Shown: piece after piece, positions 1-64,000 of the stretch
How positions within the stretch are numbered: position 1 is the stretch's first letter
How the letters are laid out: the number at the start of each line of letters is the position of its first letter
Assembly: GCA_001816585.1 (NCBI GenBank)
Contig: MHCJ01000003.1
Span: forward strand, 650,681-714,680
Length of the DNA stretch: 64,000 nt
Direction of reading: 5' to 3'
Origin: Candidatus Chisholmbacteria bacterium RIFCSPHIGHO2_01_FULL_52_32
GTDB taxonomy: Bacteria > Patescibacteriota > Microgenomatia > UBA1400 > Chisholmbacteraceae
Notes under the pieces: model-generated
The model's input: only the letters and a program-made list of their open reading frames with translations
The model's database searches: none
Told to the model about the DNA's origin: nothing
Position numbers and translations under genes: made by a program

Positions 1-1019
1 AAGATCCGCTCCTTGACCTCTTTGAGGCCATAATGATCGTTCTCGAGGATTTTTTGCGCATTCGGGATCGAGACATTGTTCGGGGAACGAACACTCCAGG
101 GCATTTCTACAACCGTTTCAAGCCAGGTACGGATGTACCCGGACTCCGGATTGTGTACGGACATCTGGGCGAGGCGTTTGAGTTCCTTCTCGGCTTTTTC
201 CCGGGGCCCTTTCGGCATTTTTGCCTCTTTGATTTTTTCTTCGAGCTGGCGGATCTCCTCGTCTTCCCCTCCCTCTTCTCCTAATTCCTTTTGGATGGTC
301 TTCATGCGTTCCCGGAGCACCGCTTCACGCATGCTCTTGTCAAATTTCTTCTGTGTTTTCGACGCGATTTTGCGTTCGATCTCGAGGACTTTAATCTCGT
401 GGGCGAGGTGACTGACGACCTTTTCCAGTCGTTCAAGGACATTGAGGATCTCAAGAAGTTCCTGTTTCTCCGGGGTTTTAATATCGAGTGTGGAGGCGAT
501 TTGATCGGCGAGTTCTCCGGGCTTGACATCGCCCATGAGCTTCATGAAGCTTAAGAACTCCACAGATTTTCCGAGATTGACGGCCCGCTTGAATTCATTC
601 GTCAGGTGCCGACAGAGTCCTTCAACAGCCTCGGACTGTTCGACGAGCTCAGGCAGGGGCATAACTTCGGCAATCAAGTACTCTCCCGTTGAATCGACGT
701 TTAAGAGTCTTACCCTGCTTATTCCTTTGACCACGGCGTTGATCTCTCCATCGGTCTTTAAGGTGCGTTCAATTAGGCTTAGGGTACCGATTTTGTAGAG
801 ATCTTCCGGCTGAGGGTCGGAGACCGTCGCATTCTTCTGGGTGACAAAGATAATCTGGCGGTTGGTTTCGAAGGCGGTGGTGACGCCGGCGACCGATTTC
901 TTTCGGCCGAACACGAGGACTTGCTCCGTATGGGGAAACACCACTCCTTCCCGAATGGCAACCAGAGGAAGACGCTGGGCCGTGTTAGCGGATTGTGGTT
1001 TATTCAGGAGAATCGTCAT
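1..1019 (-). CDS. lon: ATP-dependent Lon protease, N-terminal portion (partial; ATG at 1017-1019, ORF runs off the left edge)
   Basis: My reverse-strand translation of 1..1019 reads MTILLNKPQSANTAQRLPLVAIREGVVFPH...ILENDHYGLKEVKERI. This is the typical Lon N-terminal substrate-binding domain, including the DHYGL-KEVKERIL motif. It is absent from the ORF track because it is open at the window edge. Confidence 0.85.
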   Translation of the reverse strand, partial: MTILLNKPQSANTAQRLPLVAIREGVVFPHTEQVLVFGRKKSVAGVTTAFETNRQIIFVTQKNATVSDPQPEDLYKIGTLSLIERTLKTDGEINAVVKGISRVRLLNVDSTGEYLIAEVMPLPELVEQSEAVEGLCRHLTNEFKRAVNLGKSVEFLSFMKLMGDVKPGELADQIASTLDIKTPEKQELLEILNVLERLEKVVSHLAHEIKVLEIERKIASKTQKKFDKSMREAVLRERMKTIQKELGEEGGEDEEIRQLEEKIKEAKMPKGPREKAEKELKRLAQMSVHNPESGYIRTWLETVVEMPWSVRSPNNVSIPNAQKILENDHYGLKEVKERI

Positions 1020-1164
1020 ACAGTGTTTGTCTTTCTGGCAGTATAGATTAATGAGTGCTAAATGTCAACCGCGGTTTTCCCAAACTTTTTACCCTTTAGG
1101 CATCTCTCTTTGTCTCCCCAGTGGGGCCTCTCCATGGTACCACAGGAGTTTTTGGGAAGAATGA

Positions 1165-1626
1165 CTAGCCGCGGCGCGGTTTTTCCCGGTCTTTACTGTC
1201 GATGATGATGGTGACCGGGCCATCGTTTAAGAGCGATACCAGCATGTAGTCACCGAATGAACCGGTTGCAACCTTCAGTCGATGCTCTTTAATTCTGGCG
1301 ATGAAACTCTCGTACAGCTGCCTGGCTGCCTCCGTTCCCGCAGCATCGATGAAGCTTGGCCGGTTCCCTTTTCTGGTCCGAGCGTAGAGGGTAAATTGGG
1401 AAACTACCAGGATGGCCCCATCTACCTCCGTCAGGGAGCGGTTCATTTTCCCGTTGGCATCGGCCATTATCCGAAGGGCTGCGATTTTATCCGCCAAATA
1501 CCTGGCATCTGACACACTGTCATCTTTGGCGGCGGCCACCAAAACCAGCAGTCCCGGTCCGATTGCGGTGGTTGCGGTCCCTGTTTTCACGCTGGCTTCT
1601 CTCACTCTTTGAATCACGGCTCGCAT
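1165..1626 (-). CDS. dtd: D-aminoacyl-tRNA deacylase
   Basis: 153 aa starting MRAVIQRV, with the SQFTL and NDGPVT motifs characteristic of Dtd. Confidence 0.85.
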   Translation of the reverse strand: MRAVIQRVREASVKTGTATTAIGPGLLVLVAAAKDDSVSDARYLADKIAALRIMADANGKMNRSLTEVDGAILVVSQFTLYARTRKGNRPSFIDAAGTEAARQLYESFIARIKEHRLKVATGSFGDYMLVSLLNDGPVTIIIDSKDREKPRRG

Positions 1627-1632
1627 AGAAGG

Positions 1633-2199
1633 TTAGCGTGCCCTCAATCCCGGAAATACGATTGACGATGCTCGTCCGACCAGAAAGCCGATCGCGGCGG
1701 CGGCAAAGGAGACGGTCACCATCTCAAAACCGCTTCGGAGCGGACTTGTTTGTGTGAGTCTCCCCTTTTCCACCCCGACGAGGAAAAGGGTAACGAGGGT
1801 TGCCAAAACCGACACCGCTATCGCCCAACTCACGGGTAAGAAAAGATAGGGAAGGATCGGTACCGAACCGCCCAACACGTAAAATGCGCCCATGAGCCAC
1901 GCTTCCCTGGCCGGGTTGGTCCTGTCGATCTCGTCAATCCGGCGGCGCCTATGCAACGAGAGCTTTGTGCGTTTGGCAAAATGCGCCTCTTTCTCAGATT
2001 TGTCGGAAAGATAGGTCCCAGCAGCCATCGAGAGTGATTCGACCAAAATGACAATAAGGCCGGAAAGGAGGATGACAAAGCGATCCTTAGTACCTGCAGC
2101 AATGCCGGTGACCACACCCAAGGTTGAAACCAGGCTGTCTTCCAGACTAAAGATTATCACTCGAATACTTGAGAGCACAAGGCTCGTCAGACTCGACAT
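1633..2199 (-). CDS. VIT1/CCC1-family membrane protein (Fe/Mn transporter-like)
   Basis: 188 aa with an N-terminal TM segment and acidic helix, a cytoplasmic charged loop, and a C-terminal multi-TM region typical of the VIT/DUF125 family. Confidence 0.6.
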   Translation of the reverse strand: MSSLTSLVLSSIRVIIFSLEDSLVSTLGVVTGIAAGTKDRFVILLSGLIVILVESLSMAAGTYLSDKSEKEAHFAKRTKLSLHRRRRIDEIDRTNPAREAWLMGAFYVLGGSVPILPYLFLPVSWAIAVSVLATLVTLFLVGVEKGRLTQTSPLRSGFEMVTVSFAAAAIGFLVGRASSIVFPGLRAR

Positions 2200-2286
2200 A
2201 TCCTTCTTTATCTCCTGCCTCGATTATATCCCACTCCTAGGTGTGTTTTCGACTGCCTGCCCTTTTTTGGATCTGCCGGTGGGGAT

Positions 2287-2922
2287 TTGCAACTTTCTTT
2301 ATTTTCTACTAGTATGAAGACAATGACCGAGAGTACTCCTGACATTATCAGTCAGCGCTATCAGGAAATCCAGGCCCTCTCCCCGACGGCAGATTCCGCT
2401 CAGGCTGTCCCTGAAGGGCCAACCATATCTGTCTCTTCATTTTTGAGCCTCTCCCTGTTTATCTTCTTTTTTGTGGTTGTGTTTCTTGGTTTTCTGCCGC
2501 TTGTCATCGGACGGTTTCGCGATTTCAAGCGCTTCCAGATGGCCATGATTATGGCCTTCCTCGCCGGCGCTCTTCCCTTGACCGTCGGATTGGTCCTTCA
2601 TCAAAGCGGGATTTTGACCAAAGCCGACATTGAGGAGGCCCCTCGTCATATCAAGATCGTTGAGGTTGCCCCGACGAGCTTTCGGATCCGGTGGGAGACC
2701 GCCGGTTTTCAGTACGGAGCGCTTCGCTACGGTGTAAAACCGGCTTCAACCGCCCTCACGCGCACGGTGCTTGAGGTGGGAGGTTTAACACGGAGTACGG
2801 AACATGACCTGATTGTTTCGGATCTTGTCCCCGAAACCGACTACTATTTTGAACTGCTCTCCGGGGCTCATTGGTACGACAACAACGGGGTATTCCTTAC
2901 GGTTCAAACGCTTCCGAAGTGA
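2287..2922 (+). CDS. membrane protein with C-terminal fibronectin-III-like beta-sandwich domain
   Basis: Two hydrophobic helices followed by a segment (IKIVEVAPTSFRIRWET...YYFEL) resembling an Fn3 / purple-acid-phosphatase N-terminal domain. Confidence 0.45.
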   Translation: MQLSLFSTSMKTMTESTPDIISQRYQEIQALSPTADSAQAVPEGPTISVSSFLSLSLFIFFFVVVFLGFLPLVIGRFRDFKRFQMAMIMAFLAGALPLTVGLVLHQSGILTKADIEEAPRHIKIVEVAPTSFRIRWETAGFQYGALRYGVKPASTALTRTVLEVGGLTRSTEHDLIVSDLVPETDYYFELLSGAHWYDNNGVFLTVQTLPK

Positions 2923-2939
2923 GGGGGATTTTGGGGGGG

Positions 2940-3305
2940 TTATTCCAAAGCTGCAAGCGCTTCTTTGGCGATCTGTTGCGGAGTGTATTTCTGTTTACTC
3001 AAGAAGGCCACCGCGCCCAGTTCCATGGCTTTTTTGGGATTCTCTCCCTGGTCGAAGTTTGACAGGACGACGACCGGGATGCTTTCGGTGGCGTCATCGC
3101 CTTTCAGTTCTTTGAGGACGGAGAGACCGAGTTTCTCGGGAAGAATGATGTCAAGTAAGATCAGATCCGGCTTCTCCTTTTTCGCCATTTCCAACCCCCG
3201 CTGTCCATTGGTCGCGATTGAGACGGTCAGCCCCACGAGCTCAAGCTCGGTTTTATACAGCTTGGTAAGATTTTCGTCGTCTTCAACTAAGAGAACGCTG
3301 ACCAT
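2940..3305 (-). CDS. single-domain response regulator (REC/CheY-like)
   Basis: 121 aa with LLVEDD, LILLDIILP, VVVLS and K motifs of a receiver domain. Confidence 0.85.
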   Translation of the reverse strand: MVSVLLVEDDENLTKLYKTELELVGLTVSIATNGQRGLEMAKKEKPDLILLDIILPEKLGLSVLKELKGDDATESIPVVVLSNFDQGENPKKAMELGAVAFLSKQKYTPQQIAKEALAALE

Positions 3306-3309
3306 ATAT

Positions 3310-3369
3310 TAATGTTTAATGTTCAATGTTTAATGTTTAATGTTTAATGTTTAATGTTTAATGTTTAAT
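3310..3369. repeat. tandem 8-bp repeat (AATGTTTA, ~8 copies) between the HK stop and the RR start
   Basis: Directly visible: taatgtttaatgttcaatgtttaatgtttaatgtttaatgtttaatgtttaatgtttaat. Confidence 0.9.
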
Positions 3370-3432
3370 CTTACACATTCATTGAATATTTAAGGGTTCT
3401 GCTTCCCAGAGTAGCATAGCGGCCGATGGCTT

Positions 3433-5088
3433 TCAAGTTTCGCTCTTTGGGATCGTGAAGGAGAATGTTGAGCCTTCGCCCGGTTTTGACTCCACCCAAA
3501 TTTTTCCGCCGTGTGCCTCGACAATGCCTTTGGCAATCACCAGTCCCAAACCCGTTCCTTGAGCCGTACGGGGTAGTTTGGTTTCGAGCTGGCCGAATTT
3601 GGAAAAGAGGCGGGCTTGATCCTGCGGCTTTATCCCTTCACCCGTATCCTTGAATGCAATCGTCAGTTCCTTCTCAGAATCCCGAAGGCCGACTTCGATT
3701 CCCCCAGTTTTGGTGAAGTTAATCGCGTTTGACAGAAGGTTTACGATCACCTGGCCGATCCGTACCGGATCGAACATGACCTCCGGTGTTTGCTCCGGAA
3801 GCATGAGCGTTATCCCGAGCCCCTTCTCCATCGCCAAGGGTTTGTACTCCTCTACTTTCTCCCTGAGCACCTTTCCCATGTCGCTCTTCGTTACCGTTAT
3901 CTGGAATTTTCCCGATTCGATTTTTGCAACGTCCAGCAAGTTATTGACGATTGCAAGCATATCCTGGCTTGACTGTTCAATCATGTGCAGGTATTCCGTC
4001 CGTTTGGCTTCCGGAAAGGCATCCGGATGCGCAAGGATGGTATTTGAGGCGCCGCGGACGGCGGTTAACGGCGCCCGCAGCTCATGGACCATCATGGCCG
4101 TGAAATCTTCACGGAGACGCTCAAGCTCTTTTTCTTTTGAAATATCATGAAGCATCAGCACCGTCCCGAGGAGGGTCTGTTTTGGGTCTTTGACCGGAGA
4201 GATGAACACTTGTACCACGCGGTCCTCGAGCACCACTCCGTCGACGACGATCAGGGTGTCTTTGTGAACCGCCTCGTCCATCTTCTCCCGAATGTTTGTC
4301 TTCTTGCCTAACACGTCCATGACACTCAGGACCGACGGTGTTTCGTCGGGAATTTTCAGAAAGGATTTCGCTGCGGGATTGATCACTAAAAGCCGCATTT
4401 CCTGATCAACCATGATGACGCCTTCCGACATGGACGCCACCGTCGATTCGAGCTTGCCTTTTTCCGTTTCCAGCACATGCCGTAATTTGCTGACCGCAGA
4501 TGAAGCCTGGGCGACGATCCGGTAGAGGATCATCATCTCGTCTTCTTTATAGAGTCCCGGAGTCGTTGAAGCGATGTTTATTAGGCCGGTCAGCTTCTCG
4601 CTGATGACGATGGGGATGTTGAAAAACGATCCGACAAGTTTGTCGCTCTGCTCGCTTACCACCGTTCCTGTTTGTTGTTCCGCAACCGGAACCGAACGGA
4701 TTTGCTTGCCTACGAACGCTTCAAGAGAGGCGAGCATGCTCTCTTTTATCTCGTTTAAGAAGGTCCGGCTTACCGATTCCTCAAGATGGGTCTTGAAGGT
4801 GAGGCTGTCTTTTCCGACCAGCATGGATGAGACGGTCGAATAGGAGAAGAGTTTGCCGATAGAACCGGCGATTATCTCAACGACTTTGGCTTCATCCAGT
4901 TCATAGCCGAAGCGCTCTCCAAGTTCCCGGAGAATCTCGGATTCATAGGCCTCACGCTTGAGGGCAGCTTCGCGGACCGCAAGCTTCTCTCTGGTGCGCT
5001 TTTCCCCCTTCAGGGCAGAGGCAATAAGGTATGCGGCACCTCCTAAGATTCCTGTGAATAGGATCGCGGCAATGGGCGGGACGGTCAT
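3433..5088 (-). CDS. sensor histidine kinase (TM - GAF/PAS - HisKA - HATPase_c)
   Basis: 551 aa with an N-terminal TM, an H-box HELRAPLTAVRGASN, and C-terminal N/G1/G2 boxes (NAINFT, DTGEGI, GTGLGL). Confidence 0.85.
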   Translation of the reverse strand: MTVPPIAAILFTGILGGAAYLIASALKGEKRTREKLAVREAALKREAYESEILRELGERFGYELDEAKVVEIIAGSIGKLFSYSTVSSMLVGKDSLTFKTHLEESVSRTFLNEIKESMLASLEAFVGKQIRSVPVAEQQTGTVVSEQSDKLVGSFFNIPIVISEKLTGLINIASTTPGLYKEDEMMILYRIVAQASSAVSKLRHVLETEKGKLESTVASMSEGVIMVDQEMRLLVINPAAKSFLKIPDETPSVLSVMDVLGKKTNIREKMDEAVHKDTLIVVDGVVLEDRVVQVFISPVKDPKQTLLGTVLMLHDISKEKELERLREDFTAMMVHELRAPLTAVRGASNTILAHPDAFPEAKRTEYLHMIEQSSQDMLAIVNNLLDVAKIESGKFQITVTKSDMGKVLREKVEEYKPLAMEKGLGITLMLPEQTPEVMFDPVRIGQVIVNLLSNAINFTKTGGIEVGLRDSEKELTIAFKDTGEGIKPQDQARLFSKFGQLETKLPRTAQGTGLGLVIAKGIVEAHGGKIWVESKPGEGSTFSFTIPKSET

Positions 5089-5189
5089 GGGCTACTTCCC
5101 AATCCCGCAAGGGAAGCAATGGACTTAAGCAACCCGTGTTCCTTCTTCCCTACGGGATTTCAGCTCGGAAAATCTTTACTATATGGTCA

Positions 5190-5504
5190 TCAGACGTGCG
5201 AGGGCGATTGGCCCTCGCGAGCTTCAACATTTGGCAGTTTAATCCACGGGCATTGCCTAAGGAGGGGTTGAAGGGTTTTCACGACCACCATGTTTGAGAG
5301 GCCGACAAATTTGTCAACCATGCCTTGGATGACTGCTTGCGGGTCTCCTTCGATCGCAAGCACTTCACCGTTTTGGGACAGCTTTAATCCTTGAAGATCC
5401 GCCAAGGTTTTCACCAAGACATGTTCATCAAGCACTTGCCGAAGCTCCCGAAGCATATCGGAGATGAGATTTTTGTACTCATTGGGCTGGGTTGACTGGT
5501 TCAT
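5190..5504 (-). CDS. hypothetical protein (possibly Roadblock/LC7-like)
   Basis: 104-aa ORF in good coding context. Weak resemblance to the Roadblock fold (LAIEGDPQ...GLSNMVVV). Confidence 0.35.
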   Translation of the reverse strand: MNQSTQPNEYKNLISDMLRELRQVLDEHVLVKTLADLQGLKLSQNGEVLAIEGDPQAVIQGMVDKFVGLSNMVVVKTLQPLLRQCPWIKLPNVEAREGQSPSHV

Positions 5505-5815
5505 TTCCTGTCCTCCATACGCTTTTTAATATCATTGTGAAAATTCGGGAAATAGAGGCCGATCCTGGTGAAGTCAAATTTGGGAAGGATTTTCTCCTTC
5601 GGTTCCTGATCGAGCAGGTACTCAAAGGCCTTTTTTATCAGGTGCTCCGGTTTCACATCGCCGTTCGTGAGGCGTTGATAATCCGCCTTATTCAGCGTTA
5701 CCTGGTGCTGGGTCTGCGACGTTTCGTCTTTGACCACCACGCTGAACATATAGATCTGATTTTCCATGAGTTTGGTGACCGTCACTTCTGCCATATGCTT
5801 TTTCCAGTATTGCAC
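5501..5815 (-). CDS. hypothetical protein
   Basis: 104-aa ORF with a 4-nt overlap with the downstream ORF. No recognisable motif. Confidence 0.35.
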   Translation of the reverse strand: MQYWKKHMAEVTVTKLMENQIYMFSVVVKDETSQTQHQVTLNKADYQRLTNGDVKPEHLIKKAFEYLLDQEPKEKILPKFDFTRIGLYFPNFHNDIKKRMEDRK

Positions 5816-5854
5816 ATTTCATCCGTCCTTACCAACACTTTCGTGGTGTATGAT

Positions 5855-6727
5855 ATGAACACGATGACGCAAGTACGGCGGGATTTTCGAGTAGGGAAAG
5901 TGGCCATTGTCGGACGGCCGAATGTGGGTAAGTCCACCCTGCTCAATGCCTTTGTTCAACATAAAGTCGCCATCATTTCCCCAAAACCCCAAACCACCCG
6001 GGCGCAAATCGTGGCTTTTTTTGAAGATGACCGCGGCCAGATCTTTTTCTTTGACACACCAGGTTTCTATTCTACCCGGGCCGGAGTTTCCCATTACAAT
6101 TCCCTGATGGCGGATGCGATTGGGGAGGCAGATCTGGTTCTCTATGTGGTCGACCATACGCGCGACTGGGGAGAAGAAGAGGAGCGGATTTGGAACGCGG
6201 TTTCGGCAAGTGAAAAACCGGTTCTCCTCATCCTGAATAAAATCGATGTTCCGGGGCATAGCTTCCGGGATTCCTACCTGGCTCTGCTTGAGAAACGGGT
6301 GAAGGCTGTGGTTCCGGTTTCTGCACTTTTGGAACAGCACGTACGATCCGTAATCGATCAGATTTTCGCACTCCTGCCTGTGGGCGTTCGGGATGCGACC
6401 GTTGACTTTTTCCCGACTCCCCTGCTGTCCCAATCGAGTAAGGAGTATTTGGCGGAGCTGTTGCGAGAAAAAGTGTACCTTAATACCGGACAAGAAGTGC
6501 CTTACCAGACAAGCGCGCGGATTACCTCTGTTGATGAGGATGAAGAAAAAAATACGCTTAAGATCGTCGGTAAAATTATCGTTTCGGATGAGCGGTATAA
6601 GGGGATGCTGATCGGCCGGAAGGGAGTCAAGATCGCACAAATCAGAACCGCCTTCCGGCGCGAGTTGGAACTTGCAACCGGAAAGCGGGTTCTTATCAAT
6701 CTTCAAGTCGTAACAAACGACGAATGA
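5855..6727 (+). CDS. era: GTPase Era
   Basis: The track ORF 5492..6727 has an Era-like part that begins at the internal ATG at 5855 (MNTMTQV). It has the G1 motif GRPNVGKST, G3 DTPG and G4 NKID, plus a C-terminal KH domain (GRKGVKIAQIR). Confidence 0.9.
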   Translation: MNTMTQVRRDFRVGKVAIVGRPNVGKSTLLNAFVQHKVAIISPKPQTTRAQIVAFFEDDRGQIFFFDTPGFYSTRAGVSHYNSLMADAIGEADLVLYVVDHTRDWGEEEERIWNAVSASEKPVLLILNKIDVPGHSFRDSYLALLEKRVKAVVPVSALLEQHVRSVIDQIFALLPVGVRDATVDFFPTPLLSQSSKEYLAELLREKVYLNTGQEVPYQTSARITSVDEDEEKNTLKIVGKIIVSDERYKGMLIGRKGVKIAQIRTAFRRELELATGKRVLINLQVVTNDE

Positions 6728-6730
6728 AGT

Positions 6731-6988
6731 TTAGCGTTGCCGAGGCGGTCTTGCTTCGTTGACGACAATTTTCCTGCCGTCCCAGTCTTTACCGTTGAAC
6801 AAGTCAATTGCCTTTAGGGCTGCCTTGTCATCGCCATATTCGACAAAACCAAAACCTTTTGAACGTCCGCTCATACGATCAGTAATCACCGCAGCGGAAA
6901 CAACGTCTCCTGCTTCGGAAAACTTCTGACCGAGAACATCGTCTGTTACTGTGTAGGGAAGATTCCCTACGTAGAGTTTCTTAGCCAA
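6731..6988 (-). CDS. RRM-type RNA-binding protein
   Basis: 85 aa with RNP-2 LYVGNL and RNP-1 KGFGFVEY. Confidence 0.85.
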   Translation of the reverse strand: MAKKLYVGNLPYTVTDDVLGQKFSEAGDVVSAAVITDRMSGRSKGFGFVEYGDDKAALKAIDLFNGKDWDGRKIVVNEARPPRQR

Positions 6989-7190
6989 TTTCTGTCACCT
7001 CCCTTCGGAGGGGTATGTAGAGCTCTCAGAAACTCTCCGGGAATCTCTTTTTTGCAAAGCGAAAAAGAAGCGTACCACGTGCAGTCTCTGTCACTCAAAC
7101 AGGGGTAGTATACCGTATTTTTGGGTATGCGCAAGTCCCAACGCTGATTTTCCGTCTTTCATCTGGTAAAATAAGAGTGTATCTGATTAA

Positions 7191-7261
7191 TGCGAGGTCT
7201 GCCAATGGTAGGCAAACGGGCTCTGAACCCGTGAATCTAGGTTCGAATCCTAGCCTCGCAG
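7191..7261 (+). tRNA. tRNA-Gln (anticodon CTG)
   Basis: Hand-folded cloverleaf. Acceptor tgcgagg/cctcgca, D-arm tgcc/ggca, anticodon stem acggg/cccgt with loop ctCTGaa, T-arm ctagg-ttcgaat-cctag, discriminator G. CCA is not encoded. Confidence 0.75.
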
Positions 7262-7523
7262 CTAATTGAACAATAGTGAGTTGAGGGGTGGGGTAAGTTA
7301 CGAAATCTCAAGAAAGTGGCGTGTTTCTTGATTGATTTCCTCTGGGTTATTTAGTAAATCTACCCATTGAACTGCTCTAAAATCGTTCGAGGGACATTAA
7401 GTAAGAAGAAGAAAGTTCTCGGGAGGTAGCGCTTGCCGCGCCAATTTCCTCGAATGTCTGAAGCGATTCGTTCCTGGTATGGAGGGTAAAAGCCCTCCAC
7501 TTTTGTGTTATACTACCTCCGCC

Positions 7524-7799
7524 ATGGAAACGAAGGTCTTAAACTACCGAATCATCATTGAGCCAGATAAGCAAACGGGAACGGGAAAACCTGGTTTTAC
7601 CGCTTTTTGTCCAACATTGGGAGTGGCCGATGATGGCGATACTGTCGAAGAGGCGATTCAGCATGTGCGGGGTGCCATGAAAGCATATGTTGAGAGTCTT
7701 ATTGCTGATAAACAACCCGTTCCTATTGATAGGCCAGAGCGGGACATTGTGACTACAACCCAAATCAATGTCAGGCGTAATTTTCAAATCGCTTCGTAA
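7524..7799 (+). CDS. hicB: HicB-family antitoxin (UPF0150)
   Basis: METKVLNYRIIIEPD...GFTAFCPTLG...GDTVEEAIQHVRGAMKAYVES is typical HicB. I chose the start at the internal Met (the track ORF begins at 7479). Confidence 0.75.
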   Translation: METKVLNYRIIIEPDKQTGTGKPGFTAFCPTLGVADDGDTVEEAIQHVRGAMKAYVESLIADKQPVPIDRPERDIVTTTQINVRRNFQIAS

Positions 7800-8020
7800 T
7801 GCCGAAACTGCCTCAAATCAAACCTCGTCAAATTGAAAAGGTTCTTATTCAATCCGGTTTCTCTCCTCGATCTACGAAAAGTGAACATGTCGTTTTCACC
7901 CATTCCGATGGTCGCCGTACTGTTGTGCCAGTTCACAACCGGCCTGTGCGGACCGGCACATTGCGTGCAATTCTTCGCCAAGCGAAGATTTCGGTTGATG
8001 AATTTCTTAAACTTCTATAA
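7799..8020 (+). CDS. hicA: HicA-family mRNA interferase toxin
   Basis: 73 aa, PKLPQIKPRQIEKVLIQSGF...GTLRAILRQAKISVDEF (YcfA/HicA family). Its ATG overlaps the hicB stop (TAATG). Confidence 0.8.
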   Translation: MPKLPQIKPRQIEKVLIQSGFSPRSTKSEHVVFTHSDGRRTVVPVHNRPVRTGTLRAILRQAKISVDEFLKLL

Positions 8021-8396
8021 TAGTGAGTTTCAACATCGTCAACCAGCGCCAGCCGATTAGACTCTGGTTCGACAACGCCCTTCGGTCATAAGCTCAGGGT
8101 CGAATGACTCACCATCGCTCAGGGCTATAGCCAGTCTAAGACGATCAGCGAAAATAACGTATCTGGTACGACAGGGGCAGGACATACTGAAGTCGAGGTG
8201 AATACGGCAATCGCGGAGGAATTGAAACGGTTGCTCAAACTCTGAGCACCAAAAACGCTCTGGTTGAATTAATGTGCTATCCGCTTATGAACATTCACTT
8301 CCATCTCCTTGTCAGGAAGCCTGGCGGGCGGTATAGTCATGACCGTGCTGGGTAAGATCCTGATTGTTCAATCCCATACATTGTTGTTTTCGTCTT

Positions 8397-9434
8397 ATGA
8401 GAAGCGTTGAAGCTGAAACAAAGGAAGCGTTGGTTTCTCCGATAGACAGCCTGGCTATTATCGGCCGCGGCCTGGTTGGCTCAATGTTTGTCGAAAGATT
8501 TACTGCATTGGAAGGGCTGAAGGTTCTGGCAGCGGGGCGGGGGGAGATCGCCTCCGTCATGGAACAGCAGCCGGAGGTGGTGTTGGCGGCCACTCCCAAT
8601 CCGGTAGGAGAAGTGGCAGCGGAACTAGCTGCCCGGGCGATAGCCCCGTTCAGCTTGGTGCTGCCGCAAAACGGTGTGGGGGTAATTGAGCAGGCGCAGC
8701 GCGCGTTGGGACGAAGCGATATCTCCCTCATACGGGCCAGTCTGTATACCATGGTCAGTCAAAGCGATAACGGCGTTGCGTATGACCCGGCGAAACTGCG
8801 CCTTACCCTCTCGCCGGGCCGGCACCAGGATCGTCGAGAGTTGTCGCGCGTCCGTTTGGCTCTGATGTCAGCCGGGTTTGCAGTCGTCACCTGCGAAAAT
8901 CCCCGCGATATGGAATGGACCAAACTTCTGGTTAACAGTATCGGGTCCACCTCGACCGTTACCGGGCTAACCCCCCGGGAAACTTTTGTCGACGAGAATC
9001 TCTTCAGCCTGGAGTTAACCGGGCTGCGGCAGCGGTCAGCCGTTATCAGGGCCGGCGGAATAAAACTTGTGAACATTCCCTGGGCCAAAACACCGCTGTT
9101 GCGGCTGGGGGCTTCAGTGCTGCCTTCATATGTACCCGGAGCGTTAAAGCAACTCATTGCCGAAACCGTTGCCGAGGGACGGGACAATCTGCCCTCAGCT
9201 GCCGCCAGGAAGATTACGGAAGGCCGAGAGCCCTCAGAAGCCCTGGAGTATCATCTGCCGTTTATACAATTGGCAAAGGAGACAGGTCTCACTGCCACGG
9301 TGGACGAGGCGATTGTCGAGGTCATCCAGCAACACCTGCGAGGCGAAATTCATTTACAGGAGATGACATCCCGACAGAAGACTGACCTACTGACTCTGGT
9401 TCTTCGTAACGGAGGTTCTTTACCCCGGAAGTGA
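8397..9434 (+). CDS. ketopantoate reductase-like oxidoreductase (ApbA/PanE family)
   Basis: N-terminal Rossmann motif LAIIGRGLVGSMF, overall ApbA-like length and layout. The start is uncertain (track ORF from 8364). Confidence 0.6.
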   Translation: MRSVEAETKEALVSPIDSLAIIGRGLVGSMFVERFTALEGLKVLAAGRGEIASVMEQQPEVVLAATPNPVGEVAAELAARAIAPFSLVLPQNGVGVIEQAQRALGRSDISLIRASLYTMVSQSDNGVAYDPAKLRLTLSPGRHQDRRELSRVRLALMSAGFAVVTCENPRDMEWTKLLVNSIGSTSTVTGLTPRETFVDENLFSLELTGLRQRSAVIRAGGIKLVNIPWAKTPLLRLGASVLPSYVPGALKQLIAETVAEGRDNLPSAAARKITEGREPSEALEYHLPFIQLAKETGLTATVDEAIVEVIQQHLRGEIHLQEMTSRQKTDLLTLVLRNGGSLPRK

Positions 9435-9512
9435 TAGACTCTCTTCCACCCCGGAGGTGTAGCGGTTCACATACGGCTTCGCCACTCCCGGTGCGGGGTG
9501 GCTACCCCAGCA

Positions 9513-9611
9513 CCAGACCAGTCAGACTGGTCGGTGCGGGATTTCGCCTCGGAGGATTGTGAAGAAGCCTGCCTACCGGCAGGCAGGCCCCCAGCTTTAG
9601 CTGGGGGAGGC
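9513..9611. terminator. composite multi-hairpin element in a convergent intergenic region (family also at 37767-37850)
   Basis: caccagaccagtc-a-gactggtcggtg hairpin, then gcctgcctaccggcaggcaggc and cccccagctttagctggggg hairpins, followed by gaggctcac. Confidence 0.5.
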
Positions 9612-10844
9612 TCACTGTTTGAAGAAATCTGCGGTGCGCTGCATGGCTTGGGTGAAGGTTGAGCCCGTGAGATTGTGACCGCCGGAGGGATACTCGAAAA
9701 GCTGGTGGGATATGTCGGTCCCGTTCAGGACGTCCATGAGATTCCGGCTGTAGCCGATTTCCACCACCGCATCATCCCGGGCGTGATGAACCTCAATTGC
9801 TCCCGTGACTCCGTCAAGATAATTGGTTGCGGGGACCTGCCTCCAAAATTCGCTTTCCGGGCTGAACTGCCCGTACAGGTTGAACAACTCGTCCCGCTTT
9901 CTCCTTCGTTCCGAATCCTGGGCTGGCGGTTGGTAACTTCGGTCCGAAATCCGAAACTGGGAAAAATCCTCGTAGGTGTAGACAGCGCCGGCCCAGATTA
10001 CCACTCTTTTGATTTCCGGCATGGCGACGAAACTGCGGAACACCACGTTGCCTGCCATGCTATGTCCCCAAAGTCCTATTCTGTCCGGGTCCACAAACTC
10101 TGCCTTCTTCAGTGCCGCGAAGGCGTTCAATGTATCGATGACGTAGTCCCCGGAATAATAGGAGCCCCCCGGTTCACCTTCCGATTGATCGTGACCTCGC
10201 AGGTCGATCTTGAAAACGACCAGTCCTTGGCGGGCGAGGAAGTCAACGTAGGAGGCGTAGTTGACCAGCGTCCGGTATTGACCGGGCGGGATATAGCCGT
10301 GGACGAAGACCACGGCCGGCCGGCCCCCTACCGGTGATTGACCTTTGGGGATGATGAGCTGTCCGTTGATACGAAAACCATCGGATTGGTAGCTCGTGAG
10401 GTAAGAAGTGTACGATTGGCTTTCCGAGACGAACCGGAGATCGGAAAGAGCGCTGTCGTATTGCCTGCCTCTCAAATACGGAAGGGTAAGTTCGCTGAAG
10501 GGAAATTGCGGGACTGCCGGAGCGGGTGCGGGATCGGCCGGGAGGTTGCCCTCTGCGGACTGAGGGTTTCCTTTCATTTGACCCGGAGATCCTTTGAAAA
10601 GTAATACGATGACGGTTGCGATGCCAACTGCCAGACTAATTCCGAGAATAGCCATCAACCAAATTTTCTTCTGATTGAGCGCGGGAATTCTCAATCTGTC
10701 CCGATCTTTCGACGGTTGGTAGGAGGGTTTCTGATCGCCGGCCATCCATCCAGTATATATCAGCGGCCGATCCGCCCTCCGCTTTGGAAAACTCATGGTA
10801 TACTGGTCTTTCTCATCGGGAAATAGCTTCCCCATAGAACTCAT
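9612..10844 (-). CDS. membrane-anchored alpha/beta-hydrolase (S9 / dienelactone-hydrolase-like)
   Basis: N-terminal TM, then a nucleophile elbow GHSMAG and C-terminal acid/His region (HHARDD). The start is uncertain; alternatives are M17 and M34. Confidence 0.75.
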   Translation of the reverse strand: MSSMGKLFPDEKDQYTMSFPKRRADRPLIYTGWMAGDQKPSYQPSKDRDRLRIPALNQKKIWLMAILGISLAVGIATVIVLLFKGSPGQMKGNPQSAEGNLPADPAPAPAVPQFPFSELTLPYLRGRQYDSALSDLRFVSESQSYTSYLTSYQSDGFRINGQLIIPKGQSPVGGRPAVVFVHGYIPPGQYRTLVNYASYVDFLARQGLVVFKIDLRGHDQSEGEPGGSYYSGDYVIDTLNAFAALKKAEFVDPDRIGLWGHSMAGNVVFRSFVAMPEIKRVVIWAGAVYTYEDFSQFRISDRSYQPPAQDSERRRKRDELFNLYGQFSPESEFWRQVPATNYLDGVTGAIEVHHARDDAVVEIGYSRNLMDVLNGTDISHQLFEYPSGGHNLTGSTFTQAMQRTADFFKQ

Positions 10845-11991
10845 GCGAAAAACCCGGTTCCTACTCCTTACCGTTTTAATCCTGTCTGCGGCTGTCGGCT
10901 GGATACTTTCCCGAAACTCTCAACGGGACTACAGCCTGACTCCGCCTCCGCCCCCCGATGTTGTCGAACCGAAGCCGACCCAATCTTCCGCTACCGAAGA
11001 ACCTAATGGCGGTCCGGATCGGGAGGTTGTCGCCGACGGCTTACAGATTCCTTGGGAAATCCTGTTTCTGCCCGACGGCAAGCTTCTGGTCAGCGAACGG
11101 CCGGGAAGGCTGCTACTCATCGGAACGGACCGGCATGCAATCGAGGTTTCCGGGGTGCGCCATGTGGGTGAGGGCGGACTGCTCGGACTGGCCATGCATC
11201 CGGATTTTGAACGGAACGGTCTTTTGTACCTTTACCTCACCAGCCAAGAGAACGGGCAAATCGTCAACCGCGTGGAACGCTACCTTCTGGACGGCGCCTC
11301 CCTTTCTCAGCGGGAGGTGATCCTGGAAGGGATCCGGGGAGCGTCCAACCACGACGGCGGACGGATCGCGTTTGGACCTGACGGCTTCCTGTACATCGGA
11401 ACCGGCGACGCGCAACAGGCTCAAACAGCCCAGGACACAAACTCCCTGAACGGAAAGATTCTGAGGATTAGGGATGACGGAACCATCCCTGCGGATAACC
11501 CGTTCGGAAATGCCGTGTATTCGTACGGTCACCGCAACGTCCAGGGCTTGGCATGGGACGATCAAGGCCGCCTGTGGGCGACCGAGCACGGAAGGAGCGG
11601 CGTCCTCTCCGGGTTGGACGAGCTGAACCTGATTGAGAGAGGAAAAAATTACGGATGGCCGGAAATCCAAGGGGATGAACAACGGGAAGGTATGGTTCGG
11701 CCTCAGATCCACTCCGGAAACGAGACCTGGGCTCCGTCCGGAGCCGAATACATCGGTGGGACTATCTTCTTTGCAGGGCTTCGAGGCGAGTCGTTGTACG
11801 AGGCAAAGGTTGAAGGCGGACGAGTCGTCGCATTTTCCAGGCAATTGCAGGGAGAGTACGGCAGGCTGCGCAGCGTCCGACTCGGACCGGACGGCTACCT
11901 GTACCTTTTAACCAGCAATCGTGACGGCAGAGGGTCACCGCAGAACGACGACGACCGGATTATCCGGATTCATCCGCGGATCCTGCGCTAG
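10843..11991 (+). CDS. PQQ-dependent soluble sugar (glucose/sorbosone) dehydrogenase, beta-propeller
   Basis: Signal/TM then ADGLQIPWEILFLPDGKLLVSERPGRL... and repeated propeller blades (YliI/SGDH-like). Start taken at MRKTRFLLL. Confidence 0.8.
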   Translation: MRKTRFLLLTVLILSAAVGWILSRNSQRDYSLTPPPPPDVVEPKPTQSSATEEPNGGPDREVVADGLQIPWEILFLPDGKLLVSERPGRLLLIGTDRHAIEVSGVRHVGEGGLLGLAMHPDFERNGLLYLYLTSQENGQIVNRVERYLLDGASLSQREVILEGIRGASNHDGGRIAFGPDGFLYIGTGDAQQAQTAQDTNSLNGKILRIRDDGTIPADNPFGNAVYSYGHRNVQGLAWDDQGRLWATEHGRSGVLSGLDELNLIERGKNYGWPEIQGDEQREGMVRPQIHSGNETWAPSGAEYIGGTIFFAGLRGESLYEAKVEGGRVVAFSRQLQGEYGRLRSVRLGPDGYLYLLTSNRDGRGSPQNDDDRIIRIHPRILR

Positions 11992-12150
11992 TTTGTACGT
12001 GACTCGAACATTCTTCGGCGTTTTCAGCTTTGGCTGATATTCTTTCCGACGCGCGATGCATCATTTGAGTAAGACCTCCCTTTCCATCATGTTCCTTACG
12101 TTATCAAATATTTCCGGGATATTTAAGTGGTATTTCCGTATCGACTGCCA

Positions 12151-12188
12151 TTGACATAGTAGTCCTTTTAAGGTATCTTTAAAGGACT
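12151..12188 (+). promoter_or_regulatory. putative promoter plus operator palindrome for the Phd/RelE pair
   Basis: A TTGACA at 12151-12156, followed by the perfect inverted repeat agtcctttTAAGGTATCTTTaaaggact that ends 1 nt before the ATG. Confidence 0.45.
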
Positions 12189-12458
12189 ATGATTCAACAA
12201 GTTTTTGGGATCAAACAATTTCAGACTCAGCTTCCCGCTATCGCGAAAAAGATTCGTGAGGTGGGGGGTCACTACTTGGTCACCAATCGCAATCAACCGA
12301 GCTTGGTCGCCCTTCCTTTTGAAGACTACAAAGCAATAGAAGATATTCTTCTTGAACTTAATTCTCCTTCCCTAAAACGCGAAATACGCAGAGGCAGAAA
12401 AGAATACCAAAAAGGGAAAGCCCGTCCTTTCAGAGATATCATCAAAGAGAATGAGTAG
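12189..12458 (+). CDS. Phd/YefM-family antitoxin
   Basis: 89 aa; HYLVTNRNQPSLVALPFEDYKAIEDIL is typical Phd/YefM. Confidence 0.8.
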   Translation: MIQQVFGIKQFQTQLPAIAKKIREVGGHYLVTNRNQPSLVALPFEDYKAIEDILLELNSPSLKREIRRGRKEYQKGKARPFRDIIKENE

Positions 12459-12714
12459 ATACAAAATCTATCTCACTACAAGGGCGGAAAAAGATTTTAA
12501 GAAATTATCTCCACAAGTTAAAGAGCGGATCAAAACAGAAACACTTCGTTCAGAAACATCAAGATATCCCCAGCAATTCAAATCACTCGTAGGGAACGAT
12601 ATCTCTCAATACCGGCTTCGGATCGGTGACTATCGAGTTCTCTACGATGTCTACGGTGATGATAAGGTGGTTTTAATTCTCCGGATCGGCCACAGGAAAG
12701 ACATTTATCGCTAG
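12451..12714 (+). CDS. RelE/ParE-family toxin
   Basis: 87 aa; the YRLRIGDYRVLYDVYGDDKVVLILRIGHRKDIY C-terminus is typical RelE/ParE. It overlaps the antitoxin by 8 nt. Confidence 0.8.
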   Translation: MSRYKIYLTTRAEKDFKKLSPQVKERIKTETLRSETSRYPQQFKSLVGNDISQYRLRIGDYRVLYDVYGDDKVVLILRIGHRKDIYR

Positions 12715-12869
12715 ATCGGCTCTAGCGAATCGGCACAAGGCCATAGCCTGAGGCTGGAGTTCACATCGTTGCCTTCTCCCCTTTTCCCTTCCTCAAGGGA
12801 TGTGGTAGGATATTTAATAGATGCAACCATAAAATATCCTTCGTTGTTTCGGCAAGCGTTCATCAGATT

Positions 12870-13448
12870 ATGACCGGCTCACAACTTGATAAAATCCGCA
12901 CGTTTACTGCAGAGGAGATGAAAAAAAGCCTCGATCCCCAACACGATTTTGTCCACCTGGAACGGGTGCGGACGAATGCTTTACGGATTGCAGATCTTCT
13001 GGATCTTAACGGCGCTATCGACCGCAACCTCCTGTCGGCGATTTGCTATCTTCACGACCTTGCGTTTACCGCTCGCAAACCGGGCCTTCGGACGTGGTTT
13101 TTTGAGGGACGTTTTGTGAAAAAGCGGCTCAAGCGTTTAACCCTTTTGGATCGCCTCGGCGTTTCTCAAGAGGAAAAACGAATCATGTTTACCGCGATTA
13201 TTCGCCATCCGCTGGCCTTTCCGCTTCGACGGCTGAACCGGCGGCGTGATTACTATACGCAACTCCTGCAGGACGCGGATACCCTGGATTTTTATAGTGC
13301 GGAGAGGCTCGCTTCATTTACCGTTTCCCGCCAACGCTTCCTCTTCTACCGGGTCTGCTCCGTTTTTGCCGGTTTCTCCTATCGGCTCTACAATCGCAAT
13401 ATCCATAAGTATCTCAACTTCCCCCAACTGGCAGAACATTTTCTGTAA
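12870..13448 (+). CDS. HD-domain phosphohydrolase
   Basis: H...HD (HDFVHLERV) and a downstream D/H (YLHDLA) with the HD-superfamily layout. Confidence 0.7.
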   Translation: MTGSQLDKIRTFTAEEMKKSLDPQHDFVHLERVRTNALRIADLLDLNGAIDRNLLSAICYLHDLAFTARKPGLRTWFFEGRFVKKRLKRLTLLDRLGVSQEEKRIMFTAIIRHPLAFPLRRLNRRRDYYTQLLQDADTLDFYSAERLASFTVSRQRFLFYRVCSVFAGFSYRLYNRNIHKYLNFPQLAEHFL

Positions 13449-13596
13449 GGATGTCTATCCGCCATTTTTCCAACCCGGGCAAGTCCGGCGCACCCGAAAA
13501 AGAACGAGGATGCCATTGGGTATGATGTTTTTTTGGGCTGGGGTGTTTTATGGGGTCGGCGGACGGGAGAAGCCACTGGCTTCATGCCCTGGAGTC

Positions 13597-14460
13597 TCAG
13601 AGGATGACGCTGTCAGAAGCCTCTATGTTTTTTGGCTTTTCCATGATGTAGACATCCTGGTTGTAGGCGTCAGTACCGACCAAGGTCGCCTCGCCGCGGA
13701 CCACCGCCTCAAGCGGACGGCAAGTTCGGCAGCCGTTACTTCGGCATTTGAACCTTTTTAACTGACGGGCGAGCTTGATCTCCTTGGCAATCTTCAGAAC
13801 CTTTTTTTCAGCGTCTTTGGGTTTCGGTAACGGTACCTTTTTCGGAGAGTCGCTTTGCTCTAAATACCAATAGCTCATCTTTGAGACGGGATGCTGCTGG
13901 CACCTCTGCGCCAGAAGGAAATAGATGGGAAGCTGGAGGGAACGCGGATCTTCCTCTCGCACCCCGGTTTTAAAATCGATGATGTGTACGGAATCGTCGG
14001 GAAGGTATTCCAGCCAATCGATCTTTCCGCAGAGGATGATGTTATCTGCCTCCGAGAGCCAGAAGTACGGGAGATCCATTTTGATTTTAACGGCAAGGCG
14101 CGCCAGCGGGCCGGGATGATTGACAATGCGCTTGATCATCGCTTTGCCGCGGGCTTTGTACGCGCTTTCGGTCTTTTCGTCGGTAAATCCCCCGCGAACT
14201 CCGCTTACTTTTTGCCAAACATGATCGAACCGCATTGCCAGCGGTTCCCTGAAGCGCTTTTCCGAAGGGAGGTGTGAAAGCGTCTCAATGACTTCATGAA
14301 TGGCTTGGCCCAAGGCGAGGGGCGGGCTTATGACGGTGATCTTGTGACCGGTTACTGGATCGCGGTAGATGTTGTTTAAGAAGTACGCGCGCGGGCAGTT
14401 TACAAAATCGGTGATTGAGGAATGCGAAACCCAGACGGCCGTGTATTTATCTCCGGGCAT
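13597..14460 (-). CDS. Cas4-like PD-(D/E)XK nuclease with a 4-Cys (Fe-S) cluster (standalone)
   Basis: N-terminal CPRAYFL, nuclease motifs IDFKTG and QLPIYFL, C-terminal CRSNGCRTC. Start assigned to MPGDKY (14460); the track ORF extends to 14736 and overlaps the upstream ORF. Confidence 0.7.
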   Translation of the reverse strand: MPGDKYTAVWVSHSSITDFVNCPRAYFLNNIYRDPVTGHKITVISPPLALGQAIHEVIETLSHLPSEKRFREPLAMRFDHVWQKVSGVRGGFTDEKTESAYKARGKAMIKRIVNHPGPLARLAVKIKMDLPYFWLSEADNIILCGKIDWLEYLPDDSVHIIDFKTGVREEDPRSLQLPIYFLLAQRCQQHPVSKMSYWYLEQSDSPKKVPLPKPKDAEKKVLKIAKEIKLARQLKRFKCRSNGCRTCRPLEAVVRGEATLVGTDAYNQDVYIMEKPKNIEASDSVIL

Positions 14461-15067
14461 AGGCTCCTTTATGAAAACTTTTTTCCTCGTCTGTTGCGAG
14501 GAGTTCCAGAGTGGTCTTTCCGATATCGACGGGGGCGCCTGAACTGCGGACCATCGTTTGCCAAAGTTTGAGATGCCCGTCAAGGTTCCGGTAGAGCGTA
14601 TCCCTTGCAAGGTTTTTGTTTTGCTCAAAGCTTCTTTCCTCTTCGTTCTTCGCCGAGAAGGAAGTCGGAAGATGGGTGGCGCGTACAGCCGTCCGTTTCT
14701 TTTGCCTGTGCTGACCGCCGGCTTTGACACTGGCAATCGTCCCCTTAAACTCGATGTCTTCCTCCTTCACGAACGGAAATCCTTGTGCGAGTGATTCCTC
14801 TACCCATCTGACGTAGCGCCTGAGCCTGTTTTCCTCTTCTGGGGTCTCCGACGAAAAATGTCTTTCGAGGAGCCGGCTTTGAATTTTTTCCAGGGCTTCT
14901 TTTCTTCGCTGGTCGCGGGCTGCCCGAATCTCCGCGGCATGTTGCACTCTCCCGCTTGCCGTCGGTCCCGGCTTTTTTCTTTTGCCGGACCTCACTCTTT
15001 CGCGGCGTTTGGCTTTGGTCGTTAGGTCTTCAAAATCATCAAACATATCCGGATCTACCTCGCTCAT
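14447..15067 (-). CDS. hypothetical highly charged protein (operonic with the Cas4-like nuclease)
   Basis: 206 aa, acidic N-terminus then K/R-rich. Its 3' end overlaps the nuclease start by 14 nt. No recognisable domain. Confidence 0.5.
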   Translation of the reverse strand: MSEVDPDMFDDFEDLTTKAKRRERVRSGKRKKPGPTASGRVQHAAEIRAARDQRRKEALEKIQSRLLERHFSSETPEEENRLRRYVRWVEESLAQGFPFVKEEDIEFKGTIASVKAGGQHRQKKRTAVRATHLPTSFSAKNEEERSFEQNKNLARDTLYRNLDGHLKLWQTMVRSSGAPVDIGKTTLELLATDEEKSFHKGAYARR

Positions 15068-15133
15068 GAGCCAAGTGTATCATACCCCCTTTTGACTACG
15101 GATCGAATACTCCATGCTCCTTATGGTAGAGTG

Positions 15134-16339
15134 ATGGTAATGCACTTCAGACTGCCCATCAAGAAGTTTTCACCTCTTCACTTCGCTTTGTGGTTGAGCC
15201 TTGGTTTGATCATCATCGGGCTTTTTTCCGGAGCTATCCTCTTTTCTTTCCGGATGCGTACCCTTACCGGAGAACGGAATGATCTCGGTGCCAAACTGCA
15301 GACAACCGGAGAGGAACTCGCACGGACGGTTGCGGATCTTGAAGCGCTGAAAAACGAAGACCAGTACAAGAAAAACCAGGAGCTCAATTCGGAAATCCAA
15401 AACATCCAGAAAACCTACACTTCGGCCGTCGCAACCTATGAGGAGCTCCTCAAACTTAAAGAACAATCCGCAAAAACGGAGAAGCTCGACGATGCGTTCA
15501 CCGGAGCGTTGGTCCTTCTCTCCAAGCGAAACTACGCTTCGGCATCGGCAACCCTCACAGCGCTCAATCAGGACATCAAAACCGAGCAGGACAAAATTGC
15601 GGCGACGTTTAAAATCCCTGAAAACGTCCCGACCCAAAATGCGCCTCCGGGATCGGGGTACAGCCGACAACGAGTTGAAACCGATGTCGGCACCTTCATG
15701 GTCTCGGTCGTGGCCGCTGATTTGGGCTCGACCCGGGTGATCGTCGATACCGCCTCCGATTCCGACTGCCGCGATAACTGTCCTGTGTTGCCTTTGGCAA
15801 CCTACGTGGCGCGGAGCGGGGCGTTTGCCGGGGTGAACGGCTCCTATTTCTGCCCGGCTGCGTACCCTTCCTGCGCCGGGAAAACCAACAGTTTTGATAC
15901 CTTGGCGATGAACAAAAATAAGGTCTACCTTAACTCCGACAACAATGTCTACAGCACGGTGCCGGCGGTTATTTTCGGGAGCGGGTGGGTGCGGTTCGTC
16001 GGTCAGTCGCTCGAATGGGGCCGGGACACGGGTGTGGACGGCGTCGTTGCCAACTATCCCCTGCTCGTTTCCGGCGGGAACATCGCCTTCGGCGGAAGTG
16101 AGGACCCGAAACTCGGCAATAAGGGCTCGCGGAGCTTTACGGCAAACAAAGGGAATACCATATATATCGGGGTCGTCCATAGTGCGACGGTCGGCGAGTC
16201 CGCGCATGTTATCAAGGCGCTCGGGATGGACAATGCACTCAATCTGGATGACGGAGGATCAACCGCTCTCTGGTCCGGCGGATATAAGGTAGGACCGGGG
16301 CGGGATCTTCCCAATGTGGTGCTGTTTGTCCGGAAATAA
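15134..16339 (+). CDS. membrane-anchored coiled-coil protein with C-terminal phosphodiester glycosidase (DUF2233/NAGPA-like) domain
   Basis: TM, heptad-rich region, then GVNGSYF...NALNLDDGGSTAL typical of the phosphodiester glycosidase family. Confidence 0.65.
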   Translation: MVMHFRLPIKKFSPLHFALWLSLGLIIIGLFSGAILFSFRMRTLTGERNDLGAKLQTTGEELARTVADLEALKNEDQYKKNQELNSEIQNIQKTYTSAVATYEELLKLKEQSAKTEKLDDAFTGALVLLSKRNYASASATLTALNQDIKTEQDKIAATFKIPENVPTQNAPPGSGYSRQRVETDVGTFMVSVVAADLGSTRVIVDTASDSDCRDNCPVLPLATYVARSGAFAGVNGSYFCPAAYPSCAGKTNSFDTLAMNKNKVYLNSDNNVYSTVPAVIFGSGWVRFVGQSLEWGRDTGVDGVVANYPLLVSGGNIAFGGSEDPKLGNKGSRSFTANKGNTIYIGVVHSATVGESAHVIKALGMDNALNLDDGGSTALWSGGYKVGPGRDLPNVVLFVRK

Positions 16340-16513
16340 ACGTCGTTCTTCTTCCGGAAAAATTCGTTCGTCACGTTGATTCAATCTCCGGTTCACGTTT
16401 TAAGCGGTCTTTGAAAAGATTGCGGGAATGTGTATACTGTAGCTGCGGTCTCGGAAAATTCTCTAACGAGGATTGGATGAGGCCGCACTTTTATGGTCCG
16501 GCGTCGACCCTAG

Positions 16514-17191
16514 TCACGTTGATCGTTTAGAAGTTTTTTCAATAAGTGAAGCCTCGTCAATGTTGGCTTTGTTTACGGCTTTTCCTACCGGATAGGCTTC
16601 AAGCTGTGATGCATCGCTTGGCCGTAACATCGGTAACAATTGCTGGGGGTCCTGAATGGCCGGGTCAAGCCATGTTTCCTCGTCGGTATCCGTCAGGATT
16701 GCCGGCATCCGGTTGTGAATCCTGGAAACGATCGCATTCGGAGTGGTGGTCATAATCGTGAAACTTTTTATGGGATACCCTTCGGCATCTTTCCAGACGT
16801 CATACAATCCCGCAAAGCCCAAGAATTTTCCGTCCTTGCGATGGATATAGAACGGCTGGCTGCCATTTTCGTTTTTCATCCATTCATAAAACCCGTTGGC
16901 CGGAACAATACACCGCTGGGTCCGGAACGGCTTTCTGAATGCCGGCTTTACGGCCACGGTTTCAGTACGGGCATTGATGAGCGAATAACCAATGCGCGGA
17001 TCCTTCGCCCAGTGGGGAATCAATCCCCAGCGCATCAGTACTGCCTGATTAGGACTGTGGCGCGTGACCACCGGCACCATTGATCCGGGCGCAATATTGT
17101 AGCGGTCCTCAACCTCGATATCGTTTTCAATATCAAAACGCGTGGTAAAGGCACTTTTCCCGCCGGGAGTGAAAACAAACCTGCCGCACAT
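16514..17191 (-). CDS. yedK: SOS-response-associated peptidase (SRAP/YedK; abasic-site DNA-protein crosslink)
   Basis: Starts MCGRF (the Cys2 nucleophile), with conserved E and H; about 225 aa. Confidence 0.9.
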   Translation of the reverse strand: MCGRFVFTPGGKSAFTTRFDIENDIEVEDRYNIAPGSMVPVVTRHSPNQAVLMRWGLIPHWAKDPRIGYSLINARTETVAVKPAFRKPFRTQRCIVPANGFYEWMKNENGSQPFYIHRKDGKFLGFAGLYDVWKDAEGYPIKSFTIMTTTPNAIVSRIHNRMPAILTDTDEETWLDPAIQDPQQLLPMLRPSDASQLEAYPVGKAVNKANIDEASLIEKTSKRST

Positions 17192-17214
17192 ACTGGCCTA
17201 TTCCTGATTAACTA

Positions 17215-17230
17215 GCGGAAGTATAGCAAA
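17215..17230 (-). promoter_or_regulatory. conserved promoter-like motif TTTGCTATACTTCCGC upstream of yedK
   Basis: The same motif lies upstream of two other minus-strand genes (22051-22066, 22713-22727). It contains a TATACT -10-like hexamer. Confidence 0.35.
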
Positions 17231-17533
17231 CACAGTGAGTGGGTACACCAGATTATGAAATGGCGGTATGAAGCCACCGATCCGAAGTGTCCGTTCAGAG
17301 GTTGCCGAGGGCCTTCGTGATTGCCTCACGGATGTTACAACCGCTATGCCATCCGTTTAAATACACTAACGTTTGCTTGTTTGCGTTATGGTTTCGGAGA
17401 TAGTATTCGTTGATCTGCCCACCTTTACTGATGAGCAGACTGATGAGTTCCTCGACTGAGGGTTTATTCTCGATACTTCATTGTACCACCACTATTCTGC
17501 TGTTGGGAAGGGAGGGTTCGGCGCTTTCCTCTT

Positions 17534-18085
17534 TCACGGAAAACAATTCGGCCAAAGTGCGCTTCTGCCGACGGAAATGAGATAAGCAGCAGTTTGAACA
17601 GATTCCTCGGCGTTGTAGCGTAAGGCTGGGTCGGCGTCCTCACCCATGACAGTTCGGTTGCTTTTCCAAGCTGTCGGTCCGAATTGATACAGACCGACAT
17701 AGGGGCCGTTTACTGCATTGGGATTAAAACCGGATTCGCAAACTGCAACATGCCTGAGGATATTGGGATCAACCCCATACTGGGCGGAAAAGCGTTCGAT
17801 AGAGGTTTGTATTTCCTGGGAAGAAACAGGGGGTGGCGGCGTCGGTGTCGGTATGGGAGTGGGACTGGGAGTTGGGATTGGCGTCGGGGTCGGCATTGGT
17901 GTTGGTGTTGGTGTCGGTGCCGGCGTTGGAGTTGGTGCCGGCGTTGGCGAAGGAGACGGTGTCGGAGAGGGCGTAAAAACCGTGCTTAGCACATTTCCGG
18001 ACTCCGTCCTTGAAAGCGCCCAAATTGTTCCCGGGACACCTGACAAAAAGAGTCCGACCAGAAAGTATTTTACGAGAGGGTTCAT
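17534..18085 (-). CDS. secreted Rpf-like transglycosylase with a Pro/Thr-rich linker
   Basis: Signal peptide, (PTP)n linker encoded by the DNA tandem repeat 17820-17990, C-terminal [25 protein letters not shown] matching the Rpf/Transglycosylase-like domain. Confidence 0.65.
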
Positions 18086-18250
18086 CGCGCCAAATTATAG
18101 CACTCGGCAGCGAGGATGCATCGAGATCCCGAGGGAAAAGATCTTTTTTTGATTTTTTAGTGTAGTGGCGATTTGGAAGCGTCTTCTAAACGGAGAGATG
18201 AGCGGGGGGGGATGCAGTTTATTAGGGGGGTTACGGTGGAGAACTTGTTT

Positions 18251-18490
18251 CTACTCCTGATCTTCATCTTTTCGCATTTCAACATCCGTCATCGCCGGTA
18301 TCCATCCCAGCTTGGCGCAGGCAGCAAAAATGGTCTCCGCCTGGACCTCCACTTCATCCTGTGTTGATCTGTTTTTCATTCTATACGTTTTCATAGAACA
18401 AATATGACCTTTAATTAAATGAAGTAACTTGATGGGCAGGAGGTGCACCGTTGTTTCACCTTCGATCAAAATAGGCCGATAGTGTAGCAT
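18251..18490 (-). CDS. small hypothetical ORF at the left edge of the AT-rich island
   Basis: 79-aa ORF with no motif. It may be a remnant. Confidence 0.2.
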   Translation of the reverse strand: MLHYRPILIEGETTVHLLPIKLLHLIKGHICSMKTYRMKNRSTQDEVEVQAETIFAACAKLGWIPAMTDVEMRKDEDQE

Positions 18491-18713
18491 ACATAGCCTA
18501 TAATTGCAAATTGTTCAACATACCTTCCACTCTGACGCCTATCGGTATCTTTCCGGTGTATTTTATCCGTAAAAGAATTTACTATTCCCGGAAAGAAAGG
18601 AGAGAAAAATTGAACAACCTAAGATTGGGTCCGGTGTTTATGTGTTACGCGAGGATCCGAGGGTATTTAGCCGTCATGTGTTTTTCCATCCCGAATATTG
18701 TTCATTTTCTGAG

Positions 18714-19763
18714 TTAATCCCCGAGATTTTCTTTATTCAAATTAAAATTTACCTTATAGGTGTACAGTGTAATATCTTTTTGATCTTGAAGAGAATACTT
18801 CAACTTCTCTTCTGCTTCAAGAACGATAATTACTCCTTTCACCATCCTGCCATTCGCTAGTTTTCTTTTTACCCAAGAAATATAGCGAAGTGTTTGTCCG
18901 ACTACCGCATCAGATGACCTTCCCTTTTTGAGTTCAATAATAAGATATTTCTTATCATCTTTTGACTTCACGAGAATATCGATAAATCCTATATCTGTGG
19001 AGTATTGCTTACTTTCCAACTCATTTCCCTCACTATATAACAGCTCATACTCATCGCCGAAGATCGTTTTATTCCAGTTTGCGATAAGAAAGTCTTCGAG
19101 GTGCTTTTCCATTCCGAATACTGCGGGATCTTCAATACCATGTTCTCTTAATTCTTCCTCAATTTGATCTTCGTTCTCTTCTTCTTTTTCCGCGACAGGA
19201 CTTGCTCCTACGATATCCCCAAGTACTCCGTCCAGTTGCCACAAGCTGATATTATGCATCGTCGATAACTCAAGAAGTACTGCATTAATATTTTTATATT
19301 TGTTGCCAAACTTATCGTTTCTTTGAAAATCAGGAAAGAGATTCAATTTTTTTAGAGCAGTCTCACTTTTCGTATTCCATACGCCATATTTTTCCGGATA
19401 AACAACAAGAAGAATTGCGGTTATTACGGCTCGACCTATCCCTTTTACCCACAAACCACCATGTTCAATAAATTCAGTATTCAGTCTCTTTTCAATAGGC
19501 ATTTTTTCATCCAAGACATATTTTAAAAATCGTCTAAGAGCATCCATATCTGAAGTTATCAGTGTCCCTTGTCTGTGGATACCCTCCCAATGAAGGTTGT
19601 TTTTTGTCAGGAGGAAGGATTTAAAATCTTCCTTTGAGAGCTTGTCAAGCTGTGATGGATGGAATACCTTGCCGTATTTACCGATTACCTGCCGTTCAGA
19701 ATCTTTCCACCAGGGGCTTTTAGCTTTTTCGGCAATGGTTGTTTGAATCAAATCTTGTCCCAT
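18714..19763 (-). CDS. two-domain protein with C-terminal NucS/DUF91-like PD-(D/E)XK nuclease domain
   Basis: C-terminus IDILVKSKDDKKYLIIELKKGRSSDAVVGQTLRY (D...ExK...QxxxY) is a typical restriction-endonuclease-like fold. The N-terminal ~220 aa are unknown. Confidence 0.6.
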   Translation of the reverse strand: MGQDLIQTTIAEKAKSPWWKDSERQVIGKYGKVFHPSQLDKLSKEDFKSFLLTKNNLHWEGIHRQGTLITSDMDALRRFLKYVLDEKMPIEKRLNTEFIEHGGLWVKGIGRAVITAILLVVYPEKYGVWNTKSETALKKLNLFPDFQRNDKFGNKYKNINAVLLELSTMHNISLWQLDGVLGDIVGASPVAEKEEENEDQIEEELREHGIEDPAVFGMEKHLEDFLIANWNKTIFGDEYELLYSEGNELESKQYSTDIGFIDILVKSKDDKKYLIIELKKGRSSDAVVGQTLRYISWVKRKLANGRMVKGVIIVLEAEEKLKYSLQDQKDITLYTYKVNFNLNKENLGD

Positions 19764-19878
19764 AGTTTATCCTGGCAGGATTATTCCAGATAAGAAAAGC
19801 TGGAAGAGAAAATTCAAATCCCGAAGCGTCTTCGCGTATCTCTTCAATATCGAAAGATCGGACTTCTTGACAGCATTG

Positions 19879-20553
19879 TTATTTTTTCCCAGACAGAACG
19901 ACCATGGCTTTGTCTCCCAACAACAGCCGTAACAGAGGATTACTTAATCGGTCTTTCGTCGGATGGAACTTTTTTAACAGGTTGTAACTGTTATTCAATA
20001 CGCTTTCGGCTGTATCAGCTTCATTGAGCAACATTGTTTGATAGATCTCCAGGCATGTTTCTTTTTGTGTTTCCTCTAATTGCTCAAAGCTAAAATAACA
20101 GTCAGACAAACGGCTTTGCTGCAATCTGTAATCCAGTTCCACTAGCTCATTTGCGCTTTCTATTGCAGAGCTGTAGTAGATTTGTATTTCTCCCTGAATT
20201 TCAGGATCAAGTTCGACGGTATATTTGATGGCTTCAGAGTTTTGCCATACATTGCTGATGTATTTGAGAGGAGTATGGTAGTAATTCGGTAATTGTTTTT
20301 CCCTCACCTGATTTTCGTTCTGCTCTATTCTGACGCCGGCCCGTATGGCATTTGTGACGATTTCATTTTCGACTGCCTCGAGGATCCTTTGTTTCTGGAT
20401 GACTTCCTGAAGCTGTACTGTGGCAATATTGACGACAAGGCTGAATACCGCGCCGAAGATGAGCCCTCCCACGAAGTTATCGATTCTCGACTTCTTCAGG
20501 ATCCGGAAAGGCCAGGTGAAGAAATAGGTTATTGAGCTGATGAGTCTCCTCAT
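19879..20553 (-). CDS. hypothetical membrane-anchored protein (upstream partner of the nuclease)
   Basis: 224 aa with an N-terminal TM and a helical remainder. Same strand as the nuclease, 115 nt upstream. Confidence 0.5.
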   Translation of the reverse strand: MRRLISSITYFFTWPFRILKKSRIDNFVGGLIFGAVFSLVVNIATVQLQEVIQKQRILEAVENEIVTNAIRAGVRIEQNENQVREKQLPNYYHTPLKYISNVWQNSEAIKYTVELDPEIQGEIQIYYSSAIESANELVELDYRLQQSRLSDCYFSFEQLEETQKETCLEIYQTMLLNEADTAESVLNNSYNLLKKFHPTKDRLSNPLLRLLLGDKAMVVLSGKK

Positions 20554-20744
20554 GGTAGGTATGATCTTTTTATACCGATAAAAAACTGCCCTTTCGGACA
20601 GTTGGTATATTCTACCACTTCACTTGATAATCGGATGCCTTTTTAAGCTTTCCCTTATATACCATATCGTAACTTGACAGCAGCTACCCATTTCTGCCTA
20701 CAATTGAAAGAGTAAAACATTTCTGAAGAGGGGGGGTGATAGTA

Positions 20745-21434
20745 ATGGCGAAAAATGCAGGAATTTTCGATGATACCAAGAAACTTGTCATAGTCTTGGT
20801 ATTGCTGCTCTCCCTTCCTGTGGCACTGAGTCTTGTCAAATCACGCTCAAACATCATTTCCCAGGCAAGACCGGATGCTGTTACAGGGAGTGGTGCACCG
20901 AACGGTCCGCACTATAACCTGAACATCATCGGAGTCCCAAAGCAAAAATCTGCGGACATGACCGGAAGCGAGGGCCATCGCATTTTTGTCTCATTGGTCG
21001 GCAAAACCAAGATAAACTTGACTGAAGGAGAGGACTACCAGGTGCTCGATGCCAACGGAACAGATGGAACGGCAGCATTTCAATTACCCAATCCCGACCC
21101 TGACAACGACGGCATAACGGAATATTCGGTTTGGGCCAGACCCTTGGGGAAGCCTGGAGGAAAATCATCCACAACCACCTGTGCAGTTGATGAATTGGGT
21201 CAGGAATGGTGTTCCGTCTATACGCTCGTTCTCGTCCGCGAGGCAGGCAACAGTAAATTCACCGATGTCTCAAAGCAGTTGCTCTATATATATGTTGACC
21301 TGAATGGAGACGGGGCGGTCGAGCGTTATCCGCTCTTTGACGATGCGCTCCAGGGTTACTTTTGGAACTATGATAACCAAGGAATGAAGCTGGTGCAATT
21401 GAGGTTCTATCAAGTGATCTCAAACGTCAACTGA
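20745..21434 (+). CDS. hypothetical secreted/membrane-anchored protein
   Basis: N-terminal hydrophobic signal-anchor, Gly/Asp/Thr-rich middle. No known motif. Confidence 0.45.
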   Translation: MAKNAGIFDDTKKLVIVLVLLLSLPVALSLVKSRSNIISQARPDAVTGSGAPNGPHYNLNIIGVPKQKSADMTGSEGHRIFVSLVGKTKINLTEGEDYQVLDANGTDGTAAFQLPNPDPDNDGITEYSVWARPLGKPGGKSSTTTCAVDELGQEWCSVYTLVLVREAGNSKFTDVSKQLLYIYVDLNGDGAVERYPLFDDALQGYFWNYDNQGMKLVQLRFYQVISNVN

Positions 21435-21558
21435 CATTTCGTCAAGGCGATATCCTGTCCGGTGTGGGATTCACTCTGCTTTTCGGAGCAGGGAAAGTGT
21501 TGTGTTGGTGGAAAGTAAGAGAGGTTAAGGAAACATTACTCACGGAGTGTTTTGAGCA

Positions 21559-22020
21559 TCAACGCGAGATCGCCCCACCCGCGTAGAAGAAGAAGTACAC
21601 TTCTTTTCCGCTCTTATAGATTTTTTCCGATCCGGACATTTCATCTATTGATCCCGGAGAATCCGGAATACACTCGTAGCTGTAATTCTCAAGTACCCAC
21701 TCAACCTTTTTCCATATTCTTGTTGTATTCCAGTTCTCAAGAAGAGCCTTCCGGAGGACTCGATCAATTTCTTTCTCGGTCAATTTCCGGAAATTCCCAT
21801 AGTAGCTCATCGACCATACCGGATGATCGCGGAAATACACAGTTTCAAGGCCCATGAAGATCCCCCGACCGGTGTAATAGATATCCCGATACAGCCAATC
21901 ATGGTTCCTATACTCGAGTTGGGTTAAGCCGGAAAATACCGGTTTGACTTGCCCTCCCGCCCCTGCATAGGTCTTGGTTCTCGCTTGAAGGAGAAAGTCC
22001 GTGAGTTTCGTCTTCTTCAT
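21559..22020 (-). CDS. hypothetical protein (DUF5680-like)
   Basis: 153 aa. The WLYRDIYYTGRG...WSMSYYG pattern is recalled from the DUF5680 family (low certainty). Confidence 0.4.
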   Translation of the reverse strand: MKKTKLTDFLLQARTKTYAGAGGQVKPVFSGLTQLEYRNHDWLYRDIYYTGRGIFMGLETVYFRDHPVWSMSYYGNFRKLTEKEIDRVLRKALLENWNTTRIWKKVEWVLENYSYECIPDSPGSIDEMSGSEKIYKSGKEVYFFFYAGGAISR

Positions 22021-22050
22021 AAGCTCACAAAGTATCCCAACTCAAATCTG

Positions 22051-22066
22051 GCGGAAGTATAGCAAA
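22051..22066 (-). promoter_or_regulatory. conserved promoter-like motif (TTTGCTATACTTCCGC) upstream of 21559..22020
   Basis: Second copy of the motif described at 17215-17230. Confidence 0.35.
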
Positions 22067-22114
22067 TATGGAGAGGCAATAGCGTCGAGTAGCCGGTCTC
22101 TTCACGAAAAGAAA

Positions 22115-22378
22115 TTATTTATAGAGCTGACTGTGAGTACCGAGCGCATCAAAAAAGATAAGATTCTGTTGTGGGAATTCTCGGAAAATAGCCCGCCAGT
22201 CACCTGTGATGTTGATGCTCCGGTATCCTCTAAGCCTTCCGCTCAATTCATGATTGTGGAGAATCGGATCATTCGGTTCTTTCTCGAAGCGTTTGAGTCT
22301 GGTATCAAATGCGTCCTGAATTGCTTTTGGAGTTTTATCGTACTGCTTTCGGAATTGCCGACTGAACCGTACCTGCAT
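22115..22378 (-). CDS. RelE/YafQ-family toxin
   Basis: 87 aa; MQVRFSRQFRKQYDK...HELSGRLRGYRSINITGDWRAIF is typical YafQ/RelE. Confidence 0.8.
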   Translation of the reverse strand: MQVRFSRQFRKQYDKTPKAIQDAFDTRLKRFEKEPNDPILHNHELSGRLRGYRSINITGDWRAIFREFPQQNLIFFDALGTHSQLYK

Positions 22379-22661
22379 CGAACCTATTCTTCCTCTTTAG
22401 CCAGGTAATAGCTTCTTTTGCAGTTTTAAATCTTGGAGAAACCCGACCGGCTTGCCTATTTTTCTCAGATGCTTCAAGCACGCGCAGGAGATACTCGCTG
22501 GGCTCTTCTTTTAGCGTAAAATGCACAGACTTGGAGCGCACCAGATCTCTAAGGTAGGCATTGATCAAGGAACTCAAGCTGAAGCCCAACTGCGAAGCCA
22601 CTCGCTGAGCCATGGTCTTCATTTTGATATCGGTTTTGATGTTGATTACAGCGGTATTCAT
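22335..22661 (-). CDS. DinJ/RelB-family antitoxin
   Basis: MNTAVINIKTDIKMKTMAQRVASQLGFSLSSLINAYLRDLVR is typical DinJ. Start set at the internal Met (track ORF to 22808). It overlaps the toxin start by 44 nt. Confidence 0.75.
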   Translation of the reverse strand: MNTAVINIKTDIKMKTMAQRVASQLGFSLSSLINAYLRDLVRSKSVHFTLKEEPSEYLLRVLEASEKNRQAGRVSPRFKTAKEAITWLKRKNRFDAGTVQSAIPKAVR

Positions 22662-22712
22662 ATATGTACGTAGTATATACATTATATACACTATTGTCAA
22701 TACCTTAATCTG

Positions 22713-22727
22713 GGGAAGTATAGCAAA
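22713..22727 (-). promoter_or_regulatory. conserved promoter-like motif upstream of the DinJ/YafQ pair
   Basis: Third copy of the TTTGCTATACTTCC motif. Confidence 0.35.
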
Positions 22728-22790
22728 TCTTGAGAGATCTCCGGTTCGGAGAATGCGCCGAGAGGTCGGACCTCTATACAACAGGACGAG

Positions 22791-22927
22791 TGACAAGGTC
22801 ACACGCATATGCGTGTTCGGTGGTCAGCATTAGTCGCAGCTCAGAACTGTATACACTATATTTTCAAACTTATTTCAATGAATCGATTCATTGAAATTGT
22901 ACGGAATACTATTCGTTGCAGGTCGGA
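22791..22927. repeat. composite repeat, copy 1: A-box (tgacaaggtcaCACGCATATGCGTGttcggtggtcag) plus a 98-nt unit with internal 20-nt perfect palindrome tcaatgaatcgattcattga
   Basis: Identical by eye to 24227..24363 except for 2-3 nt in the A-box. Confidence 0.9.
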
Positions 22928-22996
22928 GCTGTAAGGAAAAATGAGGGTAAAAAATCCCGAGGTGTCCCCAGTGGAGTAGAAGCCTCCACGGGGCAA

Positions 22997-23021
22997 GCTT
23001 GAGAATTGCACCTCCCAGGTG
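22997..23021. repeat. C-module repeat gcttgagaattgCACCTcccAGGTG (copies also at 23504-23528 and 28236-28260)
   Basis: Three identical copies, each containing the palindrome CACCTCCCAGGTG. Confidence 0.85.
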
Positions 23022-23091
23022 TAATACAATCCTGAGTTGGAAGAGTGGAAGAAGAGTCATCAGATATGATATTGTGATGTTAACGTAACAT

Positions 23092-23439
23092 ATGAAAGAC
23101 GAGTGGATTTCATATACGGCTGGGGTTACTCAGTTTCTCTTTTCTGTGTATTACTTTTTCACTGCATTTCGTATTTCGGCAATCTATCAGAATTTGAATG
23201 TTCCACAACCAAATCCGGTGTTTCAGAACCTGCCAGCCATTCTGTTTCTTTTCTTCGCGATAGCAAACCTCTATTACGGGTATGCTCGAAAAACAGTAAC
23301 TAAAAAGGGGAAACAGATTCGGTATTCTTCCATAATTAGTATCATACTTATGATACTTCCATTCGCTGTAATGTATTTCTTCGCTTATTTTTCTTCAATG
23401 AATGTATTGAAATCTATTCAGGAAATGGGCGTCTATTAA
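23092..23439 (+). CDS. small hypothetical membrane protein (cassette ORF)
   Basis: 115 aa with 3-4 hydrophobic helices, flanked by repeat modules. Confidence 0.45.
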   Translation: MKDEWISYTAGVTQFLFSVYYFFTAFRISAIYQNLNVPQPNPVFQNLPAILFLFFAIANLYYGYARKTVTKKGKQIRYSSIISIILMILPFAVMYFFAYFSSMNVLKSIQEMGVY

Positions 23440-23503
23440 CTCCTTCAATTTTTTTTATAATCCTATTCTTCGGGCAGAATCATGCCAGCTTTGGAAATGG
23501 AGT

Positions 23504-23612
23504 GGCTTGAGAATTGCACCTCCCAGGTGGAAGACTAACCAACTGGTACGCGATCGCGTGGGAGGTGGTCAGAATTGGTTACAGGTCGCTCCTGCAAGAA
23601 AAGCAGATGTGG
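23504..23612. repeat. C-module + A-box variant (CGCGATCGCG core) + B-module hairpin (ttacaggtcgctcctgcaa)
   Basis: Concatenation of three repeat modules seen elsewhere in the array. Confidence 0.8.
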
Positions 23613-23682
23613 AGAGGAAGAAATAAAAAGCCGATTTCCCGATGTGTCTTGAGGTAACCACTCCCGGTGTGGAATCTCCCGT

Positions 23683-23754
23683 AGCTGCAAGAAATTAAAG
23701 CCTTTAAGGATAAAATCTTGAGGTGTCTTGATTAAATCACCTCCGGGGGTGATT
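23683..23754. repeat. B-module (ctgcaagaaattaaagcctttaaggataaaat) plus D-module (aatcacctccgggggtgatta) at the 3' end of 23737..24069
   Basis: D-module copies also sit at the stop codons of two other minus-strand genes (28425-28448, 29482-29503). Confidence 0.8.
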
Positions 23755-24069
23755 ATACTGAGCCATGCGTTGCTGAAGAAGAGTTATTATACGTATCCCG
23801 ATCATAAAAACAACATACCAAATAACTAGATTCAACAAAAGATTTACAAAAGTAAATTTCAGTTCACATTGAGGAAGAAAATCGATATTCGGATGTTGCT
23901 GGACAAATTCATCTACTTCTCTTGAATATTTACATTCGTAACTAAGAAACTTCGGAGCTCCAACTTCTCCCACAAGATAGTAGAATTCGATTACATGGAT
24001 GGCAAGAAATATGACAAGAAATAGAAGCAGTTCGCGCTTGGTAGGTTTCAAGAATGCAATTGAGAGCAT
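23737..24069 (-). CDS. small hypothetical membrane protein (cassette ORF)
   Basis: 110 aa with 3 hydrophobic helices. Confidence 0.45.
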   Translation of the reverse strand: MLSIAFLKPTKRELLLFLVIFLAIHVIEFYYLVGEVGAPKFLSYECKYSREVDEFVQQHPNIDFLPQCELKFTFVNLLLNLVIWYVVFMIGIRIITLLQQRMAQYNHPRR

Positions 24070-24226
24070 AGCTGCCTGTCAAAAGATTTCCTCTATTCCC
24101 ACTGATAATATCACTTATACCACCTCCGCGGTGTTCAACACCAGGTTGGTCAACATTTTCGTTAACCTCGACATTCTCAAATTCTTAAGAAATTGAGAAT
24201 AAAGAAGAAAGATAAACTTGGGAGAC

Positions 24227-24363
24227 TGACAAGGTCACACGCATAGGCGTGTCCGGTGGTCAGCTTTAGTCGCAGCTCAGAACTGTATACACTATATTTT
24301 CAAACTTATTTCAATGAATCGATTCATTGAAATTGTACGGAATACTATTCGTTGCAGGTCGGA
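24227..24363. repeat. composite repeat, copy 2 (A-box + identical 98-nt unit)
   Basis: See 22791..22927. Confidence 0.9.
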
Positions 24364-24382
24364 CCTCTTCACGACAGCATAA

Positions 24383-24510
24383 TGACAAGCAGACATGCGA
24401 TCGCGTGTTTGGTGGTCAGATGGGCAGATGAGATGAGTTTAGTGGGTTGCAGGTCGCGGCGACAAGAAATTGAAGCGTTCAAGGATAAAATACCGAGGTG
24501 GCTTGGCTTG
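24383..24510. repeat. A-box variant (CATGCGATCGCGTG) followed by a full B-module (gggttgcaggtcgcggcgacaagaaattgaagcgttcaaggataaaataccgaggtggcttgg)
   Basis: The same A+B arrangement recurs at 27134-27262 and 28270-28375. Confidence 0.85.
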
Positions 24511-24844
24511 GATTACTCCCGGAGTTGTTCAGGTACTCAAGCTTTACCATTAGAATCCCGGTGTGGATCAACACGCTTTTCACTGAAAGCGCTTCCTTTT
24601 GACTCTCACCGGAGGCTTTGATAGACTTACTCAACAAATGAAGGAATCGAGAATGATGGGGAGAGAATTGGCTCGTTGATCCATCTAGCAACCGAGTCAG
24701 ACGGCATGTCAGACCGCGGTGCTCCACCCAACCCTGTATAGAGGGAAGGATTAGTCCAAACCTGCAATCAGCCGGGCGGAAAAATGGTTTACACCTCTTC
24801 TCTCACAGAAGAGGTTTTTTTTATGAAACAGAGGTGAAAAGAAG

Positions 24845-25861
24845 ATGAGTGAACAATTGAGAAGAACCGAGGGAAAATCAGACGAAGAAGGTTCTCCGAA
24901 ATACTACTGTGTCTTAGAGCTTGATCAGGAGAGTCCGCCACCGGAATCACTGGTGATTGGAAAAAGGGGGACACACGGTGAGGTATGGACTCCTGATATT
25001 GACTTACCCGGTCATTTAGGCCTCTTTAAAAGCACCATTGCAAAGAAGCAAATGGATATCAATTCTCTGAACAAAACAATAACATTGGGTGAGGAGGCCT
25101 TTGAAAGCACATATCATAACGGAAGACTGCTTGAGAGAGGAGAGCTGGTGCCGCTTCTGGACGGTGATATGGTGAACATCGGTGATATCCAACTTTTTAT
25201 TCACTTTGTTCCCTCAACCGGCACGGGCAAACCATTTTATCTCTACACAATATGTGATCGTATTCCTCTGTATAGCAAAAAGTCCGATATGCCGAAAACG
25301 CCCTGGAATCCGGAGGGGTATTCTCCACAGGAGACCATGGTTGTTGAACAACTTCAGAAAGAAGTACCGGTATGGCTGGTAAAAGAGGCGCAAAAAGATG
25401 CACGGACATGGGATCTGAAAGATATTGAACTGCTTACAAAATATCTAGAAGCAGAGAGACTCGAGCGGGAAACGGAATCCAAGCGAAATCCTTCAGATCT
25501 CCCTACCGGAGGTCTGGAACGGCACCGGCAGTTAATGGCAAAAATTGATGAACAACACCAAGAACAAAAAAAAGCATGGCTTACACATCAAATGGAGCGC
25601 AAACCCGTCTACTCGCCAACCAAAGAGGAAGGGATTTTTGCCGGAATATTCGGCTTTCTCGTGTCTGCTTGGTCGGCACGTGAATTTCCGTATTACCAAA
25701 CACCAAGTGGAGTTTATTTTTTTGAATGGACAGATGACGAGGGGAAAAATAAAAAAGTGATACAGCTTGATCTTGATGACATGATTGAAGCGGATAGTGT
25801 TCTATTCTTCTCCGCAGAATCCTGGTTAGAGCATGAACCGATAGACTTAAGAAAGCGGTAA
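24845..25861 (+). CDS. hypothetical protein with N-terminal FHA-like domain
   Basis: Residues ~35-125 (IGKRGTHG...YHNGRLLERGELVPLLDGDMVNIGDIQLFI) fit the FHA pattern. The C-terminal 200 aa are unknown. Confidence 0.45.
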   Translation: MSEQLRRTEGKSDEEGSPKYYCVLELDQESPPPESLVIGKRGTHGEVWTPDIDLPGHLGLFKSTIAKKQMDINSLNKTITLGEEAFESTYHNGRLLERGELVPLLDGDMVNIGDIQLFIHFVPSTGTGKPFYLYTICDRIPLYSKKSDMPKTPWNPEGYSPQETMVVEQLQKEVPVWLVKEAQKDARTWDLKDIELLTKYLEAERLERETESKRNPSDLPTGGLERHRQLMAKIDEQHQEQKKAWLTHQMERKPVYSPTKEEGIFAGIFGFLVSAWSAREFPYYQTPSGVYFFEWTDDEGKNKKVIQLDLDDMIEADSVLFFSAESWLEHEPIDLRKR

Positions 25862-25983
25862 TAATCTCCCGGACTGTTCCCCAGCCGAATCTTAAGAAAG
25901 GGTAACGGGTTGCAGGGCGTACCTGCATGAAGGATCGGAAAGACTCCGCGAGATTGGTTCGCTTCGGGAAGGAAAGAAGAAGA

Positions 25984-26238
25984 TTAGTTCTTATCCGTAA
26001 CTCCGGCGTTCTGGTCAAGTCGGTCGATTGTCTCCAGACACTTGGTTGAGAATTCGGCCAAACTGGTGATCAATTTTCTATTAGCTTTCGTATAGCCGCT
26101 TGAAGGATCGGAGAGCCGAGGCCACTCTTTCTTCAAGTTTTTTTGATAACTCAAAAGCATCTTTTTTAATTTTCGCCGCTCCTTTGGAGTCCGAAGGATA
26201 TATTCAAGTCGGTTCTTCAACTTATTATCTACCCTCAC
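25984..26238 (-). CDS. small hypothetical ORF
   Basis: 84-aa basic ORF in an otherwise empty interval. No motif. Confidence 0.25.
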   Translation of the reverse strand: MRVDNKLKNRLEYILRTPKERRKLKKMLLSYQKNLKKEWPRLSDPSSGYTKANRKLITSLAEFSTKCLETIDRLDQNAGVTDKN

Positions 26239-26370
26239 AGTTTGCAGTATACCAGATCTGGAGAGGCCTTCGGCTTAGACCTTCGGTTCGGCAACCTCTG
26301 GTTCTGAGAAGAGCCTCTGGCTCGGAGAGGAATGGCGTTGAGAGGTCGGGACTCTTGATAACAGAACGAG

Positions 26371-26407
26371 TGACAAGGTTGCACGTATATGCGTGTGCGG
26401 TGGTCAG
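26371..26407. repeat. A-box copy (tgacaaggttgCACGTATATGCGTGtgcggtggtcag) preceded by an E-module (gagaggtcgggactcttgataacagaacgag) that also precedes the 22791 copy
   Basis: Directly visible. Confidence 0.85.
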
Positions 26408-26408
26408 G

Positions 26409-27032
26409 TTACAGATGGAAGTATTCTTTGTATGCGTCTTCGTTTTCCAAGTACCCTATCGTCAGTAGCGTGACATTTTCGCCAATACCATAGAGTTCAC
26501 GGATAAAGTCAATTGCTTCGTTACACGGATAGGGAAAAAGATAGACGCTCTTCTGGAGTTGTAAAAATCCAAGTCGTTTTAAGGTGTCTCGCATGGCGTC
26601 TCTGGCTCGATTTTTTCCTTTTGGCACATCGTAGGAAACGATCCGCCATCTTTTATCCCAGGAAGATGGTGTCGGTATTGTCAGATCGCTAATCTTGTAT
26701 TGAAGGAGTCTTTTCCTGCCTTTTTCCGTAATTTGAACCGCATATCTTTCCCCGATCCTATATATCCTGATTAGCTTCTTTTTCCGCATCTCTAAGAGTC
26801 GTCGGCGCAATCGCCGCTGATCAAACTGCTCCCATTCCTCTTCTTCAGGATACTCCTGTTTTTCAAAGCGATACCCCCGTAACAGTATCGGCAGACCGGG
26901 CATGATAAGGCTCCCGGCAATGAACGCACCAATCCCTGCAATCATGAGGATCTGTTTTGCGACCGGATAGGTTTTGCTGATCTTTTTCTTGCCCTTCTTC
27001 TCCGACATGCTTTGTGTCCTGGTTTTGTCCAC
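26409..27032 (-). CDS. membrane-anchored PaaX-C-like (Cas2-fold) domain protein
   Basis: N-terminal TM, then W-RIVSYDVPKGKNRARDAMRDTLKRLGFLQLQKSVYLFPYP matching the PaaX C-terminal domain pattern. Confidence 0.55.
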   Translation of the reverse strand: MDKTRTQSMSEKKGKKKISKTYPVAKQILMIAGIGAFIAGSLIMPGLPILLRGYRFEKQEYPEEEEWEQFDQRRLRRRLLEMRKKKLIRIYRIGERYAVQITEKGRKRLLQYKISDLTIPTPSSWDKRWRIVSYDVPKGKNRARDAMRDTLKRLGFLQLQKSVYLFPYPCNEAIDFIRELYGIGENVTLLTIGYLENEDAYKEYFHL

Positions 27033-27054
27033 TGTAGCTTAATATTTGAAGAGT

Positions 27055-27262
27055 GACAAGGTTACACGCATATGCGTGTCCGGTGGTCAGTAGTTCATGG
27101 CGGGGGGAAAATGCGTTGGGCAGGAAAATGGAGTGACAAGCGGGCACGCATATGCGTGTGCGGTGGTCAGTGAAAGTCAGGTTAGGTGGGCAAATGAGGT
27201 GGGGTTGCAGGGTGTACCTGCAAGAAATTAAAGTCTTCAAGGATAAAATGCCTGGGTGGCTT
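27055..27262. repeat. A-box, 41-nt linker (tagttcatggcggggggaaaatgcgttgggcaggaaaatggagt), A-box, B-module
   Basis: The same A-linker-A architecture with a similar linker occurs at 28057-28172. Confidence 0.85.
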
Positions 27263-27649
27263 GGCTACCCGTCCGTCCTTCCCTCGTAGCATCAGCGGAG
27301 CGACTCGTCAGGCGGATCCCATCGAACGGTAGGTCGAGAGTAAATCGCTCCGGAATGGAGAAGTAATGTGATAAACTACCAGGCATTATTCTGGATTAAA
27401 ATATCCTGAGAGAAATCTTGTATGAGCCAAGAAGACGGTGTCTTGCTCAGTGGGCAGTATCCGGAGAGGCGTTTGGAGGATGGCAGAGTCATTCCCAGCT
27501 GGCTGGTGGTACTGTACTGGAAGGATCGATTTTTAGGATAGGGAACATCCGGGAAAAGACCACACGTCTACAACATTGATCCCTCAGACTTTCACAAGAG
27601 CCTAAGTTTTGAGTGGGGACCATACAGTTCGATTGCAGCCTCCGCTCAT

Positions 27650-27949
27650 ATGCACTTGGCCAAAGAATATGGTTCGGACTTAGGACCTACGGTGACTCCC
27701 CAAGAAATAATCAAAGGTAATACATTAGGTGATAACGGCGAAGAACTGGAATTGGATCAGATCCTGGAAAAGTTCGCTCTGCAAGGAATGGATCCGGAGA
27801 CCGACTCGCACTTTGGTTTTATTACAATGGCGAGGCCATCAACTGAGGAAGAACTACAGCGTAAGAATGAATGGATACAGGAAAGGTTTGAGGAGAGTAT
27901 CGAGAGACAGAAGCGGATCTGCGAAGAAGCCGGTTTTCCTTTCGATTAG
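27650..27949 (+). CDS. small hypothetical acidic protein (cassette ORF)
   Basis: 99-aa ORF with no motif. Confidence 0.35.
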   Translation: MHLAKEYGSDLGPTVTPQEIIKGNTLGDNGEELELDQILEKFALQGMDPETDSHFGFITMARPSTEEELQRKNEWIQERFEESIERQKRICEEAGFPFD

Positions 27950-28056
27950 CTGATACAAAGAATGCCCCCTTTGGACGCTCGACATCTTCGAAGAGAACTC
28001 GAAGCGATATTTGCTTAACGCTTATCAGAAGTCGGGATGTCTCATTATTGGATAAT

Positions 28057-28375
28057 TGACAAGGTCGCACGCATATGCGTGTTTGGTGGTCAGGTGGTCA
28101 TGGCGGAGGGAAATGAGGCGGGCAGGAAAATGAGGTGACATACAGACACGCGATCGCGTGGGCGGTGGTCAGAATTGGTTACAGGCCGGATCTATAAGGA
28201 AAAAACCACTCACGAGGTTAAAAACTCCCTAGGTGGCTTGAGAATTGCACCTCCCAGGTGGAAGACTAGTGACAAACAGACACGCGATCGCGTGTTTGGT
28301 GGTCAGTGTGAGTCAGATTAGGTGGGCAGTTGAGGTAGGGTTGCAGGGCGTAGCTGCAAGAAAAGCCGCCACCTG
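28057..28375. repeat. dense repeat block: A, linker, A, partial B, C, A, B
   Basis: Three A-boxes (28057-28093, 28136-28172, 28270-28306), a C-module at 28236-28260 and a B hairpin ttgcagggcgtagctgcaa at ~28343. Confidence 0.85.
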
Positions 28376-28424
28376 CCGATAAAAGCAGTTTTTTCCAAAA
28401 ACTGCTATCGCGGGCAGGTTTGAG

Positions 28425-28448
28425 TAAATCACCTCCGGGGTGGTTAAA
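28425..28448. repeat. D-module (taaatcacctccggggtggttaaata) at the stop of 28444..28680
   Basis: Copy of the 23734-23754 module. Confidence 0.8.
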
Positions 28449-28680
28449 TACTTGTCTTGATTTTTCCGTGAAGCTTTCTATCGGTTTCGGTATTGATCAC
28501 TGCTGCCAACTCTGCTTCATCCTGGTATTTTTCCGGTGTAACGGAAAACCAGCAGTTATCATCACCAGGCTTATAGTTCACTCTCAATTCGTGTTCATCA
28601 GCACCCTCGATATCCAATGCGATACTCTGATCTACCAATGCTCTGACCTTTTTGAAGTCCATATTTTCACCGCCTTTCAA
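28444..28680 (-). CDS. small hypothetical protein (cassette ORF)
   Basis: 78 aa, acidic. No motif. Confidence 0.35.
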   Translation of the reverse strand: MKGGENMDFKKVRALVDQSIALDIEGADEHELRVNYKPGDDNCWFSVTPEKYQDEAELAAVINTETDRKLHGKIKTSI

Positions 28681-28709
28681 GGATCGAACGTTGATAATTG
28701 TAAGATATT

Positions 28710-28925
28710 CTATTCGAACCGATTCCCTCTCGCTTCGGTATCCTCTCCTTCATCCTGAATGCCAGTATCAAGTCCAATGAATCTATTGTTAAAGAACTTG
28801 TTACCTTTTCCTCTGTTCAGAATCCCGATGCGTTTCGTTCTTTCGATCGGATTTTCGCTCGGATTCGATCGCCCAACATTGACATGTAAATGTGGTTCGA
28901 CTTTGACATTATTGATGTCGCCCAT
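28710..28925 (-). CDS. small hypothetical protein (cassette ORF)
   Basis: 71-aa ORF. Confidence 0.3.
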   Translation of the reverse strand: MGDINNVKVEPHLHVNVGRSNPSENPIERTKRIGILNRGKGNKFFNNRFIGLDTGIQDEGEDTEARGNRFE

Positions 28926-28940
28926 GATCCACCTCCTTCC

Positions 28941-29171
28941 TTAAAGTGTGGTTGTCGTCGATGAATTGTAAATGCTGGTTCCAGATGCGGTGGTAGTTGT
29001 CAAAGTAAAAACATCCCATCGTTCAACTGTTCGCTGTGGTTCAGCCGGAAGGTCATGATGTACACGACAATAGCCTTTTGTGCAGGCAAGATACGGTGAT
29101 GCCAAGCTGGCGCAAATGCAGATGGCAAACCCAGCCTTCTTAGCGTAATCAAGCCATTCAATGTCGTTCAT
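28941..29171 (-). CDS. small Cys-rich hypothetical protein (cassette ORF)
   Basis: 76 aa with a CICAS...C..YC..HH cluster and a Thr-rich tail. Confidence 0.3.
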   Translation of the reverse strand: MNDIEWLDYAKKAGFAICICASLASPYLACTKGYCRVHHDLPAEPQRTVERWDVFTLTTTTASGTSIYNSSTTTTL

Positions 29172-29481
29172 GTTGCCCTATCTCCTATGTTTCCGTCCGT
29201 GCTTCTGACTGAGAGCACTTCCGGCAACGGATTTGGTCCTTCGAGTAGTACGCCTGCTCCTCAAAAGTGAGGATGCTTTTCGAGCTACCCTCCTACTGGT
29301 TACCTTTGGATGCGCCATGGTTGTTCGCCTCCCTTCATTAGCACTCGATAATATTGACTGACAATATAGAACGAAAAAAAATGCTTGTAAAGCAGAAAAA
29401 TGCCCGAAGCAATATCAAGGTGGTGGACGTTCGTGCTCCTACCTCAAGGAACTGGCTGCCGCAGGCCTGGGGTGCTTAGAG

Positions 29482-29503
29482 TAATCCACCTCCGGGGTGG
29501 TTA
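29482..29503. repeat. D-module (taatccacctccggggtggttaat) at the stop of 29508..30479
   Basis: Third copy of the D-module. Confidence 0.8.
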
Positions 29504-29507
29504 ATTG

Positions 29508-30479
29508 TTATTCATATTTTTCATTCCAGCGATCAGTCAAAGCTGTGTACGTGTATGCATCAGCTACTAAGTTTGCGTATGTCTCATCATTATTGTAGGT
29601 TTTTGCAATCTTAATGACTTCGTTCCTACGTTCATCGCTAATCCACTCTCCATAAACACGCTGATTGGCGAAATACTCCTTTACGGCTAAGTCTACCGAT
29701 TTTTTATCATTCAGGGGCTTGGTTGAAGTGACTTGCATTATGCCATAAGTTCCTCGTCGGATAATGAGGGATTTGATTCTTTCTAAAAACCTGAACCATT
29801 TTGGTCGCTGGATATTTTCGACAATAGCAACGGCAAGAACGATAGCTTTGTCAGCGTGAAATTGTCTACTCTTTATCTCAATTTCGTCAATTAGGTTGTC
29901 ATCAATTGTTGCAAGCGACCGTTGAAATATCTCTGCTGGATGTTGATCGCGATTTTCGTAAGTCTTGTAAATTAATACAGCTAGACCAGCTCCTACAAAA
30001 GAAGACCATATGTTATCAACAAGTCCCTGCCATGTCGGGAAAAATGAGCCTACATACTTTGAATTTGACGCCCACCCGCTGAAGAATCCAGTAATAGGTA
30101 TGGATAAAATCGAAAAGATATGCACTAAATACTGGGAATATACATTAAAAAATCGTTTCAATCTCCCAGAGCGAATAATTAATTGTAAGAGAGCTCTACC
30201 ATTATGTAATAGGGTATGAAGTGAACCTATAGTAATTCCAACGATGAGATGTTGATTTATTGATAACTTGCTCCCAAACATTGAGATGGCTAAATTTATC
30301 GCAATAAATATTGGGATCATTCGAAAGGAGACGAACCGGAGTGGAGAAATGCTAATAAAAAGACTTGTGAAGTCTGATGTGCCGAAGTAAATATCTGGCC
30401 ATCTGTTTTTGAATATCCAGTAAAATATTTCTATAAAAAACAATCCAGCACTGATAACGATCAAGACATCGGGAATCAT
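29508..30479 (-). CDS. polytopic membrane protein with C-terminal lytic-transglycosylase (SLT)-like domain
   Basis: About 6 TM helices, then AIVLAVAIVEN...RGTYGIMQV resembling the SLT catalytic Glu and GLMQ motifs. Confidence 0.5.
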   Translation of the reverse strand: MIPDVLIVISAGLFFIEIFYWIFKNRWPDIYFGTSDFTSLFISISPLRFVSFRMIPIFIAINLAISMFGSKLSINQHLIVGITIGSLHTLLHNGRALLQLIIRSGRLKRFFNVYSQYLVHIFSILSIPITGFFSGWASNSKYVGSFFPTWQGLVDNIWSSFVGAGLAVLIYKTYENRDQHPAEIFQRSLATIDDNLIDEIEIKSRQFHADKAIVLAVAIVENIQRPKWFRFLERIKSLIIRRGTYGIMQVTSTKPLNDKKSVDLAVKEYFANQRVYGEWISDERRNEVIKIAKTYNNDETYANLVADAYTYTALTDRWNEKYE

Positions 30480-30592
30480 AAGAATGATGTGCCAACCTTA
30501 TACTAGCATCAAAAAGTGAACTCTATCGCCGAAAAAATCCGCCCTTGCGAGTCTCAAATAATCTCTATGGCACAGCTTAGTATTAGATTGTT

Positions 30593-32494
30593 TCATCCGG
30601 CCAATATCTTATGAATTCTGTGGGCATATTTATCAATTAACTGGGCCCTTTCAAAATTAATGGCTTCAGGAATATTGCTCTGAGGATATGTTGTTCTTCC
30701 GGTTTCAACTTTCTTTCGAGCAATTTCTCTACAAACAACATCAGTTACTAGCTCACCGATTAATACTCGTGCATATCTTTCGTTTTGATTCTCCCCATAA
30801 GGACCTATGTACATTTTTACTGAAGGTGCTTGCGTCGCAACAGTGATTATTCCGCTAGCTCTATCAAACATAACCCTGTACCGAGGATCTTCTTTGGGGC
30901 TGTATGTAATATCTTTAAAGAGACCTTTATTCTTTGGAAGTCCATCCACAATATCCGTCGGTTCTTTCGGTTTTGAACGAACTTCTATTAGGCACTCTGC
31001 TTTGAGTTCTCCAAATCTGGCGGTAAGCAAACCGAGGGCCCCTACTTGTCTGCCTTCAACTTTTACAGTCTCTGATGCAACATTACCAATTACATCAGAC
31101 TTTTGAAATTGAACTTTTGGCGTATGGACGATGAGCTCTTCTGAATCACTTTGGATTAATATCTCTTTATTGAATGGTATCGTATGGGGAACTAAGGCCC
31201 TAAGAGTAATGCTCTTAATCTTTCCGCTTACTACGGTTGTTATTGGTGGCAGGAAGGCAAAACCATTTTCTGGAATTTCCGGCTGCCTATGTAGGTCCTC
31301 ATCTAATCCAGTATCGCTTACCTCATCTCCAAGTTCCTCTTTTGTAATCTCACCAAGATCCTTCAATAATTTTTTAAATCGTTCTTTGGTTTCTCTTGTT
31401 TCAATATCCCTTTCTTCCTCCTTTCTTCTCATTTTTTCTTCTTTAATAATCGGTTCAAGAATTTCTTCAACGGCCAACTTTAATGATTTTATAAATGGAT
31501 GTTTGTTATTAAGCTCATCTCTTTTATCAGATATCACCTCCTCGCCTGAATTTAATAAGGTGTAAATATATTCGCATGTTACTTGACCAAATAGTCTTTC
31601 TGCTTCAGGGGAACTATCATATTTAAACAGTGTGATATCGTGTATGGCCTTACCATCTGATATTAATAACCCATTCTCTCTGTATGGACCCGCCTCCTCC
31701 CTCCCGCTCAGCGGCAATTCAGATCGATTGATTTCGATAGTAGCGTCGATTCTTTGACCTTTATAGTTAATAAAAAAAGAAGCTTGATATATCTTTTTTC
31801 CTCTTGGTGTTTTGTAGGAAATTTGAACTGGTTCACGCTTTTTATCTCCTTTATCTGATCGCTCAATAAGCTGCACAATCCTGTTTGGATCTTGGAGAAT
31901 GTTTCTCAGACTAAAATACTTCTGTAGTTGTTCTTTTAATCTCTCGAATTGAGGTGTTTTAATTTCTTCTCTGGTAGTTTTAAGTGTTACCTCCGTCCCG
32001 CAATCATAGATTCCTAGTCTACCCTTGTGTGTTGCCTTGACGGTTACAGGTGATTTTGAGTCATAATAAGCTTTATCATCAACATCGCATTCATATAGAT
32101 AGCCGTTTTTTACTGATCTAACTCTTCCATAACCAACGCCTACCATAGCTTCCTTCAATCCTCTTCCATAGTAACCTCTTACTATAGTCGGTGATTCACG
32201 GCCGCTCGTTTCTCCTCCATAACGGCCGATCTTTTCATCCATCTGCTGTCTATCAAAGCCTTCAGCTTGATCGACAACTCGAAAAGTAGATCCTATTCTT
32301 TTTCTTACAATTTCAATATGAATTAATCCTGATGTTTTCGAGTCGCTTTTTTCTATTCGACTATAGCTATCATCAGAATTTGTTATAAGTTCCACAAGAG
32401 CATATACGGGAGAATCTCCAACAAGTTGCTTCGCATTCTGAATTAATACTCTCGTCTCGATGTGTATTGGCCTTCTCTTTGTGTCCATAATCAA
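30593..32494 (-). CDS. MORC-like GHKL (Bergerat-fold) ATPase with a charged coiled-coil linker and an unknown ~200-aa C-terminal domain
   Basis: N-box ELITNSDDS, G1-like VVDQAEGFD, G2 GYYGRGLKEA (the G-x-Y-G-x-G-L-K pattern seen in MORC/MutL-type HATPase_c_3). Third gene of an operon with 4-nt overlaps. Confidence 0.65.
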   Translation of the reverse strand: MIMDTKRRPIHIETRVLIQNAKQLVGDSPVYALVELITNSDDSYSRIEKSDSKTSGLIHIEIVRKRIGSTFRVVDQAEGFDRQQMDEKIGRYGGETSGRESPTIVRGYYGRGLKEAMVGVGYGRVRSVKNGYLYECDVDDKAYYDSKSPVTVKATHKGRLGIYDCGTEVTLKTTREEIKTPQFERLKEQLQKYFSLRNILQDPNRIVQLIERSDKGDKKREPVQISYKTPRGKKIYQASFFINYKGQRIDATIEINRSELPLSGREEAGPYRENGLLISDGKAIHDITLFKYDSSPEAERLFGQVTCEYIYTLLNSGEEVISDKRDELNNKHPFIKSLKLAVEEILEPIIKEEKMRRKEEERDIETRETKERFKKLLKDLGEITKEELGDEVSDTGLDEDLHRQPEIPENGFAFLPPITTVVSGKIKSITLRALVPHTIPFNKEILIQSDSEELIVHTPKVQFQKSDVIGNVASETVKVEGRQVGALGLLTARFGELKAECLIEVRSKPKEPTDIVDGLPKNKGLFKDITYSPKEDPRYRVMFDRASGIITVATQAPSVKMYIGPYGENQNERYARVLIGELVTDVVCREIARKKVETGRTTYPQSNIPEAINFERAQLIDKYAHRIHKILAG

Positions 32495-33147
32495 TCCCTT
32501 CTTTTAAGCATCCCCCCGCGTTTTCCTACAAATAGCTCTTCTTTGAAATTTTCCTCACAAAAGTGAAGTAAATTCATAATGTCGTCTCTGCCATATAGCT
32601 CTACATACTGCTTAATTTCAATAAGATTGTCTTTTTTGGTAAGAGGTAGGCTATCCGGTGTACAAAAAATTAATTCATAGAAATCTAATGGCTGAATTTG
32701 ATCTCGTTTCCCAACTTTGTACAAATGGTAAGCCTTACTTTTCTCTATTCTCTTTACGAATATTCCTGCTCTTGTTCTCTCGTCTCCTTTACGTCTAACA
32801 ATAACCACATCTCCTGAAGAAGGGGCTAATTTGTTGTGTATTCTCTCTGCAGCTCTGGTACCAAGAGGTGTGATATTAAATCCCCGAGAAGTACTACCGG
32901 TAATATAATGCTTGTCAGTTCTACATCGGAGCCACGTTTTATTGACTAGGGATGAATCTGGCCACTCTGGGTGTCCGATCAGATGGAATCTAGATGGAAA
33001 AAGTGTAAAAACTTTCTCGACCAGATTCTCAAATGTCGGATTCTTATTCGTTTTAAGCAAGGAAAAAAGTGCGTACGTTACCAATTCGTCATACGAAATT
33101 TTCATGTAAACATCAGGTTCATAAAGCTCACGAGGTTTTGAGATCAT
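32491..33147 (-). CDS. hypothetical protein (middle gene of the GHKL operon)
   Basis: 218-aa ORF whose ATGA overlaps both neighbours (translational coupling). No recognisable motif. Confidence 0.5.
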   Translation of the reverse strand: MISKPRELYEPDVYMKISYDELVTYALFSLLKTNKNPTFENLVEKVFTLFPSRFHLIGHPEWPDSSLVNKTWLRCRTDKHYITGSTSRGFNITPLGTRAAERIHNKLAPSSGDVVIVRRKGDERTRAGIFVKRIEKSKAYHLYKVGKRDQIQPLDFYELIFCTPDSLPLTKKDNLIEIKQYVELYGRDDIMNLLHFCEENFKEELFVGKRGGMLKRRD

Positions 33148-33359
33148 AACCTAAATTCCTTCTTCTTTTTCTTAATAAAACGAGCCTTCGTCATCTTAAG
33201 TTGGGAATCGATTGCGTAGAAGATCTTATTGATCTCTTCATCGGAGTAATCGTAATTTGCTCTGTTGGAGAGATTTCCGAGAATTCGAAGTTTCTCGAGG
33301 ACGATATTTGTTCTTTGTACTGCCAGGCGTTTAAATCTATCTTGTCGTGTTTCTGTCAT
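33144..33359 (-). CDS. small basic protein, possible DNA-binding regulator (first gene of the GHKL operon)
   Basis: 71 aa with a predicted helical core RFKRLAVQRTNIVLEKLRILGNLSN and a K-rich tail. Confidence 0.4.
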   Translation of the reverse strand: MTETRQDRFKRLAVQRTNIVLEKLRILGNLSNRANYDYSDEEINKIFYAIDSQLKMTKARFIKKKKKEFRL

Positions 33360-33681
33360 AGGAACATTATCAATTGTGTATAAACAGCGCTATTATACCA
33401 TATATGGTATCATTTGTAAATATCTAATATTAGAAAATGATAATCTAATATTGCCTGATCTGTATATAAACCTTCACTTGAGATAAATAAAAACTGCCCT
33501 TCCGGGCAGCATTTGATTGTGTTCCTAAATATCCTAGTTCTCAAGTGCTCTTCAAGATATGAACTTTCGCTGATGCTATATCTCAGAGTTAGACACTATT
33601 ACCAGATAATCTGATAGTTTTGTTATTGACACTTTCGTAAAACTTTCATATAGTTTAACCGTTACCTTACAGTTCGTCATT

Positions 33682-35094
33682 ATGCTTACACCTAAACAAA
33701 AGAAAGTACTAGATTTCATAACATCTTTTATCAAGACAAATGACTATTCTCCATCATTAGAAGAAGTCGCGAAGAATTTTAAACTCAAGTCTGTTTCGAG
33801 TGCGCATCAATTTGTTGATGCCCTCCATAAGAAGGGATATTTAAAAAAAATAGAGAATCAACAGCGCTCAATTGAACTAATAATTGGATTGGTAGAGATC
33901 CCTTTATTTGGTTATATTTCCGCTGGTGAGCCTATTGAGGCTATTTCGAATCCAGAACCCATAAAAGTACCTCACAAGATGCTCTCGAAGAGTGGTCTTC
34001 ATTATGCACTAAAAGTTAAAGGCGATAGTATGGTTGATGAAGGAATAAATGACGGAGCTACAGTCATAATTCGAAGACAAGAGACGGCTACGAACGGCCA
34101 AAAGGTAGTCGCTCTTATAAACGGAAATGAAGCGACGCTCAAGAAGATTTATAAAGAGAAGAAAGGTTTTAGACTCCAGCCAGCAAATTCCAGCATGAAG
34201 CCAATTTTCGTAAAAGATTTAATAATTCAAGGAAAAGTGATAGGGGTACTACCAAACTATGAAGATACAACTAGACCTACGGGGAAAATAGCTCAAACCA
34301 AAATTCCTACAAAATTTGCTTTAGACAGGATTATTTCTGGTGATGTTTTAGAGGTAATGTCTCAAATTCCTGATAATAGCATTCATCTAGCTATAACTTC
34401 CCCGCCCTATAATGTGGGTAAAGATTATGACAACCATAATGATCGTATGAATTATCAAGAATATTTAGAATGGCTTGAGAAAGTGTGGAGAGAAACAAAA
34501 AGGGTACTTGTACCAGGGGGAAGGTTTGCACTAAATATTGCTCCGACAGGAATCAAAGATTTCGTACCTATTCACCACGATTTCGCAAATCAATTGCGTA
34601 AAATAGACATGAAATTTAGAACAGAGATTATTTGGTACAAACAAACAATGCTTAAACGTACTGCCTGGGGAAGCTTTAAAAGCCCAGCGAATCCTCATAT
34701 AGTACCATCGTGGGAATATGTATTAGTTTTCTCAAAAGACAAAGACAGGCTGGATGGAGATCAGAAAAACTCTGACATAACAAAGCAAGAGTTTATGGAT
34801 TTCTCTGATGGATATTGGAAAATACAGCCTGAGACAAAACGAAATGGACACCCGGCACCTTTTCCCGAGGAATTAATTTACCGCCTCATAAAATTCTATT
34901 CTTATAAAGGAAATACTATTTTAGATATGTTTGGTGGAACTGGAACAGTTGCAGTAGTGTCCCACAAGACTAAAAGACGTTTTATACATATAGACATTTC
35001 AGAAGAATACAACAGGGTAGCACAAAAACGCTTGGATGCCATCAAAAACCCCCCACAACTTTTTGGAGAGAATTCCTACCGGTTTGCTGCCTAA
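33682..35094 (+). CDS. fusion: LexA repressor (wHTH + S24 autopeptidase) plus beta-class N4/N6 DNA methyltransferase (SPPY, m4C-type)
   Basis: Residues 1-~200 align to E. coli LexA along their length: LTPKQKKVLDFI, the cleavage-site SAGEP, Ser nucleophile GDSM, Lys in ATLKKIYK, and PANSSMKPIFV. Residues ~215-470 carry MTase motif IV TSPPYN followed by motif I FGGTGT. It is a single uninterrupted ORF. Confidence 0.8.
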   Translation: MLTPKQKKVLDFITSFIKTNDYSPSLEEVAKNFKLKSVSSAHQFVDALHKKGYLKKIENQQRSIELIIGLVEIPLFGYISAGEPIEAISNPEPIKVPHKMLSKSGLHYALKVKGDSMVDEGINDGATVIIRRQETATNGQKVVALINGNEATLKKIYKEKKGFRLQPANSSMKPIFVKDLIIQGKVIGVLPNYEDTTRPTGKIAQTKIPTKFALDRIISGDVLEVMSQIPDNSIHLAITSPPYNVGKDYDNHNDRMNYQEYLEWLEKVWRETKRVLVPGGRFALNIAPTGIKDFVPIHHDFANQLRKIDMKFRTEIIWYKQTMLKRTAWGSFKSPANPHIVPSWEYVLVFSKDKDRLDGDQKNSDITKQEFMDFSDGYWKIQPETKRNGHPAPFPEELIYRLIKFYSYKGNTILDMFGGTGTVAVVSHKTKRRFIHIDISEEYNRVAQKRLDAIKNPPQLFGENSYRFAA

Positions 35095-35124
35095 ATACTC
35101 AAAGCGGTTCGAAAAACTATAGAA

Positions 35125-35940
35125 TTAGCCAAATAATGTTTTACCTTCAAGCACCCCTTCATCAATTGGCTCATCAGTAAAATTGGGAACAACCTCTTGT
35201 CTCCAGATCCTTAGGTCGGAAAAAAGCGGTTTTCCTCCGTCAGTCCTGGAAAAATCCAGTTTTTTAACTTGGGAACATTCAGTAGTACTTGGGTGTGTTG
35301 AAAAAACGCGATCCAAATAAGCTTCCGACTTTTTTCGTAAGCTACTTGCTTCATTATCGCCTTTGACGAACTTCTTATCCAAATCTTGAGTTACCAAGCA
35401 ATATTTGATGTTGTTATTTCGAAGTGCTAAAGCCCAGAACAAAACAGCATCGTTTCTGGCATGGTCACTTGTCTTACAGTTTAAAAGCGCAAATACTTTG
35501 AGTCTACCGCCTTGTTCTTTTGATAGCACAACTATATCGGAGTCTGGCCACACGCCGGTGGTTGTTTGAACGCAGCGTCGTCTAGCATCTAAAGTTAAAA
35601 ATCGCACAATTTCCTGGGCTCGTGGCTTTTTTCTGAGATGATCTCCTTTTACGGCCACTATCCCTTCGTTGTTCAAGTTTTCATTTATGATATTTCTAAT
35701 GAATATTTCAAAATTATTTCCACTGGCTGCTACCCAACTCTGCCTTGCCTGGTTTAAATTTCCTCTGCCTTTTTCCTGATAGAGTCTAATGTAAATTTTC
35801 TGAGTAGTCTCCATGACCTTTCTTTCAGGAACTTCCTCCAATTGAACAGTGTTCAAGATCCTCCCTACATCATTAATGGGTTTATTCCCAAAGCTCTGCA
35901 AATCCCGTTTTGCTTTTTGATAAATTATTTCGAAATCCAT
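35125..35940 (-). CDS. putative type II restriction endonuclease (convergent partner of the MTase)
   Basis: 271 aa with a PD...(D/E)xK-like stretch (WPDSDIVVLSKE). The position convergent to a methyltransferase fits a restriction enzyme. The motif assignment is weak. Confidence 0.45.
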   Translation of the reverse strand: MDFEIIYQKAKRDLQSFGNKPINDVGRILNTVQLEEVPERKVMETTQKIYIRLYQEKGRGNLNQARQSWVAASGNNFEIFIRNIINENLNNEGIVAVKGDHLRKKPRAQEIVRFLTLDARRRCVQTTTGVWPDSDIVVLSKEQGGRLKVFALLNCKTSDHARNDAVLFWALALRNNNIKYCLVTQDLDKKFVKGDNEASSLRKKSEAYLDRVFSTHPSTTECSQVKKLDFSRTDGGKPLFSDLRIWRQEVVPNFTDEPIDEGVLEGKTLFG

Positions 35941-36110
35941 AAAATATTGATTGTGAGTGTACTAATACTAATAGTTTAACACAAACACCAGACTAAAACT
36001 CCGTCCGTATAGATTACCTCGCCGTAATAGCTATTGCAGGTCCAGCATGCAAAAGTATGAAAGGTGTTTACGGGATGTCAAGTGTAGTTTAGCGAGCTTA
36101 AGGGGATTTA

Positions 36111-36168
36111 GGGGCTCCCAGTGAGATAGGCAAGCCATCTCACGGGATCAGAGAGAAGTTAGGGGAGG
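36111..36168. ncRNA. conserved ~55-nt hairpin element, copy 1 (family also at 39260-39313 and 56730-56786)
   Basis: ggggctcccaGTGAGATaggcaagccATCTCACgggatcagagagaagttagggg. Copies differ by compensatory stem changes (GTGAGAT/ATCTCAC versus GTGGGAT/ATCCCAC). Confidence 0.5.
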
Positions 36169-36614
36169 ATCAGCTCCCCTTGCATCCCCGGCCAGAGGCC
36201 TTCGGTCTTTTCAAGCCTGATACGGACAAGGCAAGTGTTGTTTTTAAGATTTGGAAGAGGAGGCAAGACTTGGCCGGGGAACTCCCCGTCTTTGCCGGAA
36301 AGAAGGATTTTCACCTGCGCTCCTTCCGCAAAGTTTCCGATTTCGCTCCAGGGAACCTCAAACTCAAAGTGAAGCGTAGCAAAGTCAAGGATCGCGAATC
36401 CGTACGACCCGGGAGTGATGTAGAGCCCCGGCCGCAAGCCGTCATCCGAAACCACGATTCCCTCAACCGGAGAGGCTAAGGATGTCTGGTCCATCCGGTA
36501 TTTTGCCAGCTCGACTGCCTTGACCGCCGGAGCCTCGGCGAAGGCGGGCCTCGCCCTTCCGTCCTGTCCCTCGTAGCCCCGCCTTCCACCTGGGAGGTGG
36601 AATAGCCTTGACAC
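36159..36614 (-). pseudogene. 5'-truncated fragment of an RND/HlyD-family periplasmic adaptor gene
   Basis: Encodes only the C-terminal beta-barrel/MP-proximal part (EGIVVSDDGLRPGLYITPGSYGFAILD...VRIRLEKTEGLWPGMQGELI). The coiled-coil N-terminal half is absent, and the missing side abuts ccgacctgcag repeats at 36690 and 36790. Confidence 0.5.
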
Positions 36615-36839
36615 CTAGGGATATAGGGATGTTGCGGTCTTTCACCTTAGAGGTGCACTCTTGACCACACCTTGGGTATTTCGTAAAGGTCCGACCTGCA
36701 GTTTCCTCCTCTCGCCTTCCAAACCAGCTTTGGTATTCTCTGGACAAATCGGGTTTTTACAGACGAAGCCGAATCCGACTCGATCCGACCTGCAGGCTAG
36801 AAAACAGTTCGGGTTTTTGTGCGACGAACATTTTGACGT

Positions 36840-37319
36840 CTATCGATGCTTTTCTACCCATTCCCAGAATTCTTTTGGGGAAAAAACAAGGAGGGGCTTG
36901 AGAGCCTTCCTTACCCGATCTGTGAGGATATGGCCTTTATCAAGAGAAAGAAGGAAATGAGCTCCGGATAGTACAGCCCCTGCAAGAATGGGAGCATCGT
37001 CCGGATCTACGATCACACTATGGAACTTCTTTATGATGTGTCGAGGGGCATCAGAGATCACACGGATCACTTTCTTCTTCAGAAGTGCTTCAAGCTTGTC
37101 CGGATCGACACCCAATTTGTGAAGATGTTTTGTAACTTCTTCAATAACAAATGGGGTGGTGAACAACCGAAGTTTCCCCTTTGCTCCGGCAGAGAGAATT
37201 TTTCTTGAGCCACCACTGGGAGAGGCAAGAGCTGAAAGGATGACCGAGGAATCAAGGAAGACGGTTAATGATTGCCTCAATGCGCTTCTGCTGTTTTTCC
37301 GTGAGTTGATCATCGGCAA
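36840..37319 (-). CDS. vapC: PIN-domain ribonuclease toxin (VapC)
   Basis: VFLDSSVILSAL and downstream conserved acidic residues. The start is uncertain because the track ORF overlaps the antitoxin by 68 nt. Confidence 0.75.
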   Translation of the reverse strand: MPMINSRKNSRSALRQSLTVFLDSSVILSALASPSGGSRKILSAGAKGKLRLFTTPFVIEEVTKHLHKLGVDPDKLEALLKKKVIRVISDAPRHIIKKFHSVIVDPDDAPILAGAVLSGAHFLLSLDKGHILTDRVRKALKPLLVFSPKEFWEWVEKHR

Positions 37320-37503
37320 TCCACTGCTTCATCTCTCGCAGGGAGAACGACCGCAATTTCTGTTGTTGCCGTTTCACCGGTTTAATCTCCGCAAGCGGGC
37401 GAGAGCGGTAAAACAAGAGTAACGATTTTCCTTCCTCCATCGCAGACCTCAGCTTGGAGAAATCTTCACGGAGTTCCTTGGTGGAAATGGTTTGAATCTT
37501 CAT
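37252..37503 (-). CDS. vapB: antitoxin of the VapBC pair
   Basis: 83 aa; the TISTKELRE...SLLLFYRSRPLAEIKPV N-terminus resembles a Phd/YefM antitoxin. It lies immediately upstream of the PIN gene. Confidence 0.65.
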   Translation of the reverse strand: MKIQTISTKELREDFSKLRSAMEEGKSLLLFYRSRPLAEIKPVKRQQQKLRSFSLREMKQWIADDQLTEKQQKRIEAIINRLP

Positions 37504-37519
37504 GCTGAAAGTTTATCTT

Positions 37520-37760
37520 AAGATTATCTTTGTGTCAAGTAAAAATAGGGTTTAAGGGAAGGTAAGGGTGACTAAGGGTGGATTAAGGGTAATTTGGGCA
37601 AGCTTGTAGCTGGGAGGATTAGGAAAGCTTGTAGCTTGTAGCTTATTAGCTTGTAGATAAAGAGAGAGAAGATTTAGGATTTACGATTTATGATTTACGA
37701 ATAGAGAAATAAGAGAGAAGATTTAGGGATTAGGAATGAGAGAGAAGCCGGAGGTTTACC
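37520..37760. repeat. degenerate short tandem word repeats (TAAGGGT, CTTGTAG, GATTTA families) with regularly spaced GGG tracts
   Basis: aagggaaggtaagggtgactaagggtggattaagggtaatttggg...cttgtagcttgtagcttattagcttgtag... Confidence 0.8.
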
Positions 37761-37766
37761 ACAGTA

Positions 37767-37850
37767 CCAGACCAGTCAGACTGGTCGGTACGTGGTTTCA
37801 GTCTCTCGATTGAATGAAGCCCCGAGTCTGACTCGGGGAGGCTTCACTTG
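37767..37850. terminator. composite hairpin element, copy 2 of the 9513-9611 family
   Basis: gtaccagaccagtcagactggtcggtac hairpin, then ccccgagtctgactcgggg hairpin, then gaggcttcac. The stem base pair differs from copy 1 in a compensatory way (gcacc/ggtgc versus gtacc/ggtac). Confidence 0.5.
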
Positions 37851-39085
37851 GTTCTCTTTTGCAGAACAGATCTTGCGTAGATAACCAGCGCTCCCAAGCC
37901 TGCAAGACAACCCACAACTTCGACAAAAAATCCGATATACCTTGCTGTGTGCAGGAGGGTATATACCGCAAGACCGACGGCGAAACTGACATACACATGC
38001 ACCTTCTGATTGAGGATGCGTCCCAACCAATTCCCGATTGCGAGTCCGATAAAGACTTTGGCGATATACAGATCGATCAGAAGCAGCATGAAAAGGATCA
38101 GCGTCAGCGGGATTCCGACAAGCGTTACCATACCGAGTATGAATGCCGGACCGGCAAGCAGGAAGATCAGAAATCCCCATCCCAAACTGCTGAATAATTT
38201 CTTCTCCACCGTTTCTGCGACAATCTGGCTCTCTTTCGGGAAGAGCTTGAGGATCACCAGTCCGACGATGAGCGCGGCAAAATAGGACCAGATCCGGAAG
38301 CCGATCGTTAATCCGCGAAATATCCCCTGCCCGACATTCCTGATGTATTGTGGGCGTAATTCTTTTGCGAGAGAGAGTTGGCTGGGTATCACTTTGCGAA
38401 TTTTTCCGGATACTGTCGCTTCTCCGACAAAACGCGGTTCTTCTTCGCTGGAGTAGATAAGATCACCGTTTACCTTTGCACCTGATCCGAGCGTCAGGGC
38501 GCCGGCGCCCACCTGAATGTCCTTGGCGACAATTCCGTCAAGGGTGACTGCACCGCCGCCGCCGGTAATGCCCCGTCCGACATTGGCTTGCGAATCGATC
38601 GATCCTCCGCCAAACACCAACCCGCCGCCGATCTTCGTTTCTTTATCGATGGAAATGTTTCCGCCCACAACCGTAACAGAATCACCGACTTGAGCCTCAT
38701 CAATGCGTACATTTCCTCCGGCTGCACGGATGTCTTGTGTAATTTTCCCGGAGATTTCGACGTTTCCCCCCGCCGCCAGAACATCACCGTTGACCGTACC
38801 CCGAATCCTTACCATTCCGCCTGCGGCATAGACATCACCGTTCACCGTTCCCTCAACTAACACCTCTTGCCCGGTAATAAACAGATCATCGTTGACAACC
38901 TGGTTCTTGGGGACTGCCGCCACCCTTTCTTCCCCTGTCGTCGTGACCACCGCACCCCTTATTACCGGAACAAACAGGAAGGAAAACGCCAAACCAATGA
39001 CCAAAACGGAAAAGATTTTTTTCATATCTTTTTTACTATCAGCGGAAAGCTTTCTTACTATATATAATTTGTTGTCCGTGTTCAA
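37844..39085 (-). CDS. bactofilin-like (polymer-forming, DUF583-type repeats) protein with C-terminal multi-TM anchor
   Basis: Signal, then repeated G-x-V-x-G-D-V beta-helix repeats, then about 5 TM helices. Confidence 0.55.
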   Translation of the reverse strand: MNTDNKLYIVRKLSADSKKDMKKIFSVLVIGLAFSFLFVPVIRGAVVTTTGEERVAAVPKNQVVNDDLFITGQEVLVEGTVNGDVYAAGGMVRIRGTVNGDVLAAGGNVEISGKITQDIRAAGGNVRIDEAQVGDSVTVVGGNISIDKETKIGGGLVFGGGSIDSQANVGRGITGGGGAVTLDGIVAKDIQVGAGALTLGSGAKVNGDLIYSSEEEPRFVGEATVSGKIRKVIPSQLSLAKELRPQYIRNVGQGIFRGLTIGFRIWSYFAALIVGLVILKLFPKESQIVAETVEKKLFSSLGWGFLIFLLAGPAFILGMVTLVGIPLTLILFMLLLIDLYIAKVFIGLAIGNWLGRILNQKVHVYVSFAVGLAVYTLLHTARYIGFFVEVVGCLAGLGALVIYARSVLQKRTK

Positions 39086-39089
39086 GAAG

Positions 39090-39360
39090 ATGGGTGGGTG
39101 TGAAGTGTACGAATCAGATAATTATGAATCATGAATTATAAGAAGTTAAGGGAGGGTAAGGGGTGTTAAGGGAAATTAAAGGAAGTTAGGGGAAGTTAGG
39201 AGAGGCTAAGTGGTTGTAGGTCCGAGCTGCGCAAATGTTAAGGGTGTTTAAGGGAAGTTAAGGCCCCAGTGGGATAGTCAAGGCATCCCACGGGGTCGGT
39301 GAGAAGTTAAGGGAGGTTAAGGGATTGCAGGACCTTTGCGTGTTTTTGCCGTATACTTAG
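39090..39360. repeat. GTTAAGG-type degenerate tandem repeats with the embedded conserved hairpin element (copy 2, 39260-39313)
   Basis: gttaagggagggtaaggggtgttaagggaaattaaaggaagttaggggaagttagg...aaggccccagtgggatagtcaaggcatcccacggggtcggtgagaagttaaggg. Confidence 0.8.
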
Positions 39361-39370
39361 AATCGATCCT

Positions 39371-39838
39371 ATGAAAAATAATCTTCCGGAGAAAATCCGG
39401 TTTACCAAGGAAGGGTACGCGAAGATGGAAGAGGAATTCCAAGCCTTAACGGATGAACGGGTGGAAATCCTGGTGCGGCTGCAAACGGCCCGCGAGATGG
39501 GAGATTTATCCGAAAACGGTGCCTATACGGCAGCCCGCTTGGAGCTCGGATCAACCGACAGAAGGCTCCGCCAGCTACGCTACCTGATGCGTTTTGCCGA
39601 GGTGGTGGAGAGCAAATCCGCCGGAACCATCGACTTCGGCAGCCTGGTTACGCTTGATAACGGGAAGAAACAGATGATCTTCACTCTGGTCGGAAAGTAT
39701 GAATCCGATCCTGCCAAACAAAAACTGTCCATTGAGGGCCCGCTCGGAATGGCTCTCAAGGGAAAACGGGCAGGAGACACGGTGAAGGTACATGCCCCGG
39801 CAGGGACGACAACCTACCGCGTGGTGAAGGTGGAGTGA
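39371..39838 (+). CDS. greA: transcription elongation factor GreA
   Basis: 155 aa with the N-terminal coiled coil carrying the DxxENxxY region and a C-terminal FKBP-like domain. Confidence 0.9.
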   Translation: MKNNLPEKIRFTKEGYAKMEEEFQALTDERVEILVRLQTAREMGDLSENGAYTAARLELGSTDRRLRQLRYLMRFAEVVESKSAGTIDFGSLVTLDNGKKQMIFTLVGKYESDPAKQKLSIEGPLGMALKGKRAGDTVKVHAPAGTTTYRVVKVE

Positions 39839-39857
39839 GAATTAGGCACGGGAGGCT

Positions 39858-39950
39858 TACTTGACAATAAGGTTTACAATTATATTGACAATTATTTAGG
39901 GCAAAGCTTGACACAAAACTTGACAATAAGCTTTACCATTGTGTAGTCTT
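39858..39950 (+). promoter_or_regulatory. four TTGACA boxes in 65 nt (two copies of cTTGACAATAAG) upstream of the Fic gene
   Basis: TTGACA at 39861, 39885, 39908 and 39920. A possible operator array. Confidence 0.4.
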
Positions 39951-39961
39951 GAAAGAGAAGT

Positions 39962-40981
39962 ATGCTCCGCCCCAGGTACAAACGCACCAATAAGATCCTC
40001 ACCAACATCGCCGAGATCGAGCGGCTGTACGGGCAGATTGAGGCAATCCGGATCCCCGAGAAACTGGAGCTCAACCTCAAGCGGGACAACCTGATTAAAT
40101 CCACCTACGCCTCAAACCGCATCGAAGGAAACCCCTTAACACTTCCCGAAGTGACCAACCTCCTTTTGGATGAGCGGGTGCCGACGAACCGGGACGAAAA
40201 GGAAGTGGTCAGTTACTTTACGCTTCTGTCGGAGCTTGACCGGTTCAAGGACAGCGAACTCTCTTTGGAACTCGTGCGCGACTTTCATGGGCGGGTACTG
40301 GCGGGCGTGGATGAGACGGCAGGCAGAATCAGAGACCGGAAGGTCGTGGTCGGCAAGTATCTCGGGGAGCGGGGATCAATGACGCTCAGAGTAAAGCATG
40401 ATCCCCCTTTCCATGCCCGCGAGAAGATCGAGGCAGCTTTGACGGACCTTCTTCTGTGGACGGGAAAGGCGGGCAATTTGCCGACCGTTCTTAAGACCGG
40501 GATTTTCCACCACGAATTCGTGTACATCCACCCGTTTGAGGACGGGAACGGCCGCGTCTGCCGCATGCTGACGTCGCTTTTATTTATTAAAGACGGGTAC
40601 CGGATCAATAAATACTTCATCCTGGACGATTACTACGACATCGATAAGATCCTCTACTCGGACCAATTGCATTCCGCCGATAACGGGGACAAGACCGCGT
40701 GGCTTGAGTATTTCTCTGACGGGGTCAAGTATTCCCTGATCGGGGCACTCGACCGGGTGAAGAACGCGGCACGGACCCTTTCCCACAGGGACCGGCCGAC
40801 GAAGAAGGAAAGCGAGGTCCTGGCAATCATGCAGGAGCAACCGGAGATGACCTCGACTGAGATCGCCGCAAAAATCGGGGTTACCCGGCAACAAGCGCAC
40901 AACCTGCTTTCTTCACTGGTCCGGAAAAGCCTGATCGAGCGCAAAGGAACGACGAAGTCGAGCTACTATATCATTAAGTGA
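39962..40981 (+). CDS. Fic/DOC-family protein with C-terminal wHTH
   Basis: Core Fic motif HPFEDGNGRVCR plus a C-terminal HTH (TSTEIAAKIGVTRQQAHNLLSSL). Confidence 0.85.
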   Translation: MLRPRYKRTNKILTNIAEIERLYGQIEAIRIPEKLELNLKRDNLIKSTYASNRIEGNPLTLPEVTNLLLDERVPTNRDEKEVVSYFTLLSELDRFKDSELSLELVRDFHGRVLAGVDETAGRIRDRKVVVGKYLGERGSMTLRVKHDPPFHAREKIEAALTDLLLWTGKAGNLPTVLKTGIFHHEFVYIHPFEDGNGRVCRMLTSLLFIKDGYRINKYFILDDYYDIDKILYSDQLHSADNGDKTAWLEYFSDGVKYSLIGALDRVKNAARTLSHRDRPTKKESEVLAIMQEQPEMTSTEIAAKIGVTRQQAHNLLSSLVRKSLIERKGTTKSSYYIIK

Positions 40982-41039
40982 TAAGGGAAAAGGAATCAGT
41001 GATAAGGGATGAGGAGTCTTTCGACTCCTTCGACTTCGC

Positions 41040-41215
41040 TCAGGATAAAGGTTTAGGGTATAGAGCGGAGAGCATAGAGCAGAGAGGAGAGAGGAGAGCG
41101 GAGAGCTTAGGGCATAGAGCTTAGAGCAGAGAGGAGAGAGGAGAGCGGAGAGCTTAGGGCATAGAGCTTAGAGCAGAGAGCGGAGGGGAGAGGGGAAAGG
41201 ATGGAGGGGAGAGGG
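41040..41215. repeat. GAGAG/TAGAGC-rich tandem repeats including a perfect ~47-bp tandem duplication (about 41081-41127 and 41128-41175)
   Basis: gagaggagagaggagagcggagagcttagggcatagagcttagagca occurs twice in tandem. Confidence 0.85.
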
Positions 41216-41223
41216 TAGAGGGT

Positions 41224-42552
41224 TTAGTCAGGCTCGTAGAACCAATTCCAATCCGGATCGATCACTTCCTGAATGCTGCTCTTTTTCATCTTGTAGATGC
41301 CGTCTTCGAATACCGTCTGCCAGGTGCCTTCGTAGAAGTGGAAATCCGCTTCTCCATCCACCCAATTTTTCGTCGAGAATTTGACAAAGACGGTATCGTT
41401 TTTCCCTGCTGCCTGTTTTGTCACGAAGATTTGGACGTCCAGGACATCGGTGAAGCGGTTGGACCACTCCTCAAAATCGGTCTTTTGCAGATACTCTCTG
41501 CTTAGGAGCCTGAAACCGTCCTCCATCCGCCGCGCCTTGAGGTAGGTATAGAAGGCTTTGACCGCTTCTTCGGGCGAAACGGCTGGATCGGCCTTGATCT
41601 TGGCAATATCCTGGTCGGTAAAGGTCGGCCAGAGGTGCTGAATGGAGTCGCCGGAGACGAAAAATGAGGTCCCCGCGATGGACGCGGTATTGATTCCGAC
41701 CACTTCCCCGCATTGATCGACGACCGGCCCGCCGCTCATCCCATCCGCAAGATCCAGATTTATTTGCAGGAAATCAAGGGGATTCTTTTTTGACCGCCGC
41801 AGGCTTGCAAAATTCCCTTTGTAGACGGTGACTTCTCCGGGAAGACCCGTCCCGAAGGCGTAGCCGGCGGACATTACCGGTTCATTGGGCTGCAGCAATT
41901 CCGGCGAAGAGAACGAGAGCACCATGCCGCTTTGCTTTTCTCCGAGATACAGGAGGGCAAGGTCCGCATCTTTGTTGGCGGTGATGTTTTCCGGTGTCGT
42001 AAAATTACCGCTCGGGAAAATGACCTTCGGGCTCGGCTCACCGTCAATGACATGGAAGCTGGTCAGGACCTGGTTCGGAGCGACAAAGAATCCCGATCCC
42101 TCGGAATAACCCCCCACCACGCGGACGACCGATCCCTGGAGGTTCCTTGTCGTTAACCATTCGGAACAGAGGAATTTTTGATATCCCCCGAAGCGCTCGA
42201 CCAGGTAACCGAAGCGGTACTCCGTAAAGATGAAGTAGGAAAAGATGGCAGCCCAAAAGACGGTTTTTGCGAAGTTCTTTTTGCTCCTCAACGGCCAAAT
42301 CAGCAGATAAAAGGCGAGTTTGACAAGCCTGGTGATGAACTTAAGGAGGAGGAGACCTATGTAGTAAAGGCTGTAGGTGAACAGTTTAATTGGGAAAAGC
42401 GGAAGGGGAAAGAGGAGGTGGCGGATATAGGCCTTCGTGAGGGCGACCGCGAGGTGAACGCTTCTAAAGAGCTTTATCTTAAGCGTCCTTGTCCAGGGGA
42501 AGGTATTCGTGAAGAACCGTTTTAGGCCCCGCATGATGCCATATTGTAGCAC
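41224..42552 (-). CDS. membrane-bound trypsin-like serine protease with C-terminal accessory domain
   Basis: N-terminal TMs, catalytic His (TSFHVI), Asp (DADLALL) and Ser (GMSGGPV). Confidence 0.7.
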   Translation of the reverse strand: MLQYGIMRGLKRFFTNTFPWTRTLKIKLFRSVHLAVALTKAYIRHLLFPLPLFPIKLFTYSLYYIGLLLLKFITRLVKLAFYLLIWPLRSKKNFAKTVFWAAIFSYFIFTEYRFGYLVERFGGYQKFLCSEWLTTRNLQGSVVRVVGGYSEGSGFFVAPNQVLTSFHVIDGEPSPKVIFPSGNFTTPENITANKDADLALLYLGEKQSGMVLSFSSPELLQPNEPVMSAGYAFGTGLPGEVTVYKGNFASLRRSKKNPLDFLQINLDLADGMSGGPVVDQCGEVVGINTASIAGTSFFVSGDSIQHLWPTFTDQDIAKIKADPAVSPEEAVKAFYTYLKARRMEDGFRLLSREYLQKTDFEEWSNRFTDVLDVQIFVTKQAAGKNDTVFVKFSTKNWVDGEADFHFYEGTWQTVFEDGIYKMKKSSIQEVIDPDWNWFYEPD

Positions 42553-42612
42553 GGGTTATGGGATATGAATTATGAATTATGAATTATGAATTAAGATTTG
42601 AGAATTGAGAAG
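42553..42612. repeat. AATTATG tandem heptamer (4 copies)
   Basis: gaattatgaattatgaattatgaattaag. The same word repeat recurs at 52654-52690. Confidence 0.85.
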
Positions 42613-43722
42613 TCAGCGTTGGTCTCCCTGCGCGAGGTTTTTGTTGTAGAAGAGGGACAGATCGAATTCCTGCTTGGCTTTTTCTTCCTCTCCCTTTTGG
42701 CGGTAGATTTCTCCCCGAATTTGGTAGAGCTCCGAGAAGGCGCGGTTCCCTCCGTTTAAAATATTGTCCGTTATCGCAAACACCCTGTCGTCGTCGCCGA
42801 GTTTTTGATAGGCGAGAATCGGTTCAATCTGATACCAGAGCATGCGCCGGGGAAGCCTGGTTTCCACCTGTTCAAAAGCTTTTACAGACTCTTCATTGTG
42901 TCCCAGGTGCTGGTCGGCAACGGAGAGGTTAAAGAGGGGGTAGATATTTTGCGGGTCGAGCCCGTGTTCTTGCTCGGCGCGCTGACGGGCGTTGTCCCAG
43001 GCGACGGCTTCATCCATTTCCAGGCCAATGATCGCTTCAACCAGGGCCTCCTGTTCTTCCTTATAGATAACGATGTAGCCGAAGTTAAACGGCTGCCACA
43101 TCGAGAGAAAGTCATAGTAGGCGATCCGCTTGTTCGGCCCTTGGTACGAGTCATCCTGGATGATCAGTTTCTTTTCTTCGTCGAAGCCCCGAACGATGCG
43201 AAAGTGCCCGATGTCCTCATCGACCTTCAGCCAGGTTTTGACCACGACCGGAATGCCATTGTTCGTTAACACTTTGAGGAGGCGGATGTCCCCATTTGGC
43301 CGATGAAGCGCCTTTACACCATAGTGCTGGGCCCAAGCGACGAACTCACGGGGGAAGATCGTTTTGTCGTCATTGTCCCCTTTGGGATTTTGGTACGGGC
43401 GCATTTGATCTGCGAGTTCTTTTTGGGACACCGAGATTCCGAAATATGACAGCATCATGGAGAGGGTGGCCGGGCCGCAGTTGTTGAAAGTCTGATAGAC
43501 GTGGGTCGGGCCGGGAAGGAGGGTCGAGCTGCCGGGTTCCCTGACCGGAGTGTCCGGTTTTTCCTGTTCGGTTTCCGCTTTTGGCTCCGCTTCCGCGCTT
43601 GCCTCCCGGGGTGCTTCGATGAATTTGGTTTCAACGGCTGGCCTGGGCCTATTGAAAATAGCATACGCACTGATTGCTATGAGAAAAACCGATGCCACGA
43701 GAAGAAGGATTGTTCTTCGCAT
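42613..43722 (-). CDS. C39-like cysteine peptidase domain protein with C-terminal TPR-like region
   Basis: Signal/TM, then the NNCGPATLSMMLSYFG Cys active-site region of the peptidase_C39_2 type. Confidence 0.6.
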   Translation of the reverse strand: MRRTILLLVASVFLIAISAYAIFNRPRPAVETKFIEAPREASAEAEPKAETEQEKPDTPVREPGSSTLLPGPTHVYQTFNNCGPATLSMMLSYFGISVSQKELADQMRPYQNPKGDNDDKTIFPREFVAWAQHYGVKALHRPNGDIRLLKVLTNNGIPVVVKTWLKVDEDIGHFRIVRGFDEEKKLIIQDDSYQGPNKRIAYYDFLSMWQPFNFGYIVIYKEEQEALVEAIIGLEMDEAVAWDNARQRAEQEHGLDPQNIYPLFNLSVADQHLGHNEESVKAFEQVETRLPRRMLWYQIEPILAYQKLGDDDRVFAITDNILNGGNRAFSELYQIRGEIYRQKGEEEKAKQEFDLSLFYNKNLAQGDQR

Positions 43723-43739
43723 GGGGATATTATAGACGG

Positions 43740-43868
43740 GGAAGGTCAAAAAGCGTATGGCGAATGGCAAATAGCAAATAGCTAATAGCAGATGGCATAT
43801 AGCTTATAGCTTATGGCGTATAGCTGATAGCGAAGAGCAGGAGATCAGAGAGAAGTTAAGGGGGAAGA
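43740..43868. repeat. ATAGC(A/T) word repeats
   Basis: gcaaatagcaaatagctaatagcagatggcatatagcttatagcttatggcgtatagctgatagcg. Confidence 0.8.
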
Positions 43869-44141
43869 TTACTTTCTTCGGGGAGGTGCTTCTCCACCGC
43901 GACTGCCGCGGAGTTCGTTTACTACCCTCCCGGTTGGGTCAACACGACGGAGGAACGATTCGCCGGTGAGGGGGGTCGTCTCCAGCTCTACTTTGTTGCC
44001 TTTTTCGTCAACTTCCAAGGTTGTCGGTTTTGGGTGAAACATTTCTTCTACCTGATCGGGCATACTACTATTATAGTATAATCCGCTCTTTTGAATTTTG
44101 CACTCTATGCACCTCATTGTACGTAATTTATGTCTAGACAA
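43869..44141 (-). CDS. small hypothetical protein
   Basis: 90-aa ORF with no motif. Confidence 0.25.
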
Positions 44142-44175
44142 TGGGGTACAATGGGTTTATAAACAATCCGTGCGT

Positions 44176-44661
44176 ATGGGACAGGTTTTTTTCCTTTTTG
44201 TGATATCGCTTGTGTTGTCTGCCTGTACGCTGACGTGGCCGAAAGACATCGAGGTTCCCAATGAATCCGAAATTAACCCACCGCCTACGGAGGTGACAAT
44301 GACACCGGCACCTGACGCGACACTCAAGATTGAAGATATGTACGGCGGGACCGGACCCGAGGCAAAGGATGGAGACCGGGTTTCCGTTCACTACACCGGG
44401 ACTTTTCCGGACGGCGGGAAGTTTGACAGCTCTATTGACCGCAAAGAGCCGTTTGAGTTTACGCTGGGAAAAGGGGAGGTCATCCGCGGTTGGGATATCG
44501 GTGTTGCCGGTATGCAGGTCGGCGCGAAGCGGCGGCTGACTGTTCCGCCGCAGTTTGCCTACGGGGAGCGGGGGGCCGGGAATGTCATACCGCCGAATGC
44601 GACGCTTATCTTTGAAATCGACTTACTTGCGATTAATCCTCCGAAGGAATCCAGTTTTTAG
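44176..44661 (+). CDS. FKBP-type peptidyl-prolyl cis-trans isomerase, lipoprotein
   Basis: Signal with lipobox LSAC, then the FKBP domain ([15 protein letters not shown]...[19 protein letters not shown]...[10 protein letters not shown]). Confidence 0.85.
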
Positions 44662-44945
44662 ATCTTCCTTTGTTTGTGATCCATGTTCCTTCTTTGCGCA
44701 CACAAAGTAGGTTGCCCCTTTCTTTGCATGCCCAAAGAAAGCGGCGAAAGAAAGGGCACCCCAGTGAACGATCTCTCGGGAACTTGTTCGCTCATATTAT
44801 GTCATCAAACTCCTCGGGATAAACCCTTCGTCAGGCAGTCGATGACTTCTTAAAGGAATTCGCTCACGTCGTTCTCGAGTAGCTGCGTTCAAAGGGGTTT
44901 CAACATGAAGCTGACGACTGAAGGCTGAAGACGATACCCTATACG

Positions 44946-45338
44946 CTAGACGCTTTGTCCGGCTTTGACCGGCATTTCTCCAATGTACTTTTTGGCTTTT
45001 TCCAACAGTTCCGCGAGGGTGACGTTGACTTTGAGGAGGTACTCTTTCGCACCCAATTTGCGGGCGGACTCCCCTTCTTCGGCGAGGTTCGTCATGACAA
45101 TAACCGGAATATCTTTCGTTACCTCGGAAAGCTTCAACTGCTGGAGAACGTCAAAGCCGTTCATCCCGCCCGGAAGCATGATGTCGAGGATAATCAGGTC
45201 CGGTTTTCCCAACGTAGCTTTCGAGAGCCCCGACTGGCCGTCTCCGGCAAGATCAACCGCAAAACCTACTTGGGTGAATTTCTTCTGATAGGCAAGGGCT
45301 AAGGGCTGGTCGTCTTCGACAACAAGAATTTTTTTCAT
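44946..45338 (-). CDS. single-domain response regulator (REC), third of three in tandem
   Basis: LVVEDD, LIILDIMLPG, IPVIVMT and K motifs of a receiver domain. Confidence 0.85.
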   Translation of the reverse strand: MKKILVVEDDQPLALAYQKKFTQVGFAVDLAGDGQSGLSKATLGKPDLIILDIMLPGGMNGFDVLQQLKLSEVTKDIPVIVMTNLAEEGESARKLGAKEYLLKVNVTLAELLEKAKKYIGEMPVKAGQSV

Positions 45339-45721
45339 TCCTTACTCTTCTGATACACGCGAAGGACTTCTCTGATGGTGTTGACGAGGGTGTTTAAAGA
45401 CGTCTCCGCTTTCACCAACAGACGATACTCACCGAGGGCAACGATCTTCGAAACCTTTTCGCCTTCGGAGAGGTTGGTAAAAACGATCACGGGGATTTTG
45501 GTTCTTTCCGGATCGGTGCGGAGCCTTTCTAAAAACCACACCCCATCGGTGAAGGGCAAGATGACGTCGAGGATGATGCAGTCGACCGGTTCCCGGTTGA
45601 CGATCTCCCACCCCTTCTTACCACTGTCAGCGGTCGTCACTTCAAAGCCTTCTTTCTCAAGTTTCGTCTTTACGGCTGTCACGAGCTCCGGTTCGTCTTC
45701 GATCACCAGGATCTTACTCAT
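45335..45721 (-). CDS. single-domain response regulator (REC), second of three
   Basis: LVIEDE, CIILDVILP, IPVIVFT and K motifs. Confidence 0.85.
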   Translation of the reverse strand: MSKILVIEDEPELVTAVKTKLEKEGFEVTTADSGKKGWEIVNREPVDCIILDVILPFTDGVWFLERLRTDPERTKIPVIVFTNLSEGEKVSKIVALGEYRLLVKAETSLNTLVNTIREVLRVYQKSKE

Positions 45722-46119
45722 TATGTTCCTCCTTTATTGAGATATTGACGGATCTCCTCAACGATTTCTTCGAGGCGTTTCTCAGCCTTTAGGAAATACT
45801 TCTGTGCCCCCAGTGCGATCATGGCGTTGACTTTGTCCGGGCCGGCCGTGTTTGAAACCACGAACACGGGGATACCGGCAAGCTTTGGGTCGGCTTTGAT
45901 TTTGGTGAGGAACTCCAGACCGCTCATCGCCGGGAGGTAATAATCAAGCCAGATGAGCGAAGGGGGTTTGGGGAGGTCCTTCAGGATCCCGAGTGCCCGG
46001 CTGCCGTCCTGGGCCGTCCGTGTTTCAAACCCGGAAAGCTCAAGCTTCTTTTGGATTGCCGAAAGCAACGGGAGTTCATCTTCGATGACCAGGATCAGCG
46101 CTTTCTTCCCCGGCTCCAT
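45721..46119 (-). CDS. single-domain response regulator (REC), first of three
   Basis: LVIEDE, LIWLDYYLP, IPVFVVS and K motifs. Confidence 0.85.
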   Translation of the reverse strand: MEPGKKALILVIEDELPLLSAIQKKLELSGFETRTAQDGSRALGILKDLPKPPSLIWLDYYLPAMSGLEFLTKIKADPKLAGIPVFVVSNTAGPDKVNAMIALGAQKYFLKAEKRLEEIVEEIRQYLNKGGT

Positions 46120-46328
46120 AGTTTCCCCTTTCTTTCCTTGAGTGCAACGCGCTTGTTTTGAGATCGCGGAGCGAAAATTTCTTGGTCACAAACGGTGCAA
46201 TCTTGATAAGTATTCTCTGCTGTACTTTGTACCAGACAATTTGTCTGGCCTATGTGACCGGCGAAATTTGTTCCGCGCTCTCTTGAAAGATTATTGAGTG
46301 CGAAACTCTTGCTCCCTTGAGTGTAACG

Positions 46329-48596
46329 TTAAAGTTTCGTTTCTTCAAGCGTCCGGCTGCCCTGCCTCGCCGGGGTCCCGGCAGCAGGGAGGGTGAACCA
46401 AAAGGTCGTTCCTTTCCCCTCTGCCGACTCAAACCAGATCCTTCCTCCCGAGGATTCAACGATGGATTTGACGATATAAAGGCCGAGTCCCGTTCCTTCG
46501 GTTGAGACGGTACGGATGTTGTCAGCCCGGAAGAATTTCGAAAAGACTTTCTGCTGCTGGTCTTTGGGAATGCCGTAGCCCGAGTCCTGGATTTGGGAGA
46601 TAATTTCATCATCCTTCCGGGAAATAAAGATGATGATCTCTCCTTTTTCGGGTGTATATTTCACGGCATTGGAAAGCAAATTGGCATAGACTTGGCGTAT
46701 GAGCTTGGGGTCAACGGTGATTTTGGGAAGCTTATCGTGTTTGCTCACCACGACCTGAAGCTCTTTTTCTTTGATCTTGGGGGTTAATTCCGTTAATACC
46801 TGACTGACCAGTTCGGGGAGGTCGGTCGGGACGGGTTCGATGGCAATCCGCCCTTCCTCAATGCGGGAGACATTCAACAGTGCATTCACCAGCTCAATCA
46901 TGCGGTCGTTTGAGGCGTAGACTTGAGTTAAAAACTCTTTTTGCTCTTTGGTGAGTTTTCCGGCATCGCCGGCGAGGAGCATCTCGGTGAACCACTTGAT
47001 CGCAGATAAGGGAGTCCGCAGCTGATGGGAGGCGAGGGAAATGAATTCCGTCTTCATGCGGTCAACTTCTTTGGCTTTGGTGATGTCGCGTTCGATGCCG
47101 ACAAAAAACCGCACGTTCCCATCCTTGTCGAGAATCGGGGTGATGCTTAGTGCTGCGATGTAGGTTTTTCCGCTCTTTTTCTTATTCGTCAGTTCCCCTT
47201 GGAATGTTTTTTTCTCCCTTTTGATGCCGTCCCACAGCTTCTCGAAGAATTTCTTGTCCATCTGCCCTCCCCAGAGCTTCCCCGGGTTCTTTCCGATGAC
47301 TTCCCCGATGGTGAACTCCGACGTGTCTTCGAGCGCCTTGTTCGCATAGAGAATCGAGCCTTGCGGATCGGTGATGATGATCTGATCAGAGGCGTTCTCC
47401 ACCGCGAGCTGGAACTTCTTTAGGTCCTCTGCCAACCGATCGGATGTCTCCTTTTCCTGCAATAATTGCGTGGTCCGCTCCCTCACTTTTTCTTCAAGCC
47501 CTAAGTAGAGGCCTTTGAGTTCTTTGGCCATGCGGTTGAATTCGTCAGCCAGCTGCTCCACCTCATCTCCGGTCTTGATGTTGAGCTCCAAGTCCCACTG
47601 GCCTTTTCCGATTTTTTCGGCCCCGGTGTGGAGCTTATGGAGCGGTTCGGTAATCGACCGGCTGACGATGAAGGCGACGAGGATAAACAGGAAGAGGATG
47701 AGGATTGAGACTTGGATGAGCTCTTTTTGCATAGTCTCAATCGGCGCAAAGGCTTCCTTGACGGCGATGTCAACGACCAATCCCCAATCGGTTGACGGGA
47801 GATAGCGGTAGACGGTCATCACCTTGTTCCCGTCGCGGTCGGCCGTTTCGGTAATCCCGGAGAGTTTTTGGGTTGCAAGGACGATCGGAGAACGAACAAT
47901 TTCCCCGATGTTTTCCCTCCGCTGAATCTGACCTTGCTGGTTTCTCGGGACATTGAGGTAGACGATTTCCTCCCCCTCCCGTTTGGCAAGAATGATGCGA
48001 CCGCTTCTTCCCAGACCGCTGTAGTCATTGACAATTCTTTCCAGTATGCCCGGCTTGAGGGTCGTGACGGCAAAGCCAACGAGTGCGCCGTCTTTTTGCA
48101 GCGGTACGGCAAGAAATATGTTCCCGCCGTCTGCCTCGATCGTCGCTTTGCTTGTCGGGAGCCACTCGAGTTTTCCCGGATTTCCTCTATCCCCCACCCC
48201 TTCATTGCCGCTTGCCGCAACTTCGAAACCTTGGGGGTCGGTGAGGGTGATTGTTCCAAGATCCGGGTTTTGGGCAAGGAAGCTTGCCAAAAACTCTGCG
48301 AGTTCACCCGTTTGTCTTTGTTCAAATACACGGATGAGGTCTTCGCTTACAGCCACAGTTTCGAGGAAGTTCATGTTGGTGACGACAAGCTCTTGAATCT
48401 GTTCCTGTTTGGCGGTGGCGATCGACTCGAGCTGATCAACGATACGGTCGGAAAGGAGGGCTCTGGCGTTTCGGAAGCTTAAGATCGACAGGAGGGCAAC
48501 AACGGGGATCAGGATGAAGATGATGGAAAGCGTCAGCTTTGTCTGGATCGAGTGAAGCTTGAAGCGGACAAATGATGGTTTGGCAGGCACGGGCAT
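46329..48596 (-). CDS. sensor histidine kinase (TM - extracellular Cache-like - TM - HAMP - PAS - HisKA - HATPase_c)
   Basis: 755 aa with an H-box SHQLRTPLSAIKWFTEML and an N/G-box C-terminus. Immediately upstream of the three REC genes. Confidence 0.85.
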   Translation of the reverse strand: MPVPAKPSFVRFKLHSIQTKLTLSIIFILIPVVALLSILSFRNARALLSDRIVDQLESIATAKQEQIQELVVTNMNFLETVAVSEDLIRVFEQRQTGELAEFLASFLAQNPDLGTITLTDPQGFEVAASGNEGVGDRGNPGKLEWLPTSKATIEADGGNIFLAVPLQKDGALVGFAVTTLKPGILERIVNDYSGLGRSGRIILAKREGEEIVYLNVPRNQQGQIQRRENIGEIVRSPIVLATQKLSGITETADRDGNKVMTVYRYLPSTDWGLVVDIAVKEAFAPIETMQKELIQVSILILFLFILVAFIVSRSITEPLHKLHTGAEKIGKGQWDLELNIKTGDEVEQLADEFNRMAKELKGLYLGLEEKVRERTTQLLQEKETSDRLAEDLKKFQLAVENASDQIIITDPQGSILYANKALEDTSEFTIGEVIGKNPGKLWGGQMDKKFFEKLWDGIKREKKTFQGELTNKKKSGKTYIAALSITPILDKDGNVRFFVGIERDITKAKEVDRMKTEFISLASHQLRTPLSAIKWFTEMLLAGDAGKLTKEQKEFLTQVYASNDRMIELVNALLNVSRIEEGRIAIEPVPTDLPELVSQVLTELTPKIKEKELQVVVSKHDKLPKITVDPKLIRQVYANLLSNAVKYTPEKGEIIIFISRKDDEIISQIQDSGYGIPKDQQQKVFSKFFRADNIRTVSTEGTGLGLYIVKSIVESSGGRIWFESAEGKGTTFWFTLPAAGTPARQGSRTLEETKL

Positions 48597-48646
48597 CTTA
48601 TGTATCGTATCAAGTTTTTGAAGTTTTCGGTGTGCTGGTCACTTTC

Positions 48647-49507
48647 TTAGGCGAAACGGGCGGCCCCTTGCTTACAAATGGCAGTGACTTCTTTTTCGAC
48701 ATGGGATTTCTCATCAGGCGTGAGGCCAAGATCGGCAAGACTTCCTCCTTTATCTTCCAGCAGGTCCCTGCAGAGGACGATGCCGCGGGAAAGCACTTTT
48801 TTCTTCTGCGCATCGGTGAGGCTTGTGAGGCATGTTACGGGATGAAGGCCGGCGGATTCAATCAGATCCTGGAGGTTTCCGGTTTGGGGATGACTCCACC
48901 CTAGGACCTGCATGCCCATACAGTTTCCGTAGTGGATGGCTTCTGTGGTGCACTTCGTATTCGTCACCAACCAAGCCTGGTCGAATGGCTTTATGCCTTC
49001 TTTTTCGTTTCCCTTTTGCACATCCTCGAAGCGGGCTTGGATGTAGAGCGCCACTTTGACGTCGGAGCGGACTCCCGGAAGGTTGTGGAACTTGCATTCG
49101 ACCATGTAGCGTCGATTCTCCTTCTGGGCAACCACGTCGATTTCGTGATCGACACACCTTCCGGATACGATGACATCGGTTTGGACCGTATATCCATGGC
49201 GGGAAAGGATTGCGGCGACGAATTTTTCAAAAGGGTAGCCGCTCGGGCCGAGCTGCATTATCGCCTGTTTTAATCCGTACACCGTTTTGGTGTACGGGTA
49301 GGAAGAATTGCCTAAATACTCACTTATGTGGCGGTAAATTTCGGCGGTCGGTATGCCGCCATAGAGGCTGTCACGAACGTGGCGTACCACTTCGTCCTCC
49401 AGCTTTTTCGGGATTCTGGTGCGGCGAATCGAGCGGCGGACTTTGTCTTCGCTAAACGGTTCTTTCTCTCCCGATGCCTTCAAGACCTGGATGTTTTCGG
49501 AATCCAT
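48647..49507 (-). CDS. ATP-cone domain plus Mrr-cat-like restriction endonuclease domain protein
   Basis: N-terminal ATP-cone-like region (IQVLKASGEKEPFSEDKVRRSI...). Central D...E-x-K core (VDHEIDVVAQKENRRYMVECKF). Confidence 0.6.
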   Translation of the reverse strand: MDSENIQVLKASGEKEPFSEDKVRRSIRRTRIPKKLEDEVVRHVRDSLYGGIPTAEIYRHISEYLGNSSYPYTKTVYGLKQAIMQLGPSGYPFEKFVAAILSRHGYTVQTDVIVSGRCVDHEIDVVAQKENRRYMVECKFHNLPGVRSDVKVALYIQARFEDVQKGNEKEGIKPFDQAWLVTNTKCTTEAIHYGNCMGMQVLGWSHPQTGNLQDLIESAGLHPVTCLTSLTDAQKKKVLSRGIVLCRDLLEDKGGSLADLGLTPDEKSHVEKEVTAICKQGAARFA

Positions 49508-49562
49508 GCTTTCCCTTTCTCCCTTCCATTATGCGGGAACTCTCCTCTGGGAGCAAGGACGC

Positions 49563-50426
49563 TTATTTTCCCAGTGTTTCCTTGAGAAAGCGATACAGAA
49601 GATAACCTCCAAGCCCTGCAAAGACGGCGTTGACCGCGGGGAATGCGGCGGTAAACCCCGTTACGGTCATGGCAGTATCCGAGATGAGCTTCACCACCGC
49701 GGATTCCTGGCCGGGCATTCCTAACATTCCCGTTTGCGAGAGGATTATGGTCAGAAGCCCGGTGGTGGTGAAGATCGCCGTGGCGATGATGTTGGTGATA
49801 TAGATCGGGTAGCGCCTGGTTCCCAAGGCAATTTCTCCGACTTTCCGACGCAGGATGGGTTTCTCAAGGATATTTCGTTTGTGGATGAAGGCCGAGGCAA
49901 GGTAGAGGGGAGTGACCATGCCAAACACGTATGCAAGCCCCACGCCTAATGCCTGAAGGGTCGTCGGAGTGAGTGCAGAAAGGGTGACCACGCCGATCAG
50001 GACGGGTGCGCAGCAGGCGGAGGTGATCCCCGAAAAAATCCCAAGGGTGAAGGTCGAAAACGGATCGTGTTCCTGCTCTTTTTGGCGGAGTGCGAAGTGG
50101 GGCATCGGCAGTTTGATCCCCAGGAGGGAGAAGGCGGCGAGTACCAGCATAAAGATCCCGCCTATGGTGTACGTCTGGTCGTGCAGGCGGAAGAACAGCA
50201 GGGAGAGGGCTTTCGCCCCCAAGACCACCGGCAGCATGACTACAAAAATGCCGAGCGAATAGATGAGGGTGGCCATTAGGACGCGCTTTTTTTCTTTGAA
50301 GATGTTGGCAAAATAGGCGGGGAGCAGATAGGAAATGCAACAGGGAGCAAACAGGGCGACTATGCCTGCGGCGAAGGCGGCGATAAGGGAAATCTGGTAG
50401 AGGGCTTGGGATCCTTCCATATACAA
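49563..50426 (-). CDS. ccdA: CcdA/DsbD-family thiol-disulfide transmembrane protein
   Basis: Polytopic, with the PCC motif in TM1 (LFAPCCISYLLP). Typical CcdA size. Confidence 0.7.
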   Translation of the reverse strand: MYMEGSQALYQISLIAAFAAGIVALFAPCCISYLLPAYFANIFKEKKRVLMATLIYSLGIFVVMLPVVLGAKALSLLFFRLHDQTYTIGGIFMLVLAAFSLLGIKLPMPHFALRQKEQEHDPFSTFTLGIFSGITSACCAPVLIGVVTLSALTPTTLQALGVGLAYVFGMVTPLYLASAFIHKRNILEKPILRRKVGEIALGTRRYPIYITNIIATAIFTTTGLLTIILSQTGMLGMPGQESAVVKLISDTAMTVTGFTAAFPAVNAVFAGLGGYLLYRFLKETLGK

Positions 50427-50436
50427 CCTTTCGGAT

Positions 50437-52647
50437 CTAGGCTTGAAGCTTGGCTTTCCGCAGTGTCATCGCGTTTGCGACGACGATCACCGAGGAAAGG
50501 CTCATCGCAATCGCGCCGATCTTGGGGTTTAAGCGAAAGCCCAGGGGAATGAACAGTCCGGCTGCGGCGGGAATCGCAAACACGTTATACCCCAGGGCCC
50601 AAACGAGGTTCTCGACCATTTTTCTAAAGACCTTCCGGCTTAAGACGATTATGCTTAGGATGTCCTGCGGATTGTTACGGGTGAGGACGATATCTCCGGC
50701 TTCGACGGCGACATCGGTTCCCGCGCCGATTGCGACTCCCACATCCGCCTGCTTTAATGCCGGAGCATCGTTGACCCCGTCGCCTACCATCATGACTTTG
50801 TTTCCCCGGTCTTGAAGCGTTTTGATGTGTTCGTATTTTTTGTCAGGAAGTACCTGGGCAAAATAGGTGTCGATTGAAAGCTGCCCGGCTATGTCCTTGG
50901 CTACCTCTTGGCTATCACCGGTGAGCATGGCTACTTTGACGCCGATCCGATGGAGGGCTTCGACGGCAGTTTGGGACTCCGGTTTGATCCGGTCGGAAAG
51001 GGCGATCAGCCCTGAAACTGTCTTTCCCTCGGAAAGAAAGACGACCGTTTTTCCTTCTTGCGAGAGCTTGTCGTAGATTACCCGGGCTTCTTTAGTCAGG
51101 GCTCCCCGTTCCTCCATGAGGAGCCGGTTGCCCACGGCGAACGTTTTGCGGTCGACCCGGCCTTCGATTCCTTTCCCGGCGAGGTTTTTAAATTTCTCTA
51201 CCGCTTTCGGCGTTCGGTTCTGTTGTTTGGCAAAGGACAGAATTGAAAGCCCGATGACGTGCGTGGAATGCGCTTCCAAGGAAGCCGCAACAGTGAGTAA
51301 ATCTTTCTGTTTCTTCGTCAGGGCTCCGTTTTGCGTTTCCTTCTCGCCAAGCACCACTATCTCGGTCACCCCAAACTTTCCTTCTGTCAGGGTTCCCGTT
51401 TTATCGAATACCACGTAGTCGATGTCCTTGACCACCTCAAGTTTTGCCAAATCCTTGAGGAAAACGCCGTTTTTGACGGCAAGCTGCGTGGCGATGGTTG
51501 AGACCGTGGGAATCGCGAGTCCCAAGGCATGGGGGCAGGCAATCACCAGCACCGTAATTGCCAAGGTTACGGCAAACACCAGGCTTTGTCCCATAACGAG
51601 CGACCAGACAAGTACGGTAGCTGCTGCGACGGCAAGCGCGGCAAGTGTTAAGATCCCCGAAATTCTATCCGCTAAACGCTGGGCGGAGGGTTTGGTTTGT
51701 TGGGCTTTGGCGATGAGCTTTTGAATCTGGCCAATGGTCGAGTTTTCGCCGACCCGTTCGAGCTTGACTTCCACCGAACCGTCCAAACAGATGGCCCCGG
51801 CGACCACGCGGTCGTCTGCTTTCTTTTCGACCGGCTTTGACTCGCCGCTTAGGTGGGCTTCGTTGAAATTGGCTTGCCCTTTGATAATTTTTCCATCGGC
51901 AGGAACTTTCTCTCCCGGTTTTACCAAGACCGTGTCATTTTCCTTAAGCATTGCCAGTTCAACATCTTTGGTACCCTTATCGGTCAGAAGATGCGCTTCC
52001 TTCGGTAAGAGCTTGGCTACCTCCTGAAGCGCATCACCCGCGGCAGCACTTGATCTTGCCTCAAGGTAATGTCCGAACAACAGCACCCAGATCAGAGTTG
52101 AGATCTCAAGGTAGAACTCGGCCTTCAGCGCGGGGAAAAAGTTTGAGGCTGCGGAAAAGAGGTACCCGGCACCGACGGCAACAGAAACCAGGGTCATCAT
52201 CCCGATTTTTCTGGCCTTGATTTCATGCTTGGCATGCTCAAAGAACACCAGCGCAAAGAGAAAAATGGCGGTTGCAATTCCGAATTGGAGGGAGGCCCGG
52301 AAGGAAAAGTCCGGAATCCGAAGGAGCCTGAGGGCGGGTTCTGATGTTGCGAGAAGCGGAATAAGGAGAACGGTGACGATCGCGAAACGCCGGAGGAAAT
52401 CCCTGGCCGCCCCCGGGCCCGACATCATAGCGTGATGGTCATGGGCGGCATGATCGTGATGCTCGTGGTCGTGAGGCTTCTTCAGTTCCTCTTCTCCCTC
52501 TCCTTCCGATTCCTCCTTCACTAAGTCCATGCCGCACTTCGGGCACCTCCCGGGAGTATCACTTCGGACTTCCGGATGCATTGGGCAGGTAAACCGTTTC
52601 CCTCCCACTCTGTGTTCTTCGTGATGTTCAGAGCAACAGGACATCAT
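50437..52647 (-). CDS. copB: P1B-type heavy-metal ATPase, CopB-like (His-rich N-terminus, CPH motif)
   Basis: His-rich HDHEHHDHAAHDHH, TM6 CPH, DKTGTLT, GDGVNDAPAL. Confidence 0.9.
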   Translation of the reverse strand: MMSCCSEHHEEHRVGGKRFTCPMHPEVRSDTPGRCPKCGMDLVKEESEGEGEEELKKPHDHEHHDHAAHDHHAMMSGPGAARDFLRRFAIVTVLLIPLLATSEPALRLLRIPDFSFRASLQFGIATAIFLFALVFFEHAKHEIKARKIGMMTLVSVAVGAGYLFSAASNFFPALKAEFYLEISTLIWVLLFGHYLEARSSAAAGDALQEVAKLLPKEAHLLTDKGTKDVELAMLKENDTVLVKPGEKVPADGKIIKGQANFNEAHLSGESKPVEKKADDRVVAGAICLDGSVEVKLERVGENSTIGQIQKLIAKAQQTKPSAQRLADRISGILTLAALAVAAATVLVWSLVMGQSLVFAVTLAITVLVIACPHALGLAIPTVSTIATQLAVKNGVFLKDLAKLEVVKDIDYVVFDKTGTLTEGKFGVTEIVVLGEKETQNGALTKKQKDLLTVAASLEAHSTHVIGLSILSFAKQQNRTPKAVEKFKNLAGKGIEGRVDRKTFAVGNRLLMEERGALTKEARVIYDKLSQEGKTVVFLSEGKTVSGLIALSDRIKPESQTAVEALHRIGVKVAMLTGDSQEVAKDIAGQLSIDTYFAQVLPDKKYEHIKTLQDRGNKVMMVGDGVNDAPALKQADVGVAIGAGTDVAVEAGDIVLTRNNPQDILSIIVLSRKVFRKMVENLVWALGYNVFAIPAAAGLFIPLGFRLNPKIGAIAMSLSSVIVVANAMTLRKAKLQA

Positions 52648-52727
52648 AAATTATGAATTATGAATTATGAATTAAGAATAATGAATAAGACTCGTCGGTC
52701 GTTGATCTTGCCGGTTTCCGAGTCGGT

Positions 52728-52988
52728 TTACTTTATCCTCTCCCAGATCCAACCGAGTACGTACCCGTAGAACCAACCTAACCCCATGAGCACAACTCCT
52801 CCCATGACGAAGCTTTCGATAGATACCCGCCGCATGGCAAATAACGGAAGCAACTGCCCATGTGTTAACCAAGAAAGCACGGTCATAGTAAATTTGGGAA
52901 AGGCCGCGACCACGACGCTACAAGTAACCCAAATCACTCCCATCCAAAGCGCTGCCACTTTAGCCATGACTTCTTTCGTGTGCTTCAC
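52728..52988 (-). CDS. small hypothetical membrane protein
   Basis: 86 aa with 2 TM segments. No recognisable motif. Confidence 0.4.
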   Translation of the reverse strand: MKHTKEVMAKVAALWMGVIWVTCSVVVAAFPKFTMTVLSWLTHGQLLPLFAMRRVSIESFVMGGVVLMGLGWFYGYVLGWIWERIK

Positions 52989-53545
52989 TTTTTTTCACCA
53001 CCCTTCATCCAAAGGTAACGGATAAGAGCCACGAGCAAGGCCATCACCAGGATCCAGGTTGTTAAACCAAACAGCACGTGCAGGCCTCCCCAGGCGCCCC
53101 AACCACCAGACCAGTTTTGATTCATCATTCCTCCCCAACCCATCATCGGCATCCACCTCCCTTCAATATCTTTTGTGCATCCGAGATAATTCTTTCCCAT
53201 GCTGATGTGGGCGGTCCGCAGGGTTTCCGATCCCTCGCCACCCATCATCCGGTCCATCCGTTCATGGACTTCGGGATCCGGGTGCATGACGCCCATGAAG
53301 GCATCGCCCAGCCGCTCAAATTGGATGTCCGTCACTTTGTCACAATCGATTTCGTCAACTATGGCTACACTTTGCCCGCCCGTGATTTCCTGAAGGATTT
53401 GGTCGACGCTTTCGGAGGGTTGTTCTGCCGCAGTACTTGCAGTCCATTGGCCCATCATCCCTTGGGCCATAGCTCTTGGCTGCGTGAACAGCGCAAGGAC
53501 AACGAGCATTCCAAAAAGTATCAAGAGTTTTTTTATCATCTTCAT
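52985..53545 (-). CDS. secreted/membrane Met-rich protein, possible copper-binding
   Basis: Signal peptide, MxM and MMGG motifs (QGMMGQW, MDRMMGG, MPMMGWGGMM), C-terminal TM. Adjacent to copB. Confidence 0.5.
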   Translation of the reverse strand: MKMIKKLLILFGMLVVLALFTQPRAMAQGMMGQWTASTAAEQPSESVDQILQEITGGQSVAIVDEIDCDKVTDIQFERLGDAFMGVMHPDPEVHERMDRMMGGEGSETLRTAHISMGKNYLGCTKDIEGRWMPMMGWGGMMNQNWSGGWGAWGGLHVLFGLTTWILVMALLVALIRYLWMKGGEKK

Positions 53546-53551
53546 TTCGTA

Positions 53552-54277
53552 TTAACGCTTCACGACCGTGGCGGTGATAGAGGCGGTTAGCTTTGGAAAA
53601 TTCGGATTGTCCGTATTGATATAAATGGTACGTTCTAATTCTCCTAAATCGGAGTCATCCTTGTGAATCGCCGGATCGAAGCTCACCCCGACCGTGGCGG
53701 ATTCGTAGGGACCGAGCCTGGTTTTTTCCATTTCCGCTTTGGTGCAGGAGCAGGACGTTGAGAGGCTGGTGACGTTCAGGGTGCTTGCCGTATTGTTTTT
53801 GAGCGTGAAGTCGGTTTTGGTAATGTCCCCGTAGATCACCGTGCCTAAATTTTTTAAGGGGGGAGTTAAGAGAACCGCTTGGTGCGACTCCCGGTAGGCT
53901 TGAATCCCGCCCTGAAGGTTTTTGACGTTGGTATAGCCAGCCTTTACCAAGACCCCGGCCGCCTCCTGGCTCATGGAGCCGGACCGGCAGTAGAGAATGA
54001 TTTCCGCGTCTTTTTCTTTCGGGAGTTCGTTTAGGCGATTGGCAATTTCGTTGTAGGGAATGAAGGTATCGGTTTCACTAAGATGCTCCTCTTCCGGGAT
54101 GTGGACGTCTACCACGAACGGATCGCGATTTGCAAGGATAGCATCATATTCCGCCGGGCTGATATCGGCATATGAGCCCCCGCTTGTAACTTTGGAGTTC
54201 GGACTTGTTATCCGCCAGTAGGCAAGGATAGCTCCCGCCACAACGAGGACAGCGATCAGAAGCATTGTCTTACGCAC
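53552..54277 (-). CDS. rhodanese-domain plus DUF1573 protein
   Basis: Rhodanese active-site region IILYCRSGSMS, then a C-terminal beta-sandwich with SCSCT (DUF1573-like). Confidence 0.65.
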   Translation of the reverse strand: MRKTMLLIAVLVVAGAILAYWRITSPNSKVTSGGSYADISPAEYDAILANRDPFVVDVHIPEEEHLSETDTFIPYNEIANRLNELPKEKDAEIILYCRSGSMSQEAAGVLVKAGYTNVKNLQGGIQAYRESHQAVLLTPPLKNLGTVIYGDITKTDFTLKNNTASTLNVTSLSTSCSCTKAEMEKTRLGPYESATVGVSFDPAIHKDDSDLGELERTIYINTDNPNFPKLTASITATVVKR

Positions 54278-55199
54278 CGCAGCTTCCTCCCTGGCTCTTT
54301 ATTCCCGGCACATTGGCAACCGCCTGATGAACCTTTTGGGCTCCCTGGGCGGAGGAGTATTCATTGCTCAAGGCGAGTTTCGGATCGACCTTTTCCCACT
54401 CGGTCCCTTGCTGGGAAAAATAGACAGCCATCTCTACATAGGTCGTCGGGAACCAATACGAATTGAACGCGAGGAGATCTTTGTAAATCTGTTCCTCGGA
54501 GAGCCCGCTTGAGACGGCAAGTTCGATGTAGCCGAGGGCCGCCATCCCATGGTTACAATCGGGAAAGGCCACGCTGTTCCCGCAGCAGGGGCGGTAGACG
54601 TTCTCGGCAATCCTGCGGACTTGTTCCTGCTGATCGTCCGACAGCGGGATAATCTCCTGACTTGAATAGAGGGCTTTCGCTGTTTTTGACCCCAATGTCC
54701 ACCCGCCGGTTGAGGCGAAATTTTCGATAGGAACATCCTGCTCACGCATCGGCCCTTCATCCAACACCTTACTTTTATTGACAAGCCCGAGTGCCCACAA
54801 CGTATTGACCACGAAGTGGGAGTTATTTTCATTGATTTCGATCGGTCTTGACTCATTTCCGCTGAAAATGTCCATTTCCTGTTTGCCGTTCGTATTCGCG
54901 TTGAAGGATTGTTCGTATTTCGCAAGGTCAATTGCACCTACCTCAACGAGTTTCTTTCCAATATCGCCCCAGGAGAGCGAAGTCTTGTATCCTGACGGGG
55001 GAATGACTTTTTGTGCAACCGTTTTTACGACATCCTGGGAAACCTGATTTTCTGCAGGTTGCTCAGTTGTAGTCTTGAGCTTTTGGCTTACCAAATAATA
55101 TTCGACCAGCGCCCCCGATGCCCCTGCATTCAGGAGTAGAAGCACAAAGAGCCAAATGGGAAGGGTCAGACTGGCGGGTTTCTTTTTTCTTTGAGTCAT
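54270..55199 (-). CDS. hypothetical secreted protein
   Basis: Start assigned to MTQRKKKPASLTLPIWLFVLLLL (internal Met of the track ORF). Cys pairs CCGNSVAFPDC. No known domain. Confidence 0.4.
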   Translation of the reverse strand: MTQRKKKPASLTLPIWLFVLLLLNAGASGALVEYYLVSQKLKTTTEQPAENQVSQDVVKTVAQKVIPPSGYKTSLSWGDIGKKLVEVGAIDLAKYEQSFNANTNGKQEMDIFSGNESRPIEINENNSHFVVNTLWALGLVNKSKVLDEGPMREQDVPIENFASTGGWTLGSKTAKALYSSQEIIPLSDDQQEQVRRIAENVYRPCCGNSVAFPDCNHGMAALGYIELAVSSGLSEEQIYKDLLAFNSYWFPTTYVEMAVYFSQQGTEWEKVDPKLALSNEYSSAQGAQKVHQAVANVPGIKSQGGSCGA

Positions 55200-55221
55200 G
55201 GGGTTCTCCTTTGTTCTCCGT

Positions 55222-55716
55222 CTAATTTGTAACATCCGCAGAGAGCGTGAATTCGAGCTTCTGAAGACTTGGGTCGTTGGTTTCCAGGGAGACCAGCCTC
55301 GTAATCTGACCCACGCCCTGCGGGCCGTGGAATGCAGGATCAAAGATAACCGAAAGGGTCGCTGTTTTAGATGGTGCGACCTCTCCGACCCAGGAGGAGT
55401 TTTGATGCATACCAAAAAATGGGCTCAGCTTACCGTCAATCTCCACTTGCGCCTCAGTACACATGCATGAGGTTTGGACGTTTATCAGCTGCAATGTCCC
55501 GCTGCCTCCGTTTTTGATAGTGAATTCCTTTTGAACTTTCCCATCTTTCATCGAAATTGTTCCCCAGGAAAAAGAGGTTTCATCCACTTGGGCTTTTACC
55601 GAATTTGAGGAGGCTATCGTCGGGACCTTCTGAGCTCTCGTTGCAAGGAAGATGCCTCCGAAAAGGACAAGAACGGAAGCGAGAACGATCCCGATAATAA
55701 TTTTGGAGTCTTTCAT
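55222..55716 (-). CDS. DUF1573-domain protein
   Basis: TM anchor then a beta-sandwich with SCMCT, similar to the C-terminus of 53552..54277. Confidence 0.55.
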   Translation of the reverse strand: MKDSKIIIGIVLASVLVLFGGIFLATRAQKVPTIASSNSVKAQVDETSFSWGTISMKDGKVQKEFTIKNGGSGTLQLINVQTSCMCTEAQVEIDGKLSPFFGMHQNSSWVGEVAPSKTATLSVIFDPAFHGPQGVGQITRLVSLETNDPSLQKLEFTLSADVTN

Positions 55717-56240
55717 AGATGGGCAATACCTTTCCGAACCGGCGGCCGGCTCAACCGAACTACACTCCTTCTTATGCGTTTGAGGAACTGGTTTTTGCAG
55801 CCTGCTGCACAAAAGTAATAGGTTTTGCCTCTGAACTTCAGGATGGCTGCGGCGGTCCTCGGGCTGATACGCATGCGGCAGACCGGATCCACTACCAACG
55901 GAATAAAATCCTTCATCCGGAGCCGTAGTTCATGGGTCAGGGTTGCTTCACCGCGGTGCTTGTCAATCAGCATCTCACGAATGCTGTCGGAGGCCTTAAT
56001 AAGGTTCGGATGCGCCAGTCTGTAGAAGACACCCGTTCCCCTCCTTCTTGTGTCCACGATTCCATGCTCGCGGAGAACGGAAAGGTGCTGGGAGAGATTT
56101 GCCTGCTTCAGTCCGAGCATCTTCTGTATCTGCGATACCGAGAGTTCCTGATGGCGAAGCAGATGGACAATCTCCACCCGCTTGGGGTTGGCGAGGGCCT
56201 TATAGAGATTCGCGTGAAGCTGAAAGACTTTCTGGTACAT
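55713..56240 (-). CDS. ArsR-family metalloregulator with C-terminal YHS/TRASH metal-binding domain
   Basis: Recognition helix NLSQHLSVLREHGIV, then DPVCRMRI...YYFCAAGCKNQF. Confidence 0.75.
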   Translation of the reverse strand: MYQKVFQLHANLYKALANPKRVEIVHLLRHQELSVSQIQKMLGLKQANLSQHLSVLREHGIVDTRRRGTGVFYRLAHPNLIKASDSIREMLIDKHRGEATLTHELRLRMKDFIPLVVDPVCRMRISPRTAAAILKFRGKTYYFCAAGCKNQFLKRIRRSVVRLSRPPVRKGIAHL

Positions 56241-56311
56241 TCTTTTATTCGAATATTCGAATATATTGGGAGTTTACCGTATGGGCGCAGGCTTGTCAAG
56301 CAATAAACACC

Positions 56312-56668
56312 ATGGGTTATAATAGCCTTCGTATGGATCTTACTCAAAGACACTGCGTTCCTTGTGAGGGAGGTATTTCCCCATTTGATGCGGCTTATGC
56401 CGCCGAGTGGCTGCGAAATATCCAGGGTTGGAGGCTCGTTGCGGGAAGTAAGAAAATTCAAAAAGACTTTATCTTTAGGAATTTCAAGGAAGTCATCGGG
56501 TTTGTGAATAACGTTGCGGAGATTGCCGATACGGAGAATCACCACCCCGATCTTTTTATCCACAGCTATAAGAAACTTCGAATCACTCTTTCGACGCACG
56601 CAATCGGTGGGCTTTCGGAGAACGACTTCATTCTGGCCGCGAAGATTGACAAGATTCAGGGGAAATGA
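56312..56668 (+). CDS. pterin-4a-carbinolamine dehydratase (PCD/DCoH)
   Basis: 118-aa core with the HHPD motif (ENHHPDLFIHSYK). Start at internal Met MGYNS of the track ORF. Confidence 0.8.
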   Translation: MGYNSLRMDLTQRHCVPCEGGISPFDAAYAAEWLRNIQGWRLVAGSKKIQKDFIFRNFKEVIGFVNNVAEIADTENHHPDLFIHSYKKLRITLSTHAIGGLSENDFILAAKIDKIQGK

Positions 56669-56800
56669 GGGGGAATGAGGGATGTTAAGGGTAAAGTTAA
56701 GGGAGGTTAAGGGGAAATTAAGGGTAGTTAAGGCCCCGGTGAGATAGGACTTCGTCCATCTCACGGGGTCGGAGAGAAGTTAAGGGAAATTAACGAGAGC
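56669..56800. repeat. GTTAAGG-type tandem repeats with the embedded conserved hairpin element (copy 3, 56730-56786)
   Basis: gagggatgttaagggtaaagttaagggaggttaaggggaaattaagggtagttaaggccccggtgagatagg...catctcacggggtcggagagaagttaaggg. Confidence 0.8.
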
Positions 56801-56804
56801 AGAC

Positions 56805-57875
56805 TCATTCTTGGTCGATTCTCTCGAGTTTCCCGAGGAGTTTGAGGGCTTCGGATTTTTTGGCTTCGGTCACTTCGACGGCAACAATTCCGTGTTGGAA
56901 ATGACCGTACACGACCACCGCTCCGAGCGGAGAAAGGAGGACCGCGGGAAGGACGGCGAGGTCCTCTTCCCCATCGATTTGAATTACCGCCGGTTGCTCC
57001 TTTAGCATTGCTTTCTGAATGGCATTCACCAATGCCGGGAGGATGATCCCCGGCGGATTTGCTGCCCTGTATACGTTCCGCTTCTCCAGGCTGCCCAGAT
57101 CGGAAATCTTCTCAAAACGCTTTTTCCGGTTTACTTTTAAGTCCGCGACAATAAGCTTCGGTGAAACACCCGCTCTGAGAAATCCGTAGCTCACCAAATC
57201 CCCTACGCTGGTCAACGGCCGGAGCCCGCGTGCTTCGATAAACTGAATTGTCTGGTTGATGCCAGTTTCGAGATTGGATGGGTTTGTCGGGATGATGTTA
57301 CCGAAAGGTGTTCTGAATTTCGGCAGTAAACTTCCCGGAACCTCTGCTGGGGTGGCTGCGAGAAGGACCGAGGCAAAATGAATGCCTTCGCGATCTATCT
57401 CGCCGTCACGGATGCGGCGAGAGGAGATGATCTTCCCGTCAAGAGCCCGGATCAACGGATAGCGGATGAGTTTTAGCGGCCTTAAGCCTTGTTCCATCCG
57501 CTTCCGGTTCAGGACCCTTCCTCCTTCTTTTGTGTTATCAGTGATGAGGAGAGCTTCGAGTGAGTCGTCGCTCACCGTTTTACCAAAAGGATCTTCAAGG
57601 GTAATGATGTCATAGGTCTTCAGGAGACGGTTCCGGCTTAGGTAGTCCACGACACCCTTCATTCTCACCTTGAATGACTCGAGCCTGGGGTCTTTATGGA
57701 TCCTGAAGGCCAATGCGTCGCTGGTTATGCCGACGGTTACCTTCGAGGACAGCTCAAACGCCCGGTTTAGCAGTCCCCGGTGGCCCCGGTGGAGATGATC
57801 GAAGGTGCCACCGAGCGCAAGATGGGCAAGCTTTTTTACCTTGGTTTGATGGTTACCGGAGCTGGTTTTGGACAT
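56805..57875 (-). CDS. bifunctional archaeal-type PPAT (cytidylyltransferase fold) plus DUF359-type (GTP-dependent) dephospho-CoA kinase
   Basis: N-terminal HxGH (GGTFDHLHRGH). The C-terminal half (GDLVSYGFLRAGVSPKLIVADLKVNRK) resembles COG1909/DUF359. The start is uncertain (track 57926). Confidence 0.6.
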   Translation of the reverse strand: MSKTSSGNHQTKVKKLAHLALGGTFDHLHRGHRGLLNRAFELSSKVTVGITSDALAFRIHKDPRLESFKVRMKGVVDYLSRNRLLKTYDIITLEDPFGKTVSDDSLEALLITDNTKEGGRVLNRKRMEQGLRPLKLIRYPLIRALDGKIISSRRIRDGEIDREGIHFASVLLAATPAEVPGSLLPKFRTPFGNIIPTNPSNLETGINQTIQFIEARGLRPLTSVGDLVSYGFLRAGVSPKLIVADLKVNRKKRFEKISDLGSLEKRNVYRAANPPGIILPALVNAIQKAMLKEQPAVIQIDGEEDLAVLPAVLLSPLGAVVVYGHFQHGIVAVEVTEAKKSEALKLLGKLERIDQE

Positions 57876-59331
57876 CGCGGAGTCTTTCCAAGGTTTCCTT
57901 TTTCCCGAGGATTTCGATAGTGTCAAACAAAGGGGGGGTGGCGGTTTTTCCGGTTACGGCTATCCTCACCGTCATAAACAGCCGGGTGGGTGACCAATCC
58001 TTCTCCACAAACGATCTGCCGGTTTCTTCTAACCGCTTGGCTTTGAAGTCTTCCGATTTTATTTTTCCGAGCCCGCCTGTGAAGGCTTGAAGCTTTTGTT
58101 TTGTCTCCGCCCCGGTGTGTTTTGACTGAGACAGGACCTCTTCTTTTGGCACTTCCGGACGCGTGACGAAGAATTCGGTTTGGTCGTTAAACTCGGAAAG
58201 GAGTCGGATCCTTTCTCTCACGAGCGGAAGAACCCGACGGGCGAGCGTCGGGGTCATACCTTTGGGGGTAAACGGAGAGAGCTCAGTAAGAAGATCGCTG
58301 TCGTCCATCTCGCGAATATACGCCCCGTTGAGCCAGCGAAGTTTTTCCAAATCAAAGATCGGGGCAGTCGTCTTTACCTTATCCAAAGAAAAGTTGGCAA
58401 TAAAATCTTCCCGGGAAAACTTGTCCAACTCTTGCGGATGCGCCCAGCCCATGAGAGAGAGATAATTCAGCAGAGCCTGCGGAAGATAGCCTTGTTCCTG
58501 ATACCAGAGAATGGAAACCGGATTCCGGCGCTTCGAAAGTTTTGAGCGATCGGGATTCCGAAGGAGCGGCGTATGTGCAAAAACAGGCGGCTTCCAGCCA
58601 AACGCCCCATAGAGCATGAGGTGTTTTGGTGTTGAGGAAATCCATTCTTCCCCCCGAATCACATGGGAGATGTCCATGCGATGATCATCAACCACCACGG
58701 CCAAGTGGTAGGTCGGGTAGCCGTCCGACTTTACCAGAACCTGATCGTCGATCGAACTGTTCTCAAATGCAATGGTTCCGCGAATGGCGTCGTCCCACTG
58801 TGTTTTGCCTTCCCTGATAACTTTAAGACGTATGACGTGGGGTTCAAGTTTTTCTCTTTCCTTTGCGATCGCGGGTTTAAGTTTCCGACACGTCCCATCG
58901 TACATCGGGATTTTTCCTTCCTTCGTTTGGCGCTCCCGCATTTCCGTCAGTCTGGCCTGAGAACAAAAACAGTAATACGCGTTTCCTTTTTCGACCAATT
59001 CTTCGGCGTGTTGCCGGTAGAGTGCCAGGCGTTTCGACTGGACGTATGGAGCATAGGGGCCTCCGACATCGGGGCCTTCGTCGTAGTCGAGACCCAGCCA
59101 GTGCATTGCGTCGAAGATGATTTTCTCGGCCCCGGGAACGTAGCGCTCCCGATCGGTATCTTCAATGCGAAGGATAAACTTCCCACCGTTTGCCCGGGCA
59201 AAGGCAAAATTCAACAGGCCGATGTAGGCGGTGCCGATATGGGCAATGCCCGTCGGGCTTGGGGCGATGCGGGTGCGGACGGTCATCTGTTTGATCCCTT
59301 GTCCCGTACAAAAACTTGAATTTCCACTCAC
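57853..59331 (-). CDS. gltX: glutamyl-tRNA synthetase
   Basis: HIGH (PSPTGIAHIGTA) and KMSKS (KLSKR) motifs. The true start is probably the internal Met (MTVRTRIAPSPTG). Confidence 0.9.
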   Translation of the reverse strand: MSGNSSFCTGQGIKQMTVRTRIAPSPTGIAHIGTAYIGLLNFAFARANGGKFILRIEDTDRERYVPGAEKIIFDAMHWLGLDYDEGPDVGGPYAPYVQSKRLALYRQHAEELVEKGNAYYCFCSQARLTEMRERQTKEGKIPMYDGTCRKLKPAIAKEREKLEPHVIRLKVIREGKTQWDDAIRGTIAFENSSIDDQVLVKSDGYPTYHLAVVVDDHRMDISHVIRGEEWISSTPKHLMLYGAFGWKPPVFAHTPLLRNPDRSKLSKRRNPVSILWYQEQGYLPQALLNYLSLMGWAHPQELDKFSREDFIANFSLDKVKTTAPIFDLEKLRWLNGAYIREMDDSDLLTELSPFTPKGMTPTLARRVLPLVRERIRLLSEFNDQTEFFVTRPEVPKEEVLSQSKHTGAETKQKLQAFTGGLGKIKSEDFKAKRLEETGRSFVEKDWSPTRLFMTVRIAVTGKTATPPLFDTIEILGKKETLERLRDVQNQLR

Positions 59332-59559
59332 TGCTGATTTAGCCGCATTGGAAATCAGGTTTTTTTTACGGGACTGCGGTCACAAGCTTTGCTTGTTCTC
59401 TTGCCCCATATAATAAACTTGATTATCTACTGACTGCATATTCTGCCGTATTAGATTTCATGTTTTTTAACGGGGCTTCGATCACTCGGGCGGAGTACCA
59501 CCCGGGTTCTCTTGCATTCTAGCAGAGGATACCGCTATACTCAAAGGAGAAAATAGGGG

Positions 59560-59650
59560 GTAGGAGCTAGGGGTTAGGGTATAGGGTTTAGGGTTAAAGA
59601 ATTGAGCTTCAAGATTTAAGAATTGAACATTAAACATTGAATATTAAACA
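59560..59650. repeat. G-tract and AACATTGA word repeats upstream of 59651
   Basis: GGGttaGGGtataGGGtttaGGG (a canonical (G3N4-5)4 arrangement) then gaattgagcttcaagatttaagaattgaacattaaacattgaatattaaacattga. Confidence 0.8.
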
Positions 59651-60706
59651 TTGATCTTTGGCATGGCAACCCTCACCGAAGCCTCCTACTATTCGAGAAA
59701 TATCATCAAGTACGGCTCAATTGTTGTCGTTATCTTACTTGCTATTCGGATCGGGGTAGCTGTTTTTACTACGTGGTGGAAGCGGCTTCATCCGCCTCCC
59801 CCGCCTCCGGTGACCGTGGAGTTCGGAAAATTGCCGGCCCTCTTCCCGTCTACGGAGAAACCGGAAATCAAATTTCGTTTGGAGACGGCTACGGGAAAAC
59901 TCGGTGAATTCGGCCCGCAAGCCCTGGTCTACCTCATTCCGGCAAAGCGAGGGAATCTGCTGGCGCTTGAGCGGGCAACCGATCTTGCTAAAAAGATGGA
60001 ATTCATATCCGAACCGACAAATTCAGGGACCCTTTATCGGTGGACAAAGGATAAGCCCCTTCCCTCCTCTCTGGAGATTGATATTGTGAGCGGCGATTTC
60101 ACTTTCGATGCGAATTGGAGGGTTGAGCCACAGCTTCTGACGACCTCCATCGCACCTTCCGAATCCGAGGCTATCGCTTCAGCCCGAGGTTGGCTATCCG
60201 GCATGGGACTTTTAGAGGATGATTTGGAAGTCGGGGAGACGCGTGTCACCTACCTAAAGGTGTTGGGGACGGATGTTGTCATAGCAGCTTCACCATCCGA
60301 GGCGCAGTTTGTCCGCGTGGACCTGTTTCGGGTTAATTTAGAGGATGCCCGTATCCTACCCTCAAACCCGGATGATGGCCTGGTGTTTGTCGTTGCATTG
60401 GGTTCCAGATACGGAAGATCCCAGGTGGTCCACGGTGAATACCGATATTTCCCGGTTGATTACACACAAACCGCTACCTATCCGTTGATTTCGGTTGATA
60501 CCGCCTGGAAACGTCTCGCGGAAGGAAAGGCTTTCTTGGCTATCCTGCCGAAGGATCTTTCGGAGATCGCGATTCGTAAGGTTAGCTTGGACTATTTTGA
60601 TCCTCCTGAAGCCGGTCTCTTCCTCCAGCCTATCTTTGTGTTTGAAGGTGATGGGGGTTTTGTGGGGTATGTGGCGGCAGTTTCGGATGAGTGGATACAG
60701 GAATAA
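59651..60706 (+). CDS. hypothetical membrane-anchored secreted protein
   Basis: N-terminal TM, poly-Pro (PPPPPPV), and a 300-aa extracellular region. No known motif. Confidence 0.45.
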   Translation: MIFGMATLTEASYYSRNIIKYGSIVVVILLAIRIGVAVFTTWWKRLHPPPPPPVTVEFGKLPALFPSTEKPEIKFRLETATGKLGEFGPQALVYLIPAKRGNLLALERATDLAKKMEFISEPTNSGTLYRWTKDKPLPSSLEIDIVSGDFTFDANWRVEPQLLTTSIAPSESEAIASARGWLSGMGLLEDDLEVGETRVTYLKVLGTDVVIAASPSEAQFVRVDLFRVNLEDARILPSNPDDGLVFVVALGSRYGRSQVVHGEYRYFPVDYTQTATYPLISVDTAWKRLAEGKAFLAILPKDLSEIAIRKVSLDYFDPPEAGLFLQPIFVFEGDGGFVGYVAAVSDEWIQE

Positions 60707-60765
60707 TATAAGTTAAAAGTGAAAGGTGAAAAGTGAAAAGTTCAATATTAGAAGTTTTTACTACC

Positions 60766-61779
60766 TCATTGTCCTTCCCCCTCACTTAGTAATTCATCCA
60801 AAGTCTTCCAGGTGTGAGCGCTGTAGGCCCATTCGATAAGCCTCTCGGAATCCCCGAAGCGATTTGCGCTGCCTAAGACAACGGCGATGATTTCTTTTCC
60901 ATCCCTTATCGTGTCCGTGACTAAACATTCGCCTGCCAGTTCGGTCCAGCCCGTTTTCACACCGCGGATGCCTTCAACCTCGCCTAACAACTCGTTTTTA
61001 TTCTCAAGCGGATGGACCCGTTGGGCGTCTACGTCGGTCACGACAGCAGTTTTGGTACCGACAATTTTGGCGAAGGTTGTATCTTTCATTGCCACGCTTG
61101 CGAGTCTGGCTAAATCCAAGACAGTGGTATAGTGGCCGTTCTGCTCCACCCCTGAAACATTGCGAAAGCGGGTGTTTTCCAGATGGATCTCTCTTGCCAA
61201 TGCGTTCATCTGATCAACGAAGGCGTAGTACCCGCCCGGATAATTTTCTGCTAAGGCGAACGCCGCATCATTTCCGGATTCAAGCAGGAGACCATAGAGA
61301 AGGTTTTCTACCGTCATCCGTTCACCCGGAACAAGGTTCATGGTTTGGCCGATTGCCCGATCTGCCTGCTTGACCGTGATCACTTGATCGAGGGGATAGG
61401 CTTTCAGGACAACCAGTGCCGTCATGATTTTGGTTGTCGACGCAGGAAACAGCTGCTGGGTGGGATTTTTGGTGTAGAGGACAACCGCAGATCCGACATC
61501 GACCACCGCTCCGGCGCGAGCAGAGATGGCGGGTTTTGCGATCCCCTCGATTGGGACCGGGTACGGGGAGACCGGAGGAAGTTCAAAGGGAATGGGGCGG
61601 AGGCTCGATTGATCCGGGATAAGGCTTAAATCCTGATAGTATCCGTTTCCCGGCAGGAAAAGGAGGATAAGACCCAGGGCGATGAACGCCGGTCTTTTCC
61701 TTAGTGAAAATGCTTTCTTTGTAAATAGGAGAAGACTTTCCCGGAGGGTTGTTCGTTTTTTCCGTCCATGTCTTGCCAT
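60766..61779 (-). CDS. dacA: D-alanyl-D-alanine carboxypeptidase (S11, PBP5/6-like)
   Basis: SxxK (ASTTKIMT), SGN and KTG motifs. N-terminal signal anchor. Confidence 0.85.
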   Translation of the reverse strand: MARHGRKKRTTLRESLLLFTKKAFSLRKRPAFIALGLILLFLPGNGYYQDLSLIPDQSSLRPIPFELPPVSPYPVPIEGIAKPAISARAGAVVDVGSAVVLYTKNPTQQLFPASTTKIMTALVVLKAYPLDQVITVKQADRAIGQTMNLVPGERMTVENLLYGLLLESGNDAAFALAENYPGGYYAFVDQMNALAREIHLENTRFRNVSGVEQNGHYTTVLDLARLASVAMKDTTFAKIVGTKTAVVTDVDAQRVHPLENKNELLGEVEGIRGVKTGWTELAGECLVTDTIRDGKEIIAVVLGSANRFGDSERLIEWAYSAHTWKTLDELLSEGEGQ

Positions 61780-62012
61780 CGGAGGGAATGGATTTTCGGC
61801 TACCCTTTCTGTTTGAACGGTTGATTATTACGAGTTTCGTTTAATACGGAGATCGCACAACAGAAATTTGCTCGGTCGCATAAGGTTCGGTCTTGGTTAG
61901 CTTTTCGTGTTCTGGATGCTCGCCAGTCCGCCAGCTGGCGGACTGGCCTTGCTCCCAGCGCAAATTTGTTCCGCGCTCTCCTTCTGATGGTTGCTAGGTA
62001 CGAAACTCGTGA

Positions 62013-63425
62013 TTATTTTTCTTTCTTATTACTTTCTACAACCTTCAAATGTAACTCCTTAAGCTGTTGCGGTTCCACTACGGACGGCGCATCCATGACC
62101 GATGTTTGTCCGGATGCGGACGTGGGAAATGCCATCACTTCCCGTACACTGGGTTCGCCTAAGATCGCCATGAGAATGCGATCGACGCCGGGAGCAATCC
62201 CACCATGAGGCGGCACCCCATAGGTAAATGCAGTAAGCATATGTTCAAACTGTTTCTTCTGCTCTTTTGTAAATCCGATAAGGTCAAACACTTTATCTTG
62301 TACTTCGCGTTGATGGATACGAATACTTCCCCCACCCACCTCAAAACCATTCAGTACGAGATCGTGCTGCAGCCCCCGTACTTTCAGAGGGTCTTTATCG
62401 AGAAGCGGAATATCGTCCGGGTGCGGTGCAGTAAACATGTGGTGGGAGGGGGCAAATTTCGCTTGCCCCGACCCGTAGTAAAAATCTTCTTTTGATTGCT
62501 CTGCAAAAAGCGGAAAGTCAATCGTCCAACTAAATGCAAGCTCCTGCACATCGTTTTTATCTTTGCGCAAGTCGGGTTTGTCCGTACCATACTTCTGTCT
62601 GACTTGGTTGTGTGAGAATCTGGGCCAGGGTGTTTGCGTCATATGTTTATCAGGAAAAAGGTCTTTGACAAGCCTCGTAAACAGCTCTTCCGTGAGCGTA
62701 AGGATGTCGTTTTGCGTAACAAATGACATTTCAAGATCGAGCTGCGTAAATTCCCCATACGCTCTGTCTTTCCTCGGATCTTCATCGCGGAAACAACGAG
62801 CTATCTGAAAGTAGCGTTCCAATCCCGCAACCATGAGGAGCTGTTTATATTGCTGAGGCGATTGCGGAAGCGCATAGAATTTACCCTTTTTCAAACGCGA
62901 AGGAACAATAAAGTCCCGGGCGCCTTCCGGGGTCGTTTTTGTAAGGATTGGTGTTTCTACTTCTACAAAATCCCTGTCAAGAAGGAAGTTCCGTATATAG
63001 GCAACAACTTTGGAGCGCAACCGTAGATTTTTTGCCATCCGCGGACGACGAATATCGAGGTAGCGGTACTTTGATCGAATTTCCTCGTCTATCTCGTAGC
63101 CGTCCGTATCGATGGGAAAGGGGAGCTCTTTGGAGTGACTGAGCACGGTGACTTTGCGGGCTTCAACCTCTACTTTTCCGGTTTCGATTTTGGGATTTTG
63201 AAGATTTGCCGGCCTGTCTTTCACAAGGCCGCTTACGTCTACGACGTCTTCAATGCGAAGGTCCTTCAACACGTCTCCGCCAACAATTTGAACGATACCG
63301 CTGCGATCACGAAGGTCAATGAAGACGAGCTTTCCGTGGTCCCTGCGGGCATGCACCCAGCCTGAAAGACGAACAATCTGGTTTACCAGCTTTAGTGTGT
63401 CTCTGACAAGCACGCGCTGTGTCAT
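62013..63425 (-). CDS. aspS: aspartyl-tRNA synthetase, short archaeal/eukaryal-type (no GAD insertion)
   Basis: OB anticodon-binding N-terminus and class II motifs (FRDEDPRKDR...EFTQLDLEMSF, GGGSIRIH). 470 aa. Confidence 0.85.
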   Translation of the reverse strand: MTQRVLVRDTLKLVNQIVRLSGWVHARRDHGKLVFIDLRDRSGIVQIVGGDVLKDLRIEDVVDVSGLVKDRPANLQNPKIETGKVEVEARKVTVLSHSKELPFPIDTDGYEIDEEIRSKYRYLDIRRPRMAKNLRLRSKVVAYIRNFLLDRDFVEVETPILTKTTPEGARDFIVPSRLKKGKFYALPQSPQQYKQLLMVAGLERYFQIARCFRDEDPRKDRAYGEFTQLDLEMSFVTQNDILTLTEELFTRLVKDLFPDKHMTQTPWPRFSHNQVRQKYGTDKPDLRKDKNDVQELAFSWTIDFPLFAEQSKEDFYYGSGQAKFAPSHHMFTAPHPDDIPLLDKDPLKVRGLQHDLVLNGFEVGGGSIRIHQREVQDKVFDLIGFTKEQKKQFEHMLTAFTYGVPPHGGIAPGVDRILMAILGEPSVREVMAFPTSASGQTSVMDAPSVVEPQQLKELHLKVVESNKKEK

Positions 63426-63435
63426 GTGGTTCCTT

Positions 63436-64000
63436 TCACCCGACGCTCCGGCGCAGGCGGCATGCCTTTTCTACGTATCGCCTCAGCGTTTTCGTGCCGG
63501 TTTTGCCCCGTAAGGCCGTGATTATCTTTATTACAAGCATACAATGTTCTTCGTGTTTTGAGTATGCGTCCCCATTTAGGTACTCCCGAATGATTTTGGC
63601 ATCTTCCTGAACGGCTTGCCAAGCTGAATTTTCCTTGGCTAAATAGCTGACTGCCTGATCATTGTAATACGAAAGGGCTTTGGTTAAATCGCGGCGAAGA
63701 TTTTTGTACTCCGCTTCCAATATCGGCAGCAGGCCCAACCTCATGGCTTCTTTGAGACCGCGACCGGTGCCGATCAGCTCCGGCGGCGTTCCCAGAGAAT
63801 AGAGCGCTCCCGTAAAAGGAATAGCCCGCGGAAGTGACACTTTACCCATGCCCCGGGAATACCCGAAAAGCCCGACGTGGAGTATTCTCTCTCTTCTTTT
63901 GGGCATCAGCGAGGCAATACTGTTCACCGCTGCGGCAAGCTGCTCGACCGTCTGGCGGTACGGCCGGGCGAAGATCCCGCAGAGGATTTTTAACTGTTTA
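63436..64000 (-). CDS. hypothetical protein, C-terminal part (ORF is open to the right edge)
   Basis: The frame continues without a stop from 63927 up to 64000, so the MNSIASL start shown in the track is not the true start. The product was not recognised. Confidence 0.35.
   Translation of the reverse strand, partial: KQLKILCGIFARPYRQTVEQLAAAVNSIASLMPKRRERILHVGLFGYSRGMGKVSLPRAIPFTGALYSLGTPPELIGTGRGLKEAMRLGLLPILEAEYKNLRRDLTKALSYYNDQAVSYLAKENSAWQAVQEDAKIIREYLNGDAYSKHEEHCMLVIKIITALRGKTGTKTLRRYVEKACRLRRSVG

Follow-up and report, generated by a model that had tools for sequence, protein, structure and literature searches.

REP and BIME sequences of Proteobacteria, including REPINs, are imperfect palindromes of only 20-40 nt whose stem is conserved in sequence and contains mismatches or bulges; their copies are dispersed and extragenic, form mosaics with other short motifs, lie after genes and near promoters, and include decayed members. 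A genome with REPs contains a cognate RAYT gene, which encodes a Y1 HUH transposase and is often flanked by REPs, and within BIMEs and REPINs the palindromes alternate in orientation. The substrates of REP-RAYT systems and the subterminal hairpins of IS200/IS605 elements are acted on by HUH Y1 enzymes as single-stranded DNA, and bulged or mismatched bases on one arm of these hairpins make the two strands distinguishable. Integron attC sites are likewise folded single strands, with an inverse core, RYYYAAC ... GTTRRRY, pairing at the base of the fold. Rickettsia palindromic elements (RPE) are 100-150 bp in length and can sit in frame inside protein-coding genes, while in cyanobacteria the STRR, tandem heptanucleotide arrays whose function is unknown, fill intergenic DNA. 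A GTAG or CGTC tetranucleotide at one end of the palindrome marks the two large REP superfamilies (PMC3733652).

We analyzed a 64,000-nt stretch of a contig from Candidatus Chisholmbacteria (CPR/Microgenomates); this whole stretch is referred to here as the window, and positions are numbered from its first letter. The GreA encoded in the window is 100% identical to a protein of Candidatus Chisholmbacteria bacterium RIFCSPLOWO2_01_FULL, and the window was matched, in reverse, to positions 349,804-413,803 of contig MHCM01000003.1 (GCA_001816955.1; 1,158,385 bp). The window contains four copies of a hairpin of 28-35 nt, all intergenic, all on the plus strand and 3-17 kb apart. About 20 distinct copies were found in relatives, and the family ranges from 28 to 45 nt. 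The element thus falls within the size (~20-40 nt), multicopy and extragenic character of REPs in the window, with one exception inside an ORF of a phage contig (L111). It also resembles REP/BIME sequences in its imperfect, bulged stem of conserved sequence, in its placement after genes and near promoters, in its mosaics with other short motifs and in its decayed members. It differs from them in that no GTAG/CTAC or CGTC/GACG adjoins the stem, all copies share one orientation, and the copies are embedded in C-poor tandem arrays of 7-11-nt units, in a CPR host, and are common to phage contigs. Searches of the literature returned no description of repeats in Chisholmbacteria nor of REPs in Patescibacteria, and the element looks like an undescribed REP-like sequence whose host and polar mosaic setting are both unusual. 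We hold with about even confidence that it is a REP-like dispersed palindrome, probably recognized in single-stranded form at the DNA level, and not a small RNA gene.

A first-pass annotation of the window had flagged three plus-strand sites as copies of one hairpin. A check of the sequence and a pattern search against shuffles bore out all three, positions included: the pattern GATAG-N4-14-CATCYCACGGG, which takes in the upper stem together with the 3' arm, matched exactly three times in the window with 0.00 matches expected (100 shuffles). The consensus of these copies is CCCC-N-GTGRGAT-A-G-(variable tip)-C-ATCYCAC-GGGG followed by the tail TCRGWGAGAAGTTARGGG. The stem comprises 4 + 7 bp, in which a base of CCCC/GGGG (TCCC/GGGA in copy 1) is separated by a one-base bulge (A or G) from GTGRGAT/ATCYCAC; above the 7-bp stem there is a second conserved bulged A, a closing G-C pair and a tip that pairs with itself. 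The tips of the three copies differ and each is self-pairing (GG..CC, G..C and, in copy 3, GGAC/GTCC); the loop, earlier put at 8 nt, is in fact 8-11 nt and partly paired. In copy 2 the stem is lengthened to 39262-39297 by two extra pairs, G.T and G-C. The compensatory change that had been reported is genuine, since copy 2 differs from copies 1 and 3 by an A-T to G-C double change (GTGGGAT/ATCCCAC vs GTGAGAT/ATCTCAC), and copy 1 carries a second double change at the outermost base pair, C-G to T-A. The core hairpins fold far more strongly than shuffles (z of approximately -3.6 to -4.7), whether as DNA or RNA and on either strand. The covariance-model search that the annotation had proposed added a variant hairpin and a lone tail in the window (Table 1), and no further window copy scored with filters off. 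The variant retains the base and the bulge and lacks the GTTAAGG tail.

Table 1. Hairpins, tail modules and neighboring C-free arrays in the window.
Feature	Sequence	Position	Strand	Evidence
Variant hairpin (fourth copy)	CCCC-A-GTGGAG-TAGAAGC-CTCCAC-GGGG	22966-22993	+	Covariance model, 34.6 bits, E ~3e-6
Hairpin, copy 1	TCCC-A-GTGAGAT-A-GGCAAGCC-ATCTCAC-GGGA	36116-36147	+	Pattern match and covariance model, 53.6 bits
Tail module, copy 1	TCAGAGAGAAGTTAGGGG	36148-36165	+	Sequence
C-free array, ~10-nt units, upstream of copy 2	GAAGTTAAGG type	39134-39263	+	Sequence
Hairpin, copy 2	CCCC-A-GTGGGAT-A-GTCAAGGC-ATCCCAC-GGGG	39264-39295	+	Pattern match, covariance model, folding
Tail module, copy 2	TCGGTGAGAAGTTAAGGG	39296-39313	+	Sequence
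Tail-only copy, end of heptamer array, no hairpin	AAGAGCAGGAGATCAGAGAGAAGTTAAGGG	43833-43862	+	Covariance model
C-free array, 10-11-nt units (G=34, C=0), upstream of copy 3	AGGGAAGTTA type	56658-56733	+	Sequence
Hairpin, copy 3	CCCC-G-GTGAGAT-A-GGACTTCGTCC-ATCTCAC-GGGG	56734-56768	+	Pattern match and covariance model, 57.3 bits
Tail module, copy 3	TCGGAGAGAAGTTAAGGG	56769-56786	+	Sequence

We asked whether pairing is kept across the family, using a hand-curated alignment of 20 distinct copies. Standard pairs made up 89.3% of stem cells and 9 of the 15 pairs showed changes on both sides, counts that are inflated by the kinship of copies related by descent; column shuffles never reached the observed values (0/500), and sliding the 3' partners by 1-3 columns left 31-46% paired. 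Among the double changes in the core, C-G became T-A at the base in three copies, T-A replaces G-C at stem position 3 in two and G-C replaces A-T at position 4 in five; the variant at 22966 adds two swapped upper pairs (A-T/G-C for G-C/A-T). Tips of unrelated sequence still pair with themselves (GGAC/GTCC, GCGC/GCGC, GGGC/GCCC, GTG/CAC and GGC/GCC). Since pairing is maintained at 9 of 15 pairs, unrelated tips included, the earlier claim of a conserved, selected structure holds beyond the single position on which it was based. Double changes in palindromes can also come from templated correction without selection, and this possibility, together with the kinship of the copies, weighs against our preferred reading. 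Furthermore, the covariation signal is expected equally for a DNA hairpin and is not specific to a non-coding RNA gene. Compensation is missing from some copies (L030:3257, L030:1775, the 6391-6439 copy of phage contig L146, the 5'-truncated L040:1138 and the degenerate partner of the second L146 pair), and these non-compensated and truncated copies give the picture of a repeat family with decaying members.

Covariation also bears on a double-stranded operator, in which the inverted repeat GTGRGAT...ATCYCAC would be bound by a dimeric transcription factor near promoters. For several copies a predicted extended -10 promoter is indeed present on the same strand at a distance of 20-60 nt, and the half-site is also found as direct repeats. 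However, the arms change together rather than mixing alleles (13 A-T, 5 G-C, 1 G.T and 1 A-A at the variable stem position), the spacing of the half-sites varies from 7 to 16 nt, the spacer is itself selected for self-complementarity, and neither copy 1 nor copy 3 is at the promoter of a gene in its own orientation; we therefore consider an operator very improbable.

We found that the hairpin is only one of several parts of the intergenic DNA in which it lies. The best-supported description is that it forms one module of a mosaic, alongside the tail module and C-poor arrays of 7-11-nt units. Although CPR genomes are tiny (here ~1.16 Mb), called genes leave approximately one-fifth of the annotated part (8.7-64 kb) of the window uncovered, and much of this DNA consists of short tandem arrays, with units such as TTAATGT, AGCTTGT, AGAGCAG (x18), TATGAAT, AATAGCA, TAGGGGT, that of the array upstream of copy 2 and others. 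In all but one of the arrays examined G exceeds C on the plus strand, and in most of them C is near zero there. The arrays around the hairpin, not the hairpin itself, resemble the cyanobacterial STRR, but they occur in another taxon, have other sequences and are strictly polar, being C-poor on one strand. GTTAAGG-type tracts had been described around every copy; this does not apply to copy 1, which is set among TTAGGGG-type units. The conserved 3' tail that had been reported does follow the hairpin in all three copies, but it is an independent module, of the form GGGRTC-N3-5-GAGAAGTTAAGGG, that also occurs alone. A metagenome scan anchored on the tail alone returned 38 loci, about half of them chance matches in coding DNA; many loci carry the tail, some together with the 3' arm only (..CTCACGGGG, ..TCCCACGGGG) and lacking the 5' arm. 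Tail-only copies, 5'-truncated copies, half hairpins and one duplicated 5' arm all point to modularity. The 5' arm is in addition found as a unit of direct repeats in three metagenome contigs (L030, L039 and L048), where it passes gradually into GTTAAGG-type units, in the series CCCCGGTGGGATAGACC GATGGGATACC ... GGTGGATAGAC GATGGATAAAC GGTTGGTAAGG GTTGATTAAGG. Two of these units, GGTGGATAGAC and GATGGATAAAC, may resemble DnaA boxes, and GGG-N7 arrays may have G-quadruplex potential.

We next considered the gene context of the hairpins, which keep to no constant arrangement with the genes or promoters around them. On one side of copy 1 a minus-strand ORF of 151 aa ends (stop at 36159), and on the other is a minus-strand promoter-like site (36081-36054) upstream of a BsaWI-like restriction gene; the copy is antisense to both neighbors. 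Copy 2 lies in a divergent region, 76 nt upstream of the greA ATG (39371) and upstream of a likely leaderless greA promoter. Copy 3 is located between the convergent stops of a pterin-4a-carbinolamine dehydratase gene (56668, plus strand) and a DUF359/CTP-transferase gene (56805, minus strand), 66 nt past the stop of the former, with which it is co-oriented. Copy 2, the variant at 22966 and two metagenome copies (L040:1138 and L032:545) are in divergent regions or upstream of a predicted promoter; for several metagenome copies an extended -10 promoter follows the hairpin directly and is itself followed by a start codon within ~7-40 nt. Because the promoter is downstream of the hairpin and the start codon follows shortly after, copies 2, 22966 and several of the metagenome copies would fall outside the mRNA.

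These contexts argue against a dedicated RNA, since copy 1 is antisense, copy 3 lies between convergent stops, and copies 2 and 22966 are divergent or upstream of promoters. The first-pass annotation had proposed, among other options, a small non-coding RNA, here an independent multi-copy gene, or a regulatory RNA motif. The stability and covariation of the hairpin and a 3' tail conserved in three window copies would fit such a gene, but neither a consistent promoter-like site upstream of the hairpins nor a consistent terminator after them was found, and the terminator scan did not return the hairpin sites. At the gathering threshold, Rfam 15 gave tRNA-Gln as the sole match in the whole window, and seven hairpin-bearing loci had no Rfam match at E<=1. 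The tail belongs to a separate module, and truncated copies, the copy within an ORF and tandem pairs behave as repeats. We regard a small RNA gene as the most improbable of the readings considered, and a dedicated regulatory RNA motif is likewise not supported. A canonical Rho-independent terminator was also rejected: the hairpin is present and the U-run is absent, in agreement with the earlier remark that this is not a plain intrinsic terminator. The sequence downstream of the hairpins is TCRGAGAGAAG, CAAGGG or TAAAAA, with no U-run at any copy, and in phage contig L146 canonical terminators are separate and lie beside the element.

The only rule that holds everywhere is one of strand. In every contig all hairpin copies are on one strand, which is the purine/G-rich, C-poor strand of the local arrays. 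In the host this polarity is independent of gene direction: among the called genes at 8.7-64 kb, 44 of 60 are on the minus strand and 16 on the plus strand, and the hairpins are all on the plus strand. The gene-strand bias and the GC skew give conflicting indications on replication and are confounded by the arrays. Bulged bases are on the same arm in nearly all copies.

We then asked how far the family extends. A scan of a genome collection, which does not include the source genome, with the hairpin plus tail pattern gave four matches, of which three arose by chance and one was true; the true match (L009, also L014 and L017) is a second Chisholmbacteria species or genome, with a GreA 68% identical to that of the window. 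No hairpin copy was found in the 20 kb around greA of that genome, nor in ~58 kb from more distant relatives. Hairpins are also present in related metagenome contigs (L011/L038, L030, L032, L039, L040, L046 and L048). The same stem occurs in three IMG/VR phage contigs (L087, L111 and L146); the first viral scan used a loose pattern that gave chance matches, and the full hairpin was present in 3 contigs among the matches listed. The GTGGGAT allele had no match in the viral scan. L146 is a phage contig with tail genes J and L and carries approximately 8 hairpin copies, all on the coding strand and spaced 0.5-1.7 kb apart, with one hairpin site between most of its small genes; where sites are paired, they are direct and not inverted.

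The phage contexts, together with conservation at greA, support the main rival to a DNA-level reading, a cis-acting RNA hairpin in neighboring mRNAs. Such a hairpin might stabilize 5' or 3' ends, be a processing site, bind a factor of translation or antitermination, or act between transcription units as a non-canonical terminator or insulator. Several L146 copies lie ~20 nt before a Shine-Dalgarno sequence and start codon and downstream of promoter-like sites, in predicted 5' UTRs with the order promoter-like site, heptamer array, hairpin, GGGGTAAAAAAGGAG, ~7 nt, ATG; this arrangement suggests a role at the RNA level and counts against our preferred reading. The L087 hairpin is 22 nt past a stop codon and 17 nt ahead of the next ATG, and the position of copy 3 behind a co-oriented gene would also suit an RNA element. 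In the population, copy 3 shows a SNP by which a T-A pair becomes T.G, a wobble if the plus strand folds, and canonical terminator-like sites are not enriched in the genome region (16 vs 13.7 in shuffles). However, copy 1 is on the wrong strand for either neighbor, copies 2, 22966, L040:1138 and L032:545 would be outside the mRNA, and polarity tracks the chromosome strand while most window genes run opposite to it. The mismatches do not pick a strand, as G.T (wobble on the plus strand) and A.C (wobble on the minus strand) number 7 vs 5 overall and 3 vs 1 in the well-aligned core. Furthermore, no U-run is present, another L146 copy lies between a canonical terminator and a strong promoter, so that a terminator already precedes the hairpin, and a stabilizer or terminator needs no conserved stem sequence. 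We consider an RNA-level cis element possible but on the doubtful side.

Comparison of related loci revealed gain and loss of the element. In one relative (L192, DUF359 protein 48% identical) only 13 nt separate the convergent genes that flank copy 3. Contig L051, whose flanks are identical to the window, appears to lack 39142-39317, that is, copy 2 and ~170 bp of array; the gap is bounded by two direct repeats, AGAAGTTAAGGGAGG, and this contig seems recombinant or chimeric inside greA. In another species (L050), copy 2 and its tail are identical at 59/59 nt upstream of a greA with 90% identity (85% at third positions); the remainder of the greA spacer is unalignable and the upstream gene is unrelated to that of the window. 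This identity resembles local purifying selection and fits a selfish repeat no better than a cis-regulatory role; it is a point for the RNA-level rival and against a REP-like palindrome. The L111 hairpin, together with repeat modules next to it, makes up a segment of ~27 aa that lies in frame within an N6/N4 methyltransferase, in the linker that joins its TCEC and V(L/F)DPF motifs. The segment is missing from 10 of 11 homologues and the repeat modules recur 1 kb downstream; it would be an insertion, judged from homologues of which the nearest are at most 50% identical. This single in-ORF case resembles RPE.

Such turnover might also be expected if the hairpin were a neutral by-product of the arrays, in which a GGTGRGATAG-like unit was inverted by template switching, spread or homogenized by recombination and corrected on a palindromic template, with nothing reading the hairpin. 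The grading of the 5' arm into direct-repeat units, the many window arrays (the majority) that have no hairpin, the loss of copy 2 by deletion between direct repeats and the 13-nt spacer at the copy-3 site, which suggests that the mosaic is lineage-specific filler, are consistent with this account. Nevertheless, the stem sequence and two bulge positions are constant among copies whose tips and flanks are unrelated, and this holds for two host species as well as for phages; templated correction should erase bulges and not keep them; and copy 2 is perfectly conserved while its surroundings turned over. A neutral origin therefore appears unlikely to us.

We favor instead a REP-like palindrome in which the selected unit would be the hairpin formed by one strand, most likely of single-stranded DNA. 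That a protein may read a one-strand hairpin is suggested by the conserved stem sequence, the bulges on one arm, the pairing that extends into variable tips and the polarity in the host, which is independent of transcription. A trans-acting protein would recognize both the sequence of the stem and its bulges, in the way that HUH/Y1 enzymes recognize the hairpins of REP and IS200/IS605, and such recognition would drive spread or maintenance with fixed polarity. Copies that are transcribed, such as those in L146 5' UTRs and copy 3 in the dehydratase 3' UTR, would also form a stable RNA hairpin as a secondary effect. Among the three options that the first-pass annotation had offered, a protein-recognized hairpin is the most plausible, although no protein partner was found. 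By analogy, the single-stranded DNA hairpins of HUH/Y1 systems (REP-RAYT and IS200/IS605) would be the closest mechanistic counterparts: the element shares with them bulged or mismatched bases on one arm, a uniform strand-specific polarity along the replicon, and the lack of terminal inverted repeats and of obvious target duplications. In contrast to IS200/IS605, the element consists of a hairpin only, and no transposase, conserved cleavage tetranucleotide or left-end/right-end pair was found. The Pfam-annotated genes of the window at 8.7-64 kb (the window is ~5% of the genome) include no Y1/HUH transposase (Y1_Tnp, RAYT) nor any other transposase or recombinase. The lack of a candidate enzyme in that part weighs against the reading, as does the missing GTAG or CGTC head. 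L146 ORFs compared with Pfam and PHROGs gave tail proteins, an HNH-AP2 protein and one PHROG of unknown function, with no candidate partner among them. The 5' flanks of the stem (TAAGG, GGGGC, AAGGG, ATTCA and others) and the 3' flanks (TCRG, CAAG and TAAA) provide no consistent insertion-site or flanking motif across copies and no clear target-site duplications, which is a further point against a REP-like element.

Two other classes of element share part of this anatomy. The hairpin is comparable to attC sites in that a single strand folds into two stems, with extrahelical bases confined to one arm and a variable terminal structure, and in that the sites are co-oriented. Identity with attC was rejected because the inverse core is absent: CCCC/GGGG forms the base, the GTTAAGG units on either side are direct and not inverted, the hairpins in the window are kilobases apart and not one per cassette, and no integron integrase was seen. 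The arms can also be read as 12-bp TIRs of a MITE, with flanks GTTAAGG ... GTTAAGG and, in copy 1, TTAGGGG ... TTAGGGG, which are expected of any insertion into a tandem array; a length of 28-45 bp is far below known MITE sizes.

We speculate that hairpin, tail and C-poor arrays could together be a strand-polar, genome-wide cis-acting system of a CPR bacterium that its phages copy, with the hairpin read by a single-stranded DNA enzyme or motor, an idea to which we give little credence at present. This might be a novel type of REP/RAYT-like HUH enzyme, or else a factor linked to replication, repair or segregation that reads chromosome polarity. If so, the mosaics would mark strand identity and not the regulation of individual genes. 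If the hairpin is a strand-specific enzyme substrate, REP/RAYT-like biology would extend to CPR bacteria and the element would offer a handle on DNA exchange between host and phage and on DNA organization; if it is simply a decaying repeat, the finding is an ordinary one. The family serves as a lineage marker that ties phage contigs to Chisholmbacteria-like hosts. It also accounts for assembly gaps, for example the N-run at the window locus in L173.

Tandem arrays of 7-14-nt units fill the intergenic DNA of the window, with a + strand that is G-rich and nearly without C, independent of gene orientation. The array at 41069-41196 comprises 18 heptamers and has a super-repeat of 47 nt, and arrays of similar type also occur in related contigs and in L111 and L146, two phage contigs that carry the hairpin family. 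At 8540-8610 of the related contig L173 (GCA_001816605.1 MHCK01000040.1), a run of N stands in place of the array adjoining hairpin copy 3 in the MAG. Mosaics of arrays and hairpins break or mask assemblies. A further related contig, L051 (ENA ERZ27254843 k141_2370606), is identical to window 39020-39840 as far as codon 58 of greA, beyond which third positions are only 78% identical, and it lacks window segment 39142-39317. L051 represents either a strain that has recombined or a chimera created in assembly.

The gene greA seems to lack a leader: in the stretch 39330-39373 around its start, no Shine-Dalgarno sequence is present, and only 7 nt separate the ATG from the end of a promoter-like TTTGCG-17-TAGAAT. 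Extended -10 boxes, TGGTATACT or TGGTATAAT, lie a short way 5' of start codons in several related contigs. Upstream of a Fic/HTH gene, tandem 12-mers of the TTGACAATTATA type form repeated -35-like TTGACA boxes, a position that is kept in two further species. Across window 33000-45000, sigma-70-like promoters are commoner than in shuffled sequence (24 vs 11.8); canonical hairpin-plus-T-run terminators show no excess over it (16 vs 13.7). Classical intrinsic terminators may play only a small part in this organism.

We found a second palindromic repeat family, unrelated to the hairpin family, with all nine copies on the same strand and GCGATCGC at the centre of some of them. The copies lie 0.1-2 kb apart in an island of lower G+C, interspersed with toxin-antitoxin genes and small hypothetical ORFs, a layout that therefore resembles that of cassettes. 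The same GAATTGCACCTCCCAGGTG that follows the variant hairpin at 22966 also precedes two of these palindromes. Phage contig L111 contains more small hairpin modules, repeated inside the contig and lying in part within predicted ORFs; the base of the module with central TCACA, CCGGGTG..CACGGG, is as in the hairpin family.

Coordinates of repeat features (window positions unless a contig is named)
Feature	Coordinates	Strand	Unit
Tandem arrays	3309-3369, 37509-37740, 41062-41222, 42564-42611, 43756-43831, 52649-52686, 59553-59654, 60710-60741	+ (G-rich strand)	
12-mers	39861-39925; L050 (related contig) 1700-1790; L049 (related contig) 16705-16738		TTGACAATTATA type
Second palindrome family	22792-28305	+	~35 nt; GACAAGGTCACACGC-ATAT/GATC-GCGTGTCCGGTGGTCA
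L111 hairpin module	1150-1225 and 2184-2321 (jointly for both modules)		CCGGGTGCC-TCACA-GGCACGGGA
L111 hairpin module	1150-1225 and 2184-2321 (jointly for both modules)		GAGAAKTTAYCTGCC-TCTAA-GGCAG

Hairpin copy 1 is adjoined by a restriction-modification pair (33682-35940), in which the methyltransferase bears LexA-like DNA-binding and S24 peptidase domains at its N-terminus and the endonuclease is BsaWI-like.

Follow-up and report, generated by a model that had tools for sequence, protein, structure and literature searches.

Intergenic tandem-repeat arrays and a dispersed hairpin element in a Chisholmbacteria genome

Introduction

What are the degenerate short tandem repeats that occupy many of the spacers between genes in a Candidatus Chisholmbacteria genome, and do they serve the genes that they separate? 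The DNA in question, a stretch of 64,000 nucleotides referred to below as the window, belongs to a MAG of the Microgenomates (CPR/Patescibacteria) from Rifle aquifer groundwater. CPR bacteria have tiny, dense genomes, and the way in which they start and stop transcription is poorly understood.

An initial annotation, made from the letters of the window alone, had listed ten array sites. It regarded them as a genome-wide, lineage-specific signature, present instead of ordinary promoter or terminator sequence, which might act through G-quadruplexes (G4s), protein binding or termination. Here we describe the arrays, their relatives in other genomes, and the readings that they allow.

Materials and Methods

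The DNA of the window is also present in assembly GCA_001816955.1 (contig MHCM01000003.1, approx. 349.8-413.8 kb, reverse orientation). Together with L214, a second locus of the same contig lying 33 kb away, the window formed an 84-kb sample of the host's own genome. Gene calls were those of the public annotation of identical DNA, with our own ORF calls for 1-14.8 kb.

Arrays were detected with TRF, and those with a score of at least 45 were counted. Chance occurrence was estimated from 100 dinucleotide-preserving shuffles of the 54 spacers of the window. The G4 consensus scored was (G3N1-7)4, i.e. four tracts of G3 or longer with loops of 1-7 nt. Cross-lineage background consisted of 1.28 Mb of GreA-centred CPR and Chloroflexi loci, among the matches listed, whose GreA proteins were at most 50% identical to that of the host.

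Results

Occurrence and structure of the arrays

TRF reported an array at all ten sites that had been listed. The 54 spacers contained 12 arrays with a score of at least 45 (674 nt), against a mean of 0.25 and a maximum of 2 in the shuffled spacers. An assembly artefact can be ruled out: at least eight metagenome assemblies, made independently, contain the DNA of the window (99-100% identity), and the repeats are identical in the megahit, JGI, ANAN16 and NCBI assemblies.

The arrays are mainly intergenic, as had been proposed: 915 of the 1223 bases covered by TRF lie within the non-coding 16% of the window. Coverage amounts to 8.9% of non-coding and 0.57% of coding bases, a 15-fold enrichment rather than an equal density in the two kinds of DNA. 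The sole sizeable array in a coding region (17854-17955) encodes a Gly-rich protein repeat.

The description of the arrays as genome-wide held in so far as they recur at unrelated spacers; it was tested on 84 kb, and positions 5-36 kb of the window are essentially array-free. There is one array-bearing spacer in 1-18 kb; the island of low GC content at 18-36 kb has none and contains a repeat family of its own. Within 36-64 kb, arrays occupy 11 of the 16 spacers of at least 59 nt, and approximately one quarter of the spacer DNA consists of polar tandem repeats. The arrays and the features associated with them are as follows (window positions).

3309..3369, + strand: TTAATGT x8.7, 96% matches; the - strand reads ACATTAA and abuts the ATG of a 121-aa gene
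37509-37700, TRF call span: TAAGGGTGGAC x2.6, AGCTTGT x4.3, GATTTAC x4.3
37510..37538, - strand: TTGACA-17-TAAACT, promoter-like, with the 83-aa gene's ATG following after 6 nt; overlapped by a palindrome (37508-37531)
37548..37590, + strand: four TAAGGGT/GTTAAGGG-type units spaced 10-11 nt apart, immediately upstream of the 83-aa gene's -35 promoter box; G4 consensus at 37548-37578
37594..37661, + strand: AGCTTGT heptamers x4.3, with 23-25-nt higher-order copies
37663..37747, + strand: GATTTAC/GATTTAG heptamers between three copies of AGAGAGAAGATTTAGG (itself a variant of the word GAGAAGTTAAGGG)
37752..37843, - strand: two strong hairpins without U-tracts, directly 3' of the stop codon of the 393-aa gene (z = -5.5)
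39120..39235, + strand: GAATTAT units (39120-39139), then GAAGTTAAGG repeated strictly every 10 nt, with the G4 consensus at 39150-39172; the 393-aa gene and greA diverge from this spacer
39134-39324, TRF call span: GAAGTTAAGG x5.7 and further copies
41040..41222, + strand: GAGAGCA/GAGAGGA heptamers x18 (TRF at 41062-41222: AGAGCAG x18), 47-nt higher-order unit x2.7 with 93% matches, GAGGGGA tail; convergent spacer between the Fic gene and a trypsin-like protease gene
42564..42611, + strand: GAATTAT (TATGAAT) x4.3, 100% matches, plus GAATTGA, 30 nt upstream of the protease ATG; ATTCATA when read on the - strand, with promoter-like matches
43756..43868, + strand: AATAGCA/TATAGCT heptamers (TRF span 43756-43831), then the solo right-end word ATCAGAGAGAAGTTAAGGGGG (43842-43862)
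52649..52686, + strand: GAATTAT (AATTATG) x5.4, abutting the ATG of a P-type ATPase gene; unit identical to that at 42564 (29/29 nt)
56658..56733, + strand: AGGGAAGTTA-type units at 10-12-nt spacing, from the Pterin_4a stop codon; G4 consensus at 56659-56691; convergent spacer
59553..59595, + strand: TAGGGGT/TAGGGTT heptamers in the putative 5' UTR of the 347-aa gene, with its ATG on one side and a conserved promoter-like -10 box (TATACT, 59537-59542) on the other; G4 consensus at 59570-59593
59553-59654, TRF call span: TAGGGGT and ATTAAAC
59616..59654, + strand: ACATTAA/ACATTGA heptamers flush with the 347-aa gene's start; the unit at 3309-3369 is their reverse complement
60710..60741, + strand: AAAGTGA (AAGTGAA) heptamers x4.6; convergent spacer

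According to TRF, the period is 7 or 14 in ten arrays (TTAATGT, AGCTTGT, GATTTAC, AGAGCAG, TATGAAT/AATTATG, AATAGCA, TAGGGGT, ATTAAAC and AAGTGAA) and 10-11 in four more (GAAGTTAAGG, AGGGAAGTTA, TAAGGGTGGAC; GTTAAGGG-type). The repeat at 3310-3369, previously read as an 8-mer, is built of a 7-mer. Most arrays are only 64-90% matched, the near-perfect ones being those at 3309 and 42564 (96% and 100%, respectively).

All-against-all comparison of the spacers revealed families of arrays: (i) GAATTAT, at 39120, 42564 and 52649, each 5' of the start of a - strand gene, and (ii) ACATTAA, read in the sense of the adjoining gene and touching its start codon both at 3309 and at 59616. Units of the GTTAAGGG type occur at no fewer than six spacers of the 84 kb, L214 included, with phasing of 10, 10, 10, 10 and 10 nt at 39146-39196 and of 10-12 nt elsewhere. 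Higher-order units were also found, of 47 nt at 41069-41196 and of 49 nt and 35-42 nt in L210 and L217, two loci of a relative described below; they record growth through duplication of blocks, in the manner of satellite DNA.

Position of the arrays with respect to genes

The array-bearing spacers are of every class (five co-directional, three divergent and three convergent). The arrays abut gene starts (3309, 52649, 59616) or stops (56658), or lie in a 5' UTR, and so there is no simple gene-end rule of the kind that a role in punctuation had led the initial annotation to expect.

Nor do the arrays stand in place of ordinary signals. Spacer 37504-37843, which lies between two - strand genes (393-aa upstream, 83-aa downstream), has both a promoter-like site and two strong hairpins. 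Read in the direction of the genes, it consists of the stop codon, the two hairpins, approximately 200 nt of arrays, and the promoter-like site, with the ATG 6 bases further on. The hairpin at 37757-37789 has a second copy at 9503-9535. The 83-aa product is antitoxin-like, and a PIN-domain gene comes next after it.

Strand polarity and RNA composition

Nearly all arrays are G-rich on the + strand of the window, whatever the direction of the genes, which confirms the suspected strand bias. The magnitude of the GC skew of array-bearing spacers (window and L214) is 0.45-0.77, always in one chromosomal sense, and that of array-free spacers is near 0. On the + strand of the record MHCM01000003.1 the array-bearing spacers are C-rich, and approximately 80% of the genes lie on this C-rich strand.

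For the Fic, Pterin_4a and 347-aa genes, which lie on the opposite strand, the neighbouring arrays are G-rich in the sense direction; the polarity therefore follows the strand of the chromosome and not the neighbouring gene. GC3 skew has the same chromosomal sign in genes of both orientations (0.07-0.11) and is weaker than the skew of the spacers (0.22); the G-rich strand of the arrays is the same throughout and agrees with the direction of the local GC3 skew. As a single 84-kb region was sampled, replication direction and majority gene direction are not separable there.

The word TTAAGGG occurs on one strand in 17 of 19 cases. This polarity, and the spacing of the GTTAAGGG-type units close to the helical repeat (10 nt five times over at 39146-39196), are what would be expected if these arrays, and perhaps the heptamers, offered serial binding sites to a DNA-binding protein (nucleoid protein, regulator or polar reader of the FtsK/SpoIIIE kind). 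The GAGAAG..GGG word, moreover, resembles polar motifs such as the Bacillus subtilis SRS, GAGAAGGG. In the DNA sampled, however, TTAAGGG has no strand skew outside the arrays (approx. 3 vs 2), and a genome-wide polar word (KOPS/SRS-like) was rejected on this ground. The units are not kept in relatives (see below) and no candidate binding protein was identified, and we consider the arrays improbable as binding sites.

On the main coding strand, C:G counts in the arrays are, for example, 66:10, 87:15 and 50:2. The corresponding RNA is predicted to have essentially no structure (MFE/nt of 0 to -0.11 vs -0.20 to -0.29 for coding RNA), and several arrays adjoin a stable hairpin. Canonical terminators, composed of a hairpin and a T-run, are not enriched (23 found, 26.9 expected). 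At many genes a -10-like box precedes the ATG by 6-8 nt, a spacing suggestive of leaderless genes with individual promoters.

G-quadruplex potential

The prediction of a G4-capable sequence at 59571-59594 was borne out, the consensus being present at 59570-59593. Further sites were found at 37548-37578, 39150-39172 and 56659-56691. All four are non-coding and on the + strand, the expectation from shuffled non-coding DNA being 0.09, and for most neighbouring genes that strand serves as template.

These observations favour the earlier idea that G4s in the GGG-periodic arrays, if they fold as predicted, act as roadblocks or nucleoid marks. As a principle common to the arrays it fails: only four of the approximately 14 arrays are G4-capable and about ten are not, among them the AT-rich GAATTAT, ACATTAA and AAAGTGA, as well as AATAGCA and most of GAGAGCA. 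The orthologous arrays of relatives are AT-rich or C/T-rich (CAAAAGT, TTCATTG) and have no G tracts. Being limited to four arrays and absent from the orthologous ones, the G4 potential is best seen as a by-product, and a functional role for it is very improbable. It would be a side effect of GGG-containing units, falling on the strand opposite the main coding strand.

The composite hairpin element

Embedded in GTTAAGGG arrays is a composite element consisting of TTAAGG, a 15-bp hairpin (CCCCrGTGrGAT..loop..ATCyCACGGGG) and TCrGwGAGAAGTTArGGGA. Five copies were identified in the 84 kb (three in the window and two in L214/L094).

Copy 1, 36097..36176, + strand: TTAAGGGG/TTTAGGGG, hairpin CCCAGTGAGATAGG..CCATCTCACGGG, ATCAGAGAGAAGTTAGGGGA; covariance model 86 bits; on the - strand it begins 9 nt past the stop codon of the 151-aa gene
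Copy 2, 39247..39324, + strand: stem GTGGGAT/ATCCCAC, a compensatory change with respect to the other copies; 102 bits
Copy 3, 56717..56797, + strand: longer hairpin loop (GGACTTCGTCC); 93 bits
Copy 4, L094/L214: between hup and the ABC ATPase gene
Copy 5, L214 2893-2998: palindrome at 2907-2941

Among four aligned copies, three pairs of the 15-bp stem are kept through double changes, and the loops vary. All five copies share a single orientation, and four lie 9-85 nt 3' of a stop codon, in the sense of that gene. Applied to 22 loci from relatives and other Microgenomates, the covariance model gave no match, and Rfam searches of the array regions (gathering threshold, and E <= 1) returned nothing relevant.

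Several properties would fit a MITE- or REP-like element, non-autonomous and mobilised by an enzyme of the RAYT or IS200 type, of which the arrays would be debris. The flanks are conserved in the five copies (TTAAGG on the left, TCrGwGAGAAGTTArGGG on the right), a solo right end is present at 43842-43862, and the element is missing from the orthologous hup-ABC spacer of the close relative. Against mobility, neither terminal inverted repeats nor target-site duplications were seen, no transposase is encoded in the 84 kb, the copies do not differ in orientation, and most arrays (the heptamers) have no hairpin. We regard this origin as decidedly improbable.

When metagenome contigs were searched for CACGGGNNNNNNGAGAAGTTA, L094 proved to be the only true copy. 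Most of the matches were to an unrelated, widespread sequence, CACGGGGTTATTGAGAAGTTAC, often present at contig ends and in inverted pairs, which is probably the terminal repeat of an IS.

Arrays in near-identical strains

Comparison with near-identical strains (L001-L006, L087-L089 and L215; 99-100% identity) revealed no indels in the arrays, and only two SNPs. The arrays of L215 agree with those of L214.

This result bears on contingency loci, in which a change in repeat number switches a neighbouring promoter. Some of the arrays do overlap promoter-like hexamers (the ATTCATA arrays), and those at 3309 and 42564 are near-perfect. Most, however, are too degenerate to be good substrates for slippage, and the lack of length variation extends to at least eight assemblies from different samples. 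Phase variation is therefore largely refuted, and we give it next to no credence.

Arrays in more distant relatives

Arrays are present in this species and in a relative with 71% GluRS identity, and absent at 58-62%, which upholds the claim of lineage specificity. In the 71% relative (L210, L211 and L217) synteny is kept and the same junctions are occupied, and the units differ. Unit conservation, which had been put forward as a check, was not found. For example, the convergent spacer between the S11-peptidase and hypothetical genes contains 32 nt of AAAAGTG (60710..60741) in the window; in the relative, CAAAAGT-type units extend over 148 nt and include a higher-order repeat of 49 nt.

The RNase Y-hup spacer contains TTCATTG x13 and TTTCCTGCTCCCTAC in the 71% relative, and CACCCTTAT, CTCCCCCTCT and CTAAACC in L214. 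In both species the conserved promoter and 5' UTR of hup, the same in each, come directly after the arrays, which are C-rich in sense. Between the species the array sequence turns over fully; location and C-rich polarity are retained.

The hup-ABC spacer is 213 nt long here; in the 71% relative (L217) it has 40 nt and is array-free, and the promoter, TAGAAT-7-ATG, is common to both. In relatives at 62% (L213) and 58% (L212) the spacers are of 2-52 bp, or 238 bp, and contain no arrays. The existence of compact, array-free spacers indicates that the arrays are lineage-specific insertions or expansions, dispensable for the flanking genes.

As conserved promoters are found beside the arrays, the insertion or expansion took place in permissive DNA between a stop codon and the next promoter. 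At one site it occurred instead between the -10 box and the ATG: the conserved TATACT box is 26 nt from the ATG of the 347-aa ortholog in L213, and arrays of 115-125 nt lie between the two in the window and L210.

Arrays in the wider background

Among the matches listed, the background contained 8.2 arrays with a score of at least 45 per 100 kb, vs 20.3 here, and 0.33% of its bases were covered by arrays, vs 1.19% here. Period 7 or 14 was found in 19 of the 39 non-coding background arrays among the matches listed. Their hosts are Gottesmanbacteria, Falkowbacteria, Saccharibacteria and other Microgenomates, and the arrays often adjoin a start or stop codon directly. CTCAAAA, in cyclic permutations, was detected at two loci of Gottesmanbacteria and in Falkowbacteria, again among the matches listed. 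Given this thinner background across Patescibacteria, the window represents a dense case of a wider phenomenon.

A literature search on tandem repeats and SSRs in CPR bacteria found no description of such arrays, and one on Rho in CPR bacteria and leaderless mRNAs in Patescibacteria found nothing on point.

Discussion

Comparison with known repeat systems

The arrays constitute a real, non-random and lineage-specific repeat landscape, in which intergenic short tandem repeats and a REP-like hairpin occur together in a phylum for which no such landscape was found described. For the arrays, the closest match in kind is the STRR of cyanobacteria, 7-bp intergenic tandem repeats that sometimes form hairpins and whose function is unknown (PMC2670836). 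Like STRR, the arrays consist of heptanucleotide tandem units, of several families, in intergenic spacers. They differ in their CPR host and their units, in the presence of 10-11-nt GGG-periodic units, in their uniform polarity and in the embedded conserved hairpin. The consensus units of STRR are CCCCAGT and others, and these units were not found here. Because host and units differ, the arrays lie outside the strict STRR family. A cyanobacterial origin of the DNA itself is ruled out by the presence of only five HIP1 sites, below cyanobacterial enrichment, and by proteins named Chisholmbacteria.

The closest match in kind to the hairpin element is provided by the REP/BIME mosaics of Enterobacteria and Pseudomonas, which are imperfect palindromes of about 35 nt, extragenic and mostly located just past stop codons, arranged in mosaics with short motifs. 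The element shares with them a conserved imperfect palindrome, a stable predicted hairpin, an extragenic location mostly just past stop codons and the combination with short motifs; its copies number five in the 84 kb sampled. It differs in its one orientation and in having tandem repeats, not defined linkers, as flanks. REPs are typified by a GTAG signature at the 5' end and by a RAYT transposase that goes with them. No RAYT gene is listed in the Pfam tables for the 84 kb and no GTAG signature was seen, and membership of the REP family is unproven.

Two other systems offer partial parallels. Simple-sequence contingency loci include the 7-bp repeats in the Haemophilus hmw promoters; the arrays are similar as heptamers in promoter regions, and unlike these loci in their degenerate copies and the lack of copy-number polymorphism. 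The tandem repeats of Borgs, archaeal extrachromosomal elements, are described as often lying in genes, where they create disordered protein regions (PMC9879509). The likeness lies in pervasive, recently formed, lineage-specific and fast-evolving repeats, whereas the arrays described here are degenerate and intergenic.

Origin of the arrays

Taken together, the data are best explained if the arrays and the dispersed REP-like hairpin are lineage-specific, non-coding simple-sequence repeats, the counterpart in Chisholmbacteria of STRR and REP/BIME mosaics; we put the probability of this reading at about one half (0.5). The arrays would arise by replication slippage and unequal exchange, under a strand-biased mutational or slippage process, with units and multi-unit blocks duplicating and expanding into permissive spacer DNA. 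They would be tolerated or weakly favoured as spacer DNA and would not act as sequence-specific signals. Any function would probably be compositional, that of a C-rich, G-poor, unstructured RNA beside a stable hairpin, the make-up of a Rho-dependent terminator or a 3'-end stabiliser.

There are three difficulties with simple repeats as an explanation. First, a streamlined genome of 1.16 Mb would not be expected to keep hundreds of useless bases per spacer. Second, the fact that junctions and the C-richness of the coding strand are kept in two species hints at selection on position or composition. Third, slippage alone does not obviously account for GTTAAGGG units phased strictly at 10 nt, or for identical units recurring at unlinked spacers.

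Possible role as transcriptional punctuation

A different explanation, which we consider possible though unlikely, is that the arrays are selected as punctuation between transcription units. The C-rich motif recurring every 7-11 nt would provide rut sites, the hairpin would pause transcription or protect 3' ends, and the two would replace canonical terminators. Since many genes have a -10 box of their own, each spacer must separate transcription units.

The array RNA on the main coding strand has the appropriate make-up, being C-rich, G-poor and unstructured. There is no enrichment of canonical terminators, U-tracts are missing from the hairpins that follow stop codons, and four of the five copies of the element follow a stop codon within 9-85 nt in the gene's own sense. 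The C-rich polarity, in addition, is kept across species while the units change.

With rut sites the arrays share a length of over 60-180 nt, C-rich, G-poor and unstructured sequence, and evenly spaced C runs on the main coding strand, a composition (over approximately 70 nt or more) that is present on the strand with most genes. They differ in that their orientation is independent of each gene, and we know of no natural rut sites that are tandem repeats. For - strand genes, the downstream array lies in the gene's own sense; for the Fic, Pterin_4a and 347-aa genes this is reversed, and with their downstream arrays G-rich in sense a convergent spacer would serve only one of its two genes.

Further points against punctuation are that the polarity tracks the chromosome strand and not the adjacent gene, that the location of some arrays is a 5' UTR or, in divergent spacers, the DNA 5' of a promoter, and that relatives get by with spacers of 2-52 bp. 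A search for rho revealed no gene in the 84 kb of this genome, and one Anaerolineae locus matched among the loci searched.

The idea of a terminator substitute thus appears to survive in a changed form, resting on the C-rich strand and not on G4s; the polarity, the array in a 5' UTR and the array-free relatives oppose treating it as established. In its strongest version, which we think rather unlikely, the C-rich sense arrays and the hairpins without U-tracts would be the working terminators or insulators of the lineage, a repeat-built system of Rho loading between leaderless genes. More broadly, the heptamers flush with stop and start codons would then be an undescribed feature of gene boundaries in Patescibacteria.

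Implications

The arrays may reflect an unusual mutational regime, for example strand-biased slippage or weak mismatch repair; alternatively, they may represent a repeat-built way to separate transcription units. On the practical side, they can break assemblies, and they account for spurious calls of small ORFs, such as a 48-aa 'gene' within the 41062-41222 array in L088. They also provide strain- and species-level markers for Chisholmbacteria.

Repeated modules in the low-GC island

The region between window positions 18000 and 36000 forms an island with a GC content of 0.35–0.45, which encodes a BsaWI-like restriction enzyme, a LexA/S24-N6_N4 methylase fusion, NucS, a YafQ toxin and many small ORFs. 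Tandem arrays of the host type (degenerate intergenic repeats of 7 or 10–11 nt) were not found within these limits. At the right edge of the island, one strain (L090) deviates from the window: the restriction gene is truncated and its neighbour is different.

Analysis of the segment 22750–28400 inside the island revealed three types of dispersed repeat: (i) a 40-nt module, GAGTGACAAGG..CACGCATATGCGTG..GGTGGTCAG, present in 10 copies, all on the same strand, whose central palindrome shows compensatory ATAT/GATC variation, (ii) GGTTGCAGG..CTGCAAGAAA, present in seven copies, and (iii) a 36-nt hairpin, present in four copies. All copies are located in long spacers preceding small genes. Moreover, positions 22788–22930 and 24224–24366 (143 nt) share 97% identity. 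Taken together, these repeats resemble a promoter/operator module that recurs within an integrated element.

A conserved non-coding segment next to GluRS

The spacer separating GluRS from the neighbouring 347-aa gene contains a conserved non-coding segment, located as follows:

59287–59546: the window
1850–2121: L210, a relative with 71% GluRS identity
5517–5754: L213, a relative with 62% identity

The segment is near-identical in the former relative and still recognisable in the latter, a level of conservation far above that of the flanking proteins. It is composed of two tandem units of approx. 90 nt, each containing the long-range inverted repeat GTCCCGTA..TACGGGAC, and is closed by a promoter-like sequence (TTGCAT-18-TATACT). 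Comparison with Rfam gave no match for the segment, which we consider a candidate regulatory RNA or leader.

Promoter-like sites, possible operators and putative leaderless starts

At many genes of the window, −10-like hexamers (TAAACT, TAGAAT, TACAAT, TATAAT or GATACT) are placed 6–8 nt ahead of the ATG. Examples of such starts are:

37503, 39371, 42534, 43722, 44063, 53509

These starts lack a Shine-Dalgarno sequence, in contrast to hup, where AGGAG is present. The close spacing of the hexamers, combined with the lack of this sequence, suggests that leaderless mRNAs are widespread in this organism.

In the spacer between greA and the Fic/HTH gene (39855–39945), the TTGACA box occurs four times and the sequence CTTGACAATAAGsTTTACmATT twice; this arrangement would represent a duplicated promoter or operator ahead of the Fic/HTH gene. 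The palindrome AAAGTTTATCTTAAGATTATCTTT (37508–37531) covers the promoter spacer of the pair formed by the antitoxin-like 83-aa gene and the PIN-domain gene, and probably acts as the operator through which a toxin-antitoxin pair controls its own expression.

Dispersed hairpins and other repeats

One 33-nt hairpin occurs in two unrelated spacers (9503–9535 and 37757–37789; 94% identity), in each case directly past a gene end, and constitutes a second dispersed hairpin family. In other CPR genomes, inverted pairs of heptamer arrays are located immediately 3′ of stop codons or within 5′ UTRs. Such pairs, with the units GAATTAGGAATCAG/TAATTCATGATTCA and AATGAGT/ACTCATT, were identified in a Falkowbacteria locus (L081, 14730–14808 and 7–84) and in L210 (1724–1830), and would fold into long repeat-built hairpins.

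The 21-nt pattern used to scan metagenomes coincides with a common sequence, CACGGGGTTATTGAGAAGTTAC (contigs L092–L171). Across many unrelated metagenomes, this sequence lies at the ends of contigs and also forms inverted pairs separated by 0.1–2.7 kb, so it probably represents a terminal inverted repeat belonging to a common IS family.

Within coding DNA, a tandem repeat with GGnGTT periodicity (17854–17955; 30-nt unit, 2.6 copies) lies in a 144-aa ORF (17718–18152), its product being a Gly/Val-rich low-complexity protein. A public 48-aa gene call in the near-identical locus L088 (21524–21670, equivalent to window 40978–41124) falls mostly within the GAGAGCA array and is almost certainly a spurious ORF produced by this repeat.
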